Translations under genes and position numbers: made by a program
Shown here: piece after piece, positions 1-64,000 of the stretch
Layout: each line of letters starts with the position of its first letter
Numbering within the stretch: the first letter of the stretch is position 1
Assembly: GCA_033763315.1 (NCBI GenBank)
Contig: JANRKS010000005.1
Location: forward strand, 128,001-192,000
Reading direction: 5' to 3'
Length of the DNA stretch: 64,000 nucleotides
Source: Deltaproteobacteria bacterium
Lineage (GTDB): Bacteria; Myxococcota_A; Polyangia; Fen-1088
Notes under the pieces: model-generated
Told to the model about the DNA's origin: nothing
The model's database searches: none
The model's input: only the letters and a program-made list of their open reading frames with translations

Positions 1-2
1 CC

Positions 3-1433
3 GTTCAGCAAAACGAGGCCGATGCGCACTACGCCGTGGCACTCGCCGTTGGAAAACAACTAACGGCCAGCGGCAGAGTGGCGGCGATGTTGGCGCCGTG
101 TGTTCCCACTGCTTCTGATAACTGCGTTGCCACGTTGATCGACCGGTTGGCGCCCCGGGTCCTAGGGCGCCCGCTTGCAAGCTCCGAGCGGAGTTTCTAC
201 ATGGGGATTGCCGGCACAGGGACTTTAGACACCATGGCACTCGGCGACATGTTGACGGTCTTATTCATGGCGCCGTCGATGGTCTTTCGCATTGAACACG
301 GGAGCGACACGAAGCTGCCCGACGGCCGCATTCGCTTGACGGACTACGAGCTGGCGCGGCGGCTTGCTTTACACTTGTGGCAGACGATTCCTGACGACGA
401 GTTGTGGCGCGCTGCCGAAGACGGCGCTCTGTCGAAAGACCAAGGCTACGCAGCCCAAGTGGATCGCATGCTCCACGACCCGCGGGCTCGGCAGGCCTCG
501 CAAGAGTTCATTCGCGAGTGGCTCAAACTTGACCACTACCCCGCTTTCCAAGATCTGGCGCAGAAGCCTCGCTATGTTGCGTTCGCGAGGGGTGCCTTGC
601 CAAGCGCGGGACTGCGGGACGCTATCACCCGTGAAGCCGTGGACATGGTCGACCACTATCTGTGGTCATCCGACGGGCATCTGGCCGACGTGCTTACATC
701 AAAGTTGGCGTTTCCTCGCTCGGTGGAGCTAGCGAAACTTTATGACTTGCCCGTATGGGATGGACAAGCGGATCCGCCTGAGTTTTCCGATCCCGATCGC
801 ACCGGCTTGCTCACGCGCGCAGCGATGCTCGCCACTTTGACGCCCAAGACGGTGGCACACGATGCCAGCACCCATCCCATCATCAAGGGCTTCTTTATCC
901 AGAAGTATCTGCTGTGTCGGGACTTCCCGCCGCCGCCTGCGAACGCAGGTACGCAAAACTTGGATGAGTTGAAGCCGGACATGAGTTCACGCCGCAAAGC
1001 TGAAGTGCAAACGGAGAGCTCGCCCAACTGTCGGTCCTGCCACGCGTTCATGAATCCCCTGGGCTATGTGACGGAAATGTTCGACTCGCTGGGGCGAAAA
1101 CGAGCAGAGGAAGTGGTGTTTGACGACCAGGGCAAGGAGCTGGCGCGCCGCCCGATCAACACGTTGACTACGCCAAGCTTGATCGACGGTGACAAGCGCA
1201 CCGTATCAACTCCGGCGGAACTTGTCGAAATGATCGAGCGAACGGGAGAAGCGGAGGCCTGCCTGGCTCGGAACTACTTTCGCTACACCATGAGCCGAGT
1301 CGAAGATCTTGACGCCGACGGTTGCTCCCTTGGGCGACTGAACAAAGCCTTAACCGATTCTGGCGGCGGCCTGCGGGCCATGGTGCGCCAAATGGTAACC
1401 GATTCGATGTTTAAGACCAGGAGCTTCCAATGA
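3..1433 (+). CDS. DUF1592/DUF1588/DUF1585-type (PSD/PSCyt) domain protein, 5'-truncated by the window edge
   Basis: Frame is open from position 3. Motifs YELARRLALHLWQTIPDDEL (DUF1592), GLLTRAAML, THPIIKG, CxxCH (NCRSCHAFMNPLG) and ACLARNYFRY. ATGA overlap with the DUF1552 gene. Confidence 0.85.
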   Translation, partial: VQQNEADAHYAVALAVGKQLTASGRVAAMLAPCVPTASDNCVATLIDRLAPRVLGRPLASSERSFYMGIAGTGTLDTMALGDMLTVLFMAPSMVFRIEHGSDTKLPDGRIRLTDYELARRLALHLWQTIPDDELWRAAEDGALSKDQGYAAQVDRMLHDPRARQASQEFIREWLKLDHYPAFQDLAQKPRYVAFARGALPSAGLRDAITREAVDMVDHYLWSSDGHLADVLTSKLAFPRSVELAKLYDLPVWDGQADPPEFSDPDRTGLLTRAAMLATLTPKTVAHDASTHPIIKGFFIQKYLLCRDFPPPPANAGTQNLDELKPDMSSRRKAEVQTESSPNCRSCHAFMNPLGYVTEMFDSLGRKRAEEVVFDDQGKELARRPINTLTTPSLIDGDKRTVSTPAELVEMIERTGEAEACLARNYFRYTMSRVEDLDADGCSLGRLNKALTDSGGGLRAMVRQMVTDSMFKTRSFQ

Positions 1434-3004
1434 CCACGACAAACCGATCGGCCCCAAGGGCGAATCGTCGACAAGTTCTCCGGGGAGCGGGCGGGTTTGC
1501 TTTGTCGTTGCCCTTTTTGCCTTCGCTGCTCCCACGGGCCATGGCGGCCCCGGTGCGAACGCCACGGTTCTTTCTGATGGCCACCGAGCACGGGGGCATT
1601 AAGAACGAGAACATGTTCCCTTCGGATGCGTCGCTGACCGACAAGAGTGAGCTGCGCCCCGGGCACCAGGTTAGCTACGGCAAGATCAAAGTGAGCACCC
1701 AGGGCAACGACGCCGTCGTCTCCGAGGTGCTTCGTGCCCCCGCCAGCAAGCTCAACCAGAGAATCGTCGATCGAATGAACGTGATGCGTGGCCTGAGCGT
1801 ACCGTTCGATCTGGGGCACAACACCGGCGGCGCCCTGGGCAACTACAACCGCACCAACAAAGAGCCGGCCAACCTACCCAGGCTCTACATTCCTACGATC
1901 GATCAGGTGATGGCGTGGTCGTCGTCGTTCTATCCCAACGCGGGCGCGATCCGGCAGCGCTCGATGCTCGTGGGCGAGGGCAACGGGTACTCGTACAACT
2001 ACGCAAATCCTGCCACGCGAACGGGCGAAGCCCAGGCGCAGGCGATCGAGCGCGACGCGCGGGTGATGTTCGACAAGGCGATTGGGCAGCCGATGGCGGG
2101 GCCCGCGCCGCGCAAGCCGGTCGTAGACAAGGTCATTGAAGAGTATCGATCGTTGCGCACGTCGAATCGTCGGTTATCACCCGGCGACAAGGTCACGCTT
2201 GACGCCTACATGCAGCGACTGTCCGAGATCGAGTCGCGGCTTGGTCAGCGGGTAGATTGTGGCAGCGCTACGCGCCCCGGCGTTGGTCAAGATTCCGATC
2301 CGCGCAAGTACTTCTCTACGCTGAATGACGTCATTGCCGCCGCGTTCATTTGCGGGTCCAGCCGTGTGGCCATCTACGGGATCACATCTCGTTTCGTGGT
2401 CAACACGCTGGGTGATTGGCATCAAGATGTGGCTCACGCGGCCAAGTCTGTGCCGGCGGCGCAGGAGCTGATCACCAGGTCGAACCGCGAAACCTTCAAC
2501 GCGACCATGCTCGACTTGGCAAACAAGCTCGACGTGGACAATGGGCAAGGTGGCACGTACCTGGACGATTGCCTGCTGGCGTGGGGGCAGGAATCGGGCT
2601 TTCCCTCGCACGACTACTCATCCACTCCTGTGGTCACCATTGGCGGCGCGGCAGGAGCATTCAATACGGGCCTGTATTGCGACTACCGCAACAAAACGCC
2701 GGGATACAGGCGCGAGGTTGAGTTCATTAACAACGTGCCGGTGTACGAATACGCTGGAATCCTGCACTCACAGTGGTTGGCCAGCGCGCTGAGAGCCATG
2801 GGCGTGCCGAAATCGGACTGGCCGAACGTCTCTGCCGACAACGCTGGCTACGGCGATGCCCGCGTTGGGTTTGGCTACGGCCGAACGATCATCGACAATA
2901 GCTGGAAGAAGGGGAGCGAGTGCTGCGGTTCCATCACTGACGCGAACCTGACCAAGATGATCGAGTTCGCGAACCAGCCGTTGCCCTTCATTGAGAAGGT
3001 TTAG
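1430..3004 (+). CDS. DUF1552 domain protein with Tat signal
   Basis: N-terminal NRRQVLRGAGG..LSLPFLPSL; DKVTLDAYMQRLSEIESRL helix; usual partner of DUF1592 proteins. Confidence 0.85.
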   Translation: MTTTNRSAPRANRRQVLRGAGGFALSLPFLPSLLPRAMAAPVRTPRFFLMATEHGGIKNENMFPSDASLTDKSELRPGHQVSYGKIKVSTQGNDAVVSEVLRAPASKLNQRIVDRMNVMRGLSVPFDLGHNTGGALGNYNRTNKEPANLPRLYIPTIDQVMAWSSSFYPNAGAIRQRSMLVGEGNGYSYNYANPATRTGEAQAQAIERDARVMFDKAIGQPMAGPAPRKPVVDKVIEEYRSLRTSNRRLSPGDKVTLDAYMQRLSEIESRLGQRVDCGSATRPGVGQDSDPRKYFSTLNDVIAAAFICGSSRVAIYGITSRFVVNTLGDWHQDVAHAAKSVPAAQELITRSNRETFNATMLDLANKLDVDNGQGGTYLDDCLLAWGQESGFPSHDYSSTPVVTIGGAAGAFNTGLYCDYRNKTPGYRREVEFINNVPVYEYAGILHSQWLASALRAMGVPKSDWPNVSADNAGYGDARVGFGYGRTIIDNSWKKGSECCGSITDANLTKMIEFANQPLPFIEKV

Positions 3005-3203
3005 GAGAAGGTGCCTCCAGCCTCCAGCCCCAACGCGGTAAAGCGGCCAAGCGAGCTGATGTTGTCGTCGAGAAGTGGTGTCAGAGTTTGGTGTAACCCC
3101 CGCGTCGCTGGACGCCGGCACAGCGGATATGGCACATCCTCTGGCGACTTAGGTGTAATGGCCACAAAAAAGTCGGCGTGGCGCTTAAGCTGTAAGGGGC
3201 GGG

Positions 3204-4865
3204 TCAGCGCCTTCTCACAGCGCTCCAATCAAGCCGAAGTTGTCCATCCGTGAAAACGAGTGCCTTTTCGCTCAGGCCCGTTGAGCCGTTTGTGATTGAT
3301 TCGTGCACGTTGACGGCTGGCGCAAGCACGACGTCGCGCCCTTGTGCAAACGACTGCGTTTTCACCAACGCCCAATAGGCCTTGTCTAGGGCAAGCGCGC
3401 GGGCGCGCGACGGTAGCAGGAGTTGATCGATGCCCGCTTCACCAAGGTTTCGCACCTGCTCTTCGTTCAAGTCGCCGCCGGTGAAGAAGCGCTCCAAAAG
3501 TTCGGCGTTGCTGCGGAACTCATCACCGCCTTTCACGCGACGAAAGTACGTCAAGATCTCGGGCTCCTTGTGTTTAAGCTGCGGCACATCTGCGATGCCG
3601 CGAAGATCTTGATGCGCCCAACCTGCTTTGCCAGGAACCTTGCGTGGGAACGCGAACGTTTGGTCCAGCGTGATCCCGAGGTTTGTGTGGCAGCCCATGC
3701 AGAATAGATGTTCCTCATGCGTTTGCAGGCGAAGCCTGCCTTCGGCGTCTTCGATAAACCCTTGCAATCGCCAGCCGAAATCGTTTACGAAGCCTGCCAG
3801 CGGCTCACCTTGAACAACGGGCGGCTTTCCCTCCTCGCGTTCGTTCTGTTCGCGCTCGTAGTTGGATATGATCTTCCAGCGTTCAATATCGAACTGCTTG
3901 CGTGAGTAACGCAGCTCTTTGAAGCGGGTTGCGAGGTGGCTTGGAACGTCTGGATCCAAATAACGAACCGAATGGAGGAACTCCGTGCCTTCAGGATAAA
4001 GACTGCGCTGCACGGGAACGGAAGCCGCATCACCCAAGTATTGCGTGGGTAAGCCCCGAAGCTGGGTGGTCACGCCGCGCGCGCCGTCTTTGTTTAAGTC
4101 AACGCCCAGCTTGGTCTCGTCGAGAGGTTCGACTGTCCACGAAAGATCGGCTGCCAAAACATCTGGATCGCTTCCAAAGGACGCTTCAAGAATGGCGAGA
4201 TTCGCCTTGTACACTTCCGCATCAGGCTTGCCGTGGCTTTGGCCGAAGCGCTCGGGCAGCCGAATCATCACATCGTCTGTGGAACCATTCGTTGGCCAGA
4301 ACGGCCCTGGGAATGGTTTGTATCGAAACGCGCGCCAGCGGCTGCCGTCGCGGGCAAAACCCTCTTCATCGAAGCCTGTTGCAAAGTTGAGATCGGGCCG
4401 ATATCCCGAATAGTCGGAGCGCGATCGCAAGGCCTCTTGCAGGCCTGCGTAGTTGTCTTGTCGCACGTGACGAAGTACGGCTTCGTCTGTGATTTGCGCA
4501 GTGGCCTCGCGCCTATCTTCAAATAGGTTGCGCCAATGGTTTGTTAGCCCTGGCTCGCTAAACGCATATTCCTTCTGCAGGCGCCAATCGCTCATTAAAT
4601 TCGGAAAACGCGATTCACTGTGGCACGTCCAACATGGGTTGGACGCTCCGTCGGTCTTTGTGTAGCACTGTGCTGGAATGCCAGCCTCTACATTGCTCAC
4701 TTGACCACGCGTGGCAGCCGCGAGCGCGAGCGGGTCGTAGTCAAGCGCTTTTCGTTCACTTTGAGTAGGGGTGCCACCCGAGGGCGCGTCACAATGCCAA
4801 AGGCCCCAACCCGCAGCTAACGTGACAATCGGCAGGCCCGCGAGGAAGACTCGATGAAGTTTCAT
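3204..4865 (-). CDS. Exported diheme c-type protein, probably BthA-like (PhoX-linked bCcP/MauG superfamily)
   Basis: Signal-like N-terminus; two widely spaced CxxCH motifs (NPCWTCHS, FCMGCHT); 553 aa; 66 bp downstream of phoX on the same strand. The BthA assignment rests on size, heme count and context. Confidence 0.65.
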   Translation of the reverse strand: MKLHRVFLAGLPIVTLAAGWGLWHCDAPSGGTPTQSERKALDYDPLALAAATRGQVSNVEAGIPAQCYTKTDGASNPCWTCHSESRFPNLMSDWRLQKEYAFSEPGLTNHWRNLFEDRREATAQITDEAVLRHVRQDNYAGLQEALRSRSDYSGYRPDLNFATGFDEEGFARDGSRWRAFRYKPFPGPFWPTNGSTDDVMIRLPERFGQSHGKPDAEVYKANLAILEASFGSDPDVLAADLSWTVEPLDETKLGVDLNKDGARGVTTQLRGLPTQYLGDAASVPVQRSLYPEGTEFLHSVRYLDPDVPSHLATRFKELRYSRKQFDIERWKIISNYEREQNEREEGKPPVVQGEPLAGFVNDFGWRLQGFIEDAEGRLRLQTHEEHLFCMGCHTNLGITLDQTFAFPRKVPGKAGWAHQDLRGIADVPQLKHKEPEILTYFRRVKGGDEFRSNAELLERFFTGGDLNEEQVRNLGEAGIDQLLLPSRARALALDKAYWALVKTQSFAQGRDVVLAPAVNVHESITNGSTGLSEKALVFTDGQLRLDWSAVRRR

Positions 4866-4931
4866 GTGCTGTACAACGCAGAAGCCGCTGCGGCACCCCA
4901 GGGCCCCGCAGCGGCTTTAGAAGGTGCAATA

Positions 4932-7247
4932 TTAAGGTTGCGACCAGGGCCAGTTGCTAAAGCGCGATTCGCCAGGATGTTGGACGTTGAAGAACAACGT
5001 CCTTCCATCGGGCGTAAACGCGGGACCTGTGGCTTCAGAATCACTAGGACCTGCGACCACGCGGAAGCCACGGTGGGTGCCGTTGGCTAACGTTGTGCTC
5101 ATATCAACGAAGTACAACCCATCGCCTTGCGAACCGTTGACGCTTGGGTTTCCATCGGTGCCAAACCAAAGGTTGCCCTCGGGGTCGATTACCAAATTGT
5201 CGGGAGCGCCTGCGTCGAACGAACCCTTTTTGTTGTCGCCCAACCAAACGGCGTAAAAAGAGAAGGCACCGGTGTTAGCGAAGTCGTCCCCGGCTTCTTT
5301 CAATGCAAACACAGAGCCCGGCGCATCGTTGCGACGGTTCGCTGGTTCGCCTTGGGTTTCGCCACGTTTGGCCGCATTGTCTCGCTTGTCAAGCTTGCCA
5401 TCGGCAAACAAGAAATTGTTCCCGGTGTGATTCGTGAACGCGATGTACAGACGGTTGTCGAACGGACTCCACTCGATGTCTTCAGGTCGGTTCAGCTCGC
5501 GCACGCCGATCTTGTGTTCTGCCGTAAACAAGCTTTGCTTTACGGTGTTGTCGTTCGCGAAGCCGCCAAGATCGTTCCAAGTCATGCTCTTCAAAGCAGC
5601 GCCCACTTTCGTGCCAGCTCCCAAGGCCGCTGCGTTGGGGGCGTCGTCGGTTGTGTTGTCAACGCTCAGCAAGATCCATTTGCCGTTGCCCGGTGCTGCC
5701 GCCGATGGTGTGGTGCCGTTGTTGATCGTCTTGCCTGTGTTGTTATCGAGGTCAGCGAAGTGAGCCACATAGATGTAGCCGTCCGCCAACATGTCGCGGA
5801 TCTGCTTTTTGGTCATGCCGGTGGTGTAGTTGGTTTTGGAAACCCACTTATAAAGACGCCCGCCGCGGCGATCACTGGCTGCGTAGATCACGATGGGCTT
5901 TCCGTTAACGAGCTGCCAGCTGTTGTTGGTAGCCACCGAGGCGTTTTCCCAACGTGCGCGACCGAAGCTGCCGAGCTTTTGATGGCCTACGCCCATGTCG
6001 TCGTAGAACTTATCGGCTGGCTTGCCTGGATCGAATTCAACCAAATAGCCGTAGAAGTCTCGGTTGTTCTTGCCCTTCGACGACCGGCCAAAGTCGCTGC
6101 TGCTCGTGGGCGCCACGTTAAAGGTGATGTTTTTGCCTGCGTCGCAAACGCCACCAGGGATGAAGGTGTTGTTGCCGCTCCAGCAGTCTTCAAGATCGCC
6201 GTAGAAGTCCTGCACGTTCTCTTCTCCGCTCAAGACGGTTCCCCAAGGCGTGTGGCCTCCCGAGCAGTTGTTGCTGGTTCCCGCCACAACACCCGCGGGC
6301 AAGGCCGCGCCGTTGTCGTCCGTATTGCCCGCGGATAGGGTCATCCCTGTAACCTTGATCCGCGTTGCACTGGTCGCGTCGTATCGCACGTTAGCGGCGG
6401 CGCGATCGATCACCCACTGACCACTGGCAGGATCCTGAACTGTGCGGACCCATGAGCCACCTATTTGGCGTTTTACGCCTACAACAAATTGATCTACGGT
6501 CGCTTGTGTCCACGATGCGCCCGCGCCGATGTCGAAGTTCAACAAATTGCGTGAACGCATCCACTTCGCAAGCTTGGTGTACGACCCAGCCGGCGGAGTG
6601 TTGACGCCTGCGATGCTGCCCGAAACATACTCGTGGTTAACGAAGAACCAGCCTGAAGCGCTGCTGCCGCCGTAGAAGCCAGGCAACGTGCCGTCAGGAG
6701 TGTCTCCGAAGTAGGCGATGTAATCGTTGTTATCGCCGAAGCGGGGCGCCACTTTGCCGTCCTTTTCTTCAACGGAATCATCCCACGTCAAAGGCTCCAA
6801 CCATCGAACAACAACGTTCGATTGCAAACCTTTGATGGCCCTTACCGTGTCTGTGGACGCCGGTGCGAGTGGAAAGCCAGGCGTGCTGGTGGCGTTCGCG
6901 TTGTATTGCGCGACCAAAGCCTTGACCATCGTGGGGATGCTTTGTGTGCCATTCGCAACAACCGCCACCAATCCCGACACCGAGCCAATCTCAGCAAGCG
7001 ATGTGCCCGGGAGACCTGGGGCGCCCACTTCGCCTTGCGCACCTGCATCGCCCGCTGGGCCAGCGCTGCCTGGGGCGCCAGGAGCTCCAGGAGCACCTGG
7101 CGCTCCAGGCGTACCTGGTGCACCCACTGGCCCGACCGGCCCGGCGGCTCCTGGGTCACCCTTGTCGCCCGAACATGCACCAACAGCCAGTGTGCCCCAC
7201 AACGCCAAAGCGCTCGTTCCAAACTTTCCCGCAGTTCTTCGATACAT
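4932..7247 (-). CDS. phoX: PhoX-family (DUF839) alkaline phosphatase, lipoprotein with collagen-like N-terminal stalk
   Basis: PhoX motifs NHEY, NCSGGHTPWGTVLSGEEN, GRARWEN, RPEDI, PDNL, GTDG, EATG, NVQHP; lipobox-like AVGAC25; AGGAGG RBS upstream. Confidence 0.9.
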   Translation of the reverse strand: MYRRTAGKFGTSALALWGTLAVGACSGDKGDPGAAGPVGPVGAPGTPGAPGAPGAPGAPGSAGPAGDAGAQGEVGAPGLPGTSLAEIGSVSGLVAVVANGTQSIPTMVKALVAQYNANATSTPGFPLAPASTDTVRAIKGLQSNVVVRWLEPLTWDDSVEEKDGKVAPRFGDNNDYIAYFGDTPDGTLPGFYGGSSASGWFFVNHEYVSGSIAGVNTPPAGSYTKLAKWMRSRNLLNFDIGAGASWTQATVDQFVVGVKRQIGGSWVRTVQDPASGQWVIDRAAANVRYDATSATRIKVTGMTLSAGNTDDNGAALPAGVVAGTSNNCSGGHTPWGTVLSGEENVQDFYGDLEDCWSGNNTFIPGGVCDAGKNITFNVAPTSSSDFGRSSKGKNNRDFYGYLVEFDPGKPADKFYDDMGVGHQKLGSFGRARWENASVATNNSWQLVNGKPIVIYAASDRRGGRLYKWVSKTNYTTGMTKKQIRDMLADGYIYVAHFADLDNNTGKTINNGTTPSAAAPGNGKWILLSVDNTTDDAPNAAALGAGTKVGAALKSMTWNDLGGFANDNTVKQSLFTAEHKIGVRELNRPEDIEWSPFDNRLYIAFTNHTGNNFLFADGKLDKRDNAAKRGETQGEPANRRNDAPGSVFALKEAGDDFANTGAFSFYAVWLGDNKKGSFDAGAPDNLVIDPEGNLWFGTDGNPSVNGSQGDGLYFVDMSTTLANGTHRGFRVVAGPSDSEATGPAFTPDGRTLFFNVQHPGESRFSNWPWSQP
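6999..7169 (-). repeat. Collagen-like (Gly-X-Y)19 repeat inside phoX
   Basis: Residues 27-83 read GDK GDP GAA GPV GPV GAP GTP GAP GAP GAP GAP GSA GPA GDA GAQ GEV GAP GLP GTS. Confidence 0.95.
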
Positions 7248-7378
7248 TTAGCCTCCTAGTATTTGATCGCTAAGAGGCATCATGAAGGTCGCGGCGACGC
7301 GAACGAGTGGCAGGTTTGAAACGCTTCTGCTGCAGTCAGTTCACCGAAGCGTCGCAATCGTGTTTCAAGAAGGGCAGG

Positions 7379-7909
7379 GTGCGGTGTCGGCACACCATAG
7401 GGCTCTTCATTGCATTGCAGGCCGCGGCGTGTGACCCATCGGCGATGCCAATGCCAATCGCGCGAGGCGATGCGCCTGCTGATGGCGCCGTTGATCTGAT
7501 GATCGCAGGAGACGCTGGCGCCGATGCCGCTCTACACGAGGATGGCGTGGTGGTGATCGTTGATGCGCTCAGCGAAGCCGCAGATGCAGCAGTGCCCCCC
7601 GACAAGGTCGTGCAATCGTGCCTAGCGGCCGACTACGTCGATCGTACGCAAGTGGTGGCCGACCGCGTGCTGGCCTGGAGCCACGGCTTTAGCGATGACG
7701 AGCGATGCCTCGTGGTGCGCGTGGGTCAGACTGTCGTTTGGCAGGGCAGTTTGAGCACGCATCCACTTGATGCGGAGGGTGGCGATTCCCCCAACCCGAT
7801 CGTTTCGCACAGCGATGGCGTTGTGACATTTCGCAGCCCCGGCACCTTTGGGTACGTGTGTGGAGCCGCTCACGCAGGCATGTATGGCGCCATCCACGTT
7901 GTGCCCTAA
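7379..7909 (+). CDS. Cupredoxin (plastocyanin/azurin-like type-1 Cu) lipoprotein
   Basis: THPL His plus FGYVCGAAHAGM (Cys-His-Met loop); lipobox-like AAAC; acidic Ala-rich linker. Start uncertain (GTG 7379 chosen; the ORF is open from 7307). Confidence 0.75.
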   Translation: MRCRHTIGLFIALQAAACDPSAMPMPIARGDAPADGAVDLMIAGDAGADAALHEDGVVVIVDALSEAADAAVPPDKVVQSCLAADYVDRTQVVADRVLAWSHGFSDDERCLVVRVGQTVVWQGSLSTHPLDAEGGDSPNPIVSHSDGVVTFRSPGTFGYVCGAAHAGMYGAIHVVP

Positions 7910-8002
7910 ACACGAAAGTCTTGTGTGGGCCTAAACGAGTACCAGTTGCGTTGGACTTGCCATCCACCGGCCACAACCACACGGACGTTTCCCTTGAGAA
8001 CT

Positions 8003-8152
8003 TTACATGCTCTTTCGGTCCAAGATCAGGTACAGCGTCAAAATGATCACGATGGCGCCTGCCATCATGTTGGGGAGAGCCGTTTGACCCCAGACAACCG
8101 AACGCCCCAAGTCACCGGCAAACGCCGACGATACCGAAACAAGTGGTACCAT
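8003..8152 (-). pseudogene. Possible remnant of the last TM helices of an EamA/DMT transporter
   Basis: VVWGQTALPNMMAGAIVIILTLYLI resembles DMT C-terminal helices; no room for a full gene. Confidence 0.3.
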
Positions 8153-8181
8153 CGGCGCGTTTGTCGCCGTGGAGCGGAGGG

Positions 8182-8832
8182 CTAGGGCTTCAACACCTTG
8201 AACGCGTGGTTCCACTGGTTGCGCAAGAATCCTGGCAAACACCAAACGATGCACAACGGTTCAATCGCGCGCGCACCCGCGGCCGTGCCCATGTCTTCTA
8301 CGTCCCAACCGAATTGATCCAGGATCTGTCCCACTTTGGTCTTCGCGGCGGCGTCGTTGCCTGCGATGAACATGGTGGGGCGGCCACCTGGATAGGATGG
8401 GTTGACCATCTGTGCACTGCCCACGCTTGAGAACGCCTTCACGAATTTGGCGTCAGGGTGTTCAGCCTGCAGCTTTTCCATCAACGACGAGGTCAGATCG
8501 GTGAAGAACTTCAGCACGCCTTGTTCGGGCGGCGCTTCGGCGATGGGGTTGGTGGCATCGATCACGAGCTTGCCCTTGAGATTGGCTGCTCCCGCGAGCT
8601 TCAAAGCTTCCGAGGCCACGGTGCCTTTGACCGCCAGCACCACGATATCGCCCGCCGCCGCCGCTTCGGCGAATGTGCCCAAGGCCACGCCTTGACCCGC
8701 CGCCGCTTGCCAGGCTTTAAGCTTTTCGGGCTCGCGGCTGCCGATCGTCACGTCATAACCGTGCCGTTTGAATCCAGCCGCCAGCACTTGCCCCACCTGT
8801 CCCGAACCGAGTACGCCAACTTTTTGAGCCAT
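8182..8832 (-). CDS. NADP-dependent oxidoreductase (F420-dependent NADP reductase / dinucleotide-binding family)
   Basis: VGVLGSGQVG Rossmann motif, IDATNP, FVKAF, IEPL; purine-rich RBS before ATG 8832. Confidence 0.85.
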   Translation of the reverse strand: MAQKVGVLGSGQVGQVLAAGFKRHGYDVTIGSREPEKLKAWQAAAGQGVALGTFAEAAAAGDIVVLAVKGTVASEALKLAGAANLKGKLVIDATNPIAEAPPEQGVLKFFTDLTSSLMEKLQAEHPDAKFVKAFSSVGSAQMVNPSYPGGRPTMFIAGNDAAAKTKVGQILDQFGWDVEDMGTAAGARAIEPLCIVWCLPGFLRNQWNHAFKVLKP

Positions 8833-8974
8833 GTGTAACCTTTCTTGTGTCCCGCAAAAGATGCTCGTGGGCGGCATAGGTTACGTGCGGTCAAGCTGAA
8901 AGGCTGGGTGTTCCAAAGCTCTGGGCGTTGCTGCCACACGAGCATCGACCCCATCCTTCGTGCATAATGTCGCC

Positions 8975-10177
8975 GTGGATACCCCCCCACCCGAGCTTGC
9001 GTCGCAGCGGCGCCCTGTTGAACCTGCAAGCCCCGCCGCCAAGATTGTAGGGGCTGTGGCTTTGCTGATCTCGGGGGCCGCCGCATTCCTTCTGTATGCG
9101 AATGGTCGCGCACGTGGTTGGCCCTTACAGGTGAGCGTGGCCATCGCGGCTGTGGCGTTTGTGGCGCTTCCTGTGCTTTGGCATGTCCTGGCGGAGCGGC
9201 AGCGGCGCACCCGCGAAGGTGGCTTTGCACGTTTGTTGTGGCGCTGCTTTGCGGTGAACGCCTTGTTGGCAGCGAGTGCCGTCGCGAGTTTGGGCCCGCA
9301 AGGTGCGTGGACGCGCGTGAGCGATCATCTGCCCCGCCGAAGTGTGGCGCCAACGTCCGCCCCTGCCGCGCCGGCACTTCCCCCCACGCCGCCACCGCCT
9401 CCCGATAAACCCGTGGCCCCAGGTGATGGGCTTGAAGCTTTTGTTCCCGGCGACGCCACGTGGGCGTTGCGTGTGGCAGGCATCGAAGCGTTGCAAGGTT
9501 TCTTTGACGGCTCTGAGGCGCAGGAGCGTTTGGTCGCTTTGAAAAAGTGCCACATCGATCTTACGACAGCGGAAGTGGCTGTGGCCGCGCGCAAGCCGGG
9601 AGAGGTCATGGCGATTGTGCGCGCCGCGGGTATTTCTGATCAAGGCAACCTCTATTGCGTGGTGGGTGCATTGGGCAACGAACGGTTGGTGCTGCATTTC
9701 GACGCTGCGGCGCCGCGGCCCCGCTTTAGCGCCACAGGCTTGGTGCCCGATGCCACCGTGACGTTTGCCGAGATCGCTCCCAACACGCTGCTGATGGCCG
9801 CGCCCTCGTGGAGCACGCTGGTTGAACAGCGCTTTGCCGGCAAGGGCACACCGTTGCGAGAAGGGGTTTTGGCGGAGCCGTTCTCGCGTGTGGATCGAAA
9901 AGCCGGCGTATGGGCGGTAAGTGTTGCGGAGACCCCTGACGGGCCGCGCGACATCGCGATGCAGGCCAACATGGTGGGAGGCGGCCTCAACGTGCATGCC
10001 ACAGCCGTGCCGCCCGCGGGGCGAGATCACATGGCAAAGTTGGAACTGACATTGCCGTTGGCGTTTGTGCGGGCGGTTTCGCAAAAAGCTTTGTGGCAAG
10101 GCGCCAAAGGCGTGTGGGACGCTTTGGCTGCCGATGCCAGTGGTCCACCGGCGCCCGTACCGCCCGCGGCGCGCTGA
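8975..10177 (+). CDS. Hypothetical membrane protein (about 3 TM helices, Pro-rich linker, extracytoplasmic domain)
   Basis: Long ORF with hydrophobic N-terminal helices and a PPTPPPPP linker. Confidence 0.65.
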   Translation: MDTPPPELASQRRPVEPASPAAKIVGAVALLISGAAAFLLYANGRARGWPLQVSVAIAAVAFVALPVLWHVLAERQRRTREGGFARLLWRCFAVNALLAASAVASLGPQGAWTRVSDHLPRRSVAPTSAPAAPALPPTPPPPPDKPVAPGDGLEAFVPGDATWALRVAGIEALQGFFDGSEAQERLVALKKCHIDLTTAEVAVAARKPGEVMAIVRAAGISDQGNLYCVVGALGNERLVLHFDAAAPRPRFSATGLVPDATVTFAEIAPNTLLMAAPSWSTLVEQRFAGKGTPLREGVLAEPFSRVDRKAGVWAVSVAETPDGPRDIAMQANMVGGGLNVHATAVPPAGRDHMAKLELTLPLAFVRAVSQKALWQGAKGVWDALAADASGPPAPVPPAAR

Positions 10178-10201
10178 AAATGCAGGCTCCGTTGAGGTCG
10201 T

Positions 10202-11071
10202 ATGAGCGATCTACACAAACTTGTGGAGGCAGCGCTTGGCGCGAAAGTGTTGACGACGTCTGCCGTCGCGGGTGGAGACATCAACAGCGCGTGGCGCTTT
10301 GCTTTGCAAAGTGATGCACGTGGCCGCTTTGACGTATTTGTGAAGGCCAACGCCTCTGCACCCTCTGGGATGTTTGAGGCCGAAGCGAGCGGACTCGCCT
10401 TTCTTGCCGAAGCCGCGGCCTTGCGCACGCCGCACGTGCTGGCCGTGGGCGAATCGTTTTTGGCGCTAGAGTGGATCGAAGGCGGCCCACGCGCGCGCGA
10501 CTTCGATGATCGCTTGGGGCGAGGCTTGGCTGCCCTTCATCGTTCGAGCCCCGGCGGCTTCGGATTGGATCACAACAACTTCATTGGTCGCCTCCCGCAG
10601 AACAACGCGCCGGCCACAAGCAACGAGTGGGCGGTGTTTTATGCCGAACGGCGCTTGCAGCCGCAAACGGAACGCGCCGTGGACGCCCATCACCTGCCCG
10701 CTTCATGTGCCGCACGCATCGAACGGTTGTGCGCACGTCTAGCTGACCTTGTGGGCCCGCCTGAAACGCCCGCACGTTTGCACGGCGATCTGTGGGCTGG
10801 CAATCATGTGGCCGACGGCGAAGGGTTGCCCGTTTTGATCGATCCGGCCGCCTACGCCGGCCACCGTGAAGTTGACTTGGCCATGATGCGCTTGTTCGGC
10901 GGTTACAACGCACGCGTGTTTGCAGCCTACAACGAGGCTTATCCACTGGCGCCGGGCCATGAGCGGCGCGTTCCGCTTTATCAGCTTTACTACCTGCTTG
11001 TGCACGTGAATTTGTTCGGAGCCGCCTATCGCAGCGGTGTGGAATCGTCGCTTACATCACTGGGCTTTTGA
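10202..11071 (+). CDS. Fructosamine kinase family protein
   Basis: GGDIN, FVK, FEAEASGL, LHGDLWAGN, IDPAAYAGHREVDLAM. Confidence 0.92.
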   Translation: MSDLHKLVEAALGAKVLTTSAVAGGDINSAWRFALQSDARGRFDVFVKANASAPSGMFEAEASGLAFLAEAAALRTPHVLAVGESFLALEWIEGGPRARDFDDRLGRGLAALHRSSPGGFGLDHNNFIGRLPQNNAPATSNEWAVFYAERRLQPQTERAVDAHHLPASCAARIERLCARLADLVGPPETPARLHGDLWAGNHVADGEGLPVLIDPAAYAGHREVDLAMMRLFGGYNARVFAAYNEAYPLAPGHERRVPLYQLYYLLVHVNLFGAAYRSGVESSLTSLGF

Positions 11072-11630
11072 TGGCATCCGCAATTTCGCGCGCCACAGCC
11101 TTCACGCGGCGCAAGCGGTTGTAGATCGTGCGGCGGTTGCATCCAAGCTCATCGGCCACGGCCGATTGCGGTTCAAGATCCAGCAGGCAGCGATCGGCCA
11201 GGTCAACGTCTGGATCGCCGCAGCGAACACGCAAGGCCTTCACAAACTGGCGCGCCACACATGCCGTTTCAGCGTCAAGCGCACCTGCGTCAACAACCAC
11301 ATCTGGCATCGACGTTAAACGTAAATTCGATCGCAGAATGTTCAAAGACACGTTGTGTGCCACCCGCATCATGTACTTGCGCGCGTCGTCTTCAGAATGA
11401 AACCTGGTGCCTTGCCTCATGGTGCGCAGGAACACATCTTGGGTGGCGTCCTGAGCCGCGTGAGGAGACAGCAGAATTTGATAGCAGCGTGCCAGCAGAC
11501 TTGGCCGCAGCTTGCGGTAGATCTCCTCCATACCCAGCTCGTCTTGCGTTGCACCTCGGCCGTGCAGCGGCACGGGAGTCGCTGCAACGTCTTGTCCCAC
11601 AGCCTGTTCGTCTAGATGGGTTTCCTGCAC
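11052..11630 (-). CDS. ECF sigma factor (orphan)
   Basis: AQDATQDVFLR region 2; VADELGCNRRTIYNRL region 4 HTH. Confidence 0.75.
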   Translation of the reverse strand: MQETHLDEQAVGQDVAATPVPLHGRGATQDELGMEEIYRKLRPSLLARCYQILLSPHAAQDATQDVFLRTMRQGTRFHSEDDARKYMMRVAHNVSLNILRSNLRLTSMPDVVVDAGALDAETACVARQFVKALRVRCGDPDVDLADRCLLDLEPQSAVADELGCNRRTIYNRLRRVKAVAREIADAIKSPVM

Positions 11631-11638
11631 CAGCTCGG

Positions 11639-11667
11639 TTAGAGGTGGGCGGTTGAACGGTTCTTCC
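11639..11667 (-). promoter_or_regulatory. Putative ECF-type promoter GGAAGA-N17-CTCTAA, 8 nt before the GTG start
   Basis: Minus strand reads ggaagaaccgttcaaccgcccacctctaaccgagctgGTG. Confidence 0.4.
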
Positions 11668-11711
11668 CGGCAAATGCAAATGCGTCTCCGGGGCCGGGTG
11701 CCTCGCGGCGC

Positions 11712-12230
11712 CTAAAAGAAGTAATAACGCAGAGCTGCTTCGATGTTGAAGGCCACACCGCCTCCGCGTTCGACCGTGGTGAAGCCATCGGTGGCCGTGA
11801 TCTTGCCTAGGTAGCTCGCGCCGGCGCCAACGTTGATCGCGATGCCACTCGACCAGATCCATTCCCACCCAGCGTTCAGTACGGCCCCGTAGGCGGCGGC
11901 TGTGACGTCGTTCAAACGCACGTGGGCGTAAAGCGGCCCGGCGCTTAGATAAGGCGATGAGCCGGGCGCTCGAAAGCGATATTGGACGAATGGCAGAACC
12001 CCGTAGCCCGTGTATTTGTCGCCCAACTCGCTCGTGTCGCTGAAGTAGTTCGCTTGCAGGCCAAGGCTCAGGTGTTCTCCCACGCCGAGCACAGCATCCG
12101 CGCCTAAAAAGCCAAGCCCGTTGCCGATCTTGTAGCCGACGCCCAAAGTGTGCGGCGCTTCGGCTGCCGCGGCAGCGGATGCCCACAGTAGTCCCACGCA
12201 AGCAACGGCAATTCTAAGTGTTTTCGTCAT
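11712..12230 (-). CDS. Small outer-membrane beta-barrel protein
   Basis: Signal peptide MTKTLRIAVACVGLLWASAAAAA, amphipathic strands, C-terminal RYYFF beta-signal. Confidence 0.7.
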   Translation of the reverse strand: MTKTLRIAVACVGLLWASAAAAAEAPHTLGVGYKIGNGLGFLGADAVLGVGEHLSLGLQANYFSDTSELGDKYTGYGVLPFVQYRFRAPGSSPYLSAGPLYAHVRLNDVTAAAYGAVLNAGWEWIWSSGIAINVGAGASYLGKITATDGFTTVERGGGVAFNIEAALRYYFF

Positions 12231-12243
12231 GCATCCACCCGCA

Positions 12244-12258
12244 GCAACGCTTGTGCCA
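12244..12258 (-). promoter_or_regulatory. Sigma54 (-24/-12) promoter
   Basis: Minus strand TGGCAC-AAGCG-TTGC, an exact match to TGGCAC-N5-TTGC, upstream of the beta-barrel gene. Confidence 0.75.
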
Positions 12259-12395
12259 AGGCGTTTCTCCCTGGGATCACGGGGCACTCTCGGTGAGAAG
12301 CAGGTCGAAAGCAAGGCAACGATGTCGCGTTTTTGGCCCGCTGAGTTCAGCGGCGGTGTGGGGCTGCCGATGATCTCCTCCCAGCCCTTGCCGCC

Positions 12396-13679
12396 ATGAC
12401 CTTCGCACCTGAGCCCAGCGCCACGATCAAAGGCAAAGTCCTGGTGGTCGACGACCAAAAGAGCCTGGCGCTTCTAGCCGAGCAGGTGATTCGTGCTGAA
12501 ACCGGCTTTGATGTCGTGTTGGCCCACTCGGCGGCGCAGATGCGCGAGGCCCTTCGCACCGCCGGCCCTTTTACTGCAGCGGTCGTGGACTTGATCTTGC
12601 CCGACGCAAGCCAGGGGGAGCACGTGCGCGAGGCGGTGGTGCTGGGCGTGCCCACTGTGGTGCTCACGGGTAGCTTCGATCCTTCGTTTCGCACCCGCCT
12701 GCTGAACCAAGGCGTGGCAGATTATGTGCTTAAGGCGAATGCCAACGCCTATGTGGAGGTGGCCACACTTGTGCAGCGCTTGGCGCGCAACCGCACTTGC
12801 CCCTTGCTTGTTGTGGACGATCAGCGCACGAGTCGTGAGCTGTTCTCAGCCGTGCTCAAGCGACGTTGTTTCGACGTCACAACCGCTGGATCTTTGGGCG
12901 AGGCGTTGACCCTCGTGGCAGAGCGAAGTTTTCGCATCGTCTTGGTCGATTATGTGCTGCCTGATGGAACCGGCGTGGACCTGGTTGAGAAGCTGCGCCG
13001 AACTTATCCTAAGCGCGATCTGTCGATCATCGGCATTTCGTCGAGTGACGGATCCACCTTGGGCGTGAGGTTCTTGAAAGCCGGTGCCAACGATTTTCTG
13101 CGCTTGCCCTTTTTGGATGAAGAGCTTGTGTGCCGGGTGGAGCAGAACGCCGAGCTTGTTGAAACGATCCAACAGTTTAGGGACGCGGCGCTGCGGGACT
13201 ATCTGACGGGCCTTTACAACCGCCGGTACTTTTTCGAGGCCGGCGGCTTGTTGATTGAGAACGCACGACGACGCAACCTTTCGCTTTCGTGTGCCGTGTT
13301 TGACATTGATCGGTTCAAACAGATCAACGACACGTTGGGGCACGATGCAGGTGATATGGCCTTGAGGCACGTGGCAGGCGTGTTGAAGCAAAACCTGCGC
13401 GGCGCGGACTTGCTGGCGCGTTTAGGTGGCGAAGAATTCGTGGCCTTGTTTGTGAACACCGATCTGCAGGGCGCGCGCATGTGTGCCGAAAAATTGCGCT
13501 TGGCCGTGCAAAACTCCCCTGTTACGGCATGCAATCCTGCGGTCAACGTTACGCTGAGTGCCGGTGTGGCGGGTGGCGCCGATAGTTTGGAGGGCATGGT
13601 TCGACGCGCCGACGAAGCTTTGTATGCCGCGAAAGCGCAGGGACGCAACCGCGTGTGCGTGTCGCAAGCGACCACCTAG
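12396..13679 (+). CDS. Diguanylate cyclase response regulator (REC-REC-GGDEF, PleD-like)
   Basis: Two receiver domains (VVDD..DLILP; VVDD..DYVLP); DYLTGLYNRR; RxxD I-site followed by GGEEF. Confidence 0.92.
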   Translation: MTFAPEPSATIKGKVLVVDDQKSLALLAEQVIRAETGFDVVLAHSAAQMREALRTAGPFTAAVVDLILPDASQGEHVREAVVLGVPTVVLTGSFDPSFRTRLLNQGVADYVLKANANAYVEVATLVQRLARNRTCPLLVVDDQRTSRELFSAVLKRRCFDVTTAGSLGEALTLVAERSFRIVLVDYVLPDGTGVDLVEKLRRTYPKRDLSIIGISSSDGSTLGVRFLKAGANDFLRLPFLDEELVCRVEQNAELVETIQQFRDAALRDYLTGLYNRRYFFEAGGLLIENARRRNLSLSCAVFDIDRFKQINDTLGHDAGDMALRHVAGVLKQNLRGADLLARLGGEEFVALFVNTDLQGARMCAEKLRLAVQNSPVTACNPAVNVTLSAGVAGGADSLEGMVRRADEALYAAKAQGRNRVCVSQATT

Positions 13680-14164
13680 GAACGCCGTTTTTCGCGGGTC
13701 ATCTCGATCATCGTGCGGCGAAAGCCGAGTCGCAAGAAGAGCTGCTGCGCCGACCGGTTGTTCTCAGCGGTCCACAACATGACGCGTGGGGCGCCTTGGT
13801 CTTCAAGCCACTGCGCCGCGGCCTCGACCAATCGTGATCCGAGGCCCTGGCCGTCGAAAGCATCATCCACAACCACATCGTGGATGAACCCCGCCTCATC
13901 GCGAAGTTCCTTCCACGATTGTGGCTCAATGCCGGCATAAACATAACCAACCACCCGCTCTTCGGCGGCCGTGGCCACGAGCACCACCACGGTTGGCACT
14001 TGCAGTTGCGTGCCGAGAAACCAAGCATAGCCCTGTTCAATGTCGTCGCCCGGTTTCATGAAGCGTTGCTGATCAAACCCGTGGTGCGCTTTAACCAGGC
14101 GGGCGCCTAAGCGTCCCAAGACGGGCAAGTCAGCGGCGGTGGCCGGGCGAATGTGAAACGACAT
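13676..14164 (-). CDS. GNAT family N-acetyltransferase
   Basis: IRPATAADL, FDGQGLGSRL, NRSAQQLFLRLGF. Confidence 0.88.
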   Translation of the reverse strand: MSFHIRPATAADLPVLGRLGARLVKAHHGFDQQRFMKPGDDIEQGYAWFLGTQLQVPTVVVLVATAAEERVVGYVYAGIEPQSWKELRDEAGFIHDVVVDDAFDGQGLGSRLVEAAAQWLEDQGAPRVMLWTAENNRSAQQLFLRLGFRRTMIEMTREKRRS

Positions 14165-14323
14165 CAAGGGAGCATGGCGCAAGACCGCCCGAGCTGCACG
14201 CTGACTGAAGGTAAGGGCATAGAGCAGCGCAAAGGGCGGCAACGTTTGGGTGCCCGTCGACGATCGCCGCTGAACGATTCGGTGACTCGTAAATGTGTGC
14301 CACTTCGCCTAAAGTGCGCGTCC

Positions 14324-15355
14324 ATGAAGATGGCGCTCCAACCCATTCGTTTGATCTTTCTCCTGGGCTTAGGCAGTTGCGCGACGCGGGCGGCAGCCCC
14401 CGTGACGCCAGCTGAGGTACCGCTTGTGCCGGCGGCTGCGTGGGAGGTGGTGCCCACGACGGGGCCTGCGCAAGAGCGCCACGAGTGTTCCTTCGTGCAA
14501 AGCGGCGGCAAATTCTATCTGCTGGGCGGACGCGGTGATCGTGCCGTCAACGTGCTTGATCCCAAGACCGGCCAATGGACGCGCGGTGCTGCGGCACCGC
14601 AAGAGCTGCATCATTTTCAAGCCGTCGCCTTTGCGGGCAAGTTGGTGGTGGCGGGCGCGCTGACGGGTGGCTATCCCGCAGAACGGCCAGTGCCCAATCT
14701 GTTTATCTACGATCCTGCCGTGGACCAATGGACGCGCGGCCCGGAGATTCCGCAAGGGCGACGTCGTGGTGCGGCCGGTCTGGTGGCCTACAAAGACAGC
14801 CTGTGGCTTTTGGGTGGTCTCACAGAAGGCCACAACGGCGGCTTCGTCCCCTGGTTTGATGCGTTCGATCCCAAAACCGAGCGTTGGCAGATCATGCCCG
14901 ACGCACCTCGCCCGCGCGATCACTTTGGGGCCGTGGTTGTTGACGATCAATTGGTGGCGGCGGGTGGCCGCACGTCATCGGCGCGCACGAACCAAGTGCT
15001 TGAGTTGACCATTGCCGAGGTCGATGTGTTCGATTTTGCGTCTGGCCAGTGGCGCACCTTGCCGGTGCCGCAAGCCGCATTGCCAACCTTGCGTGCGGGA
15101 ACGCTGGCGGTGCCGCTCGACCACGGTGTGGTGGTGCTGGGGGGCGAAAGTGCAGGACAGGAGCTTGCACACAATGAGGTGCAAGCGTTGGATCTGCGTG
15201 CCGGCACCTGGCGTTCATTGCCAGCTTTAAACAAAGGGCGCCACGGCACCGGTGCTGCCTGGTTGGGCAACACGCTCTACGTTGCCGCGGGCAGCGCGCA
15301 CAAAGGCGGCGGCCCCGAGACGATCGACGTTGAACGGCTCCTGTTCACGCGTTGA
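14324..15355 (+). CDS. Kelch-repeat lipoprotein
   Basis: Lipobox LGSC; repeated YLLGG..D..W kelch blades. Confidence 0.85.
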   Translation: MKMALQPIRLIFLLGLGSCATRAAAPVTPAEVPLVPAAAWEVVPTTGPAQERHECSFVQSGGKFYLLGGRGDRAVNVLDPKTGQWTRGAAAPQELHHFQAVAFAGKLVVAGALTGGYPAERPVPNLFIYDPAVDQWTRGPEIPQGRRRGAAGLVAYKDSLWLLGGLTEGHNGGFVPWFDAFDPKTERWQIMPDAPRPRDHFGAVVVDDQLVAAGGRTSSARTNQVLELTIAEVDVFDFASGQWRTLPVPQAALPTLRAGTLAVPLDHGVVVLGGESAGQELAHNEVQALDLRAGTWRSLPALNKGRHGTGAAWLGNTLYVAAGSAHKGGGPETIDVERLLFTR

Positions 15356-15359
15356 AGCG

Positions 15360-16307
15360 TTACAGCTGGTCACGGTGCGGAACGATGATCTCGACACGCC
15401 GGTTGTTGGCGCGGCCTTCGGCGGTCATATTCGACGCCACTGGTTGCGACTCGCCTTTGCCTACGGCGACCAGCGATGCGGCAGGAACGCCGCTTTCAAT
15501 TAAGAACACACGAACGGCTTCGGCACGTGCCTGTGAAAGTTGTTGGTTGGCGCCATCGGCGCCTCGATCGTCCGTGTGACCTTCGACCATGATCGGATCG
15601 GTTGAGGAATAGCCTCGCAACGCATCGCCGAGCGGCGACATGCGAGCGCGAGCCGAGCCGAGCAGTGCGCTCTTTCCCGATTCGAACAAAACGCCGCCTG
15701 CGAAGGTGATCACGAGCCTATCATGATCTTCTTTGACCGCCGCCAATGCTTGTAGGCTCGTCAGGGCCGCCTTCGCCTTGGCGTCTGCTTCGATGCGTGC
15801 CTTCTTTTCGTTCTCAAGCGCGGCATTCTTGTCGTTGAGATCTTTGTTGGCGGCATCGAGATTCATTTTGCTTTGCTCGGCCGTCAGCGCGCTTTGTTCT
15901 AGCTTGCCTTGCGCCTGCACAAGTTGAAGGTCTTTGGTCGTGTTCTGCTGCTTGAGCTGGGCAGAGCGCGTTTCCAGCGATTCTGTGTAGGCCTCGTTGC
16001 TGGCCTTTTGCTCGCCACGCGATGTCTCTGCGCTGCCGTGTGCAATCGCGGTGAGCGCTTTGCGGTGGGCAAGGTAGGCGTAATGCAGTTCCATCTCCGA
16101 GCGCGGATCATCTTTGTGTGCGGCTTCGGCTTGGGCCAACAGCTTCTGCGCGGCGTAGAGATCTTTAGGTGCGTTTTTGCTGGTGGGCGCCGCCTCGGCC
16201 GAATGGACCGCCTGGCGCGCTTGCGTAAGTTGGGTTGAAGGCTGGGTGGAAGCGCAGGCGCTGGTAAGAGCAAGACCGCCAACAAGAAACATCTTCTGAG
16301 TAAGCAT
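15360..16307 (-). CDS. DUF4398 + coiled coil + OmpA-like peptidoglycan-binding lipoprotein
   Basis: Lipobox TSAC; VLFESGKS, EGHTDDRG..NQQLSQARAEAV, NRRVEI. Confidence 0.9.
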   Translation of the reverse strand: MLTQKMFLVGGLALTSACASTQPSTQLTQARQAVHSAEAAPTSKNAPKDLYAAQKLLAQAEAAHKDDPRSEMELHYAYLAHRKALTAIAHGSAETSRGEQKASNEAYTESLETRSAQLKQQNTTKDLQLVQAQGKLEQSALTAEQSKMNLDAANKDLNDKNAALENEKKARIEADAKAKAALTSLQALAAVKEDHDRLVITFAGGVLFESGKSALLGSARARMSPLGDALRGYSSTDPIMVEGHTDDRGADGANQQLSQARAEAVRVFLIESGVPAASLVAVGKGESQPVASNMTAEGRANNRRVEIIVPHRDQL

Positions 16308-16317
16308 TTTGATAAGT

Positions 16318-16689
16318 TCAGATCCCCTTTTGCATTTGTTCGAGGCGTTTTGCCGTCTCTTCAGCCACGACACGTTCGTCGTCGGCCTTGGCTAGCGCGA
16401 TCGCCAGCTCTGCGTCGGCGCGCGCTCGATCAAGCGTCAACTCGGCCTGCTTTTGCTCGCCGTCCTTCATTAGCTTTTCAGCTCTCGCGATCTGTTGTTT
16501 TGCGAGATCTAGGTAGAGGGCGGACCGCGGTAGACCTTCGGCGCCCACTTCTTCCGCGGCACGCACAGCCGCTTTGCTGTCGGTTTCCTTTTGCACTGGT
16601 TGCTCACCTGCACAGGCAAAAGCCGCAAATGGGAGGGTAAGCACAAGCAGGCTCAGCAATAGAGGTCTTCTAGGTCGCATTTCGTTCAT
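16318..16689 (-). CDS. DUF4398 lipoprotein
   Basis: AAVRAAEEVGA..ARADAELAIALA; usual partner upstream of DUF4398-OmpA. Start is 16689 or 16680. Confidence 0.8.
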   Translation of the reverse strand: MNEMRPRRPLLLSLLVLTLPFAAFACAGEQPVQKETDSKAAVRAAEEVGAEGLPRSALYLDLAKQQIARAEKLMKDGEQKQAELTLDRARADAELAIALAKADDERVVAEETAKRLEQMQKGI

Positions 16690-16705
16690 TTGCGCTTCTG
16701 CCAAC

Positions 16706-16720
16706 GCACGAACGGTGCCA
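16706..16720 (-). promoter_or_regulatory. Sigma54-like promoter for the DUF4398-OmpA operon
   Basis: Minus strand TGGCAC-CGTTC-GTGC; correct GG..GC spacing with one mismatch. Confidence 0.55.
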
Positions 16721-16841
16721 CTTCAAATAATCCTGTGCCCCAGGCCCCACTGGCACGATCGAGGAACGTCGGTATGTAGGCGTACCCTGGGGGACCCGTG
16801 AGGGGGTGATAAGGGTACGCGGCGTCGTCGCAGGATTTCTT

Positions 16842-17882
16842 TTATCCGGCGCTGCGCGCGCAGCGAAAGCCAAGGTGCGAAGCGCCCGTGTCTGGGGCGC
16901 CTTTGCCGCGGGCGCCGACCACGTAGCGAACGCAGTAAAGATCACTGCACAAAAATGATCCGCCGCGCATCACCCGTTTGACCACCCCTGGTTCGCCAGG
17001 ATCGTGGCTTTGGGTCGGGCCTAAGGGATTCCTTGTGGGGCTTTCGGCATAGTAGCTCGGGTGATAAAGGTCAGCCGTCCATTCCCATACGTTGCCGGCC
17101 ACATCGTGAAGGCCATAACCGTTTGGTGCGTAACTGCCCACGGGCGCCGTGCGTGTGAATCCATCTTCCGCTGCGTTTTGCGCTGGAAAGTCGCCTTGCC
17201 ACACGTTTGCCATCCACTTGTTGGCGGGCTTTTCTTCGTCTCCCCATGCAAATCGTTTGCGGTCGAGGCCGCCGCGCGCGGCGTATTCCCACTCGGCTTC
17301 CGTGGGCAGACGTTTGCCCTTCCACGCACAAAAGGCGGTGGCATCTGTCCACGCCACATGAACGACCGGGTGATGAGCGCGGTCGTTGATGTGGCTGTCT
17401 GGGCCATCGGGGTGACGCCAGCTTACGCCGGCCTTATACGTCCACCATTGGCTCGGATCTTCAAGAGACACATGATGATCGGGCGGCGAGAAGGTCACCG
17501 AGCCAGCCACGAGGGCCTCGGGCGGCGCTTGTGGAAAATCGCTGGCGCGAGGCGCGTGTTCGGCAACGGTCTTGAAGTTCGTGGCGCGCACAAACGTCTC
17601 GAATGCCGCGTTTGTTACTTCGGTGGTGTCGATCCAGAAACCGTCGAGCGTCACTGAATGAACCGGTCGTGCATCGACGAACATTGGATCATCCGTTCCC
17701 ATGAAGAAGCTGCCGGGAGCGATCCAAGCCATTCCCTCGGGCCCATGGGCCGGCGCTTGCGGTGTTGTTTTTGGTGGCGCCGCCGCGGGAGCGAGCTCCG
17801 CCTTCTTGCAGCCACTGGCCAAAGCGTTTGCCAGCACCAACGTCACGGCCGCGCGCTTCATACCGATTCGTTGTTTCAACAC
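16842..17882 (-). CDS. Formylglycine-generating enzyme (SUMF1/FGE) family lipoprotein
   Basis: RLPTEAEWEYAARGG, GNVWEW, RGGSFLCSDLYCVRY (both catalytic Cys), HLGFRC; lipobox ASGC. Confidence 0.9.
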   Translation of the reverse strand: MLKQRIGMKRAAVTLVLANALASGCKKAELAPAAAPPKTTPQAPAHGPEGMAWIAPGSFFMGTDDPMFVDARPVHSVTLDGFWIDTTEVTNAAFETFVRATNFKTVAEHAPRASDFPQAPPEALVAGSVTFSPPDHHVSLEDPSQWWTYKAGVSWRHPDGPDSHINDRAHHPVVHVAWTDATAFCAWKGKRLPTEAEWEYAARGGLDRKRFAWGDEEKPANKWMANVWQGDFPAQNAAEDGFTRTAPVGSYAPNGYGLHDVAGNVWEWTADLYHPSYYAESPTRNPLGPTQSHDPGEPGVVKRVMRGGSFLCSDLYCVRYVVGARGKGAPDTGASHLGFRCARSAG

Positions 17883-17933
17883 CGAAAAATCATACACCAA
17901 CGCGCCAGGCGCGGCCACGTAAGCGGCATGCGC

Positions 17934-19253
17934 CTATTCGTAGCGAAGAGCGTCGATCGGATCCAAACGCGACGCCCGCCACGCTGGATAAAACCCAAAC
18001 AGCAAACCAACCACCGTAGAGAAAGAAAATCCGATCGTGTAGCTTGCGGCACCGAGTTCTACGGGCCAATCCATTTGTTTGGCAAACGCCTGCGCGGCCA
18101 TCGTTCCTATGGCCATGCCGATGAATCCACCCGCAATTGTGAGCAGCATGGCCTCGAACAAGAACTGCAAGAGGATGTGATGGCCCTTGGCGCCGATGGC
18201 CATGCGGATGCCAATCTCGCGCGTGCGCTCCGTCACCGATACCAGCATGATGTTCATGATTCCGATGCCGCCCACGATCAACGAAACAGCGGCGATGCCA
18301 GCCAGCAACAAAGTCATGGTGCGCGTGGCTTCTTGCGCCGCTTCCGCAAACTCGGTGAGGTCGCGAACCGTGGGATCGGCGGGATCGCCTTCACTTGTGT
18401 TTTTGCGTTGGCGCAGCAGCTCTTGCGTTTGTTGTGCCGCGCGTTTTGTATCGGCCGCAGATTGTGCTGACAGCATAATGCGCTGAACGCGATCTAAGCC
18501 TGAACTGCCCGCCGCCGTGGGGGCAGCGGCCGCTGTGGTTCCGGTGGTGATGACGGTTGTTTGGGTGTTGGCCAACCGGGAAGCGCCTGAAGGGCCCGCG
18601 TTGAATAGCTTGCGGCGCACGGTGTTGATTGGCATCAAGATGGTGTCGTCTTGATCTTGGCCCATTTGATTTTGGCCTTTCTTGGCCAACACACCGATGA
18701 CTTCGCATGTGATGCTGCGCACGCGCAGCGTTTGCCCCAACGGCTCTTCAGCGCCAAACAATTGTTCAACCACTGTTTGCCCGATCACACACACCTTGTT
18801 GGCGGTATCCACGTCGCGGGCGCCAAAGCTTGAGCCGCGCTCCACCTTCCAGTCGCGGATGGTTAGGTAGTCCGGTGTGGTGCCCGTGATGCTGGTGGAC
18901 CAGTTGGCGCCGCTCCACATCACCTGCGCGTTAGAACTCACCACCGGAGCCGCGGCGCGCACCGCATCGCAGTGTTTGCGAATGGCTTCAACGTCGCCAT
19001 CTGTGAGGTTGCCGGAGCTGCCCGAGCCGCCTCGAACACCAGCCGATTGGCTTGAACCGCCAAACACCACCAACATGTTCGAGCCCATTGAGGCGATCTG
19101 AGCGTTGACCTTCTTGGTGGCACCACGGCCGATGGCCACCATGGTTATGAAGGCGCCCACGCCGATAATGATGCCCAGCGCAGTTAACAAAGCACGCATG
19201 CGGTGGCGGCTCAACGCACGCAGGGCGACCCATAACAGGGCGAGAAAATTCAT
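17934..19253 (-). CDS. MacB/FtsX-family ABC transporter permease
   Basis: LTALGIIIGV, VGGIGIMNIMLVSVTERTREIGIR, YPAWRASRLDPIDALRYE. Confidence 0.93.
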   Translation of the reverse strand: MNFLALLWVALRALSRHRMRALLTALGIIIGVGAFITMVAIGRGATKKVNAQIASMGSNMLVVFGGSSQSAGVRGGSGSSGNLTDGDVEAIRKHCDAVRAAAPVVSSNAQVMWSGANWSTSITGTTPDYLTIRDWKVERGSSFGARDVDTANKVCVIGQTVVEQLFGAEEPLGQTLRVRSITCEVIGVLAKKGQNQMGQDQDDTILMPINTVRRKLFNAGPSGASRLANTQTTVITTGTTAAAAPTAAGSSGLDRVQRIMLSAQSAADTKRAAQQTQELLRQRKNTSEGDPADPTVRDLTEFAEAAQEATRTMTLLLAGIAAVSLIVGGIGIMNIMLVSVTERTREIGIRMAIGAKGHHILLQFLFEAMLLTIAGGFIGMAIGTMAAQAFAKQMDWPVELGAASYTIGFSFSTVVGLLFGFYPAWRASRLDPIDALRYE

Positions 19254-20011
19254 GGTCGCACCTCCGTGGACGCGCGCTCCCGCGCAGGTGCCCCGCGACG
19301 GTGTTCGTTGCGGCGGTCCACCTCCACCTTGCCATCGCGAAACGCGATCACGCGCGCCGCGAATTCGGCAATGTCGGGCTCGTGCGTGACGAGCACGATG
19401 GTGACACCGCGTTCGGCATTCATGCGGCACAAAAGTTCCATCACCTCTTCGCTGGTTTTGGAATCTAGGTTGCCGGTGGGCTCGTCTGCCAAGATCAGCG
19501 GCGCGTTGGTCACAAGGGCGCGGGCGATCGCCACGCGCTGCTGTTGCCCTCCCGACATTTGGTTGGGGTGGTGGCCCGCGCGTGAGGCAAGCCCCACGTG
19601 TTCGAGGGCCACGGTCGCACGTTTAAATCGCTCCGCGGCTTTCACACCGGCATACGCCAAAGGCAGCTCCACGTTTTCACGCGCGCTTGTGCGTGCCAAC
19701 AGATTGAAGCCCTGAAACACGAAGCCAATTTTGCGGTTGCGTACCTCGGCGCGTTCGTCGCGGCTCAATGATGATACGGCGATGCCATCCAAAAGGTATT
19801 CGCCTGAGGTGGGGCGGTCCAAGCACCCCACCAGGTTCATGAATGTGCTCTTGCCAGAGCCCGAGGGGCCCATCACGGCCACGAAATCGCCGCGTTCGAT
19901 TTGCAACGTTACGCCCGCCAAGGCGTGCACTTGTTCGCCGCCCATGTCGTAAGTCTTGCGCAGGTCGCGCACAGCGATCAGCGCCTGCGGGCCGATGTTG
20001 TCTGGGCTCAT
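19250..20011 (-). CDS. ABC transporter ATP-binding protein (MacB/LolD-like)
   Basis: GPSGSGKST, MSGGQQQRV, ILADEPTGNLD. Confidence 0.95.
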   Translation of the reverse strand: MSPDNIGPQALIAVRDLRKTYDMGGEQVHALAGVTLQIERGDFVAVMGPSGSGKSTFMNLVGCLDRPTSGEYLLDGIAVSSLSRDERAEVRNRKIGFVFQGFNLLARTSARENVELPLAYAGVKAAERFKRATVALEHVGLASRAGHHPNQMSGGQQQRVAIARALVTNAPLILADEPTGNLDSKTSEEVMELLCRMNAERGVTIVLVTHEPDIAEFAARVIAFRDGKVEVDRRNEHRRGAPARERASTEVRP

Positions 20012-20020
20012 ACGCGACCG

Positions 20021-21334
20021 TTAGAACATGCGCGGCCCACGGCCGCGCATTGGGTTTTGGCCTTTGGCTTGCGCGGCGTTCATCGCGCCGCCCGTGGCTT
20101 CAATCACGATCTCATCGCCTTCTTTGATCTGGCCTTCGCGAACCTCGGTGTATTCGTCGTCGGCGACGCCCGGCTTGAATCGCAACGGCTGCACCAATTG
20201 ACCCACCGGCTTGTACACGCGCGAGAACAGCGCGCGATCGCCGCCGCCTGGCCGTCCAGCAGCGCCGCCGGCGCCGCCCCAGCGCCGACCTTCGCCCGCT
20301 GCAGGCGCGCCCTCGGGCTTGCCTTGCCGTTTGGCACCTGGATCTGTGCGCGCGGCGATAAGCTCGGGCGCCGGACGCCACCGCAATGCCGCGTTCGGCA
20401 CGCGCAGGACGTTGTCGCGCCGTTCGGTCACGATGCGCACATTCGCGGTCATGCCGGGCCGCAGGTGACCTTCGGGGTTCTCCACGCGCAAGATGGCGTC
20501 ATACGTCACCACGTTCTGCGTGACCGTGGGTTGCGCGCGCAATTGAAAGATCGTGGCCGTGAATTCTTCACCTGGATAGGCATCCACAGTGAAGCGCGCT
20601 TCGAGCCCTTCACGCAGTTTGCCCACGTCAGCTTCATCAATGGCTGTGCGCACTTCCATGCGCGACAGATCCTGCGCCACTGTGAACAACGTGGGCGCTT
20701 GCAGCGATGCAGCCACCGTTTGGCCCGTGTCAACCGCACGTGCAAGCACGACGCCTGAAATGGGCGATCGGATGGTGGTTCGTTCGAGATCAACCTTGGC
20801 GATGCCCACTTGAGCGCGCGCTTGTTCCACTTGCGCTTCAGATGATTGCAGATCCACCTGTGCCAGATCCAAGCGCGAGCGCAGCTGATCAAGTTCGGCG
20901 TCGCCGATCACGCCGCGCCCTTGCAAGGTTTGGCCGCGATCGATATCAAGCTTGGCTTGCTTGTAATTGACGCGCGCCCGCGCGGCGCTGGCCTCGGCGC
21001 TTTTGAGGTTGGCGTTGGCGTTTTCAAGGCTGGCCTTAAAGCGCGTGGGATCCAGTTGGGCCACGATTTGGCCCGCTTGCACGCGGTCGTTGAAGTCGAC
21101 AAAAAGCTTCAAGATGGTGCCTGACACTTGCGACCCCACCTGGACTGTCACCACCGCCGAAAGCGTGCCCGTGGCGGTGACCACCTGTTCCACCACGCCT
21201 CGTTCGACGCGCCCAACTTTGAACACCACCGGTGAGGTGTCCGCGGGCTTGCGCAACAAAAGATAAGTGGCGCCCCCCCCAATCAATGAAAGGCCGAGCA
21301 CCCATTTTGCAATTCTTGAAACCCGAGACGACAT
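20021..21334 (-). CDS. Periplasmic adaptor / membrane fusion protein (MacA-like)
   Basis: VGSQVSG, IRSPISGVV, GQTVAASLQAPTLF, LRPGMTA. Confidence 0.92.
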   Translation of the reverse strand: MSSRVSRIAKWVLGLSLIGGGATYLLLRKPADTSPVVFKVGRVERGVVEQVVTATGTLSAVVTVQVGSQVSGTILKLFVDFNDRVQAGQIVAQLDPTRFKASLENANANLKSAEASAARARVNYKQAKLDIDRGQTLQGRGVIGDAELDQLRSRLDLAQVDLQSSEAQVEQARAQVGIAKVDLERTTIRSPISGVVLARAVDTGQTVAASLQAPTLFTVAQDLSRMEVRTAIDEADVGKLREGLEARFTVDAYPGEEFTATIFQLRAQPTVTQNVVTYDAILRVENPEGHLRPGMTANVRIVTERRDNVLRVPNAALRWRPAPELIAARTDPGAKRQGKPEGAPAAGEGRRWGGAGGAAGRPGGGDRALFSRVYKPVGQLVQPLRFKPGVADDEYTEVREGQIKEGDEIVIEATGGAMNAAQAKGQNPMRGRGPRMF

Positions 21335-21448
21335 ATTTGTGATCTTTCCGATGCTTGTCCGCGGAGGCGGCGCGCTGCGAACACGAAAATGTACGGGGCG
21401 AAGTCCCAAAGGCAGGTAAAAGACTGGCAAAGGCGGGGGCAAAAGGCC

Positions 21449-23185
21449 TCACTTTTCGACGTTTACCCGCCCATCTGTGGTGTGCCGCACGGTTAAAACG
21501 CCGCCGGCAGCCAAGCTGGCCCAAGACCACCCATCTGGCCCTTGCGACGTCCGCATCAGCGTTTGACCTTTGGACGGCTGGTCCTGATCGCCCATCCATA
21601 CTCGTTGAGGTGGGGCAGCCATGCGTATCGTCTCTGTGGCCGCGGTGTCGTAGCTGCGGTAGTGAAGCGACGTGGCCGTATAGCGAACCTGCGTGATCAC
21701 CGAAGAGCTGCGCAGAATGTGGTCTTGGTCGATCGGGGCTAGTTCGGGCGCCGCCGCCATGGCCCGTAGGTAATGACGAACGTAATCACCGTAACCATCT
21801 GTCAGCCACACGTCGTCGCGCGGGTAGAAGTTCTTGCCATCTGTGTCCACCATGTATGTGGCCCAGTTCAAGCGTCGGATGGCGAGCGCCTTGCCCCCTG
21901 GATTCCCACTTAACTCTGCGTAGCGCAGTTCGGCCGCCGCTTGCCGTGAGGTATGGCTGTTGCCGGGCTGCCGGTAAGCTGTTTGTTCGTTGATCGCCAC
22001 CACGCCGTAACGCTGCCACTGGTTGTTGGGCAAGGTGGTTTGCACCCAATGCAAGATGTTGCCCACGTCCGTGCGCCAGTTTTCAAACTGATCGGTGTGG
22101 TTCATGATGTAGTCGGCAAACGTCACCGCATTGATCTGCGTGTCTGACCACCCCCACACGTCTTCAAAGAACGGGCCCCACTTGTTGGTTTTGCATGGAT
22201 AGGCTTTCATCCACGCCAACACAGTGGCAAACGCTTGCTTGTAAGCGGCCACCTTCTCATCGCCCATTTCCACCGTTTGGGTGGAATGTCCCGTGGCCAT
22301 CAGCGCGCTTTCGCGTTGCTGCTCGGCGCGCAGTTGCAGAAGGGCACTCCACAGCTCAAGCGTTCCTGACCAATTGCTGGTGTAGCTGGAGTGCTGCGGC
22401 TCTGACTGACCTTTGGCTGGTGCCAGTTGCCCCAGCTTGCCAGAGACCGCGTGCACCTTGAACGGCAACGGAGAATGATCTTGGTCGCCGGCGTGCGTGT
22501 GTTTGGCCAAGGTGTCGGCGATGTCCACCGCCGCTTGCAGATAACGCTCGTTGCCGGTGATCTTGTAAAGCGTGACGAGCTCGGCGCCGAGTGATCCCGC
22601 TTTGTCGGGTTGGGTAAAGCCGTGGCCAATCACCATATCGCCATCGTAAACGCCCGAATAAATCAGGGTGTTGTACGGATAAGGAATGTTGGGCCATTCC
22701 GCCGACGCCGGCGACAAACTATGCGACAGATACCAATCCGCCATGAACTTCATGTTCTCGACGATGCGATCGTGGGCGCGGTTCTCGAAGTTGCCCATGT
22801 ATTGGTAAAGCAGCGCCCACGACGACAGAGCCATCTGGATCTGATCGCCGCCGATGCCGCGATGATCGTCAAGCCGCGGCCGCCACACCTGGTGGTTCAT
22901 GTAGTAAGGCAAGCCATTGCGATCAACGGCCATGTTGTCCCAAAAGCCCCACACCAATCGCACGACGTGATCGTAAGCTGTGGCGGGATCGTCGCTTGCC
23001 CATGGCAAAATCATGCCGTGCGCGTCCGTGCGAATGCGGTGGTAGCCAAGCACCTGATCTCCCGTCCACACGGGCGTGTGATCTTCGGCCTTAGCCACAG
23101 GAGGCGCGACAGTGATGCAAGCGCCGCTGGCGCAAGCGGCACTCACGCAAAGTAAGGCGAGACAAAGCTGAGGGCGCACGCTCAT
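21449..23185 (-). CDS. Exported hypothetical protein, possibly (alpha/alpha)6 glycosidase-like
   Basis: Signal/lipobox-like N-terminus; Trp/Tyr/Asp-rich helical body (LYKITGNERYLQAAVDIAD, WGPFFEDV, WLTDGYGDY); ATGA-coupled to the permease. Confidence 0.6.
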   Translation of the reverse strand: MSVRPQLCLALLCVSAACASGACITVAPPVAKAEDHTPVWTGDQVLGYHRIRTDAHGMILPWASDDPATAYDHVVRLVWGFWDNMAVDRNGLPYYMNHQVWRPRLDDHRGIGGDQIQMALSSWALLYQYMGNFENRAHDRIVENMKFMADWYLSHSLSPASAEWPNIPYPYNTLIYSGVYDGDMVIGHGFTQPDKAGSLGAELVTLYKITGNERYLQAAVDIADTLAKHTHAGDQDHSPLPFKVHAVSGKLGQLAPAKGQSEPQHSSYTSNWSGTLELWSALLQLRAEQQRESALMATGHSTQTVEMGDEKVAAYKQAFATVLAWMKAYPCKTNKWGPFFEDVWGWSDTQINAVTFADYIMNHTDQFENWRTDVGNILHWVQTTLPNNQWQRYGVVAINEQTAYRQPGNSHTSRQAAAELRYAELSGNPGGKALAIRRLNWATYMVDTDGKNFYPRDDVWLTDGYGDYVRHYLRAMAAAPELAPIDQDHILRSSSVITQVRYTATSLHYRSYDTAATETIRMAAPPQRVWMGDQDQPSKGQTLMRTSQGPDGWSWASLAAGGVLTVRHTTDGRVNVEK

Positions 23186-24696
23186 CGCCCCAACGCCCTG
23201 AGTTTCGAGCGCTTTCGCGAGTAACCGAAATAGATCATGAGGCCGATCGCCAGCCACACAAACAGACGCAAGATGGTGTGGATTGTGGCCGTGCACATCA
23301 GGACGCCTGACGATAAGGCGCCCAGAATGGGCACCACGAAGGGGCCCCCCGGCACGCGAAACACGCGCGGCAAATGCGGCTGCCGCAAGCGCAGCATCAT
23401 CACCCCCAAGCTCACCAACACGAAGGCGAACAGCGTACCGATGCTGGTGAGTTCCGCGAGCACTTCGATCGGCAAAAGACCGCCGGCGGCTGCACACACG
23501 AAGCCAGTGATGATTGTGGTGATGTAAGGCGTGCCAAAGCGCGGGTGAATCTTCGTGGCCACTTGCGGAAACAGCCCATCCAGCGCCATCGAGAAGAAGA
23601 TGCGGGGCTGGCCCATCAACATCACCAGCATCACCGAAGTGAGCCCGGCGATGGCGCCCACCTCCACCGCGGTTTCAAGCCAACCGATACCGGTGGCCGC
23701 GATGCCCACCGCGATGGGGTGGGGCACGTTCAACTGCGTAAAGGGCACGATGCCCGTGAGCACCAACGACACCGCGATGTAAAGGATGGTGCAGATGCCG
23801 AGCGAACCCAAGATCCCGATGGGCAAATCACGCTGCGGGTTGCGCGTTTCCTGCGCGGCAGTTGAGACGGCGTCGAAGCCTATGTAAGAAAAGAACACCA
23901 TCGTGGCGCCTTGAAAGACGCCCGAAATGCCGAAGCGGCCGAACACGCCTTCGTTGGGCGGAATGAATGGATGCCAATTTTCGGGCGACACAAACTTCAC
24001 GCCGAACGCCACGAACGCCAGCACCACCGCCAATTTGACGAACACGATGACGGCGTTAAAGCGCGCCGATTCGCGAATGCCGATGACCAGAATCACAGTG
24101 ACCGCCAGCACGATAAAAACCGCGGGCAAGTTGATGAAGTCGCCCGTGCCCACGAAGTGGCCGCCCAGAGCTGCGGCGTGATCGGGGACCCAATTAAACG
24201 GCGCTTGGGACCAGGCTTTGGGCAGCGGTTTGCCTGTCAGATGTTGCACGAAGGCGCCCACGTAGCCTGACCAGCCCACGCTCACAGCGGCGGCGGCGAC
24301 CAAGTATTCAAGAATGAGGTCCCAACCAATGATCCACGCCACAAATTCGCCCAAGGTGGCGTAGGCGTAAGTGTAGGCACTGCCCGCCACCGGAATCATC
24401 GAGGCCATCTCGGCGTAACACAGACCCGCGAACACGGAAGCCACTCCCGCAATGACGAACGACAAGGCGACAGCTGGGCCAGCGTTCCCCGCGGCCGCGC
24501 GGCCCGTGAGAACGAAGATGCCGGTGCCGATGATGGCGCCTATGCCCAACAACACCAGATCCATCGCACCCAAGGTGCGTTTGAAGCCATGCCCCTGTTC
24601 GGCATCGGCTTGTAACGAATCGATGGACTTGCGGGCCAGCAGCTGGCGGCCAATCGACGCTGCGGGTGGCGGTGAAGGCATAGGGTTGTCGGTCAT
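23182..24696 (-). CDS. APC-family amino acid permease (cationic amino acid transporter-like)
   Basis: GIGAIIGTGIF, GSAYTY, FFSYIGFDAV, RIFFSMALDGL. Confidence 0.93.
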   Translation of the reverse strand: MTDNPMPSPPPAASIGRQLLARKSIDSLQADAEQGHGFKRTLGAMDLVLLGIGAIIGTGIFVLTGRAAAGNAGPAVALSFVIAGVASVFAGLCYAEMASMIPVAGSAYTYAYATLGEFVAWIIGWDLILEYLVAAAAVSVGWSGYVGAFVQHLTGKPLPKAWSQAPFNWVPDHAAALGGHFVGTGDFINLPAVFIVLAVTVILVIGIRESARFNAVIVFVKLAVVLAFVAFGVKFVSPENWHPFIPPNEGVFGRFGISGVFQGATMVFFSYIGFDAVSTAAQETRNPQRDLPIGILGSLGICTILYIAVSLVLTGIVPFTQLNVPHPIAVGIAATGIGWLETAVEVGAIAGLTSVMLVMLMGQPRIFFSMALDGLFPQVATKIHPRFGTPYITTIITGFVCAAAGGLLPIEVLAELTSIGTLFAFVLVSLGVMMLRLRQPHLPRVFRVPGGPFVVPILGALSSGVLMCTATIHTILRLFVWLAIGLMIYFGYSRKRSKLRALGR

Positions 24697-24823
24697 TGGC
24701 TGCTATTGGTACCACGCTTTGCGCGCCCTTTTGCCGGGTTTTGGGCCGGGGCGGCTCAATGATCGGGCTGGTTTCGCGCAGCGGTGCCCAGACCGCGATA
24801 TCATGGGGGCCGGGCGGTGACTG

Positions 24824-25687
24824 ATGATCCACGAAAAAACGCGCGCAGGTTTTGACGGGCCTTTGATGTTTGGCGTTCTGCTGCTGGCGTCTGTGATCGA
24901 CGCTTATGCCTTTTACCAGCAGGCGCAACGCCAAGATCCCATTAAGCTTGGTGTGGCCGTGCTGTGTGGTGCCGCATTGCTGTTGGCCTGGAAGGGCTTC
25001 ACCATGGTGAACCCGAACGAGGCGCAGGTGCTGCAGTTGTTTGGCAGCTACACCGGCACCGTTAAGGCGTCCGGTTTGCGCTGGGTGAACCCGTTGGCGA
25101 CCCGGCGCAAAGTGAGTTTGCGGGCCGTGAGCTTTGAAAGCAGCCATCTCAAGGTCAACGATCTTGACGGAAACCCGATCGAAATCGCCGCGATCGTTGT
25201 GTGGCGGGTGGTGGACACAGCTAAGGCCAGCTTCGAGGTGGATTCGCATGCAGGCTTCGTGCAGGTGCAAAGCGAAGCGGCGCTGCGCAACTTGGCCACG
25301 CGGTACGCCTACGACGCTCACGATGACAAGCGGCCGTCGTTGCGCGGTCACACCGCTGAGATTGCGGAGCACCTGCGTGTGGAAGTGCAAGAGAAGGTGA
25401 ATCTGGCCGGCGTGGAAATCATCGACGCCCGCATCAGCCACCTGGCGTACGCGCCCGAGATTGCTCAAGCGATGTTACAGCGTCAGCAGGCCGACGCCAT
25501 CATCGCCGCGCGGCAGAAGATCGTGGATGGCGCCGTGGGGATGGTTGAAATGGCGCTGGAGCGCTTGTCACGCAACCAAACGGTGCAGCTGAACGAAGAT
25601 CGCAAGGCCGCGATGGTGTCAAACCTGCTCGTGGTGCTGTGTGGCGAGCGTTCCACGATCCCTACGGTCAACGCCGGCAGCTCGTGA
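24824..25687 (+). CDS. SPFH/Band 7 domain protein
   Basis: [41 protein letters not shown]. Confidence 0.9.
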
Positions 25688-25702
25688 TGATGTAACGCCG
25701 CC

Positions 25703-26983
25703 GTGAACAGCCGCTGCGTTGTTGAGAAACAACGTGGGTGCAGCCGCATTTTTATGGACCTGGCCGCCCTGGTCTTCCAGATTACCGTCGTGTCAGTGCC
25801 GTCACGTCTTCGCATCCGCGCCCAAGCCGGGGTGGTGCTGCTTGTGTGTATCGTTCAAGGGCCGTTGGTGGCGTCATCGGCGTACTTTTCTTGGTGGTTG
25901 GCGCTGGGCGTGGCGGTGTTCGGCGCGTTTGTGTCGTTGCCTGTCATTGGACAGCTGCTGCGCAGCCCATGGGACCACAAGCCGCGTTCGGCCTTACACA
26001 AATATTTGGTGATGTGGCCGTTTTACAGTTGGTGGACGCTGAGCTTGATGTTCGCGTTGACGGCGCCGCCCTTATTGCTGTTGGGCGGGCTAACACCTTT
26101 AACCACGGCCCAAGCGTTGTTGATTGCGTTGGGCTTAGGCTTCGTGGGTGCGTTTCGCGCCCTGCGGCCGCGGGCACACGTGGCAAAGAGGCGCCTGCCC
26201 TTGTCACGCCTGGCGGCCCCGTTTGACGGTTTCAAGATTGTGCAGCTGAGCGACATTCACTGCGGTCCGTTTACACCTGCCCGTTTGGTTGGCAAGTGGG
26301 TGGCGCGCGCCAACGCACTCAAGCCTGATTTGATCGTGGTCACAGGCGATCTCATCACCACGGGATCTGATTACATCGAAGAGATGGCGGCGGCGTTGGG
26401 AAAGCTGCAGGCGCCGTGTGGCGTGCTTGCGTGTCTTGGCAACCACGATTACTTCGGCACAGGTGGCGCGGTGGGGCCGGCCTTGCAACGCCATGGCATC
26501 AACGTGCTCAACAACCGCGGCATCACGTTGCAAAGGCAAGGCGAATCGCTTTACGTGGCCGGGGTGGACGACAATTGGAGTGGACGTGACGACTTGCCGC
26601 GCGCGCTGCGTGAGCGGCCTGCGCTGGCGGCCACGGTGCTGCTGGCCCACGATCCAAACTTGTTCCATAAGGCCATCGCCGCGCAGGTTGATCTTACCTT
26701 GTCGGGGCACACGCACGGGGGCCAATTCGCTGTGCCGTGGATGGTGCGAAGGTTCAACCTCGCGCGCATGGTGACCCCGTTCACCTCTGGCCTGTACCGC
26801 CACCGCCAAAGCTTGCTTTACGTGAACCACGGCCTTGGCACAAGCGGTCCGCCGATCCGTTTGGGCGCGCGCCCTGAACTGGCGTTGTTGACGCTGGTGA
26901 GGGATGAAAGTGGCAAGGGCGAATCCTTTGTGCCGCTGACAACGGCACAAAGGGCAAGCGTAGACGTCGAAGTCCACGGCTAA
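25703..26983 (+). CDS. Membrane-anchored metallophosphoesterase (YkuE/YaeI-like)
   Basis: [23 protein letters not shown]. Start may be 25754 or later. Confidence 0.88.
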
Positions 26984-26995
26984 GGCATCGAATCT

Positions 26996-28609
26996 CTAAA
27001 AGGGGCAGGCGCTAACGATCGTTAGGCGGGCACGGGTGATCGGATGAACAAAGGCTAAAGATTCAGCGTGCAGCATCAAACGCGCACCCGGGGTGCCATA
27101 AAGCCTGTCACCTTCGATCGGGGCCCCTAACCCCAGAGTATGCGACACGTGTACGCGCAACTGGTGCGTGCGGCCCGTCAGCGGCCACAGGGTCAATTTC
27201 GTGCGACTCGGCTGGCGCTCGCGCACCGCCCATCGCGTCTCGGCGAATTTGCCATGGTGCGGATCCACGATCTGGCGTGGCCGATCATCTACGTCCAGTC
27301 GCAGCGGCAAGGTGATCGTTCCTTCATCTGCCACAACCACGCCATCGACCCACGCTGTGTATCGCTTTTGCACTTCACGGTGCAGGAACTGCCTTTGCAG
27401 CTGCACGTAAACGTCGAAGGTTTTGGCGGCCAACACCACGCCTGACGTGTCTTGATCCAGGCGGTGCACAAGCCAAGGACCTGGTGGGTTGCCAGGCCGT
27501 TGCTCTTGCAACCACGTGAGCAGCGACGGCGCTGGGCTGCGTCCCGGCACCGAAAGCAGTGAAGCGGGCTTATCCAGCACGATCAACCATTCGTCCTCGA
27601 ACAGGATCGCAGGCGTGCGCGGTTGCGTTTGCGCAGGTGCTTGGTGAACCTCAAGGCCCTGCAACATGAAGCCGAGGATCGGACCACACTTGCCTTTGCA
27701 CGAAGGGTAAAACTGTCCTGCGATGCGGCCGCCCGTGGGCGGAGATGGTCCCCACCAAAACTCTGCCAGAGCGCGCGGCCTCAGCCCGTGCGCGTAGGCA
27801 TACGCCAGCAACTTGGGCGCCGCGCAGTCACCCGCGCCGGAAGGCGGGTCACCCGGCGCGAACAACTGCCGCAACCTCGCCGCTTCGCCGCGCGCGTTCC
27901 GCAGCACGTACGTATCCGCAATCGCGCGCATGAGCTTTCGGCACAATGCCAAGCGCTGCCGTTCCAAGGCCGCCGCTCTGCGCGCCATCCGCTGCCAAAC
28001 TACATTGACTGGCAGCGCCGCCGCGGATTGTGCCTGCACCAGCGCACGGCGCTCCGCTTTGTCAGCGCGGCTAGCTTGCTCCAAAGCAAGCAACGCCTCG
28101 GCTGTGGCGTGTCCGCTTTGTGTCAACCGTTGCCGTTGCTGCGCGCGCGCTTGTTTGGCTGCTTTGTGCTTTTCTCCCAGCTGGGCAAGTGCCTGTTGGT
28201 GCGACGTTTGTTGATCGTGCCACGCGGCGTGCGCGTTAACAAACCCAGGCGACGATCGAAGAGCCGCCTCTTGCGCCAACAAGGCTTTAACCATCAACGC
28301 ACCCACGGGCTCAATGTTATTTCGGGAAGCCTCGTCGAACGCCGGGGCCACAAAGCCTGGAAGATGCCAGCCACCTTCCCAAAGCCCAGAAAACGCTTTG
28401 AGGTATCCCCATCGCCCGCCCGGCGCCTGCACCAACAGCAGCCCCACCATCTTTCCTTCGCTTGTGGACAGCGCGCTCAGTTCGCGCATCACGTCGGCGG
28501 CCACGGCGCGAAGCAAGCCATCGGGGCACGCCGGATCGGTGAACGGATCCGTGAACGCCGGTTCATCGCACTGGGGCGAAGGCAGCGGAAAGAAGTTCGC
28601 TTTCACCAA
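26996..28609 (-). CDS. RluA-family pseudouridine synthase with N-terminal extension
   Basis: DKPASLLSVPG, HRLDQDTSG, TGRTHQLRVH, LHAESL; GKMVG and GAGDCAAPKLL of the long form. Confidence 0.9.
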   Translation of the reverse strand: MVKANFFPLPSPQCDEPAFTDPFTDPACPDGLLRAVAADVMRELSALSTSEGKMVGLLLVQAPGGRWGYLKAFSGLWEGGWHLPGFVAPAFDEASRNNIEPVGALMVKALLAQEAALRSSPGFVNAHAAWHDQQTSHQQALAQLGEKHKAAKQARAQQRQRLTQSGHATAEALLALEQASRADKAERRALVQAQSAAALPVNVVWQRMARRAAALERQRLALCRKLMRAIADTYVLRNARGEAARLRQLFAPGDPPSGAGDCAAPKLLAYAYAHGLRPRALAEFWWGPSPPTGGRIAGQFYPSCKGKCGPILGFMLQGLEVHQAPAQTQPRTPAILFEDEWLIVLDKPASLLSVPGRSPAPSLLTWLQEQRPGNPPGPWLVHRLDQDTSGVVLAAKTFDVYVQLQRQFLHREVQKRYTAWVDGVVVADEGTITLPLRLDVDDRPRQIVDPHHGKFAETRWAVRERQPSRTKLTLWPLTGRTHQLRVHVSHTLGLGAPIEGDRLYGTPGARLMLHAESLAFVHPITRARLTIVSACPF

Positions 28610-28636
28610 GCGGCAAAAGCTAGCACACACCGCCCT

Positions 28637-29695
28637 TTAAGCCGCGGCACGTACGCGCGCACCGATCGCCGCCAATCGGTCGAGCGCAATTTGCGAGACG
28701 TTTTCATGCGAAAAGCGCTGCACACTCTTTTGCCCTCGCAGGCAGCGTTCGTGGTGCGTTTGCGAGCGCACGGCTTCGCACGCAGCTTCGAGTTGCGCCA
28801 GCAAGGCCGCGTCTGACAGGTAGGCCCACTGCATGTGCCCGTCGAACATCAAGAAGCGATCTTCGGGCCGAATGCTTTCAATCGTGGCATCAATCAGGAA
28901 AGAGTTGTCGGCCGTCATGAAATCCAAGTTGCCTGAATGGTTCGTGGCGACCGCCGTTTTGCCCAACCACATCGCGTCCGCCAAGTTGTAACCCCAGCCT
29001 TCGGCGTGGTGCGCACTGACGACGATGTCCGACATGGCCAACAGCGCCGTCATCTCGGGATCAGGAATGGGTTGATCCACGAACGTGATGCCCGGCGAGG
29101 CATAAGCGTGTTCGTCAGCCTGAGGCGACGTGTTCTTCACAATGAGACGCGCCTGTGGAAATTTCGCAAGCAGCGCGGGCCACACCCGCAGCAACTGACA
29201 CGTATTTTTGCGTGGATCTTGTGCCTTCGAAACCGTGAGCAAAGTGATCTGGGCGGCGTCGTGATTCAAGGCGCCGCGCACGGCGCGGTGGTCGTCCGCT
29301 GTGGCGTGCGTGCGTTGCACCACGTAGGGAACGTGCATCACTTGGGGATGAGCGGCTTCAAATACGCGCACACAGAACGCCGAAGCCGTCCACACCTCGT
29401 TGACCAACGTTGTGGCAGCGGTGTGCACTGGCGGCAAGCGATCGGCTTCCCACAAGAAGGTGCCCACGCGATAGATCTTCTGCAAGGCGGGGAACTGCGA
29501 CAGGGCCGTCGCCACGGTGTGTGGCTCGATGTGCAGAATCGCCAATTCCGCCTCTTCCGGCGTATCCACCAATTGGTGGCGGGAGCTCACAATCGCGCAA
29601 TAGTCCAACGCGGCGCGCGCGTGGCTGAGATACTTTTGGGAAAGGTAGAACACCTTGAGCGGCGGCCGGCTTTCCCATGCGTCCTTAACAGCCAT
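28637..29695 (-). CDS. Glycosyltransferase (GT4/GT-B fold)
   Basis: DPRKN, HHAEGWGYNLADAM, ATNHSGNLDF. Confidence 0.8.
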   Translation of the reverse strand: MAVKDAWESRPPLKVFYLSQKYLSHARAALDYCAIVSSRHQLVDTPEEAELAILHIEPHTVATALSQFPALQKIYRVGTFLWEADRLPPVHTAATTLVNEVWTASAFCVRVFEAAHPQVMHVPYVVQRTHATADDHRAVRGALNHDAAQITLLTVSKAQDPRKNTCQLLRVWPALLAKFPQARLIVKNTSPQADEHAYASPGITFVDQPIPDPEMTALLAMSDIVVSAHHAEGWGYNLADAMWLGKTAVATNHSGNLDFMTADNSFLIDATIESIRPEDRFLMFDGHMQWAYLSDAALLAQLEAACEAVRSQTHHERCLRGQKSVQRFSHENVSQIALDRLAAIGARVRAAA

Positions 29696-29822
29696 GCGTG
29701 GTTCCCGTGTGTGGAATCGATTTTCCTCGTGTCGTCATGAATGCGCCTACAGTGTGGGCTGAGGGCGGCGGGCGAAGAACCACCCTGATCTCTTCATCCG
29801 CGGTATCCTGCGGCTTCTTAAG

Positions 29823-31451
29823 ATGGAAACGGCATTCAAAGTTCCAGGTCCGCAAAACGAGCCGCCAAACGCCTTTGCGCCCGCAAGCGCCCCACGTGCG
29901 GCCCTCGTCGCGGCCCTGGGCCGCGTGGCCGGCGAGGTGGCGGAGATCCCGTGCATCATCGATGGTAAGGCCGTGTTCACGGGCCGCCTCATGCCGGTGG
30001 CAATGCCCCACAACCACGCGCACACCTTGGCACAAATTCACGGTGCGGCTCTTCCCGAGGCAGAGCTGGCGTTGAAAGCTTGTGCCCGCGCGCGCACCGA
30101 ATGGCAGGCCATGCCCTGGCAGCATCGCTTGGCCATCTTCTTGAAGGCCGCCGACTTGGTGGCCACGCGGCATCGGGCGTGGATCAACGCGGCGACGATG
30201 CTTGGCCAATCAAAGACCTGTCATCAATCCGAGATCGATGCTGTGTGCGAAGTGGCCGATTTTTGGCGCTTCAACCCTGCGTTTGCGGCGCAGCTTTATG
30301 AGGAGCAACCCCAAAGCGCGCCCGGCACGTGGAACACAATGCAATATCGTCCGCTTGAAGGCACCGTGCTGGCTGTGACGCCGTTTAACTTCACCGCCAT
30401 CGGTGCCAACCTGCCCACGGCACCCGCCATGATGGGCAACACGGTGGTGTGGAAACCCGCCGAAAGCCAAACGTTAAGTGCGTATGTCACGTACAAGATT
30501 CTGGAAGAAGCAGGGTTGCCTCCTGGTGTGATCAATTTTTTGCCGGGTGCCGGCCAACACATCGTGCCTCGGGTGATGGCGGATCCCAGCTTCGCAGGGC
30601 TGCACTTCACGGGCGCAACGAATGTGTTCCGCAACCTGTGGAAGCAGGCGGCGCAGCACTTGGATGGGTATAAACAATTTCCTCGTTTGGTGGGCGAGAC
30701 CGGCGGCAAAGGGTTCATCTTGGCGCACGCCTCGGCTGATCTCGATGTGCTTCGCACGGCGATCATCCGCGGCGCCTTTGAATACCAGGGGCAAAAATGC
30801 TCGGCGGCCTCGCGGGTCTATTTGCCCAAAAGTGTGTGGGCAAAGCTGCGGCGGCCGCTGCTCGATGCCGTGGCTGACTTGCGCATGGGCGATGTGAGCG
30901 ACTTTGGCAACTTCATGGGGGCCGTTATCCGCGAAGGCGCGTTCGTGCGGCTCGCAGACGTTCTTGATGCCGCGCGAACCGATCCGCGTGTCACCGTTCT
31001 TTGTGGCGGCGGTGTGGATGGGCAAACGGGCTGGTTTGTGCAGCCCACAGTATTGATCACTGATGATCCGAACTCGCGCTTCTTAACCGAAGAGTTCTTT
31101 GGCCCCGTGGTCACGCTGTTCTTGTATGAAGACACGCAGTATGACGACGTACTGCGGCTGATCGACGCCACATCGTCCTACGCTTTGACGGGGGCGGTGA
31201 TCGCGCAAGATCGTGCGGCGCTTACCCAGGCGCATGCGGCGCTCATGAACGCTGCAGGCAATTTCTATATGAACGATAAACCCACCGGCGCGGTGGTGGG
31301 CCAACAGCCGTTCGGCGGGGCGCGTGGCTCGGGCACGAACGACAAGGCCGGCAGCGTGCACAACCTTTTGCGTTGGGTGTCTCCGCGGGTCACCAAAGAA
31401 ACGTTCGAGCCGCCACGCGATTACCGTTATCCATTCATGGATCAAGCCTGA
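29823..31451 (+). CDS. pruA: L-glutamate gamma-semialdehyde (P5C) dehydrogenase
   Basis: TPFNFTAIG, FTG, GETGGK, AFEYQGQKCSA, EEFFGP, GNFYMNDKPTGAVVGQQPFGG. Confidence 0.93.
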   Translation: METAFKVPGPQNEPPNAFAPASAPRAALVAALGRVAGEVAEIPCIIDGKAVFTGRLMPVAMPHNHAHTLAQIHGAALPEAELALKACARARTEWQAMPWQHRLAIFLKAADLVATRHRAWINAATMLGQSKTCHQSEIDAVCEVADFWRFNPAFAAQLYEEQPQSAPGTWNTMQYRPLEGTVLAVTPFNFTAIGANLPTAPAMMGNTVVWKPAESQTLSAYVTYKILEEAGLPPGVINFLPGAGQHIVPRVMADPSFAGLHFTGATNVFRNLWKQAAQHLDGYKQFPRLVGETGGKGFILAHASADLDVLRTAIIRGAFEYQGQKCSAASRVYLPKSVWAKLRRPLLDAVADLRMGDVSDFGNFMGAVIREGAFVRLADVLDAARTDPRVTVLCGGGVDGQTGWFVQPTVLITDDPNSRFLTEEFFGPVVTLFLYEDTQYDDVLRLIDATSSYALTGAVIAQDRAALTQAHAALMNAAGNFYMNDKPTGAVVGQQPFGGARGSGTNDKAGSVHNLLRWVSPRVTKETFEPPRDYRYPFMDQA

Positions 31452-31458
31452 CGCGCCT

Positions 31459-32979
31459 ATGTTGATCGTGACGTTGGAACCCCCGCACGACAGCCGCACC
31501 GGCGACTGGTTTTATCGGACGGACGTGCCATTGCGTGCTTTGGCGGCGTTGCCAGATGTTTATTGCGTGGAGGTGAACCGGCTGCACCGACACCAAGCCC
31601 AGCTCACCGCGCACGCAGACGTGTTGGTGCTCAACATGGTGTGCGACGCTGACATGCTGCCGCTTGTGGAGTACCGCCGGCGCGAGGGGCTGCCCACAAT
31701 ATTTGAGATCAACGACGACATCGATTTCGTGCAGCCTTGGAACCCCACGTATCGCTTCTTTTCTGATCCACAGCAGCGCGAGCTTTTGCGTACCACCGCC
31801 GCCGCGTGCGACGCCGTGCAATTTTCGTCGCACCAGCTTGCAAGCCGCTATGGCCGCCTGGCGCAGCGGCTGGCTGTGTTTCCCAACCAGATGCCCGAGG
31901 GTCTGCCTCCGCCCGCGCCGCGTTTCTCCCAAAATTTTGTGGTGGGGTGGGGCGGCTCCGTGGGGCACCAAGCGGATGTGGCCGCCGTGGTGCCCGAGTT
32001 GTGCGCTTGGATGCGCGCGCACGACGACGTGCGGTTTGCCGTCATGGCCGATGAAGTGATGCGTCCCTTGTTCGCGGCGTTTCCGCAAGATCGTTTGCGG
32101 TGGGAGCCGCCTGGAACCATGCAGGACTACCGTGCGTTTATCAGCACGTTGGATGTGGGAATTGCACCCCTGCAAGACACAGGCTTTAACCGCTGCCGCA
32201 GCGATGTGAAATTGCTTGAATACGCGGCGGCCGGCGCGGTGCCTGTTGTGCAACGTTTGGCGCCCTATGAAGCCACGTTGATTGAGGGTTTGACGGGCTT
32301 TGGCTTCAACACAGGCGAAGAACTTGTGGCGGCATTGGAATCCCTGCATGCCGACCCCAGCCTACGCAGCGCCGTTGCGAGCACGGCCTACAAATACGTA
32401 ATCACCCAGCGCGTGGCTTCGTCGCGCGCCCAAGACCGTTTGCTGTTCTATGATGGCTTGCCCCACAAGCCGTTCGCGGACGCGCGGCCCCGCTTTGAAG
32501 TGTTTGCGGATTTCGCGGGCGCCACGCGAGCGGGGCGTCACCTGCGTTTGGAGTTCACGCTGTTTGAGCGCTTGGTGTTCGAAGCGTTGGTGGCTGGTCT
32601 GCAAGAACAATTTGGATCCACGGCACTCACGCTGTTAAGCAAAGCGGCCGCGCTCGCACCCGACAACGTGGATGTGCTCATCTATATGGCGCTCTTCGAT
32701 GCGCAGAAGCGGCGTGTGTTAGAGCAAGCGGTTCAAAAGGTGCCAAGCAGCGCGCGGGCCTGGCTTGAACTTGGCGACGCGCAGTTTGACGAAGGCGACG
32801 CCCGCCAAGCCTTGCTGTCTTTTCAGCAAGCCATGGCGTTGGCGCCGTCCTATGCGCTTGCGTGGGGAAAGGCCGCGGCCGTGTTGGCGCGTGCAGGCCA
32901 ACACGCGCAAGCCGAATGTTTCGCATTGCGGGCGCGAGCACTCTCGGCGGCTGTAGATTTAGGATTTTCCGATGCTTAA
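31459..32979 (+). CDS. Glycosyltransferase with C-terminal TPR repeats
   Basis: VGWGGSVGH, DVGIAPL..FNRCRSDVKLLEYA; TPR helices (AWLELGDA..FQQAMALAP). Confidence 0.8.
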   Translation: MLIVTLEPPHDSRTGDWFYRTDVPLRALAALPDVYCVEVNRLHRHQAQLTAHADVLVLNMVCDADMLPLVEYRRREGLPTIFEINDDIDFVQPWNPTYRFFSDPQQRELLRTTAAACDAVQFSSHQLASRYGRLAQRLAVFPNQMPEGLPPPAPRFSQNFVVGWGGSVGHQADVAAVVPELCAWMRAHDDVRFAVMADEVMRPLFAAFPQDRLRWEPPGTMQDYRAFISTLDVGIAPLQDTGFNRCRSDVKLLEYAAAGAVPVVQRLAPYEATLIEGLTGFGFNTGEELVAALESLHADPSLRSAVASTAYKYVITQRVASSRAQDRLLFYDGLPHKPFADARPRFEVFADFAGATRAGRHLRLEFTLFERLVFEALVAGLQEQFGSTALTLLSKAAALAPDNVDVLIYMALFDAQKRRVLEQAVQKVPSSARAWLELGDAQFDEGDARQALLSFQQAMALAPSYALAWGKAAAVLARAGQHAQAECFALRARALSAAVDLGFSDA

Positions 32980-33087
32980 AACCGGGTTGCATAGGTCGGC
33001 TTAGCCACAAGTCACGGCTGATCGGCAAATCCTGAAAATCGGGCACGCCCGCCCCCTTCGTCAAACGCCACCATGAACGCGTCTTGT

Positions 33088-34206
33088 TTAAGGTGTTGGG
33101 TTAAACAGCTGTGGCTTGTCGTCTTTGAACACTGGATCGCGTTCGGTCAGCACAATGGCCAACATCACCAACCTCGCCAGCGGTGGCAACTTGCGGAACG
33201 CCGGCGGCAACACAACCGAAGCGTTGTTGCCCTCGGTGCATGTGCCCTGGTAAACGCCCGGGCTCGTGGCGGCCAACGCGTTTTCGCATCCGGGATACCA
33301 CCGCAAAAGACCTTTGCGCGTTTCAAGCCGCGCCGTGTGGCCGGGCAAGGTGCCCCGCAACAAGAACCCATTTTGCGTGGACGACACCTGGAAAAACACG
33401 GGGTAACCCGCGATGGATCCTTCAGCCTGTTCCTCGCCCTTGAGCCAAATGTTCACAACCTCATCGCCGATCTTACCCACAATCAAACGTTTGCGAATAT
33501 CGATCGACAAAGGCGTGCGGTTAACCGATCCGGTGATGCGCGCCAAGGCGTCGCCTTGACCATAAAGATCAAGAACGTCTAAAGCGGCTCCGCGACGCGA
33601 TTCCCATTTCACCAAAAAACGGCCGGGGCGCGGCGCGGGGGGCGCAGGCTTGGTGGGCTGCACCACGCGCGGCTCTTCGGCTTGGCCTTCCATGATCAGT
33701 TCGTGCAAGCCAAGGCCAGGACCGCTCAAAACGGGGGCGGCCGGTGGTGCCGGCGGCGCTGCCAGCTCCACGGGCGGCTCCACATAAGCGAGCGGCGGTG
33801 ACGAACGCTCGGGCCGCGTGCGCCGACGTTGAGGTTTGGGTGGCTCTTGTGAATTTCGCTCCTCCGCCTCGTTGTCAGAAGGCGGCAAAACGATCGCTTG
33901 TCTTGCGGGTGCGGCCTCATAGCGTCGTGTGACCCGCGTGGGTGCTCCTGCGGGTGCTGACTGTTCCGCGCGCCACAGGCGTTGAACGTGAATCACGCCA
34001 TAAGCCATCGCCCCACCACCCACGAACAACACGCCAGTGGCAAACGCCATGCGCAGGACCCACGGCGCCTTGCGGTTGCTGATGCGGCTTTCCACGCGCG
34101 CGCGCACGCTTTCTTTGAGACCCAGCGGCATTTCAGGCGCCCCCGCGCGAAGCAAGGCTTTCTGCGCGTCTGTGCCCGCATCCTTAAGTCGTGTTGGCTC
34201 GCTCAC
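33088..34206 (-). CDS. Putative anti-sigma factor (one TM helix, Pro-rich linker, extracytoplasmic domain)
   Basis: GTGA-coupled to the ECF sigma; MSEPTRLKD..ALLRAG N-terminus, TM ending GGAMAY. Confidence 0.6.
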   Translation of the reverse strand: MSEPTRLKDAGTDAQKALLRAGAPEMPLGLKESVRARVESRISNRKAPWVLRMAFATGVLFVGGGAMAYGVIHVQRLWRAEQSAPAGAPTRVTRRYEAAPARQAIVLPPSDNEAEERNSQEPPKPQRRRTRPERSSPPLAYVEPPVELAAPPAPPAAPVLSGPGLGLHELIMEGQAEEPRVVQPTKPAPPAPRPGRFLVKWESRRGAALDVLDLYGQGDALARITGSVNRTPLSIDIRKRLIVGKIGDEVVNIWLKGEEQAEGSIAGYPVFFQVSSTQNGFLLRGTLPGHTARLETRKGLLRWYPGCENALAATSPGVYQGTCTEGNNASVVLPPAFRKLPPLARLVMLAIVLTERDPVFKDDKPQLFNPTP

Positions 34207-34811
34207 CGCTTCCCCCCCTGCATAACAACCAACGCCCTTTGTTTGTGCAACCGATCGAACTCGGCGCGTGCGTGACGTAGCCGCGATTTCACCGTTTCGA
34301 CGCCACAGCCCAGCACGTCGGCAATTTCTTCCGTTGAGAGTTCTTCAAGTTCAAACAGCACAAACACCGATCGTTTCTTGGGCTTCATGCGGCCCAGGAT
34401 CTCTTCCAGCACAACTGCGGCCTCTGACGCTTGCGCGCGTCGCTCCGGCCCGGGATCGGCATCGGCGGGTTGCCACTGCCGCCCAAGCATCGCGTCCAGC
34501 GCACGTCGAACGGAGCCTTCGCGGTGCGCCCGAGACACTTCGTTGATCGTGATGCGGTAAAGCCATGTGGAAAACTGGCTGTCGCCGCGGAAGTGGCCAA
34601 GGTTGCGATAGACACGCAGAAAAACCTCTTGGCACACATCGGCGGTTTTCTCTTCCGTCAGGCCCATCCGCCGCCCCAAACGGTACACCAGCGGCGCGTG
34701 TTGGTCGTAAAGCTGCCGCCAGGCGAGTTTATCCCCCGCCTTACACCGGCTGACCCAGTCAGCGTCGATACGGCCCACCTCGGCCGAGTCTTCACGTACC
34801 GCCACGTTCAT
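34203..34811 (-). CDS. ECF sigma factor
   Basis: DVCQEVFLRV, FSTWLYRI, EEIADVLG..ETVKSRLRHAR. Confidence 0.92.
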   Translation of the reverse strand: MNVAVREDSAEVGRIDADWVSRCKAGDKLAWRQLYDQHAPLVYRLGRRMGLTEEKTADVCQEVFLRVYRNLGHFRGDSQFSTWLYRITINEVSRAHREGSVRRALDAMLGRQWQPADADPGPERRAQASEAAVVLEEILGRMKPKKRSVFVLFELEELSTEEIADVLGCGVETVKSRLRHARAEFDRLHKQRALVVMQGGKR

Positions 34812-34818
34812 TAAGGGT

Positions 34819-34847
34819 TTAGACCGTCGGAGGCCATTTGTGGATCA
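34819..34847 (-). promoter_or_regulatory. Putative autoregulatory ECF promoter TGATCC-N17-GTCTAA, 7 nt before ATG
   Basis: Minus strand reads tgatccacaaatggcctccgacggtctaaacccttaATG. Confidence 0.55.
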
Positions 34848-34946
34848 AAATAATTATCAAGTAATATCAACCACTTGTAGTCTGCGCTTCGTTGCGCGCC
34901 CGCAACTTGGTCGACAAAGGGGCACGTTGCATGGCCTCGGGCGGGC

Positions 34947-36197
34947 TCAAAGAGCTGGCATGCCCGAAGCGATCGCGGCGTGAAGCGAGGCAATGCTGCG
35001 GGCACAATCTCGGGTGAGCGGGTTATCGGCGCGGCGCACGTAGCCGCCCAAAAGGGAAGTGAAGCGGCTCTTGATGCGCGCCAGCTTCTGCGGGTTGAAA
35101 AAAATATCCGGCAATTGCCCGTCATACCAACCGTTGACCATCGCGCGAAACACGGCCACGGCTTGCGCCATGGGCCCTGTGTAGCTCGCATCCCAGTCAA
35201 CCGCCTCGCCGCGCAAACAACGATCCACCAAGGCGGCGGACAACGTGGCCGATTCCAGCGCCAACGTGACGCCCGACGAGAACACGGGATCTAGAAAATC
35301 GCCCGCGTTGCCTGCAACAGCCCAACGCGTGCCGTGAAGCTTCGAATTCTTGGTTGAGTATTCGCGCAAGATTTGAGGCGGCAGTACGGGCTGCGCCGCC
35401 CGCAATCGGTAAGCGGCATTTGGATCGCGTTGCAGTTGGGTGAGCAACTTTTCCAAGGACGTGCCATGCAAAGCGTCCCAGTACGCCGGATCGCACACCA
35501 TGCCTACGGATGTGCGCCCGTTCGAGAATGGAATCAGCCACAACCAGCCATTGTCTGGATGGCAACACACCCAGATGTCGCCTTCCACATCGGCCCTAGG
35601 CCGGACGTCGCCTTCAAAGTGAGTGAAGCAGGCCACGCGCGCGGGCAAGCCGGTCGCTTCATCCAGCTTCAGCAGGCGCGCCAACACACGGCCATAGCCA
35701 CTGCAATCAAGCACCCACCGAGCGCGTAACGTTTGTGTTTGTTCCTTCCACAGATCTTTCACGGTGACTGCAGCACCGTCGTCAGCGAAGGAAGCTCCGA
35801 GCACCTCCTGGCCGAAGCGCACATCCACGCCTTGACGGCGCGCCTCTGTGGCCAGCGTTTGATCGAAGTCGTCACGCGGCACTTGAAATGTTGTGGGGCG
35901 ATCCCCTTCCAGAGCGTTGGCGAAGCTGAAACGTTCACGCTCGTCGCCGCGCAGAAAGAGGGCGCCCTTTTTCACCATGTAGCCGCGGCGTTCCACGGCG
36001 TCGAGCAAACCCAGCCCTGCCAACAGATCGTTTGCCCGTGGCAGCAGCGATTCGCCCACCACTTGGCGTGGGAAGTGGCCGCGCTCAAGGCACACCACCT
36101 TGTGGCTCTGCCTCACAAGGGCTACAGAAGCTGCTGACCCGGCGGGCCCTGCACCGATCACCAAGACGTCTGCGTCAAATGAAGGAGAGGCTGCCAT
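34947..36197 (-). CDS. Flavin-dependent halogenase-like oxidoreductase
   Basis: GAGPAG, GESLLP, GYMVKKGA (Lys), GWLWLIP (WxWxIP), FLDPVFSSG. Confidence 0.8.
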   Translation of the reverse strand: MAASPSFDADVLVIGAGPAGSAASVALVRQSHKVVCLERGHFPRQVVGESLLPRANDLLAGLGLLDAVERRGYMVKKGALFLRGDERERFSFANALEGDRPTTFQVPRDDFDQTLATEARRQGVDVRFGQEVLGASFADDGAAVTVKDLWKEQTQTLRARWVLDCSGYGRVLARLLKLDEATGLPARVACFTHFEGDVRPRADVEGDIWVCCHPDNGWLWLIPFSNGRTSVGMVCDPAYWDALHGTSLEKLLTQLQRDPNAAYRLRAAQPVLPPQILREYSTKNSKLHGTRWAVAGNAGDFLDPVFSSGVTLALESATLSAALVDRCLRGEAVDWDASYTGPMAQAVAVFRAMVNGWYDGQLPDIFFNPQKLARIKSRFTSLLGGYVRRADNPLTRDCARSIASLHAAIASGMPAL

Positions 36198-36320
36198 GTG
36201 CGCTCGCATATACGCCTGTGATGCGCCGTAAAATCAAGGGATTTTCTCTTGCGGGGCCGCGGCGCGATGGGCACAATCCAGCAACGATAAACCTGTTGTG
36301 ATGCGTCACAGGCCGCTTGC

Positions 36321-37244
36321 ATGAGTGGGGCTGCTAACGCGCACGTTGCCACCACCATGCAAGCAAGCGTTCCTCAACCTTCACACCCGTCGCCGTCGCA
36401 GCGTCCGCCTGCCGGCTTTGTGCAAGGCGTGCGTGTTGGCCTGTGTGGCCTCGCGTTTTTGGGCTTTGCGTTGGGCGGCGCTGTGTTGGCGTGGTTGGTT
36501 TTGCCGATTGTCGCGCGTTGGCCCGGCTCCTCGCAAGCGCAATCACGGAAACGCTGTCAGCGCGTGGTTCGCGCCGCGTGGATCTTTTTTCATGATTACA
36601 TGCGCGTGGTGGGTTTGGTGGCGTTCAACCACCGGCGCATGCGTCTGCCAGCCCATGCGCCCGCCGTGATCATCGCGAATCACCCCACGTTGATCGACAT
36701 CACGGCGCTCGTATCCGCGTTGGGGCCCGTGTGTTTTGTGGCCAAAAAGCCGCTGTTCAAGAATCCGATCTACGGCGCCTTGTTGCGCGCGTGCGGCCAC
36801 ATTGGCAGCCTGGATGCCGATGGCGATGAGGGCCAAAGCGCGCTCGATCAGGCTTTGGCGCGGCTAGCGGCGGGCCATAGCGTGCTGTTGTTTCCCGAGG
36901 GCACCCGATCGCCCGTGGGCGGTTTGGGCCGCTTCCGTATGGGGGCGTTTGCGCTTGCGCGGCAGGCTCAGGTGCCGCTGGTGGTCGTGAGCGTCACAGC
37001 CCGGCCGTTGGGTTTGAATAAGGGCGTGCCTTGGTACGCGATCCCCGCGCAAGCGATGACCCTGTCGCTCGAACACGAGATGACGTTCAACGATTGGTCA
37101 AGCATCCCTGATTTGCACGCCTTGGCCGCGTTGCGAACCACGATCAGACAGCGGTTGCTGGCCCGCGTGCACCCCGGCCCTGCGGCCGTTCCAGTGGCCG
37201 CGCCAGAATCTGTGCCAGGGACTTTGAATTTAACGCAGGCCTAG
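36321..37244 (+). CDS. Lysophospholipid acyltransferase family protein (ApeD-like)
   Basis: NHPTLID (HxxxxD), FVAK, FPEGTRS. Confidence 0.88.
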   Translation: MSGAANAHVATTMQASVPQPSHPSPSQRPPAGFVQGVRVGLCGLAFLGFALGGAVLAWLVLPIVARWPGSSQAQSRKRCQRVVRAAWIFFHDYMRVVGLVAFNHRRMRLPAHAPAVIIANHPTLIDITALVSALGPVCFVAKKPLFKNPIYGALLRACGHIGSLDADGDEGQSALDQALARLAAGHSVLLFPEGTRSPVGGLGRFRMGAFALARQAQVPLVVVSVTARPLGLNKGVPWYAIPAQAMTLSLEHEMTFNDWSSIPDLHALAALRTTIRQRLLARVHPGPAAVPVAAPESVPGTLNLTQA

Positions 37245-37273
37245 GCCGTTATTCGCTATACAGGACGCCGACC

Positions 37274-37579
37274 GTGCAATTGGAAGACCTAGAGGCTGAG
37301 TTGAAGGACTTAATCGTCGAGGCGTTGATGTTAAAAGACGTCAAGCCGGCGCAGATCAATTCTACCGAACCTTTGTTCGTAGAAGGACTGGGCCTTGATT
37401 CCATCGACGCGCTTGAACTGGGCCTCGCGATCGAAGGCAAGTGGGGTTTCAAGATCGGGGGGGATGAGGCTTCGGCCCGCAAAGCGTTTGCTTCCGTACG
37501 CAGCCTGGCCGCGTTCATCCATGACAAAATCAGCACGCAGCCGGCGTTGTCGGCTGCCCCCACGCCAGCTTCCACCTAA
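37274..37579 (+). CDS. Acyl carrier protein (ApeE-like)
   Basis: PLFVEGLGLDSIDALEL. Confidence 0.92.
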   Translation: MQLEDLEAELKDLIVEALMLKDVKPAQINSTEPLFVEGLGLDSIDALELGLAIEGKWGFKIGGDEASARKAFASVRSLAAFIHDKISTQPALSAAPTPAST

Positions 37580-37585
37580 GCCGCC

Positions 37586-37849
37586 ATGACACAAGCTGAA
37601 ATTTTCGACCGCGTGCAAGCGATGATGAACGAACTTTTCGAGTTGGATCGCGAAAAGATTACGCTTGAGTCACACCTCATCAACGACCTGGATCTCGACA
37701 GCTTGGACGCCATCGATATGGCGGTGAAGCTTGAAGAGATCACGGGTCACCGCGTGGCGGAAGAATCACTGAAGGCCATCCGCACCGTCGCCGACGTGGT
37801 GCATTTGGTGGACGGCGTGGTCAACGGCAAAACGTCGCCGGCTGGCTGA
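37586..37849 (+). CDS. Acyl carrier protein (ApeF-like)
   Basis: DLDLDSLDAIDM. Confidence 0.92.
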   Translation: MTQAEIFDRVQAMMNELFELDREKITLESHLINDLDLDSLDAIDMAVKLEEITGHRVAEESLKAIRTVADVVHLVDGVVNGKTSPAG

Positions 37850-37863
37850 TCGAGGCGGCCCGC

Positions 37864-38493
37864 ATGTGGAAGGCGATGGCTAGCGTCACAGGCGTGGTTG
37901 CGGCGCTGGCATACCCTGCATTCGTGTATGTCGGCCTCACGCGTTTTGGTTTGACGCGCGCCGTGTGGTTGGTGGTGATCGTCGCAGCGGTTTTGGCTGC
38001 GGCGCGCGCGCTGTCCCCCGGGCGGCGGCGTGTTGCCCTGTTGCTGGCGCCACCGCTGACGATGGCTGGGTTGGCTGTTCTTGGTGCATGGACGAAGCAA
38101 CCTCGGCTGCTGTTGGCCACGCCCACTTTGATCAATGGTTCGTTCTTGCTGACTTTCGGTGTCACCTTGCGGCCAGGGGCCCAACCGATCGTCGAACGTT
38201 TTGCGCGCATGCTGGATCCGGGGCTTACCGAGGCCGAAGCGGCTTATTGCCGGCAAGTCACGAAGCTGTGGTGCTGGTTCTTCGTGCTCAACGGCACTGC
38301 GGCGGCGGTGTTGGCTGTGGGTGCGCCGTTGTCGTGGTGGGCACTCTATACGGGGCTGCTTGCGTATGTTCTGATGGGCTTGCTGATGGCCGGAGAATAC
38401 GTTGTGCGGAAACGTCGCTTCGGAAAGTTTGGCCGCGGCCCACATGATCGCATGTTGGCGTTTCTCATGGCGCCACGGGCGGGCAGGTCATGA
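37864..38493 (+). CDS. COG4648 membrane protein (ApeG-like)
   Basis: PIVERFAR..YCRQVTKLWC..WALYTGLLAY..GEY. Confidence 0.85.
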   Translation: MWKAMASVTGVVAALAYPAFVYVGLTRFGLTRAVWLVVIVAAVLAAARALSPGRRRVALLLAPPLTMAGLAVLGAWTKQPRLLLATPTLINGSFLLTFGVTLRPGAQPIVERFARMLDPGLTEAEAAYCRQVTKLWCWFFVLNGTAAAVLAVGAPLSWWALYTGLLAYVLMGLLMAGEYVVRKRRFGKFGRGPHDRMLAFLMAPRAGRS

Positions 38494-40205
38494 GCACGTT
38501 CACGTTGCTATCGCCGCAACGTTCACAGCCCGTGGCGGTGGGCGATGGCGGTGCCAAAACCGCTCTCGAACTTTTGGCTCTGGCGCGGGCCGTTGCCAAA
38601 GCGCTGCCGCCGTCATCGCAAACCAAGCAAGTGGCGGTGGTGTGCCAGGATCGATTCCATTTTGCCGGGGCTGTTTGCGGCGTGTGGATGGCGGGGCACG
38701 TGGTGGCGTTGCTGCCCAACGATCGGCCCGCGTTGGTGGCTCAGGTGCAGGCGGCGCACACGCTGTTGGCGGTGGTGGGTGACGGGCAGGTGGCCGCCAC
38801 CATCGACGTGGCTACGTTGCCGTTGGCGCAGCCAAAGGAGGAAGAGCTTTGCTTTGAAGGCACGCGCGTGGCGGCCTGCATCTATTCATCTGGCTCAACG
38901 GGTGCTCCGGTGGCCTACGACAAAACCTTCGCGCAATTGTTGGGTGAAGCGCAGGTCTTGGCCGGCCTGTTTTCTTTGGGCGAAGACGGCGTGCTGCCCA
39001 CGGTTCCCTGCCAACACATCTATGGGTTTTTGATGGGTGTGCTCGCGCCGCTGTTCGCGGGCGCGGCCTTTGTGCGACAAACGCCTTTGCATACAACACA
39101 CATCATGCAAACGCTGACACAAACGCATGCCACTGTGTTGGTTGCCTCGCCCGCTCACCTTAAGGGCCTGGCGATTTTGTGCGCCGACGGTCCGGTGAGC
39201 TTGCCTCGGCTGCGGCAGATCGTTTCGTCAGGCGCGCCCTTGCCGCCTCATGACGCCCAGGCATTGTCAAAGGGCATGGGTGTGGACGTGACTGAATTGT
39301 TTGGATCCACCGAAACCGGCGGCATCGGTTACCGCCGGCCTCCCGCTTCTGCGTGGCAGCCTTTGCCCGGGGTGAGCGTGGCCACCGCCGCGGGGTTGGG
39401 AATGGATCACCTGCCCGCCGAGCGATTGCTCGTGCGATCACCTCACGCATGCGGCGCCGAAGAAGGTTGGTTCATTACGCAGGACATGATCGCGCTGGCC
39501 GATGATGGCAGCTTTGTTCACCTCGGCCGCAGTGACAGCGTTGTGAAGGTGGGCGGGCGCCGTGTGGATCTGGAGGCACTTCGGCAAGCGTTGCTGCGTG
39601 TGCCAGGCGTGGCGGACGCAGCGGTCGTAGGATTATCGGCGCCGCCGCCGCGCGATCTGGAGATTGGCGCGATCGTGGTGGCCCCGGTGGTGACACTGCA
39701 ATCAATGCGGGCGGCGTTGTTGCAAACGTTTGATCCTGTGGCCCTGCCTCGGCGGTGGCGGTTCGTCGAAGCCTTGCCTCACAGCACCAGCGGCAAACTG
39801 CCCCGAGCCCAACTTGTTTCGCTGTTCACCCCACACCCCGAGGCCTCCTCGCGCATCGGGTGCGAGACGCGATCGTGCACCTATGATGAGCCGACTGGCA
39901 CGCATCACATCAGCATTTTTGTACCTGAACACGCGTGGTTCTTTGGCGGACACTTCGATCACAATCCCTTGGTGCCCGCCGTGGTGCAAGTCAATGACCT
40001 GGCGCTGGCTCATGCACATCATTTGCATACAGATCTGCCGCCCTTGCGTCAGGCGAGCCGGCTGAAGTTCAAACACCCGATTCGGCCCGGCGATCTGGTT
40101 CAACTCACCTTGTGCCGCAAAGGCAGCCAAGTGGTGTTTGCGATGCGTGTGGGCGGCGTTGATTGTAGTGGCGGTGTGCTTGAGTTCGCGGAGGCCGGCG
40201 CGTGA
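38490..40205 (+). CDS. AMP-dependent acyl-ACP synthetase fused to a hotdog dehydratase (ApeH-ApeI-like)
   Basis: YSSGSTGAP, HIYG, SSGAPL, FGSTETGG, GRSDSVVKVGG; C-terminal FGGHFDHNPLVPAVVQ..LKFKHPIRPG. Confidence 0.88.
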   Translation: MSTFTLLSPQRSQPVAVGDGGAKTALELLALARAVAKALPPSSQTKQVAVVCQDRFHFAGAVCGVWMAGHVVALLPNDRPALVAQVQAAHTLLAVVGDGQVAATIDVATLPLAQPKEEELCFEGTRVAACIYSSGSTGAPVAYDKTFAQLLGEAQVLAGLFSLGEDGVLPTVPCQHIYGFLMGVLAPLFAGAAFVRQTPLHTTHIMQTLTQTHATVLVASPAHLKGLAILCADGPVSLPRLRQIVSSGAPLPPHDAQALSKGMGVDVTELFGSTETGGIGYRRPPASAWQPLPGVSVATAAGLGMDHLPAERLLVRSPHACGAEEGWFITQDMIALADDGSFVHLGRSDSVVKVGGRRVDLEALRQALLRVPGVADAAVVGLSAPPPRDLEIGAIVVAPVVTLQSMRAALLQTFDPVALPRRWRFVEALPHSTSGKLPRAQLVSLFTPHPEASSRIGCETRSCTYDEPTGTHHISIFVPEHAWFFGGHFDHNPLVPAVVQVNDLALAHAHHLHTDLPPLRQASRLKFKHPIRPGDLVQLTLCRKGSQVVFAMRVGGVDCSGGVLEFAEAGA

Positions 40206-40957
40206 GTTTTCGCCCGTGCGTTGTGATCCCCACTTACAACAACCCCGCCACGATCGCGAAGGTGGTGAATGAGGCACGCACGTTTGTGACAGACGTGATT
40301 GTGGTGGACGATGGCAGTGGGACGGCGGGCCGCGAGGCCACCGCCGCGCTGGCAAACGGGGGCATCGCGCAGGTCATCCACAGGGCTGCAAATGGCGGCA
40401 AGGGCGCGGCGGTCAAAACGGGAATCGCCGCGGCCGCACAGCAAGGCTTCACGCACGTGTTGCAAGTGGACGCTGACGGGCAACACAATCTGGCAGATGT
40501 GCCCAGGTTTTTAGAGCAAGCCCGCGCGCAGCCTGAGGCGTTGATCTTGGGTGAGCCGCGCTTTGACGCCACGGCGCCGAAGGCGCGCTTGTGGGGCCGC
40601 AAGCTCACGAACTTTTGGGTTCACATCGAAACGGCAGGTCGTGTGATCGCCGATCCCATGTGCGGTTTTCGTGTGTATCCCGTGGCGGCGGCGATGGCTG
40701 TCCTCCCTCGCGCGCAGCGCATGGATTTCGATCCCGAGGTTGCGGTGCGCTTGGTGTGGCAGGGCTTGCGCGTGGTGAACGTTCCCACCTCGGTGCGCTA
40801 TCTTTCTGCCGCAGAAGGTGGCGTTTCACACTTTCAGATGGGTCGCGACAACCTCCGTATCAGTTGGATGCATACGCGTTTGGTGTTTGGCGCGCTGGTT
40901 CGTCTGCTGACCGGGCGCAAATTGAGGAGCGAAGCATGGCGCGCGCTGCGTGGCTGA
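40202..40957 (+). CDS. Glycosyltransferase family 2 (ApeJ N-terminal half)
   Basis: VIPTYN, VVDDGS, GKGAA, DADGQH, CGFRVYP, GVSHF. Confidence 0.9.
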   Translation: MSFRPCVVIPTYNNPATIAKVVNEARTFVTDVIVVDDGSGTAGREATAALANGGIAQVIHRAANGGKGAAVKTGIAAAAQQGFTHVLQVDADGQHNLADVPRFLEQARAQPEALILGEPRFDATAPKARLWGRKLTNFWVHIETAGRVIADPMCGFRVYPVAAAMAVLPRAQRMDFDPEVAVRLVWQGLRVVNVPTSVRYLSAAEGGVSHFQMGRDNLRISWMHTRLVFGALVRLLTGRKLRSEAWRALRG

Positions 40958-41856
40958 ACGTGCGTGAACAGGGCAGCGTGCTTGGCATGCGCGTGCTGCT
41001 GTTTTTGTGCACGTCGTTTGGCCGTCCGCCGGCGCGCCTGTTGCTAAGGCTGATCGCGCTTTACTATGCCCTAGCGGCACGTGAGGCACGTCGCGCGTCC
41101 TGCCGTTACTTGCAAGCGGTGGGCATGGTGCCTTCGTTCAAGAATGTGTACACGCACGTGCTGCGCTTTGCGGAGGTGAGCCTCGATCGGTTGTTCTTCC
41201 TGCGCGGTAACTTTGCGCCGTTCGTGGTGAATGCCACGGGCCAAGAACACATCCTGCGGCTGCGGCAAAACAACCGCGGGGCCATCTTGCTTGGCGCCCA
41301 CCTTGGCAGCTTTGAAGCGATGCGGGCCGCGGGCAAAGATTTGCAAGCTCGCATCAATATCGTTGGTTACTTCGGCAACGCTCGCGCGGTGAACCGCCTG
41401 TTGGATCAAGGCAGCGGGGGCAACGTGGGCACGCGGCTCTTGGAGATCACGCCGGACTCGATTGACTTCATCTTCAAGGCGAAGGATCTGCTGGAAAAAG
41501 GCGAGATGCTGGCCATCTTGGGCGATCGCGTGGTGTCCAACCACGTGACGGAGGTGATGTTCTTCGGACGCAAGGCGCGGTTTCCCACGGGGCCCTTTGT
41601 TTTGGCCGCCAGCCTCAAGTGCCCGGTGTATCTCACGTTTGGGCTCTATTTCCCGCCCAACCGGTATGAGCTTCATTGCGAACCTTTCGCAGAATCCGTG
41701 CAGGTGCCGCGGGGCCGGCGGGCCGAAGCGTTGCAGGCGTACGTGCAAGCCTATGCGTTGCGCCTTGAGCATTATTGCCGGCAGGCCCCCTACAATTGGT
41801 TTAACTTCTTTCCCTTCTGGAGTGACGACAATGCCGACGACAGAGCTGACACCTGA
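40936..41856 (+). CDS. LpxL-like acyltransferase (ApeJ C-terminal half)
   Basis: AHLGSFE, LGDR, FPTGPF, PYNWFNFFPFW. Confidence 0.85.
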   Translation: MARAAWLNVREQGSVLGMRVLLFLCTSFGRPPARLLLRLIALYYALAAREARRASCRYLQAVGMVPSFKNVYTHVLRFAEVSLDRLFFLRGNFAPFVVNATGQEHILRLRQNNRGAILLGAHLGSFEAMRAAGKDLQARINIVGYFGNARAVNRLLDQGSGGNVGTRLLEITPDSIDFIFKAKDLLEKGEMLAILGDRVVSNHVTEVMFFGRKARFPTGPFVLAASLKCPVYLTFGLYFPPNRYELHCEPFAESVQVPRGRRAEALQAYVQAYALRLEHYCRQAPYNWFNFFPFWSDDNADDRADT

Positions 41857-43378
41857 TCGCGCCCCCGTGGTTGTGGGCGAACGCCCGTTGACCATCGAAG
41901 ACGTGATCGACCTGTCGCGTGGCAAAGCGCGTGCTGTGTTGGACGCAAGCCCCACGTATCTGGCGCGCGTTGAGCGCAGCCATCACTTGTTGACGGAGGC
42001 GTCGCTCTTAGGGAAGCCGATCTATGGCGTCAACACCGGCTTTGGCGTTTCGTGTGAAGTGGGCGTGGACGCCGACTGGATGGCACGCATGCCGATCAAC
42101 TTGGTGCGGTTTCACGGCTGCGGCGTGGGCGAGCCGCTCTCGGTGCAAGACAGCGCGGCCGTCGTGGCCGTGCGTTTGGCCAGCCTCGCGCGCGGTCATT
42201 CGGGTGTGCGCGTTGCGCTTTTGCAGCGCTTCGTTGATCTCCTGAACAATGGCATCGTGCCCCGCATCCCGTCGCAAGGTTCCGTGGGTGCCAGCGGCGA
42301 TCTGACGCCGCTTTCATATGTGGCGGCGGTGATCATGGGTGAGCGTGAAGCGTATTACCGCGGCAACTTGATGCCCGCGGGTCAAGCGTTGGCGTTGGCT
42401 GGCTTGACGCCCTTTGTGTTCGAGCCGAAGGAAAGCCTGGCGATCATGAACGGCACTAGCGTGATGACGGCGCTCGCGTGTGCCGCCATCGTTTCTGCCG
42501 AGCGTCTGTGCCGCCTCGCGGCCGCATGCACCGCGATGTTGTGTGAAGTGACCAACGGCAACCCATCACACTTTCACGAACGCATTTTTGCTTTAAAGCC
42601 GCATCCCGGGCAAACGCTGGCCGCGCGTTGGATTCGGGACGATCTGGAGGGCGCCCCCGCCACCAATGAGGGGCCACGCGTTCAGGACCGATACTCGCTG
42701 CGGTGCGCGCCCCACGTGATTGGCGTGGCGCTCGATACACTCACGTTTGTGCGGCAGTGGGTGCAAACGGAGATCAACGGCGTTAATGACAACCCCATCC
42801 TCGATCCCGAATCGGGAGAGGTTTTGATGGGGGGGAACTTCTATGGTGGCCACGTGGGGCAAGCCATGGACGCGCTTAAAACAGCGGTGGCCAGCGTGTG
42901 TGATTTGATGGATCGGCAACTCTTGTTGTTATGTGATCCACAAGCCAATGGCGGCCTGCCGCGCGATTTGGTGGCGCCAGTTGGGGCGGCCGCCACCGCA
43001 AACTTTGGCTTCAAGGCGATGCAGATCCTCACGTCAGCTTTGGCGGCAGAGGCACTGAAGTTGACGATGCCCGCCACGGCTTTTAGCCGCAGCACCGAAG
43101 GTCACAACCAAGATAAGGTCAGCATGGGCACGATCGCGGCGCGTGATTGCCAATCCATTGTGAGCCTCACCGAAACCTGTGCGGCGGCTTTGGTCTTGGC
43201 GCTGTGTCAGGCGGTGGACGTGCGCTGCAAATCGCCTGTTCGCGTGAGCACGCGTGCGCTTCACAAGTTCGTGCGGCAGCACATTCAAGCCGTTGATCAA
43301 GATCGCGGCATGGAAGCGGACATCCACGCGGTTGTGCGGTGGCTGCGCAACGATGAACTTCCGTTGGGGGCACCGTGA
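41831..43378 (+). CDS. MIO-dependent aromatic amino acid ammonia-lyase (HAL/PAL/TAL family)
   Basis: YGVNTGFG, GSVGASGDL (ASG), KESLAIMNGT, QDRYSLRC, NDNP, GGNF, HNQDKVSMG. Confidence 0.92.
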   Translation: MPTTELTPDRAPVVVGERPLTIEDVIDLSRGKARAVLDASPTYLARVERSHHLLTEASLLGKPIYGVNTGFGVSCEVGVDADWMARMPINLVRFHGCGVGEPLSVQDSAAVVAVRLASLARGHSGVRVALLQRFVDLLNNGIVPRIPSQGSVGASGDLTPLSYVAAVIMGEREAYYRGNLMPAGQALALAGLTPFVFEPKESLAIMNGTSVMTALACAAIVSAERLCRLAAACTAMLCEVTNGNPSHFHERIFALKPHPGQTLAARWIRDDLEGAPATNEGPRVQDRYSLRCAPHVIGVALDTLTFVRQWVQTEINGVNDNPILDPESGEVLMGGNFYGGHVGQAMDALKTAVASVCDLMDRQLLLLCDPQANGGLPRDLVAPVGAAATANFGFKAMQILTSALAAEALKLTMPATAFSRSTEGHNQDKVSMGTIAARDCQSIVSLTETCAAALVLALCQAVDVRCKSPVRVSTRALHKFVRQHIQAVDQDRGMEADIHAVVRWLRNDELPLGAP

Positions 43379-44007
43379 TCAATTTTGCGCTTAGACTGCT
43401 ATTGATGATCGGCACGCCCGACGCAGGCGCCGCGGCCACGTGCCCGGCCAACGTGCCCGCACTGCTGAAGGGCTTCGCCGCCGTTACGAACATATCCGTA
43501 GATTTCGTGGAAGAAAAGCACGTCGCGTTGCTGAAAAGGCCGCTGGTGAACAAGGGGACCGTGGTGTTCGCGGCGCCCGATCAGCTGGTGCGGCGGGTGG
43601 ACGCGCCCGTGCCCACGGCGGTGTGGATTAAAGGCGGCTCGCTGTGGATGCGAGACGCGCATGGCAGCAAACTTGTGGATGTTGCCCAATGGGGTCCAGC
43701 GAACGTTCTGATCAACAGCTTTCTCTACGTTCTGCAAGGAGACACGGCGAGTCTGCAGCAGCACTATGAGATGTCGCTCGCGTGTGCGGGCACCACGTGG
43801 CACCTAACGTTGATTCCCCGGCAACCCGATCTGCGCAAAGTCCTGCAACGTTTAGAGATCAATGGTGCAGGCCCCGACGTCACGCAATTGTCGCTGCTTG
43901 ATGGAAACGGTGACCTTTCAGTCACTCGGTTTGGCAAACCAAACAAGGCCGTGCGCCATTCGCCCGCGCAATTGCAACAGTTCTTTGCGTCCCCCGCGAG
44001 CCGGTGA
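43375..44007 (+). CDS. LolA-like carrier protein (ApeL-like)
   Basis: FVEEKHVALLKRPLVNKG, WHLTLIP; position in the cluster. Confidence 0.8.
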   Translation: MINFALRLLLMIGTPDAGAAATCPANVPALLKGFAAVTNISVDFVEEKHVALLKRPLVNKGTVVFAAPDQLVRRVDAPVPTAVWIKGGSLWMRDAHGSKLVDVAQWGPANVLINSFLYVLQGDTASLQQHYEMSLACAGTTWHLTLIPRQPDLRKVLQRLEINGAGPDVTQLSLLDGNGDLSVTRFGKPNKAVRHSPAQLQQFFASPASR

Positions 44008-46355
44008 TGCGCGCATGGGTTCTTCTCAGCGCGGCGGTTGTGGTGGCCATGGGTGCCTACACCTCGCGCTCGTTGAAGCTGACCACGGAGCTAGAGTACT
44101 TCCTGCCGGAAGGCACAGGCGAATCGCGACTGGACAGCGATGTTCTGCGATCGCTTTCGCAGTCGTCGTTGTCGCGGCGCATGGCCTTCTTGGTGTGTGC
44201 GCCAACGGATGCACAAGCGATTGCCGCCACGCAAGCGTTGCAACGGGCACTCGGCGCGTTGCCCGTGGACGTGGCTTCCAACACGGTGGCGGGGCAGTGG
44301 CTTGTGAAGGCGCTGTTTGATCATCGTTATCATTTTGCCTCTGACACGCCCGAATCTGAATTGCCGGAGCTGTTTGCTCCCGCGGGCTTGATGGCGGCGG
44401 TCGTTGGCTTGAAGGACGCCCTGGCGTCCCCTGCGGGCGCGTTGGTGCGTGGGGTTGCCCCGCGCGATCCGTTGCTGCTTTCACAGCGCTCGGTGCAACG
44501 CCTAAGTGCCCTCAACAAAGCGAAGCTGCGCATGCAAGACGGTGCGTTGCTGGCGCCCGAAGCGCCGTGTGGTGTGGTGTTCGCTCTTAGCCAAGCGGCG
44601 GCGTTCGATGGCAAAGCCCAAACGCATCTGTGGACGCGGATCGATCAGGCGCTGGCGCGGCTGCGCTTAGCCCACCCCAGCGCCACCATCCGCTCCTCCG
44701 CCTTGTCGCGCCATGCGGTGGCGGCGGAAAAAAGCATGCGGCGAGATGTCACGCGCGTCTCGGTGGTGTCGACGGTTGCCATTTTGTTGCTGCTGTGGCT
44801 CACGTTTACCCGGGCGCGCTACCTCGCGCTGTTGCCGTTGCCACTTGTGGCAGGCTTCGTGGCCGGAACGTTCGCTTGCCTCGCTGCCTTTGGCCGCGTT
44901 CATGCGATGACGTTCGCGTTTGGTTCATCGCTGATTGGCGTGTGCATCGATTACCCGATTCATCTTGTGAACCACCTTGTGCTGACCCGCGTGGGAGAGA
45001 AGACGTCGATTCGGCACGTGCTTGTGGCGCTGTTGCTGGGCTGTGTGACCACGGCTTTGGGCCTGGGTGGGCTGGGCTGGGGCGGCTTGCCGGGCCTGCG
45101 CGAGATTGCGGTGTTTGGCGCTGTGGGTGTAACGGCGGCTTTCATCACAACCATCCTGTGGCTTCCCGGCGTGGTGGGCGCAAGCACACCGCGGCACCAA
45201 CGGGCGGCAGCGTTTTCGGGCGCCCTTTTGACCCGCGCGCTTGCGCACCCGAAAGCGAACGTTGCGGTGCTGTTGGTGACGGGGCTTGCGTGTGTGATTG
45301 GTTTGCGCGGGCTGCAATGGCAAGACGATCCACAGAAGCTCACGGTTCTCGACCCTGCCTTGGAACGTGAAGACGCGCATGTTCGCTCTGTGGCGCTGGG
45401 GCAGGAGGGATCTGATTTTATTGTGCTGCTGTCGCGGGAAGATGAGCAGGGCAGTTTGCAAGCCAATGATGCGCTGGCTGTGACGTTGTTGGAGGCCACG
45501 GCCGCGGGTGAGGTGCAAGCGTTCGCGTCGCTGCACAACGTGATCTGGTCCGAATCACTGCAGATGCGCAATGTGGCGGTCGCACACAAGCATCTGAACG
45601 AGAAGGCGATCGCTGAGGCGCTTGCTGCACAAGATTTTGAAGCCGGCGCTTTTTTGCCGTTTGGCAGCGATGGTCATGATCTGGCGCAACCGCCGTTGCG
45701 TTTGGCAGATCTGCCGAGGCACGTCTACGATACCTTCGTTGCGCCGTGGTTCGTGCATTTGCCTGATGGCCGGTTGGGCTTGCTCACGCGCTTGACGAAC
45801 GTCAAAGACGCGGGCGCGCTTGCACGGCGGATCGCGAAGGTGCCAGGCGCTCGCTATGTGAACGTTGCGCAGTTTCGATCGCAGGCCTACGCTGGCTTCC
45901 GCGGCCGAATGGTGTCGTTGCTCGCCGTTGGGCTCGTTCTTGTGGTGGTGCTTCTGCTGGTGGTCTACCGCGATTGGCGGCTGGTCTTGTGCGCGTTTGG
46001 CCCTGCGGTTGCCTCGGCATTGTTCGCCACGGCGCTGCTTGGCTTGCTGGGCCGGCCGTTGAATCTGATGCACGTCATGGGCCTCTTGCTCGTGTTGAGT
46101 ATGGGGGTCGACTACGGCATCTTTGTCGTTGAAAGCATGAAAAGCGGCGCGCCCCTCGCGCCCCCGGCGTTAAGCGTTGGCATGGCGTGTGTATCAACGG
46201 TGTTGTCGTTCGGTTTGCTTGCGCTTTCGTCTTCACCCGCCTTGCAGGCCGTGGGCGAAACCATCGGCATCGGCATCGTCGCGGCGATGGTTCTGTCGGT
46301 CGCGCTCGCGTCTGTATTTTTGCCACACCTTGCGCGTGTCAAAGTGCCCTCATGA
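44004..46355 (+). CDS. MMPL/RND-family exporter (ApeM-like)
   Basis: FGSSLIGVCIDY and SMGVDYGIF repeats; LSFGLLALS. Confidence 0.88.
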   Translation: MMRAWVLLSAAVVVAMGAYTSRSLKLTTELEYFLPEGTGESRLDSDVLRSLSQSSLSRRMAFLVCAPTDAQAIAATQALQRALGALPVDVASNTVAGQWLVKALFDHRYHFASDTPESELPELFAPAGLMAAVVGLKDALASPAGALVRGVAPRDPLLLSQRSVQRLSALNKAKLRMQDGALLAPEAPCGVVFALSQAAAFDGKAQTHLWTRIDQALARLRLAHPSATIRSSALSRHAVAAEKSMRRDVTRVSVVSTVAILLLLWLTFTRARYLALLPLPLVAGFVAGTFACLAAFGRVHAMTFAFGSSLIGVCIDYPIHLVNHLVLTRVGEKTSIRHVLVALLLGCVTTALGLGGLGWGGLPGLREIAVFGAVGVTAAFITTILWLPGVVGASTPRHQRAAAFSGALLTRALAHPKANVAVLLVTGLACVIGLRGLQWQDDPQKLTVLDPALEREDAHVRSVALGQEGSDFIVLLSREDEQGSLQANDALAVTLLEATAAGEVQAFASLHNVIWSESLQMRNVAVAHKHLNEKAIAEALAAQDFEAGAFLPFGSDGHDLAQPPLRLADLPRHVYDTFVAPWFVHLPDGRLGLLTRLTNVKDAGALARRIAKVPGARYVNVAQFRSQAYAGFRGRMVSLLAVGLVLVVVLLLVVYRDWRLVLCAFGPAVASALFATALLGLLGRPLNLMHVMGLLLVLSMGVDYGIFVVESMKSGAPLAPPALSVGMACVSTVLSFGLLALSSSPALQAVGETIGIGIVAAMVLSVALASVFLPHLARVKVPS

Positions 46356-46972
46356 AGCGATGGTTGTTTGTGTTCTTCTGGCTGTGGTCATGCGCGGCGC
46401 CGCAAAACCGCGCCTCCAAGTCCGATGTGCCGCCTGAGAGCTTTGTGAATATGGCCGACGTGCCGTGGAACTTTGAGTGGCGGCAAACCATTAAAGCCGA
46501 CTATCCCAACCCGAAGCAGCCAGGCACACGTGAGGCGGCAACGCTTGAGGTCGTTCTGCAGAAGCAGGGCAATGTCCTAACGATGGTGGGCTTGACGCCG
46601 ATGGGCACACGCGCGTTCGTGGCGCGACAGCAGGGCGTCACTGTCACAAGTGACACGCAACCCAATAAATTGCCGTTCCCGGCAGCGTTGGTGTTCTTGG
46701 ACGTCAACCGCAGCTTGTTCGTGGGCATTGGGCCCACGGCTTTGGCCAACGGTTGGCATACCCAGAGCAGCCACGGCGTGGACATCAAGGATCTGTGGCG
46801 AGGCGGCTTGCTGATCGATCGCGAGATGTTCGATGCGCAGTTCAACAGCAAACTCAGCATTCGTTACAGCCCGGGTTACAAAGCCGGCATGGCGCCAGAC
46901 ACCCTGGTTCTAACCAACCATCGCTTCGGCTACAGCCTCACGATCAAGACGCTGGAGGCCGCGGCACTCTAG
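46352..46972 (+). CDS. DUF3261-like lipoprotein (ApeN-like)
   Basis: Lipobox LWSC; VGLTPMGTRAF; YSLTIKTL C-terminus. Confidence 0.7.
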   Translation: MKRWLFVFFWLWSCAAPQNRASKSDVPPESFVNMADVPWNFEWRQTIKADYPNPKQPGTREAATLEVVLQKQGNVLTMVGLTPMGTRAFVARQQGVTVTSDTQPNKLPFPAALVFLDVNRSLFVGIGPTALANGWHTQSSHGVDIKDLWRGGLLIDREMFDAQFNSKLSIRYSPGYKAGMAPDTLVLTNHRFGYSLTIKTLEAAAL

Positions 46973-48192
46973 ACGCGCTTCAAGATGAGCGACGTGTTGA
47001 TGCCACCAAACGCGAAGTTGTTGGTCATCACAACATTCACCTTCTGTTCGCGCGGCTCATGCTTGATGTAATTCAGCGGCGCGCACAAAGGATCCAACTC
47101 TAGTAAGTTGCGTGTTTGCGGAACAAAGTTGTGTGCCATGGTGGCGATGCCGAAGATGGCTTCGATGGCTCCGCAACCGCCAAGCGTGTGGCCCGTGTGA
47201 CCCTTGGTGGAGCTAAACGGTACCTTATCACCCAAGGTCGCAAGCGCCGCCGCCGTTTCGGCTCGATCGCCCGCGTCGGTGCCCGTGCCGTGCGCGTTGA
47301 CGTAATCGATCGCTTCGGGCGCCATGCCAGCGCTTTGCAACGCCAGGCGAATGACGCCAGCCATGCCCTCGGCCGAAGGAGCCGTGACATGCGTGCCATC
47401 GCAGTTGGTGCCATAGCCCACGACTTCGGCGTGAATGCGCGCGCCCCGTTTGCGGGCGTGCTCGTATTCCTCAAGGATCAACGTGCCAGCGCCTTCGCCC
47501 ACCACCAAACCATCGCGTTGTTTGTCGAAGGGGCGCGGGCTGAGATCGGGCTCTTCATTCCACTTGGTGGATGTGGCAAACATGATGTCGAACACACCGG
47601 CGTGCACGAAGTGCATCTCCTCCGCGCCACCGCACAACACCACGTCTTGCCAGCCGGCCCGAATCGCATCGAAGCCATACCCGATGGCCATGCTCGCGCT
47701 GGCACAGGCAGCCACGGTGGGCTGCACGCGGCCGCGGATGCCATAATGCTGCGCCAAATTTGCCACGCAGGTGTGGCCCATGAACTTGAGGTACGAAGTG
47801 CCGGGAATGCCGCGCAGGCCATCGTTTGCAAACAAAGTGCGTGTGAATGATTCAAGCTCGGCCGAAGAGCCGTGGGTTGAGCCATACGCCAGTCCCACCG
47901 ACCCAGACGTCAGCAGTTCCGTTGGCAAACCACTGTCGGCCAACGCTTGATCGGTTGCATAAAGCGAGAGCACGCTCACGCGCCCCATCGAGCGCGTGAC
48001 TTTGCGAGGGTAATCCCACGGATCGTTTTTGATCGGTGCGGCCAAGCGCGTGCGCAAATTGCCAACGCTTTCCCACTGCGGCATCGTGACGATGCCATGC
48101 CGTGAATTCTGCAAGGCCGCTGTGACATCAGCCAGGTTGTGCCCAATGGGCGATACCAGCCCAAGCCCTGTGACCACCACCCGCCGGGTCAT
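46969..48192 (-). CDS. Beta-ketoacyl-ACP synthase (ApeR-like)
   Basis: RRVVVTG, ACAS (Cys), NAHGTGT, KGHTGHTLG, NNFAFGG. Confidence 0.92.
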   Translation of the reverse strand: MTRRVVVTGLGLVSPIGHNLADVTAALQNSRHGIVTMPQWESVGNLRTRLAAPIKNDPWDYPRKVTRSMGRVSVLSLYATDQALADSGLPTELLTSGSVGLAYGSTHGSSAELESFTRTLFANDGLRGIPGTSYLKFMGHTCVANLAQHYGIRGRVQPTVAACASASMAIGYGFDAIRAGWQDVVLCGGAEEMHFVHAGVFDIMFATSTKWNEEPDLSPRPFDKQRDGLVVGEGAGTLILEEYEHARKRGARIHAEVVGYGTNCDGTHVTAPSAEGMAGVIRLALQSAGMAPEAIDYVNAHGTGTDAGDRAETAAALATLGDKVPFSSTKGHTGHTLGGCGAIEAIFGIATMAHNFVPQTRNLLELDPLCAPLNYIKHEPREQKVNVVMTNNFAFGGINTSLILKRV

Positions 48193-48914
48193 GCCAACCC
48201 ACCATTGATGGAGACCACTTGTCCCGTGATATAGGCGGCATCGTCGCTTGCCAAAAAACGCACAAGCTTGGCCACTTCGTGTGGCTGCCCCACACGGCGC
48301 AATGGAATCATCTTCGTGATCTCCTCAAGCGGCGCATCCACGATCATGTCAGTTTCGATGAGCCCGGGCGCCACGGCATTCACGGTGATGTGCCGCTTTC
48401 CCAACTCTTTCGCCAGCGATTTAACGGCGCCGATCAATCCGGCTTTTGCCGCCGCATAATTGACTTGGCCCCGGTTGCCGGTGACGCCAGATACAGATGA
48501 GATGGCGATGATGCGACCCCAGCGGCGACGCGCCATCGGCATGACCAAAGGCTGCGTGACATTGAAGAAGCCATCCAAGCTTGTGCGCGTGACTGACGTC
48601 CAATCGCTTGCTGTCAGCGCGGGGAAGGGCTTATCGGCCGCGATGCCCGCGTTGTTGATGATCACGCCAATGTCGCGCCCCTCCTTGATCCAAACGTTGA
48701 TCGCTGCATGGGTCGCGTCCGCATCGGCCACATCGAAACAAGCAAGCTCGGCTTGGCCACCAGCGGCCGCGATCTGTGCCTGTACGGCCTGGGCGGCTTC
48801 AGCGCTGCTGCGGTAATTGAGGATCACCGGATGGCCAGCGGCCGCGAGCTCACGCGCAATGGCGGCGCCAATGCCCCGACTGGCACCCGTGACCAACGCC
48901 CACGGGCGGCTCAC
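48189..48914 (-). CDS. fabG: 3-oxoacyl-ACP reductase (ApeQ-like)
   Basis: TGASRGIG, NNAG, GNRGQVNYAAAK. Confidence 0.92.
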   Translation of the reverse strand: MSRPWALVTGASRGIGAAIARELAAAGHPVILNYRSSAEAAQAVQAQIAAAGGQAELACFDVADADATHAAINVWIKEGRDIGVIINNAGIAADKPFPALTASDWTSVTRTSLDGFFNVTQPLVMPMARRRWGRIIAISSVSGVTGNRGQVNYAAAKAGLIGAVKSLAKELGKRHITVNAVAPGLIETDMIVDAPLEEITKMIPLRRVGQPHEVAKLVRFLASDDAAYITGQVVSINGGLA

Positions 48915-49369
48915 GCTTCACCTTGGGGTTGATCGGGTGGCACGAAAACGGTGAGATTTGCTGCCGCCACGGTCACGCCACCGCGTGTCACGATGCCTTG
49001 AAATTGCGCGCCTGCTTCGGCACCCCACAGGTGCGTGACTTGAACGATCAATTCGTCGCCTGACACGAAATCATTCACAAACAGATCCAATCGTCGCACG
49101 CCCACCAAGTAGCCAAGCTTTGGCTTCCGTAAAGACTCTGGATTCGCCTCTACGTTCTTGTCGGCGTGCAGGGTGGCGTAAGCGGCCACGCATTGGGCCA
49201 TGTACTCCATCGCCACCACCGCGGGCACGCGCCCTTGGCGCATGAACGGAGACGCGTGCGTAAGCTTTACGACACACGTGGCCGTTTTTTCGTCGTACGA
49301 CGCAAGCCCATCCAACAGCCGCATCGGTGGCTTGTGGGGTACGAGATTTTCGATGTTCAGCAAAGTCAC
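48911..49369 (-). CDS. Hotdog-fold dehydratase partner (ApeP-like)
   Basis: LVPHKPPMRLLD, EYMAQ, GYLVGVR; GTGA overlap with the CLF stop. Confidence 0.85.
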   Translation of the reverse strand: MTLLNIENLVPHKPPMRLLDGLASYDEKTATCVVKLTHASPFMRQGRVPAVVAMEYMAQCVAAYATLHADKNVEANPESLRKPKLGYLVGVRRLDLFVNDFVSGDELIVQVTHLWGAEAGAQFQGIVTRGGVTVAAANLTVFVPPDQPQGEA

Positions 49370-50100
49370 AACCGCTCGATACAATACGCGCTGCCCGCCG
49401 CGCCACTTAAAGAAAAAACACCAACCGATCCCGCGGCCAACCACGCTGTCAATGGCTGCAGCACGGCGCACGGGTTGTGCACCAGGCCCGCACGCGGCGG
49501 GCCGCCCGCTTCGTTGAGGTGAACTTGCAGCCGCGCGTGCTCGGGCCGGGCTTCGGAGGGTGGCACAAACGCGAACGCCGCCGCGATCGGGGCGTATGGT
49601 TCTCCGGGGTGCAAGCGCGCCGGTGGCGCTTCATCACCCAGCGCCAGCACGAGCGGCTGCGCGTAGGTTTTCATCCACGCCACAGCTTCCACAAACCCCA
49701 TCGCCACTGTGTTGTTGCCGGCGGCGATCGATGTGGAAAAGGCGGTGTTTTTGCTGGCAATCGAGATCTGCCCGGCGGCGGCGTTGTGAACGCTCGTTTG
49801 AAATCGCAGTGGCGACACCTCAGAGGCGGAGCCTTGCATGCTGTGCAGCAGCTCTATCAAACGCTCCATTTCGCCGAACGAAGAGCCATAGACGGTGGCA
49901 AAGCTGCCATGTTCAAACTCGGCTTCGGCCGCCGCCTGGCCGACCACTTCGGCGAACATCAGGGTCAACAAACTCGCGCGGCCGCGTGCACGTGGGTTTA
50001 GCATCGCGGCGGCCGGCAGTGGCTCGCTGCCCGCATCGCGCGTCCAAAGCGCCATGCCCGCCAGATGCAACAAACCGTCATCCTTTGGCGTTATGTTCAT
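49366..50100 (-). CDS. Ketosynthase chain-length factor (ApeC-like)
   Basis: SPLRFQTSVHNAAAG; short KS N-terminal-like domain without catalytic Cys. Confidence 0.82.
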   Translation of the reverse strand: MNITPKDDGLLHLAGMALWTRDAGSEPLPAAAMLNPRARGRASLLTLMFAEVVGQAAAEAEFEHGSFATVYGSSFGEMERLIELLHSMQGSASEVSPLRFQTSVHNAAAGQISIASKNTAFSTSIAAGNNTVAMGFVEAVAWMKTYAQPLVLALGDEAPPARLHPGEPYAPIAAAFAFVPPSEARPEHARLQVHLNEAGGPPRAGLVHNPCAVLQPLTAWLAAGSVGVFSLSGAAGSAYCIERL

Positions 50101-51293
50101 GGGGTGTCCGCTCCGAACAACAAGCTGATGTTGCTGCCACCGAACGCGAACGAATTGCTGAGCACAAACGGCGAGGCCAGCCGCTGTGGCTGGGACGCGA
50201 TCGTGATCTCAAGATCTGGCTGTGGCGGTTCGCTGCCGAGGCTTGCGGGAACGCATTGATCGAGCAACGCGGCCACGCAAAAGGCCGCCTCGGTGGCGCC
50301 GGCCGCGCCCAGCAAGTGGCCTGTATAGCCTTTGGTTGAAGCCACGAGGGGCCCGCGCCCGAACACGCGCGCGATCGCCATGGCCTCCGCGGCGTCGTTG
50401 AGCTGTGTGCCTGTGCCGTGCGCGTTGAGGTGCCCCACATCGGCGGCTAAGACACCGCTATGTTGCAAGGCCAACCGCATGGCTTGTTCGGCACCATGGC
50501 CTGTGGGATCGGGCGCTGACATGTGGTGTGCATCGCTGGTTTCGCCGCTGGCCAACAGGGCAGGGCCTTGGCCCTCGCGCTCAAGCAGCAGCAAGGCACC
50601 GCCTTCGCCGATGTTGATGCCGTTGCGATCAGCGGCAAACGGTTTGCACATGGTCGGGGACAGGATCCCTAAAGCCGCAAAGCCGTTCAACGTCAAGGAG
50701 CACAACGTATCGACGCCACCGGCCACCACGGCATCGGCAACGTTTGTGTGCAACAAACGATGCGCGCTGGCCAGCGCTTTGGCGCTGGAGGAACAGGCGG
50801 TTGAAACCACGAACGCGGGGCCCGACACCGCGAACATCGCTTGCAGCAGTTCGGCTGTAGCGGCCAGGCTGTGGGTGCGCAGCAAGCCGTACCCGGGCGG
50901 CAGCGGTTCATCTCGCAAGGCCGCACGGTGTGCCGTTTCCGTCTCAGCCAACCCACCGGTGGACGTGGCAAGCACCACGGCCACGCGTCTTGGCCCCCAG
51001 CGTGCGATGGCCTTATGTACGGATGCCGCAATGTCGCGGGCCAAAAGAAAAGTCAAGCGAGCCACCCGCGATTCATACGTTGCGAGCGCAGGAGGCAGCG
51101 CCGGCAATACGCCTGTTATATGCCCCACACAGGTCGAAAAGGGCGGCTCAAGGGACGCCGAGGCAACACCCGGTTGGAGCCCTGTTTGGCCCGCGGCGAG
51201 CTTGTTCAAGACCTCCGTGCGGCTGCGCCCAAGCGCATTACACAAGGTAAAGTCGGTGCAAAACGCAGGCGACATGAGCGGCGGTGGTGACAT
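50097..51293 (-). CDS. Beta-ketoacyl-ACP synthase (ApeO-like)
   Basis: STACSSSAK, GINIGEG, SDAHHMSAP, NAHGTGT, KGYTGHLLG. Confidence 0.9.
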   Translation of the reverse strand: MSPPPLMSPAFCTDFTLCNALGRSRTEVLNKLAAGQTGLQPGVASASLEPPFSTCVGHITGVLPALPPALATYESRVARLTFLLARDIAASVHKAIARWGPRRVAVVLATSTGGLAETETAHRAALRDEPLPPGYGLLRTHSLAATAELLQAMFAVSGPAFVVSTACSSSAKALASAHRLLHTNVADAVVAGGVDTLCSLTLNGFAALGILSPTMCKPFAADRNGINIGEGGALLLLEREGQGPALLASGETSDAHHMSAPDPTGHGAEQAMRLALQHSGVLAADVGHLNAHGTGTQLNDAAEAMAIARVFGRGPLVASTKGYTGHLLGAAGATEAAFCVAALLDQCVPASLGSEPPQPDLEITIASQPQRLASPFVLSNSFAFGGSNISLLFGADTP

Positions 51294-51494
51294 CGATAAG
51301 TTGGGCGCGAGTATACCGAAGTTGCGAGACTGTAGCGGCGCGACGGGGCGATGTTGTGCATTGGCGATCCGCCCTCATCACCTCGATCGGCAAGCCCCGG
51401 GATACCGCTTGCGAGAAAAACGACACATCTCTATGATGGCGCGGCCCACGATGCGTGGGCATCGAGTGGACCCCATTTACAGGCAGGTGTTTGG

Positions 51495-52055
51495 ATGAAG
51501 AAGACAGTCATGGGCTTCGGTTTAGCAGCGATTCTTGGTTGTGCGGGCGTGGCCCGTGCCGATGGTTACGGCATGGCCGGTTGCGGTTTGGGCTCGTTGT
51601 TGTTCGGCAATGACGACTCCAAATTGATGCAGATCTTGGCCGCCACCACCAACGGCACCGTGGGCAGCCAAACCTTCGGTATCACCTCGGGCACGTTGAA
51701 CTGCACCTCGGGTGGCGTTGTGAAAGCCCAGCGTGAGCAGGCGGCGTTCGCCGAAGTTAATTTTCAAGATCTGAAGCGCAATATGGCCGCTGGCGGTGGC
51801 GAGTATTTGTCTTCGTTTGCCAGCCTTCTGGGCTGCAGCGACAGCGGCAAGCAGGCCTTTGCTCAAATGAGCCAAGATCGCTTCGAGGTGATTTTGCCCA
51901 CGAGCAAGACCGGCCCGATCGAGATGCTGAACAACGTGAAGGCTGAGATCAAGGCTTCGCCCGCGTTGTCGAGCGCTTGCAGCGATGAGCGTGCGATCGC
52001 GCGCGCCGAAGGCAAAGACTTGCCTGCCCCTACGATGACTCTTGCGAAGAAGTAG
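51495..52055 (+). CDS. DUF3015 family protein
   Basis: YGMAGCGLGSLLFG, ATTNGT..QTFGITSGTLNC, GGGEYL. Confidence 0.88.
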   Translation: MKKTVMGFGLAAILGCAGVARADGYGMAGCGLGSLLFGNDDSKLMQILAATTNGTVGSQTFGITSGTLNCTSGGVVKAQREQAAFAEVNFQDLKRNMAAGGGEYLSSFASLLGCSDSGKQAFAQMSQDRFEVILPTSKTGPIEMLNNVKAEIKASPALSSACSDERAIARAEGKDLPAPTMTLAKK

Positions 52056-52146
52056 TACACGATAGGATCCTAGCCATCGGGCCGGGGCCATCATCTTTTG
52101 TGTGTGAATCGAGCCCGCCGGAACATCGCCGACGGGCTCGATTGTT

Positions 52147-54108
52147 TTGGAGCCGTACTTGAGGACTTCGATCTACACGCTGATCTTCTCGGTGTTCGTG
52201 TCAGCGACTGCCTGGCCGCAAGCCGCCGGCGCGGCCGATCTGGCGTACGTCAAGCAATTGCAAAAGACGGCGTCGTCGTTGCACCTCGAACAAAGCCGTA
52301 TGTGGCAGGTGCTGCTGCACTATCGGAAAACGTGGACCGGAGGCTGGCGCAGCGAGGCTGATGGTTTGGGCTTCTTCAACGCCGGCAAGAGCGGCCGCAC
52401 CGACCCTGCCGCCGAACTCAACGCGACTTTGTTGGCCTTTGCGCAGCCAGCGCCCCCCTCGGACGCCGGCAAGTCGTTGGAAGACGCCCAGCATCCGCAA
52501 TGCCGCTTTCCTGCGCGTTGGTCGTGGCTTAAAGAGACGCTGCAGATCGACCCCGCCCGCATGCCGGATCAACCGTGCCCCTACTTTGCCATGTGGAGGC
52601 AGGCCTTTGCGGCGCAGAAGGTGAATCTTGTGTATGCGGCCGCCTACGTCAACAGCCCCGCCTCGATGTATGGCCACACGTTCTTGCGGCTCACCCGCTC
52701 AACGGGCGAAGGCAACCCCCTGTTGGACTACATCATCAACTATGCGGCTGACGTTGATACCAAAAACGGTCTTGTATACGCATTCAAAGGTGTGCTGGGT
52801 GGTTTTAGGGGCCGCTTCTATGCAATGCCGTACTACGTGAAGATCCAGGAATACTCCAACATGGAGAGCCGGGATCTGTGGGAGTACGAGCTGTCGCTGA
52901 CGCCCGCGCAAAGCGAACGTTTGGTGCAGCACACGTGGGAGACACGCAGCACGCATTTTGATTATTACTTCTTCACTGAGAACTGCTCTTATTTCCTGCT
53001 GGGGCTCTTGGAGGCCGCTGATCCACGTCTGCATTTGGTGGATGAATTTTGGGGCACAACCATTCCTGCGAACACGGTGCGTGCGGTCCTCAACGTGCCG
53101 GGGCTTGTGCGGTCGAATGCGCCGCGGCCGTCGCTCCGCGCGACAATGTTCGCGCAAAAACGCGCCTTAAACGCGCGGCAAATGGATGCCGCTAACGCTT
53201 TGGCAAACACGGGAAAGGCAGCCGCCACGGCTCTTGCGGCGTTGCCCAAGGTTGAACAAGCACGCATCATCGATGCGGGGTACGCGCGCCTTCGTTATAA
53301 AGAGGGCTTCACGTGGCCACCCACGCCGTCCTTTGAGAAGAAGGAACGAGAGCTGTTGGTGTTGCGCGGGCGCACGGGTGTGCCGCCACAAACGGTGGCG
53401 GGCATCGATTTTGTGGATGCGCCTGAACGGGGCCATCGCACGTTGCGGCTGGCCGCGGGCGGAGGAAGCACCTTCGACGCGAAAGAACGTACTGCAGGCG
53501 TTGCGTTCGCGGATGTGTCTATGCGGTTTGCCATCCACGATTACCTTGATGACCCTCAAGGATACCCCGAAGACGCCTCGCTTGAGATGGTGAGCTTGCG
53601 TCTGCGGCTGCTGGTCGATAGCCAACGTTTTTTCATCGAACGCCTCACGCTGCTTAACATCGTCTCTGCTGCGCCTGTGGATCGTTGGCTCATTTCGCCT
53701 TCGTGGAAAGTGTGGGCCGGTGGCGGGCAAGCGCACGAGTTGGGCTGCGCGGGCTGGGATTGTTCGTTCGGCGGCGTGACCAGTGGTGGTGGGTTTGCGT
53801 GGCGCCCATGGCGGCCTTGGTTGCTGTTCGCGATGGGCGATCTGCAGGTGCAAGGTGGCAGCATTTTCGCACACAACTTCCGTGCGGGGCTGGGCGGTTC
53901 ATTGGGCTCAACCATCCGATGGGGGCGCGTGGCGCAAACCGAATTGGGCGCGCAATACATTCAGCACCTGGTGGGGGACACGCGCAACCGGCCCTTGTTT
54001 TCGTTTGGCCACGCCTTCAACCTGGGCTCACGCATGCAAGCGCGGATTGTGGCCGAATCATTTGGCCGTGTGGTGTTCTCCCGCGCCGAACTCGTCGCGT
54101 ATTTTTAG
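52147..54108 (+). CDS. DUF4105 / Lnb N-terminal-like domain protein with C-terminal beta-rich domain
   Basis: CRFPAR, SMYGHTFL, YSNMESRDLWEY, YYFFTENCS; ends in AYF. Confidence 0.85.
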   Translation: MEPYLRTSIYTLIFSVFVSATAWPQAAGAADLAYVKQLQKTASSLHLEQSRMWQVLLHYRKTWTGGWRSEADGLGFFNAGKSGRTDPAAELNATLLAFAQPAPPSDAGKSLEDAQHPQCRFPARWSWLKETLQIDPARMPDQPCPYFAMWRQAFAAQKVNLVYAAAYVNSPASMYGHTFLRLTRSTGEGNPLLDYIINYAADVDTKNGLVYAFKGVLGGFRGRFYAMPYYVKIQEYSNMESRDLWEYELSLTPAQSERLVQHTWETRSTHFDYYFFTENCSYFLLGLLEAADPRLHLVDEFWGTTIPANTVRAVLNVPGLVRSNAPRPSLRATMFAQKRALNARQMDAANALANTGKAAATALAALPKVEQARIIDAGYARLRYKEGFTWPPTPSFEKKERELLVLRGRTGVPPQTVAGIDFVDAPERGHRTLRLAAGGGSTFDAKERTAGVAFADVSMRFAIHDYLDDPQGYPEDASLEMVSLRLRLLVDSQRFFIERLTLLNIVSAAPVDRWLISPSWKVWAGGGQAHELGCAGWDCSFGGVTSGGGFAWRPWRPWLLFAMGDLQVQGGSIFAHNFRAGLGGSLGSTIRWGRVAQTELGAQYIQHLVGDTRNRPLFSFGHAFNLGSRMQARIVAESFGRVVFSRAELVAYF

Positions 54109-55142
54109 CGGGCTTCGCCGAACGTTAGCGGCAGCGATAGCGCCGCGGGCAAAGGCGGCGTGGCTGGCACAGACGCCTTGCCGATCGAAGCCACCGCGCA
54201 CGCCACCAAGGCTTCGTCCGTGATTGTGCTCATCTCCATGCGCGGCTGCTGAGCGCGGCCGTCTTTGCTCAACGTGAGTCCCACGATCAAGGTCCCCTGC
54301 GTGGTGGCCTTTCGTGTGAGGGCTTCGCGGTAGCACGCGACAAGGCTGGGCTCTAATTTGGTGAACGCCTCCTGCAGTGACGGCGAAACAGGCGTAGCAT
54401 CGGCGGACACGGGCTTGCCAAAATACACGGCAGCTGAGTGCACTGGCGTGACCGCCGCCATTTCTTGCGCAAACGCTTCGGTTTCGAAGCGGGCCAGCGG
54501 CGCCCCGAGCGGGCCAACCACGTAGGCCGCCAATACCTGCGCGCCAAACTTCACCATCCGCCCGCCGCTTTGGCGAAGGCAGACATCGGGCCGCATTTGA
54601 GACGGCTGCGGCGAGAACACCAAGCGCAGCTTCAGTTTGCCTTCAGCGTGCATCTGCAACAGCCGTTCGGCCGCGGCATCCGAAAGCTCGAACGCGATCG
54701 GTTCGTCCGCGGCGCGATCAAGTTCGATGCCGTCTTCCACAGAAAACCGCGTATCGACAAGTTTGAGTTTGCCGTCGTCGTAGCCATCGAAGCGAAACCC
54801 GGCGGCCGGCAGCGTTAACTCATAACGTGAGTCAAGCGATGAGGCCCGTCGTTCGTCGTGGGCTTGCCTCTGGTGGGCCTGCTCAACCGCATTGCCCTTG
54901 AACGTCATGCCGTCGCTGGCCTGCAGGGCATCACACAGACGCAGAACACCGGGTGCGCCTTCGACGTGCGTGGCCGGCAGCACGAAGTTGGCTGCCGCTG
55001 GGGCCGCCATCGCGGGGGTGGCATTGTTCGTGGCCACGGCCGCGGCCGGAGGCGTTGCCGGCTGTGTGCTGGCGCAGCCGCCCAGCGTCCCAACCCAAAA
55101 CGCCGTTGCTGCGGCGGCCCGAAAACATCCGTCCAAAGACAT
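54105..55142 (-). CDS. Lipoprotein with AgmX/PglI-type (TonB_C-like) C-terminal domain
   Basis: Lipobox LGGC; ACYREALTRK..QGTLIVGLTLSKDG..LVAC..PLTF. Confidence 0.65.
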   Translation of the reverse strand: MSLDGCFRAAAATAFWVGTLGGCASTQPATPPAAAVATNNATPAMAAPAAANFVLPATHVEGAPGVLRLCDALQASDGMTFKGNAVEQAHQRQAHDERRASSLDSRYELTLPAAGFRFDGYDDGKLKLVDTRFSVEDGIELDRAADEPIAFELSDAAAERLLQMHAEGKLKLRLVFSPQPSQMRPDVCLRQSGGRMVKFGAQVLAAYVVGPLGAPLARFETEAFAQEMAAVTPVHSAAVYFGKPVSADATPVSPSLQEAFTKLEPSLVACYREALTRKATTQGTLIVGLTLSKDGRAQQPRMEMSTITDEALVACAVASIGKASVPATPPLPAALSLPLTFGEAR

Positions 55143-55189
55143 GCAAGTGAGATTACTAGAGCATCCGCGTCACGGAACAAACAAAACAG

Positions 55190-55435
55190 CTATGGGGCCC
55201 GTTGCAGCACCAGAGTCACTTCGTCCTCCGCCGACCGGCCCCGGTTTCGGGGCCGCACCGACCAACCTGGGAACTGGCTGGCTGCCTTCATCGCGGCCGC
55301 CACCACCGCTGCCGTCAGAGGTGCGGCGTCCTTGGCCCATTCATACCCATCGTTTTCGCCCGTGTAATCGTCGGGAAAGCTGCATTGCAGCTCCAGCCGC
55401 AAAGTAAACTCACGTTGTTCTACATAGTTGGCCAT
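55190..55435 (-). CDS. Small hypothetical protein
   Basis: 81-aa ORF MANYVEQREFTLRLEL..FPDDYTGENDGYEW fills the gap between two genes. Confidence 0.6.
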   Translation of the reverse strand: MANYVEQREFTLRLELQCSFPDDYTGENDGYEWAKDAAPLTAAVVAAAMKAASQFPGWSVRPRNRGRSAEDEVTLVLQRAP

Positions 55436-55470
55436 AAACCTAGATAGCACTGGTACCAGAGCAAAAACGC

Positions 55471-55485
55471 TGAACGTTTCGTTCA
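55471..55485. promoter_or_regulatory. Palindromic operator-like site TGAACG-N3-CGTTCA
   Basis: Perfect 6-bp inverted repeat in the divergent intergenic region upstream of the Rieske gene. Confidence 0.5.
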
Positions 55486-55503
55486 AATCCGCAAAACCTT
55501 CGG

Positions 55504-55533
55504 TTGACGTCCTTAGGTTCGACGCGGCATGGT
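55504..55533 (+). promoter_or_regulatory. Sigma70-like promoter TTGACG-N18-CATGGT, 6 nt before the Rieske ATG
   Basis: Read directly from the sequence; no SD before ATG 55540. Confidence 0.45.
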
Positions 55534-55539
55534 TACGGG

Positions 55540-56085
55540 ATGTTGTACGACGCTCCGGCGAACACCGATCAGCGCCGTGGATTTCTTCGCTCTGTAACCA
55601 CTTGGTTGGGCGGCTTGTTGGGTGCGGTCGTGACGTTACCTGGGTTGGCGTTTTTGGCCCACCCCTTGCGGAAAGACACGGTCGACGCAGGCAAAGATCC
55701 TTTGGATGTGGGCGCCACGGCCACGCAGGTCAAACCTGGCCAACCCGTGATGGTGGATGTGAGAGGCGAGCTCAAAGACGCCTGGATGCGCACCCCTGAC
55801 GTCAAGCTCGGCGCATGCTGGTTGGTGCGCGAGAAGGAACAAGATCCCGTCAAAGCGTTCTCCACGGTGTGCCCGCATTTAGGCTGCGGTGTGGATTGGG
55901 CGCCCGAGAAGAAGCAGTTTGTGTGTCCGTGCCACGACAGTTACTTCGATCTGCAGGGCAAGGTGCTTACGGGGCCTTCTCCACGTGGGCTCGATGAATT
56001 GGATGTGAAGGTGAACGAAGGGGGCCGCCTGAAAGTGGCGTATCGCCGTTTCCGCTTGGGTACAGCGAAAAAGGAAGAAGTGTGA
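55540..56085 (+). CDS. Rieske 2Fe-2S subunit of a cytochrome bc complex
   Basis: Tat motif RRGFL; CPHLGC and CPCH; GPSPRGL. Confidence 0.93.
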   Translation: MLYDAPANTDQRRGFLRSVTTWLGGLLGAVVTLPGLAFLAHPLRKDTVDAGKDPLDVGATATQVKPGQPVMVDVRGELKDAWMRTPDVKLGACWLVREKEQDPVKAFSTVCPHLGCGVDWAPEKKQFVCPCHDSYFDLQGKVLTGPSPRGLDELDVKVNEGGRLKVAYRRFRLGTAKKEEV

Positions 56086-57839
56086 TCTTTCCTCCTCGTC
56101 CCTCGAAAATTGATCAATTCAAAGCGTGGTTGGAGGACCGCACCGGTTTGGGTGGCGCTCTGGCCAGCCTGATGAACCAACCGGTACCCGGCGGTGCCAG
56201 CTTGTGGCGGGCGCTGGGCATGGTGGCCGCGTTGTTGGTGGGCCTTGAGTTCGTGACCGGCGTGTTGTTGGCGTTTTATTACGCCCCGTCGGCAGCCACC
56301 GCGTGGGCCTCCACCGCGTTCATCGAAGATCAACTGTGGTTTGGTTCGCTCATTCGCGGTGTGCACAGCTTTGGTTCCATCGCGTTGATTGTTGTGTCGG
56401 GCTTGCACTTGGTGCAGGTGGTGTTGTTTGGCGCTTATAAGCGGCCGCGTGAAGCCAATTGGATCGCGGGCTTGTTGTTGTTGCTTGTGCTGTTGGGCTT
56501 CGCACTTTCTGGCTATGGCCTGCCGTGGGATCAAGCCGGCTATTGGGCGAAGTTTGTTGAAACCAGCATCTTGAGCACCACGCCCGTGGTGGGGCCGATG
56601 CTTGAGGCCATCGTGCAAGGTGGCTCGCGCTATGGGCACTACACGGTGATTCACTTTTACGCCGTACACGTGTTCATTTTGCCCGCGGCTTTGGCCCTGC
56701 TTTTGACCCTGCACATCTATTGGGCCCGCCGCCACAAGTTGACGCCGCCGTGGTGGATGGATCCCGCCACGGTGTCACGTCGCACGGAGCCTTACTTTCC
56801 GGGCCAAGCGCTGCGCGATCTGTCGTTGTTCGCGTTCGCCTTGGCCGTGGTTGTGGTGTTCGTGGTCGTGAAAAAAGGTGCGGGCCTTGAACCGCCCGCG
56901 GATCCCGCCAGCAATTACATGGCGCGCCCTGAATGGTATGCGATTCCGCTTTACCAACTGCGCATGTATTTCGAGGGGCCGCTTGAGATCGTGGCCACCA
57001 TGATCATTCCCGGCATCGTGGGCGCCCTTGTGTTTGCGCTGCCGTTTTTGGATCGTTCGCATTCACTGTCGCCGTGGAAGAGGCCGCTGGCCACCGGTGG
57101 GCTTGTGGCTGCTCTCGTGATCACCGCTGTTCTCACCACGCTCTCGGTCCGCAAAGACCGTGCTGATGTTGCGTTTCAAAAGCACCGCGCCGAAGTGGCG
57201 CTGGAAGGCCTGCGCGCGCGTGACTTGGCCAAGCGAGGCGTGTTGCCCACGGGCGGCATTGATGTTTTCAAGAACGATCCGCAGTTTGAGGTGTTGTCGC
57301 TCTACAAGGAAAAATGTGGCAACTGCCACGGTCTCACAGGTCAAGGTGGCGATGAGGGGCCAGACTTTGCTGACTACAACTCTCGCTCGTGGATTGTGTC
57401 CTTCTTAAAAGATCCGCAAGGCCCTCTGTTTATGGGACCCGCGAAGAAGAAGAAGGGCATGAAGCCTGTCGAAGGCACCGACGAAGAGTTGGCGGCCTTG
57501 GCCGAGGTGGTCTACGCGCAAACCGGTGCCAAAGACGTCAAACCTGAGTTGTTGAAGAAAGCCAAAGACAGCGACCTTTTCTCAGAGAAGGACTGCGATT
57601 CTTGCCACTACATCGACGAAGGCGACAAAGATCTGGGCAACGCGGGCCCCAGCTTGTTTCAGCGCGGCACGATCGATTACGTGGTGCGCGTGATTGAGGC
57701 ACCCGATCACGAAACGCTCTATGGCGAAAAAGCGAAGATGCCAGGCTTCAAAGGCAAGCTAACGCCCGAGCAAATTCGCCTGTTGGCGGAATTCATCGTG
57801 GGTATGAAGAAGCCTTCCGCCACAGCGGCGGCAAATTAA
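56082..57839 (+). CDS. Cytochrome b + subunit IV-like region + diheme cytochrome c fusion
   Basis: RGVH..LH, GYGLPWDQ, VH..LH, PEWY; CGNCH and CDSCH. Confidence 0.9.
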   Translation: MIFPPRPSKIDQFKAWLEDRTGLGGALASLMNQPVPGGASLWRALGMVAALLVGLEFVTGVLLAFYYAPSAATAWASTAFIEDQLWFGSLIRGVHSFGSIALIVVSGLHLVQVVLFGAYKRPREANWIAGLLLLLVLLGFALSGYGLPWDQAGYWAKFVETSILSTTPVVGPMLEAIVQGGSRYGHYTVIHFYAVHVFILPAALALLLTLHIYWARRHKLTPPWWMDPATVSRRTEPYFPGQALRDLSLFAFALAVVVVFVVVKKGAGLEPPADPASNYMARPEWYAIPLYQLRMYFEGPLEIVATMIIPGIVGALVFALPFLDRSHSLSPWKRPLATGGLVAALVITAVLTTLSVRKDRADVAFQKHRAEVALEGLRARDLAKRGVLPTGGIDVFKNDPQFEVLSLYKEKCGNCHGLTGQGGDEGPDFADYNSRSWIVSFLKDPQGPLFMGPAKKKKGMKPVEGTDEELAALAEVVYAQTGAKDVKPELLKKAKDSDLFSEKDCDSCHYIDEGDKDLGNAGPSLFQRGTIDYVVRVIEAPDHETLYGEKAKMPGFKGKLTPEQIRLLAEFIVGMKKPSATAAAN

Positions 57840-58639
57840 AACGGCGCCGCCGCGCGCGTGGATGGCTGCGGCTCGAACAACGGCAGTTGCGTGGGACGAC
57901 GGCTGCGCTGTTTTGGCGCTCCCAATCGCACGTTGAACTTGGTGGCGTCGGGGCGGCTGACCGTGCGCAGATCTGACCAACCCAGATGCGCGGCCATCGC
58001 GTTTTGCACAAGCTTGCGAGGCGCGTGTACAGCGGCGTCTTGCCAGGCGGCCACAAGGGCTTGCAACAACAGTCCGGCCAGCTGCAAGCCGGGGGTGTCG
58101 CCGGTGCGGTGGGCGATCGCCTTGTCCTCGGGGCGCAGACGGCCAAACACCGGACGCAACACCTGATCCTCAAGCGCGATTACGCCCGCCTTGCGCGAGC
58201 CATAACCTAAAGCGGGCCCGTCAAGCCACACACGCAGGGGCTGCGGTTCGTCTGGTTCCGCGCGCAGGCGCTCCGTGATCTGCGCGTGCAGGAAATCTTC
58301 GAGCGCCCGGCGCTGTGTTTCCGAGAAGGCCTCCGCCGACGTCTGGCCGGGGGTGGGCTCCACGACGAAGGCGTCGAAGCTCAGCCAGGGTGTGGCGAAA
58401 AACATGTTCACAAAAGCGGCGTGCGTTTGCGCGGTTTCAGCGTTGATGTGAGCCCACCCCAGCCGCGGCACTTCGGGCAGGCCCGCCAGTGTTTGGCGCA
58501 GCAGATCTTGGAAGTCACCACGGCGTTGCCAGTTCAACCACAGGATACCGCCGCCCCACGCGCGTTCGGAGGCCTCTCCCTGCAAGGTGGTGCACAGCAG
58601 CCAGCGCCGCAAACCTCGTTTGTGTTCGTCAACACCCAC
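57836..58639 (-). CDS. DUF3800-like protein with degenerate acidic motifs
   Basis: GILWLNWQRRGDF, FFATPWLSF, LQLAGLL, HLGWSDL..KFNV resemble one DUF3800 subfamily as I recall it. Confidence 0.55.
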   Translation of the reverse strand: MGVDEHKRGLRRWLLCTTLQGEASERAWGGGILWLNWQRRGDFQDLLRQTLAGLPEVPRLGWAHINAETAQTHAAFVNMFFATPWLSFDAFVVEPTPGQTSAEAFSETQRRALEDFLHAQITERLRAEPDEPQPLRVWLDGPALGYGSRKAGVIALEDQVLRPVFGRLRPEDKAIAHRTGDTPGLQLAGLLLQALVAAWQDAAVHAPRKLVQNAMAAHLGWSDLRTVSRPDATKFNVRLGAPKQRSRRPTQLPLFEPQPSTRAAAPF

Positions 58640-58709
58640 GATCGCCAGAGTAGCTCAAAAAGCGGTAGATTTTGCCAGATCTTATGCGTGGCCTGGGGAT
58701 AGCTTGCGG

Positions 58710-59900
58710 CTATTCATCCTGATCGGGCTGCCAGCTCATTTGGATCTCTGGCCCCAGCTGCTCTACCAATGCGTCGCGGAAGCGCTTTTTCAGCTTATCG
58801 GCGATCTGCCCAATGCGCTGTTTTGAAACGCCGTAGCGTTCGCCCAGTTCTGAAAGCGCTACGGGGTCATCGGGCGCAGCCAGGTGCTCCGCCCAAACCG
58901 CGCGCTCCCGTTCGTCGGTCAGTGAAAGCGCGAACGCGTCCATACTGTGCCGCACCTGATCAGCCAGCATGTTGCGGCCGGCTTGTTGTTCGGGCGAAGC
59001 CTGATCGGGCGAGGCGATACGCTCCGAAAGGGAAACACCGTCGTCTTCATCGGGGCGTGGTTCAAACGACACCTCCCGCGAGGCCAGGTGTTGCGACACC
59101 TCCAACACGTCTTTTTCGTCAACGTTCAGATTGGCGGCCAGCAACTTGGGCGTGGGATCAAAACCCGCGGCCCGCAGCTTGGCGCGTTCCTTCTCAAGGC
59201 GGAAAAACAGTTTGCGACCAGCGCGTGTGTTGCCCACGTGGATGAGGCGCGCGTTGGTCATCAAGAACTTAAGAATATAGGCGCGAATCCAATAGGCCGC
59301 GTAGGTGCCGAACCGCGTGCCGAGCTGAGGATCCCAGCGGCGCACGGCTTCCATCAGGCCAACGCTGCCTTCTTGAAACAGGTCTAGAATGTTGGTCCAC
59401 GCGCGACGATACTGATAGGCGATCGTCACAACCAACCGCAGGTTGTGCACCACCAAGCGGCGCGCGGCACCAATGTCGCCTTGGCCACGGGCGGCCGCCA
59501 CGAGTTCTTTTTCTTCAGACTCGGTTAAGCGCCGGAAGCTGCGTGCCTCTGACAGGAACCGTTGCAACGGATCGCGGATCGGCGCCAGGGGGCTGGGCCG
59601 TTCGCGCGGCGTCACCTGCAGATCGTGCAACGGGTCGTCGAACAGCGGCGTCGTTTCGTCGTGCTCGTCAGGACCCAACAGCAAATCATCGTCCGCGTGG
59701 CCCGCCTCGGATACAACTTCGCCCACCAACACTTCGGGCTCGTCGCTGGTTTCCTCGGACGCAGACGCCAATACCAAGGCGGTCTCGGGCGAGCTGCTGG
59801 CCTTCGGCTTGGACGGTTTTGCGGCGGCACGCTTGGGCGCGGCTTTGCTGTGCGAGGAGGTTGTTTTACCGCGGCCGGCGGTTGTCCCTTTGGAGGCCAT
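58710..59900 (-). CDS. rpoH: RNA polymerase sigma factor, RpoH/sigma32 family, with N-terminal low-complexity extension
   Basis: NLRLVV, DLFQEGSVGLMEAV, YAAYWIRAYI, RpoH-box-like RKLFFRL, GVSKQRIGQI. Confidence 0.82.
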   Translation of the reverse strand: MASKGTTAGRGKTTSSHSKAAPKRAAAKPSKPKASSSPETALVLASASEETSDEPEVLVGEVVSEAGHADDDLLLGPDEHDETTPLFDDPLHDLQVTPRERPSPLAPIRDPLQRFLSEARSFRRLTESEEKELVAAARGQGDIGAARRLVVHNLRLVVTIAYQYRRAWTNILDLFQEGSVGLMEAVRRWDPQLGTRFGTYAAYWIRAYILKFLMTNARLIHVGNTRAGRKLFFRLEKERAKLRAAGFDPTPKLLAANLNVDEKDVLEVSQHLASREVSFEPRPDEDDGVSLSERIASPDQASPEQQAGRNMLADQVRHSMDAFALSLTDERERAVWAEHLAAPDDPVALSELGERYGVSKQRIGQIADKLKKRFRDALVEQLGPEIQMSWQPDQDE

Positions 59901-60019
59901 CGTGGATGTGATTGTGTCTGTATACAACGTTTGTGCCCTCCGCTTTAGGTCCGGTGCGCCAACCGAAGTCGCGCGCTTGGGCCCACTGCTAAGATGCCGC
60001 TGTTTCAGCAAAGATACGC

Positions 60020-61174
60020 ATGCCGCTTCCCAGGTTGATTTGCCTCCTAAAACGCAGCCTTTGCGGCGTGGGCGCCGTTGTGCTGGCGCTGCTGGCCGGG
60101 CCGGGGGCGGCCGTCGGTCATATGCGCACCAGCACTTTTTCGCACCTGTCGCTGGGTGGATCCGCGCCAACCTGGGACATCAAAGTGTCCGTGGTGGACC
60201 TGTTGGCTCCGCTCGGCTTGGACGAGGGCCTGGCACCGGCGCAGGCGCTGGCGGCCGTGCGCGGGCGCCTTGAAATGGTGCAGGGCTACCTGGGCCCACG
60301 CCTCCGCTTGTTCACAGGTGAGAAGCCCTGCGCGCAGCGGGCCGATGGCGTCACCATCGATCAAGGTTCCGAGCCGCCTATGGTGAAGATGCGTTTCGTT
60401 TACAGCTGCCCGGCCGGCAACGGCAGCTACCGCGCCCGCTACGACTTGTTCTTCGACCTCGATGGCCTGCACTCTGGGTTTGTTAACGTCTCGTTGGCAG
60501 GCACACCCGCCGTTTCGGATGTTTTCCGCAGTGGCAACCGAGAACTGATGGTGGTGCTGGAGGCGTCGCGCTGGGAACCGTTGCGGCGGTTTTGGTTGCT
60601 GGGGGTTGAGCACATCTTCACGGGCTATGACCACTTGGCGTTTCTGGCAGGTCTTTTGCTGTTGGCCACCGTGAGTACGCGTGCTGCAGGCGATCGACTG
60701 TTGCAAACGGCCTCGCCGCGGGCCGCGCTTTGGGGCACAGCGAAGATCGTCACGGCGTTCACGGCTTCGCATTCTCTTACGCTGATGGCCGCCGCCTTGC
60801 GGCCCGAACTTGTGCCCACACGTTTTGTCGAACCACTCATCGCTCTGTCTGTGGCGGCGGTGGGCGTGGAAAACCTGCTGCCCCGCATGCCGCAGCGTCG
60901 TTGGCTGCTGGCCTTCGCTTTCGGCCTGATTCACGGCTTTGGCTTTGCGTCCGTGCTCTCGGAGATCGGTTTGCCCGCGCAAGGCCTGGTGGCCGCTCTG
61001 CTTTCATTCAACGTGGGCGTCGAGTGCGGCCAACTGTGCGTGGTGCTTGTGGCGCTGCCGCTGCTGCTAATGATTGCGCGGCGTTGGCCTCGCGTTTACC
61101 ACCGCGTGCTTCTGATCGGTGGTTCAAGCGCCCTGGTGGTTGCAGGCGTTGTTTGGTTCGTGCAACGCGTGTAA
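60020..61174 (+). CDS. HupE/UreJ family protein with N-terminal periplasmic domain
   Basis: GVEHIFTGYDHLAFL, TAFTASHSLT, FGLIHGFGFA, FNVGVE. Confidence 0.9.
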   Translation: MPLPRLICLLKRSLCGVGAVVLALLAGPGAAVGHMRTSTFSHLSLGGSAPTWDIKVSVVDLLAPLGLDEGLAPAQALAAVRGRLEMVQGYLGPRLRLFTGEKPCAQRADGVTIDQGSEPPMVKMRFVYSCPAGNGSYRARYDLFFDLDGLHSGFVNVSLAGTPAVSDVFRSGNRELMVVLEASRWEPLRRFWLLGVEHIFTGYDHLAFLAGLLLLATVSTRAAGDRLLQTASPRAALWGTAKIVTAFTASHSLTLMAAALRPELVPTRFVEPLIALSVAAVGVENLLPRMPQRRWLLAFAFGLIHGFGFASVLSEIGLPAQGLVAALLSFNVGVECGQLCVVLVALPLLLMIARRWPRVYHRVLLIGGSSALVVAGVVWFVQRV

Positions 61175-61182
61175 TCGCGTCG

Positions 61183-63651
61183 CTACTCCGTCCGTTGCAG
61201 CATCAGCCACGCCGTGAGATCCGCGATGTCAGCGGGCGACAAAAACGTTCCGTAACCCGATGGCATGGCGGAGACGTCCAGCATCTCGCGTTTTGTGATG
61301 TTCTGTTTTTGCAGCACCACCGTGGTGCCATCCGCCTGCGCCAGCCGCAAAAGTTTGCTGGTGTCTTCGCGCACGATGCCCGCGTATTCTTTGCCATCTT
61401 TCGTGGTGATCACCGCTTGCATGAAGCCTTCGATGATCGTGGCATTTGGGTCCAAGATCGATTCGGCCACATAACGGGCGTGAGCGCGGGTGCCTAGATC
61501 GGACAGATCCGGTCCCACCGCATTGCCCTTGCCGTTGACGGCGTGGCACAAGTGGCAACCTGGGCCTCCAGGTGCAAAAAACAGCACTTGGCCGCGCGCC
61601 GGGTTGCCTCTTGGCACCGCCTTTTCGGCTTCATCTAAGGTGGTTTCGTGATCAAGCGCGGGGCGTGCGATGGCGGCCGTGGCATCGACGGGTGCCGGCG
61701 GCACATGGCCGGTGCGTTCAAGCCACAAACGCGCCACCTGGCCCACCTGGGGATCATCACGCAACCGTTTGACCTGCGCGGCCGATAGCTGGTCCGTTTG
61801 CAGCAAGCCGAGCAGCGCGCCTTCGCGCACACCCGCGCTCTTATGGCGAAGCAGCGTCGACAACCGCGACGGATAGGCCTCGGCCAGCGTTTGCCAAAGC
61901 GCGTACCGCACCAGGCGCTCGGTTTCGTCGGCCAACGCCGCAGTGATGGCTGCAAGCGGCGGCCGCGGGAGTGAACGCAGCGCTTGTGCCGCCGCGAACC
62001 GCAACCGTGCGTCGCCTTGTGGAAGCAATGTGGTGGCTAACTTGGCAAGCGACGGCGGCCGCTGCGTGGTGAGGATCCGCAGAGCCGCCACGCGCGCTTG
62101 AACGCTGGCGCGCGCATCAAGCAGCGTTTCCTCAAACACGGGTGCCGTGCCCGGCAGCTTCCCCAAGGTCCACATGATCCACGTGCGAGCCAAATCGGGC
62201 AGTTCCGTGTGTTGCAAACGAGCCTGCAACACAGGCAACACCTCATTGGGCTTGCGCCGCAGCAGCTCTTGCTGCACGGCCACATTGCGCGCCGGCATGA
62301 ACGTCCCCAAGACGTTTACAAGATCGGAGACACTCCAGGCGGGCAGTGGGGTGTTTGCGAAGCGGTTGTCATTCGCAACAAGCGCAGATTCTTTATTCCA
62401 CATGCGAAAGACACGGCCTTCGTTGATCTCTGCCGTGTCGTCACCCTTTTGATAAGGCGCTGCTTTCGAACCATAGTGAGATCCCCAGCCCGCGATATAG
62501 AGGGCGCCATCAGGTCCCACCGCCATATCTGTGGGCCGAAACAGTGCCTCCGTGCCGCGCGCGTGAAAAATTTCATCCAGCGTGCCGTGTCGCTCGGCCC
62601 CCACCCATTTGCTTTGGTAAACGTAAATGGATTTGCGAATCCAGTCGCCGATCAAAAACTTGTTTTGAAACGCCGTTGGCCATTGCGACGCCGTGTAGAA
62701 CACCACGCCCACGCCCGAGCCATTGGCGTTGGGGAACAAACCTGAAAGCGGCACCGTGCCTGGGCTCTGGTCACCGTCCCACGAATCTGACCAAGCGTGC
62801 CGCTTGCCGAAGTGTGCACCGGCAAACGGTGTGATCACCCGATCATGCTCGGGTCCCGCGTCGTTGTCGGTGGCCAACCAATCGAACGTGGCGTCGAAAT
62901 CCATGTCGAAGGGGTTGCGCATGCCGCGCGCGAAGATTTGCAGCTGAGAACCATCGGGCTTGGCCTTAAGGACGCCGCCTTCAAGCTCAGGCCACGCGTC
63001 GATGAAGCCGTGCTTATACGTTGAGGCGGAGAATGTTTTCGGTTTCTGGCGCGAGAGGGCGTTGGATTTGACGCCCATCAAATCGCGAAACGGCCTGGGC
63101 GCCTTCGGGCTCACGGCGCTGTTGCCTTGGGACATGTAGAGCCACCCGTCGGGGCCAAACACGAGGCCGTGTAACCCATGACGGTTGTGGCCCAGGCCTT
63201 CGTAAAGCTTGATATACTCGTCGGCCACATCATCGCCATTTACGTCGCGCACCAAAGTCAGTTCTGGCGCGTTGGCGACGTATAGATCCTTGCCTCGCCA
63301 CGCGAGCCCCTGAATGCTGTTGAAGCCTGTGGCGAATGTGGTGGCGCTGTCGGCCACGCCGTCGTGGTTGGTGTCCTTGAGCAACACCACGTTGTCAGGC
63401 GGCGTTTGCGGCGTGGGCTTGCGGAACTGCGGCCCTCCGCCCACAAACAAGCGGCCCGCGGCGTCGAACGTCAACGCTGCCGGATGCATCAACATCGGCT
63501 CGCGTGCATAAAACGCGATGGCGAACGGCGCGGGAACTGGAGGCAGCAGATCAAGATTGTGGCTTTGTTCGTCCACCAACAGATCAGCGGCGGCGCTCGA
63601 TGCCACAGCCATAGCCGCCGCCGCGGCAAAAACGATCTTGCGCGACAACAT
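61183..63651 (-). CDS. PVC-type heme-binding protein (GSDH-like propeller + HEAT repeats + cytochrome c)
   Basis: LKDTNHDGVAD, GPDGWLY, GMRNP, FRPTDMAVGPDGALY, HEAT-like repeats, GCHLCH..GPDLS..ESILDP, SAMP. Confidence 0.85.
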   Translation of the reverse strand: MLSRKIVFAAAAAMAVASSAAADLLVDEQSHNLDLLPPVPAPFAIAFYAREPMLMHPAALTFDAAGRLFVGGGPQFRKPTPQTPPDNVVLLKDTNHDGVADSATTFATGFNSIQGLAWRGKDLYVANAPELTLVRDVNGDDVADEYIKLYEGLGHNRHGLHGLVFGPDGWLYMSQGNSAVSPKAPRPFRDLMGVKSNALSRQKPKTFSASTYKHGFIDAWPELEGGVLKAKPDGSQLQIFARGMRNPFDMDFDATFDWLATDNDAGPEHDRVITPFAGAHFGKRHAWSDSWDGDQSPGTVPLSGLFPNANGSGVGVVFYTASQWPTAFQNKFLIGDWIRKSIYVYQSKWVGAERHGTLDEIFHARGTEALFRPTDMAVGPDGALYIAGWGSHYGSKAAPYQKGDDTAEINEGRVFRMWNKESALVANDNRFANTPLPAWSVSDLVNVLGTFMPARNVAVQQELLRRKPNEVLPVLQARLQHTELPDLARTWIMWTLGKLPGTAPVFEETLLDARASVQARVAALRILTTQRPPSLAKLATTLLPQGDARLRFAAAQALRSLPRPPLAAITAALADETERLVRYALWQTLAEAYPSRLSTLLRHKSAGVREGALLGLLQTDQLSAAQVKRLRDDPQVGQVARLWLERTGHVPPAPVDATAAIARPALDHETTLDEAEKAVPRGNPARGQVLFFAPGGPGCHLCHAVNGKGNAVGPDLSDLGTRAHARYVAESILDPNATIIEGFMQAVITTKDGKEYAGIVREDTSKLLRLAQADGTTVVLQKQNITKREMLDVSAMPSGYGTFLSPADIADLTAWLMLQRTE

Positions 63652-63661
63652 CACGGGCCGC

Positions 63662-64000
63662 TTAAGGCAAGGCCGCCAACAACTCGGTGTTCTCTTCGTG
63701 CGTGCCAATCGAGATGCGGATGCGATCCGCGAGGCCGGGCTTGTTGAAGTGTCTCACGAGAATTCCTTTTTGCTTCAGGTGAGCGTAAAGACTGCCACCA
63801 TCGCCGCTGGGCGGCCGCGCAAAGAGGAAATTTGTTTGGCTGGGAATCACATCCCAGCCTCTGGCTGTGAGCTCTGACACCATGCGGGCGCGCTCCTGTT
63901 TCACTTTCGCCCACGTGCTGCGCGCGTAATTCTGATCGCGCAGCGCCGCTGTGGCCGCTGTGATCGCCAGCGCGTCGCAGTTGTAACTGTCTTTGACTTT
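63662..64000 (-). CDS. hisC: Histidinol-phosphate aminotransferase, 3' part only
   Basis: PSQTNFLF, GILVRHF, IRISIGT C-terminus; frame runs off the window. Confidence 0.75.
   Translation of the reverse strand, partial: KVKDSYNCDALAITAATAALRDQNYARSTWAKVKQERARMVSELTARGWDVIPSQTNFLFARPPSGDGGSLYAHLKQKGILVRHFNKPGLADRIRISIGTHEENTELLAALP

Follow-up and report, generated by a model that had tools for sequence, protein, structure and literature searches.

phoX and the heme-protein gene downstream of it very likely form a dedicated two-gene module, and computational comparison shows the pair to be conserved across phyla. In the window, the 64,000-nucleotide stretch of DNA analysed here, phoX (4932..7247, minus strand; 771 aa) is followed after 66 bp by a gene of the Aq_1262 family (PF27085; 3204..4865, minus strand), encoding an exported protein of 553 aa with two distant CxxCH motifs; the gene order, the gap, the length and the two motifs are as the original prediction had described. 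The survey of neighbourhoods covered the best 80 Aq_1262 loci, beyond which lie at least 509 weaker genome matches. In 60 of these 80 loci phoX lies next to the heme gene, 59 times in tandem upstream and once convergently, often with overlapping stop and start codons. Furthermore, a second, permuted PhoX subfamily lies upstream of the heme gene in both Pseudoalteromonas loci examined, and a PF04185 phosphoesterase is encoded directly upstream of it in three Nevskia loci. The window PhoX itself belongs to a distinct subfamily, its best matches on plasmids being only about 23-31% identical. PhoX-like genes occur in 119 plasmid records and the Aq_1262 family in only 4. The gap between the two genes contains a perfect 12-bp inverted repeat without a U-run (4882..4917), read from the sequence and absent from the output of the terminator scan; the combined sigma-70 and terminator scan performed at chance level.

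Among 93 long Aq_1262 relatives, nine are fused to PF04185 and two to PhoX, one of the latter being probably chimeric; the PhoX fusion P0271, half a PhoX followed by a signal-like stretch, was discounted. These phosphatase associations fall on separate branches. In the other 82 long forms the fused domain is a propeller that is not a phosphatase (77 PD40, 5 cd1-like), which shows that the family also has uses without a phosphatase. In addition, 12 of the 75 loci with upstream DNA have neither a PhoX nor a PF04185 neighbour, and stand-alone copies occur. An alignment-based search for Aq_1262 among proteins of 1279-3650 aa found none. No bCcP gene was found in the best 80 loci, and neither mau genes nor a transporter or C-P pathway gene are conserved near Aq_1262 genes. 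Recombinant Ramlibacter PhoX1 showed activity in E. coli in the absence of a partner of this kind (PMC5768637). No literature on the PhoX/Aq_1262 pair was found, in a search with thin coverage of subscription journals, and the main text of a survey of Desulfuromonadia cytochromes mentions neither P460, propeller nor phosphatase.

The two genes are probably a phosphate-starvation (Pho) operon. PHO-like repeats occur in 37 of 55 upstream regions, compared with a mean of 6.1 and a maximum of 11 in shuffled sequences. The site in the window is weak: a degenerate PHO-box-like 7-4-7 repeat (7350..7367, plus strand) in the divergent promoter region matches the pattern at 12 of 14 positions, and a leave-one-out matrix gives no significant site in this region (p ~0.33). 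The matrix likewise finds no clear site upstream of most stand-alone heme genes.

Across the divergent promoter lies a type-1-copper cupredoxin lipoprotein gene (7379..7909, plus strand), which the original prediction had counted as the third member of the module. Its start is likely the GTG at 7379 instead of 7307, which would give an 18-aa lipoprotein signal, a product of 176 aa and a divergent gap of 131 bp; the ESM Atlas record starts still further downstream. The predicted His/Cys/His/Met ligands are indeed present in the type-1 pattern when aligned with plastocyanin (H152, C185, H189 and M192, numbered from the 7307 ORF), although sequence scores are weak (E 0.045 to plastocyanin 1bxu; E 0.12 to PF00127, below the Pfam cut-off). 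Its neighbours in the ESM Atlas are copper-binding proteins of Myxococcota, with TM 0.5-0.6 to PF00127 clusters. However, the best 80 loci contain a single homologue, in the opposite orientation, and one distant cupredoxin-domain gene. Of the 55 loci with upstream DNA, only 2 have a cupredoxin gene beside phoX. In the nearest locus (L001) its orientation is flipped and a PHO-like triple repeat separates it from phoX, and the distant domain is found in L008. No homologue was found on plasmids. The synteny on which the original prediction depended is thus not upheld in relatives, and the cupredoxin was rejected as a module member and is regarded as a neighbour.

The phoX product is assigned with confidence (PF05787, E 2.7e-63, 215 bits against a cut-off of 24; E 2e-31 to the P. 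fluorescens PhoX, PDB 3zwu), and consists of a lipoprotein signal (Cys25), a collagen-like tether and the propeller. Residues E206, C328, E343, E434, D459, R587, E589, D683, D698 and E738, which we take from the P. fluorescens structure to include the Fe/Ca ligands, are each present in 56/56 of the aligned partner PhoX set. The metal-site motifs align with those of 3zwu, with E206 lying outside the alignment stretches displayed, and by this computational comparison the metal site is intact. The window PhoX shares propeller family and metal-site motifs with the P. fluorescens enzyme, but differs from typical PhoX by its lipoprotein nature, its collagen-like tether, its lack of a strict Tat motif and its linkage to a heme gene. 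Among the 55 partner PhoX whose N-termini are intact, regular-expression searches with inspection identified 51 as lipoproteins and a strict Tat motif in only one. The signal of the window PhoX contains RR, but not the consensus Tat motif; since several partner signals also contain RR, some of these proteins may still be exported by Tat. PhoX is normally exported by Tat, folded and with the iron already in place (PMC12594817).

The heme protein has an N-terminal hydrophobic export segment and CxxCH motifs at residues 78-82 (4620..4634, minus strand) and 389-393 (3687..3701, minus strand), where about 0.002 such motifs are expected by composition. C78, C81, H82 and H393 are present in 118/118 sequences of the family alignment, and C389 and C392 in 117/118. 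It is 55-85% identical to PF27085 proteins over more than 90% of its length, PF27085 is assigned to all 120 homologues listed, and the ESM Atlas places it in the Aq_1262 family as well (feature score 0.98, TM 0.91). The family is large, with 4,056 matches among 8,000 candidates scored. The protein has no NCBIfam match, and no function for Aq_1262 was found in the literature, although Pfam's own description may already mention heme motifs or fold. An extra conserved cysteine, Cys67, in a PxQCY motif (4665..4667, minus strand; 117/118) may serve as a heme ligand, form a third thioether or act as a redox thiol.

The second CxxCH is highly likely to sit in a P460-like fold. Residues ~145-416 (3618..4433, minus strand) are predicted to form a beta-sheet domain whose top five structural matches among 48,161 chains in VIA-align are all P460/cytochrome c'-beta proteins (6hiu, 7s5o, 8brk, 2je3 and 6amg, with Z scores of 8.2, 7.8, 7.4, 7.0 and 6.2), the next unrelated row scoring 4.5. 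The matches span almost the whole reference chain (for 6hiu, rmsd 3.5, 132 aligned). A Z score near 8 is middling alone, but is corroborated by the C-terminal position of the CxxCH, which is that of the P460-type heme, and by weak PF16694 matches in 49 of 76 relatives (E<=0.1). Foldseek also relates the heme-2 domain to the P460 fold (E 7.4e-3, probability 0.96). The likeness lies in the beta-sheet fold and the C-terminal CxxCH. Strict P460/c'-beta proteins are small mono-heme chains of ~135-160 aa encoded among nitrogen-cycle genes, whereas the heme protein has 553 aa, two CxxCH motifs, an extra Cys and large insertions, among them a DxxxDG loop near D256 (within 3618..4433), and is paired with phosphatases. 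The passages searched in a review of P460 proteins mention neither 'diheme' nor 'fused', and its Table 2 gives the Lys-heme cross-link (Lys70 in NeP460) as a strict P460 feature (PMC11928373). Strand 295-303 of the heme protein contains no Lys. H298 (3972..3974, minus strand; 114/118, with Q/N/S in part of the PD40-fused clade) may stand in place of the cross-linking Lys, in a presumed motif register.

The original prediction of a BthA-like diheme enzyme does not survive these comparisons. Searches of PDB sequences by phmmer and by profile with the heme protein as query returned no bCcP, MauG or BthA match at E<=10, while a true bCcP/MauG member used as positive control matched BthA (6nx0) at 1.5e-72 and MauG at 1e-40. 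An hhalign comparison of the Aq_1262 family with this true member gave 2.6%, confined to the CxxCH, and BthA/MauG identity is thus ruled out by sequence. The 25 families listed for 76 relatives do not include CCP_MauG, and no fold list contains a bCcP/MauG entry, although such lists alone exclude nothing. The two CxxCH motifs and the export signal are shared with bCcP/MauG proteins, but are not diagnostic on their own.

The heme protein and PhoX probably form a physical complex, as structure prediction suggests. With the heme protein cut at residue 404 and our own alignments supplied, the prediction reached an ipSAE of 0.78, compared with 0.00 for the best of three controls; the mark used is attained by 116 of 157 solved complexes and by 2 of 215 mismatched pairs. 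The runs have at least 87% of contacts in common, with a partner pLDDT of at least 74. As sequence searches of the PDB turned up no solved structure related to the heme protein, the prediction is unlikely to reproduce a similar known complex. In the model, the heme protein sits on that face of the PhoX propeller which bears the active site, mostly through an inserted helix/loop (residues 324-360; 3786..3896, minus strand) with W330 at its centre, and through residues 84-95 after heme 1. At 38 interface positions, the PhoX-group consensus is lost more often in 14 phoX-less homologues than at matched positions (0.109 vs 0.024, p ~0.006), these homologues not being independent, with 8 from one clade. 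The occurrence of W330 follows a similar pattern (35/44 vs 4/11, 0/3 and 0/9). The predicted interface is nevertheless conserved below average on both sides (0.49 vs 0.70 and 0.58 vs 0.69).

We tentatively favour the view that the heme protein is a redox partner outside the cytoplasm, which withdraws electrons and so activates or maintains the phosphatase metal centre. Because partner PhoX proteins almost all lack a strict Tat motif, they would seem to be exported unfolded, and the Fe3+/Ca2+ centre would therefore have to be assembled after export. The heme protein would then bind the phosphatase and take electrons during loading or repair, oxidising Fe(II) to Fe(III). Heme 1, which lies close to the interface, could pass the electrons on to heme 2 of the P460 type, and the polar pocket of heme 2 (presumably H298, E317 and R319) might hand them to O2 or H2O2, with no need for the cupredoxin. 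The protein would thus take the place that BthA-type peroxidases, to which it is not homologous, have beside other exported phosphatases. Several points count against the redox-partner mechanism. Fe(II) is oxidised by alkaline air without any help, and AcpA-type enzymes are not known to need a redox step. The family is fused to non-phosphatase propellers in most long forms, some loci have no phosphatase neighbour, recombinant Ramlibacter PhoX1 was active alone, plasmid PhoX-like genes far outnumber the family, and the predicted interface is conserved below average. Of the original idea of redox-assisted phosphorus scavenging, the association of an exported heme protein with an exported phosphatase is supported, through synteny (60/80), fusions, PHO-box-like repeats and the predicted complex, whereas the BthA/MauG enzyme and the cupredoxin carrier fall away.

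Other explanations have to be weighed against this. The bound heme protein could oxidise or reduce a phosphonate, phosphite or Fe(III)-bound organic phosphate, from which the attached phosphatase then frees phosphate. Such substrate coupling would account for the partnership with two unrelated phosphatase folds and for docking at the active-site mouth, and the invariant R301, R314, K316, R319, K323 and R379 of the family alignment could bind the anion; these basic residues could equally hold the four heme propionates, however, the neighbourhood has no conserved gene for a transporter or the C-P pathway and the PD40 fusions are left unexplained, and we consider it rather unlikely.

It is somewhat less likely still that the heme protein covalently modifies a partner residue, such as W356 of PhoX, which together with G350, D351 and E353 is 95-100% conserved and touches the heme protein in the model. 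MauG, with MADH and amicyanin, and MbnH, with MbnP, provide the precedent of diheme enzymes whose partner is encoded together with them and in which they form TTQ and kynurenine, respectively (PMC11951088); PhosA oxidation by BthA has been proposed (PMC6405878), and the fused propellers could be further substrates. However, the fold differs from that of MauG and MbnH, and no conserved Tyr ligand could be placed. Nor is PhoX catalysis known to need a protein-derived cofactor. As a further difference from these systems, the cupredoxin here is not a conserved element.

The fold also allows for a Pho-regulon cytochrome that handles peroxide, NO or hydroxylamine without acting on PhoX, as passages of the P460 review describe action of P460 and c'-beta proteins on NH2OH and NO (PMC11928373). 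The stand-alone Aq_1262 copies fit this function, but the predicted complex above all controls, the PhoX-specific interface residues and the phosphatase fusions make it an improbable one. A redox- or gas-sensing cap that opens or closes the phosphatase active site without turnover would agree with the modelled position over the active-site face and with the description, in the same passages, of c'-beta proteins as ligand binders and not enzymes (PMC11928373); it is slightly less credible still, as the residues of the polar pocket are invariant even between distant clades, in the manner of an enzyme. The original version, in which the cupredoxin is the dedicated electron carrier of a BthA/MauG-family enzyme, is highly improbable. 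The two CxxCH motifs might speak for it, as might the adjacent cupredoxin here and in L001 and the distant cupredoxin domain in L008; against it stand the absence of homology, the P460-like fold and the rarity of that neighbour, whose orientation is flipped in L001.

The redox-partner reading has an analogue at most in BthA (BTH_II1092, PDB 6nx0), likewise an exported diheme c protein encoded beside an exported phosphatase. The original prediction placed BthA beside phoX; the BthA paper, however, names as its neighbour a putative purple-acid or Ser-Thr phosphatase, 'phosA', and does not mention 'phoX' (PMC6405878). BthA is characterised by a His/Tyr six-coordinate heme (Tyr463) and by distal Glu/Gln/Pro at the five-coordinate heme (PMC6405878); its function is unassigned, and it differs from the heme protein in sequence, fold assignment and partner. 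A bCcP/MauG gene also adjoins AcpA in 3 of 4 plasmid loci examined, AcpA-type being the same phosphatase family that is fused to Aq_1262, while an AcpA-like locus of B. cenocepacia has no bCcP within 3 kb. It is possible, though on the whole doubtful, that exported phosphatases as unrelated in fold as PhoX, the AcpA/PlcH type and the purple-acid type all depend on an extracytoplasmic heme-enzyme step that was solved twice, by BthA-type bCcP/MauG proteins and by a diheme His-pocket elaboration of P460 (Aq_1262).

If this is true, the PhoX-Aq_1262 pair would be a tractable case that also reveals the role of BthA, since a non-homologous heme protein in the same genomic slot makes BthA function testable by analogy. 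A large unannotated heme family gains a likely fold, a partner and a predicted docking site, and the P460 fold, so far one of small nitrogen-cycle proteins with a single heme, would take in a diheme form linked to phosphorus. PhoX ranks among the major phosphatases of the environment, and with a heme partner the recycling of organic phosphorus would acquire a redox or iron dependence, hinting at an unrecognised redox step in the microbial harvest of phosphorus.

The three reading frames of the original prediction lie where it had placed them. The gene phoX (4932-7247, minus strand) encodes a PF05787 protein (E 2.7e-63) that also matches P. fluorescens PhoX, and is followed after 66 bp by an open reading frame (3204-4865, minus strand) for a 553-aa protein, here called the heme protein, with CxxCH motifs at residues 78-82 (site 1) and 389-393 (site 2). 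Between the two genes lies a perfect 12-bp hairpin without a U-run (4882-4917), possibly an mRNA stabiliser or attenuator. The closest relatives are found in Myxococcota. The heme protein is a member of the uncharacterised Aq_1262 family (PF27085), for which a search of the open-access literature found no paper on function, fold or a phosphatase link. Homologues made up 4,056 of the 8,000 scored candidates, and at the 50% identity level there were 556 matching clusters. Both CxxCH motifs are kept in 117-118 of 118 relatives and Cys67 in 117 of them; heme is probably bound at site 1, and Cys67 presumably has a role in the protein.

The neighbourhood survey covered the best 80 of at least 589 genome matches, a sample biased to close relatives (11 Sorangium), with locus titles naming Myxococcota, Acidobacteriota, Chloroflexota, Planctomycetota and Gammaproteobacteria. 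A phoX homologue adjoins the heme gene in 60 of these 80 loci: in 59 it lies immediately upstream in the same orientation, and in one it is convergent. The remaining 20 comprise five without upstream DNA, three from Nevskia in which the gene immediately upstream encodes a PF04185 phosphoesterase, and 12 with neither neighbour. Shadow frames aside, no other neighbour cluster is common to more than 14 of the best 80 loci. The conserved module consists of two genes, phoX and the heme gene. As originally described, the cupredoxin is divergent from phoX in the window and keeps its ligands (H152, C185, H189 and M192); its start is most likely at 7379. Its proposed place as third member of the module did not hold, since among the best 80 of at least 589 matches a homologue occurs only at the nearest locus (L001), there with flipped orientation, on the same strand as phoX and 176 bp upstream of it, with a PHO-like triple repeat between. 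L008 has a distant cupredoxin-Calx-beta gene in divergent orientation to phoX, which brings the count to 2 among the 55 phoX loci that have upstream DNA. The cupredoxin lies outside the conserved system and may have a local role.

A 7-4-7 direct repeat similar to the PHO box as defined in PMC4415409 occurs in the 250 nt ahead of phoX in 37 of 55 regions (54 loci and the window). Dinucleotide-shuffled sequences gave a mean of 6.1 (maximum 11), other spacings gave 3-17, and the repeat was present in 63 of 1,067 control windows. The count is no probability because the loci are related. In the window, the copy (7350-7367) is degenerate and falls short of significance.

Several further features were observed around these genes. 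In the window, a DUF1592/1588/1585 and DUF1552 gene pair (36-3004), of a kind common in myxobacteria, is convergent with the module. A type II PKS/aryl-polyene-like cluster (34950-51293) contains a FAD halogenase-like gene, acyltransferase, ACP, AMP ligase, glycosyltransferase, aromatic amino acid lyase, LolA-like protein, ketosynthases and ApeP dehydratase; a Rieske and cytochrome b-c fusion (55504-57836) and a DUF7133/HEAT protein with a CxxCH (61186-63708) follow. All 11 Sorangium loci carry a gene for a membrane H+-pyrophosphatase upstream of phoX (e.g. L052:388-2898). Two phoX-less copies have a convergent lipoprotein gene (L036:7546-9267, L058:7621-9327), its product having a PHP-like DxHxH motif by eye and no Pfam match; it could be another phosphoesterase.

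The N-terminus of the window PhoX comprises a lipoprotein signal and then a collagen-like tether. Lipoproteins make up 51 of the 55 partner PhoX whose N-termini are intact, and the other four have cleaved-type signals; a strict Tat motif is present in one of the 55. This tally was scripted and then adjusted by eye (five truncated genes and L037 affected). PhoX is normally exported via Tat, folded with its metals (PMC12594817); the non-Tat point is soft because RR is present in some signals. The metal-site residues are invariant in all 56 aligned partner PhoX.

Phosphatase links recur beyond this arrangement. In both Pseudoalteromonas plasmid loci examined (of four matches), the gene upstream encodes another kind of PhoX lipoprotein, one that is circularly permuted; in L081:3906-5795 the last propeller blade is N-terminal, with the same collagen-like tether. 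Among 93 long relatives, nine are fused to PF04185, two to PhoX (one probably chimeric), five to cd1-like propellers and 77 to PD40 with a third CxxCH. In a midpoint-rooted FastTree tree built on 92 sequences (with 18 redundant loci and short matches omitted), the fusions to PF04185 make up a single clade, and a distinct, nested clade holds the Nevskia cases: two recruitments of PF04185, besides links to three kinds of PhoX. The PD40-fused clade (P0273-P0361), with a TolB-like propeller, named members from Desulfobacterota and Chromatiaceae, and H298 often replaced, is a separate system.

The AlphaFold2 models of the heme protein are of high confidence (pLDDT 93.9 for the whole, 95.5 for residues 140-424). 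A structure search with its core placed cytochromes P460 or c'-beta in all top five positions among 48,161 chains; the best, 6hiu, has a middling Z of 8.2 (rmsd 3.5, 132 aligned), followed by 7.8, 7.4, 7.0 and 6.2, with the next row at 4.5. Foldseek also ranked 6hiu first for the core (E 7.4e-3, probability 0.96), and the whole model retrieved the same five chains (Z 3.5-5.1). Furthermore, PF16694 weakly matches 49 of 76 relatives over the CxxCH-bearing half (E<=0.1, with 1.2e-5 the best value), though not the heme protein of the window. Together, the structural and PF16694 matches place heme 2 (at site 2) in a predicted P460-type fold. By the motif register, H298 would stand in place of the cross-linking Lys, a feature of cytochrome P460 (PMC11928373), and the following strand would carry E317 and R319. 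Within the PD40-fused clade, H298 is variable.

The predicted complex of PhoX (120-769) and the heme protein (55-404) reached an ipSAE of 0.78; the best of three controls scored 0.00. The mark attained by the pair is also attained by 116 of 157 solved complexes and by 2 of 215 mismatched pairs, counts that are a rough guide because our own alignments were used. Contacts agree to at least 87% between runs, with partner pLDDT of at least 74. The predicted contact adjoins the PhoX residues E206, E343 and D698, taken to be metal ligands, and so lies on the active-site face; on the heme protein it involves the inserted helix (324-360) together with the loop that follows heme 1 (at site 1). In 14 phoX-less homologues outside the modelling alignment, eight of them from one clade, the 38 interface positions depart more from the PhoX-group consensus than matched positions (0.109 vs 0.024, p ~0.006). 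Interface residues are less conserved than average in both proteins, which counts against the complex. The modelling supports PhoX as a probable binding partner of the heme protein.

Tentatively, we favour a role of the heme protein in oxidative activation or maintenance of the phosphatase metal centre outside the cytoplasm: electrons would pass from the PhoX iron to heme 1, presumably on to the P460-type heme, and from there to O2 or H2O2. Against this, recombinant Ramlibacter PhoX1 is active alone in E. coli, as PMC5768637 describes. Most long Aq_1262 forms, moreover, are fused to non-phosphatase propellers. AcpA is not known to have a redox need, which weighs against metal-centre activation too. 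Substrate-coupled redox chemistry by the heme protein appears unlikely, and a MauG/MbnH-type modification of the partner (precedent in PMC11951088), for example at PhoX W356, slightly more so. A co-regulated detoxifier is improbable, and a heme-gated cap more doubtful again. A BthA/MauG enzyme with a cupredoxin carrier is hardly credible: neither single-sequence nor profile searches of PDB sequences found a relative of the heme protein at E<=10, whereas a plasmid bCcP/MauG-family control in the same search matched BthA (6nx0, E 1.5e-72) and MauG (~1e-40) and aligned with Aq_1262 over CxxCH only (probability 2.6%).

Nor is phoX the published neighbour of BthA: PMC6405878 names phosA, a putative purple-acid or Ser/Thr phosphatase, and 'phoX' is absent from its main text. 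What survives of the BthA comparison is a diheme protein beside an exported phosphatase; homology does not. The PF04185 domain fused to Aq_1262 finds AcpA-type genes on 231 plasmid records (four via the heme domain). At three of four loci examined, an AcpA-type acid phosphatase gene is divergently adjacent to a cytochrome c peroxidase gene (L083:2319-5539, L084:2410-5443 and L085:1307-5054, from Burkholderia, Rhizobium and Ralstonia), the fourth having none within 3 kb; the one peroxidase tested is BthA-like, and PHO-like repeats are present in both of the intergenic regions that were scanned (those of L083 and L084). No bCcP gene turned up in the best 80 Aq_1262 loci or the window. With bCcP beside AcpA and Aq_1262 beside PhoX, two unrelated diheme families adjoin exported phosphatases, and Aq_1262 would be a branch of the P460/c'-beta fold with two hemes that serves phosphatases as a partner, by analogy with BthA.
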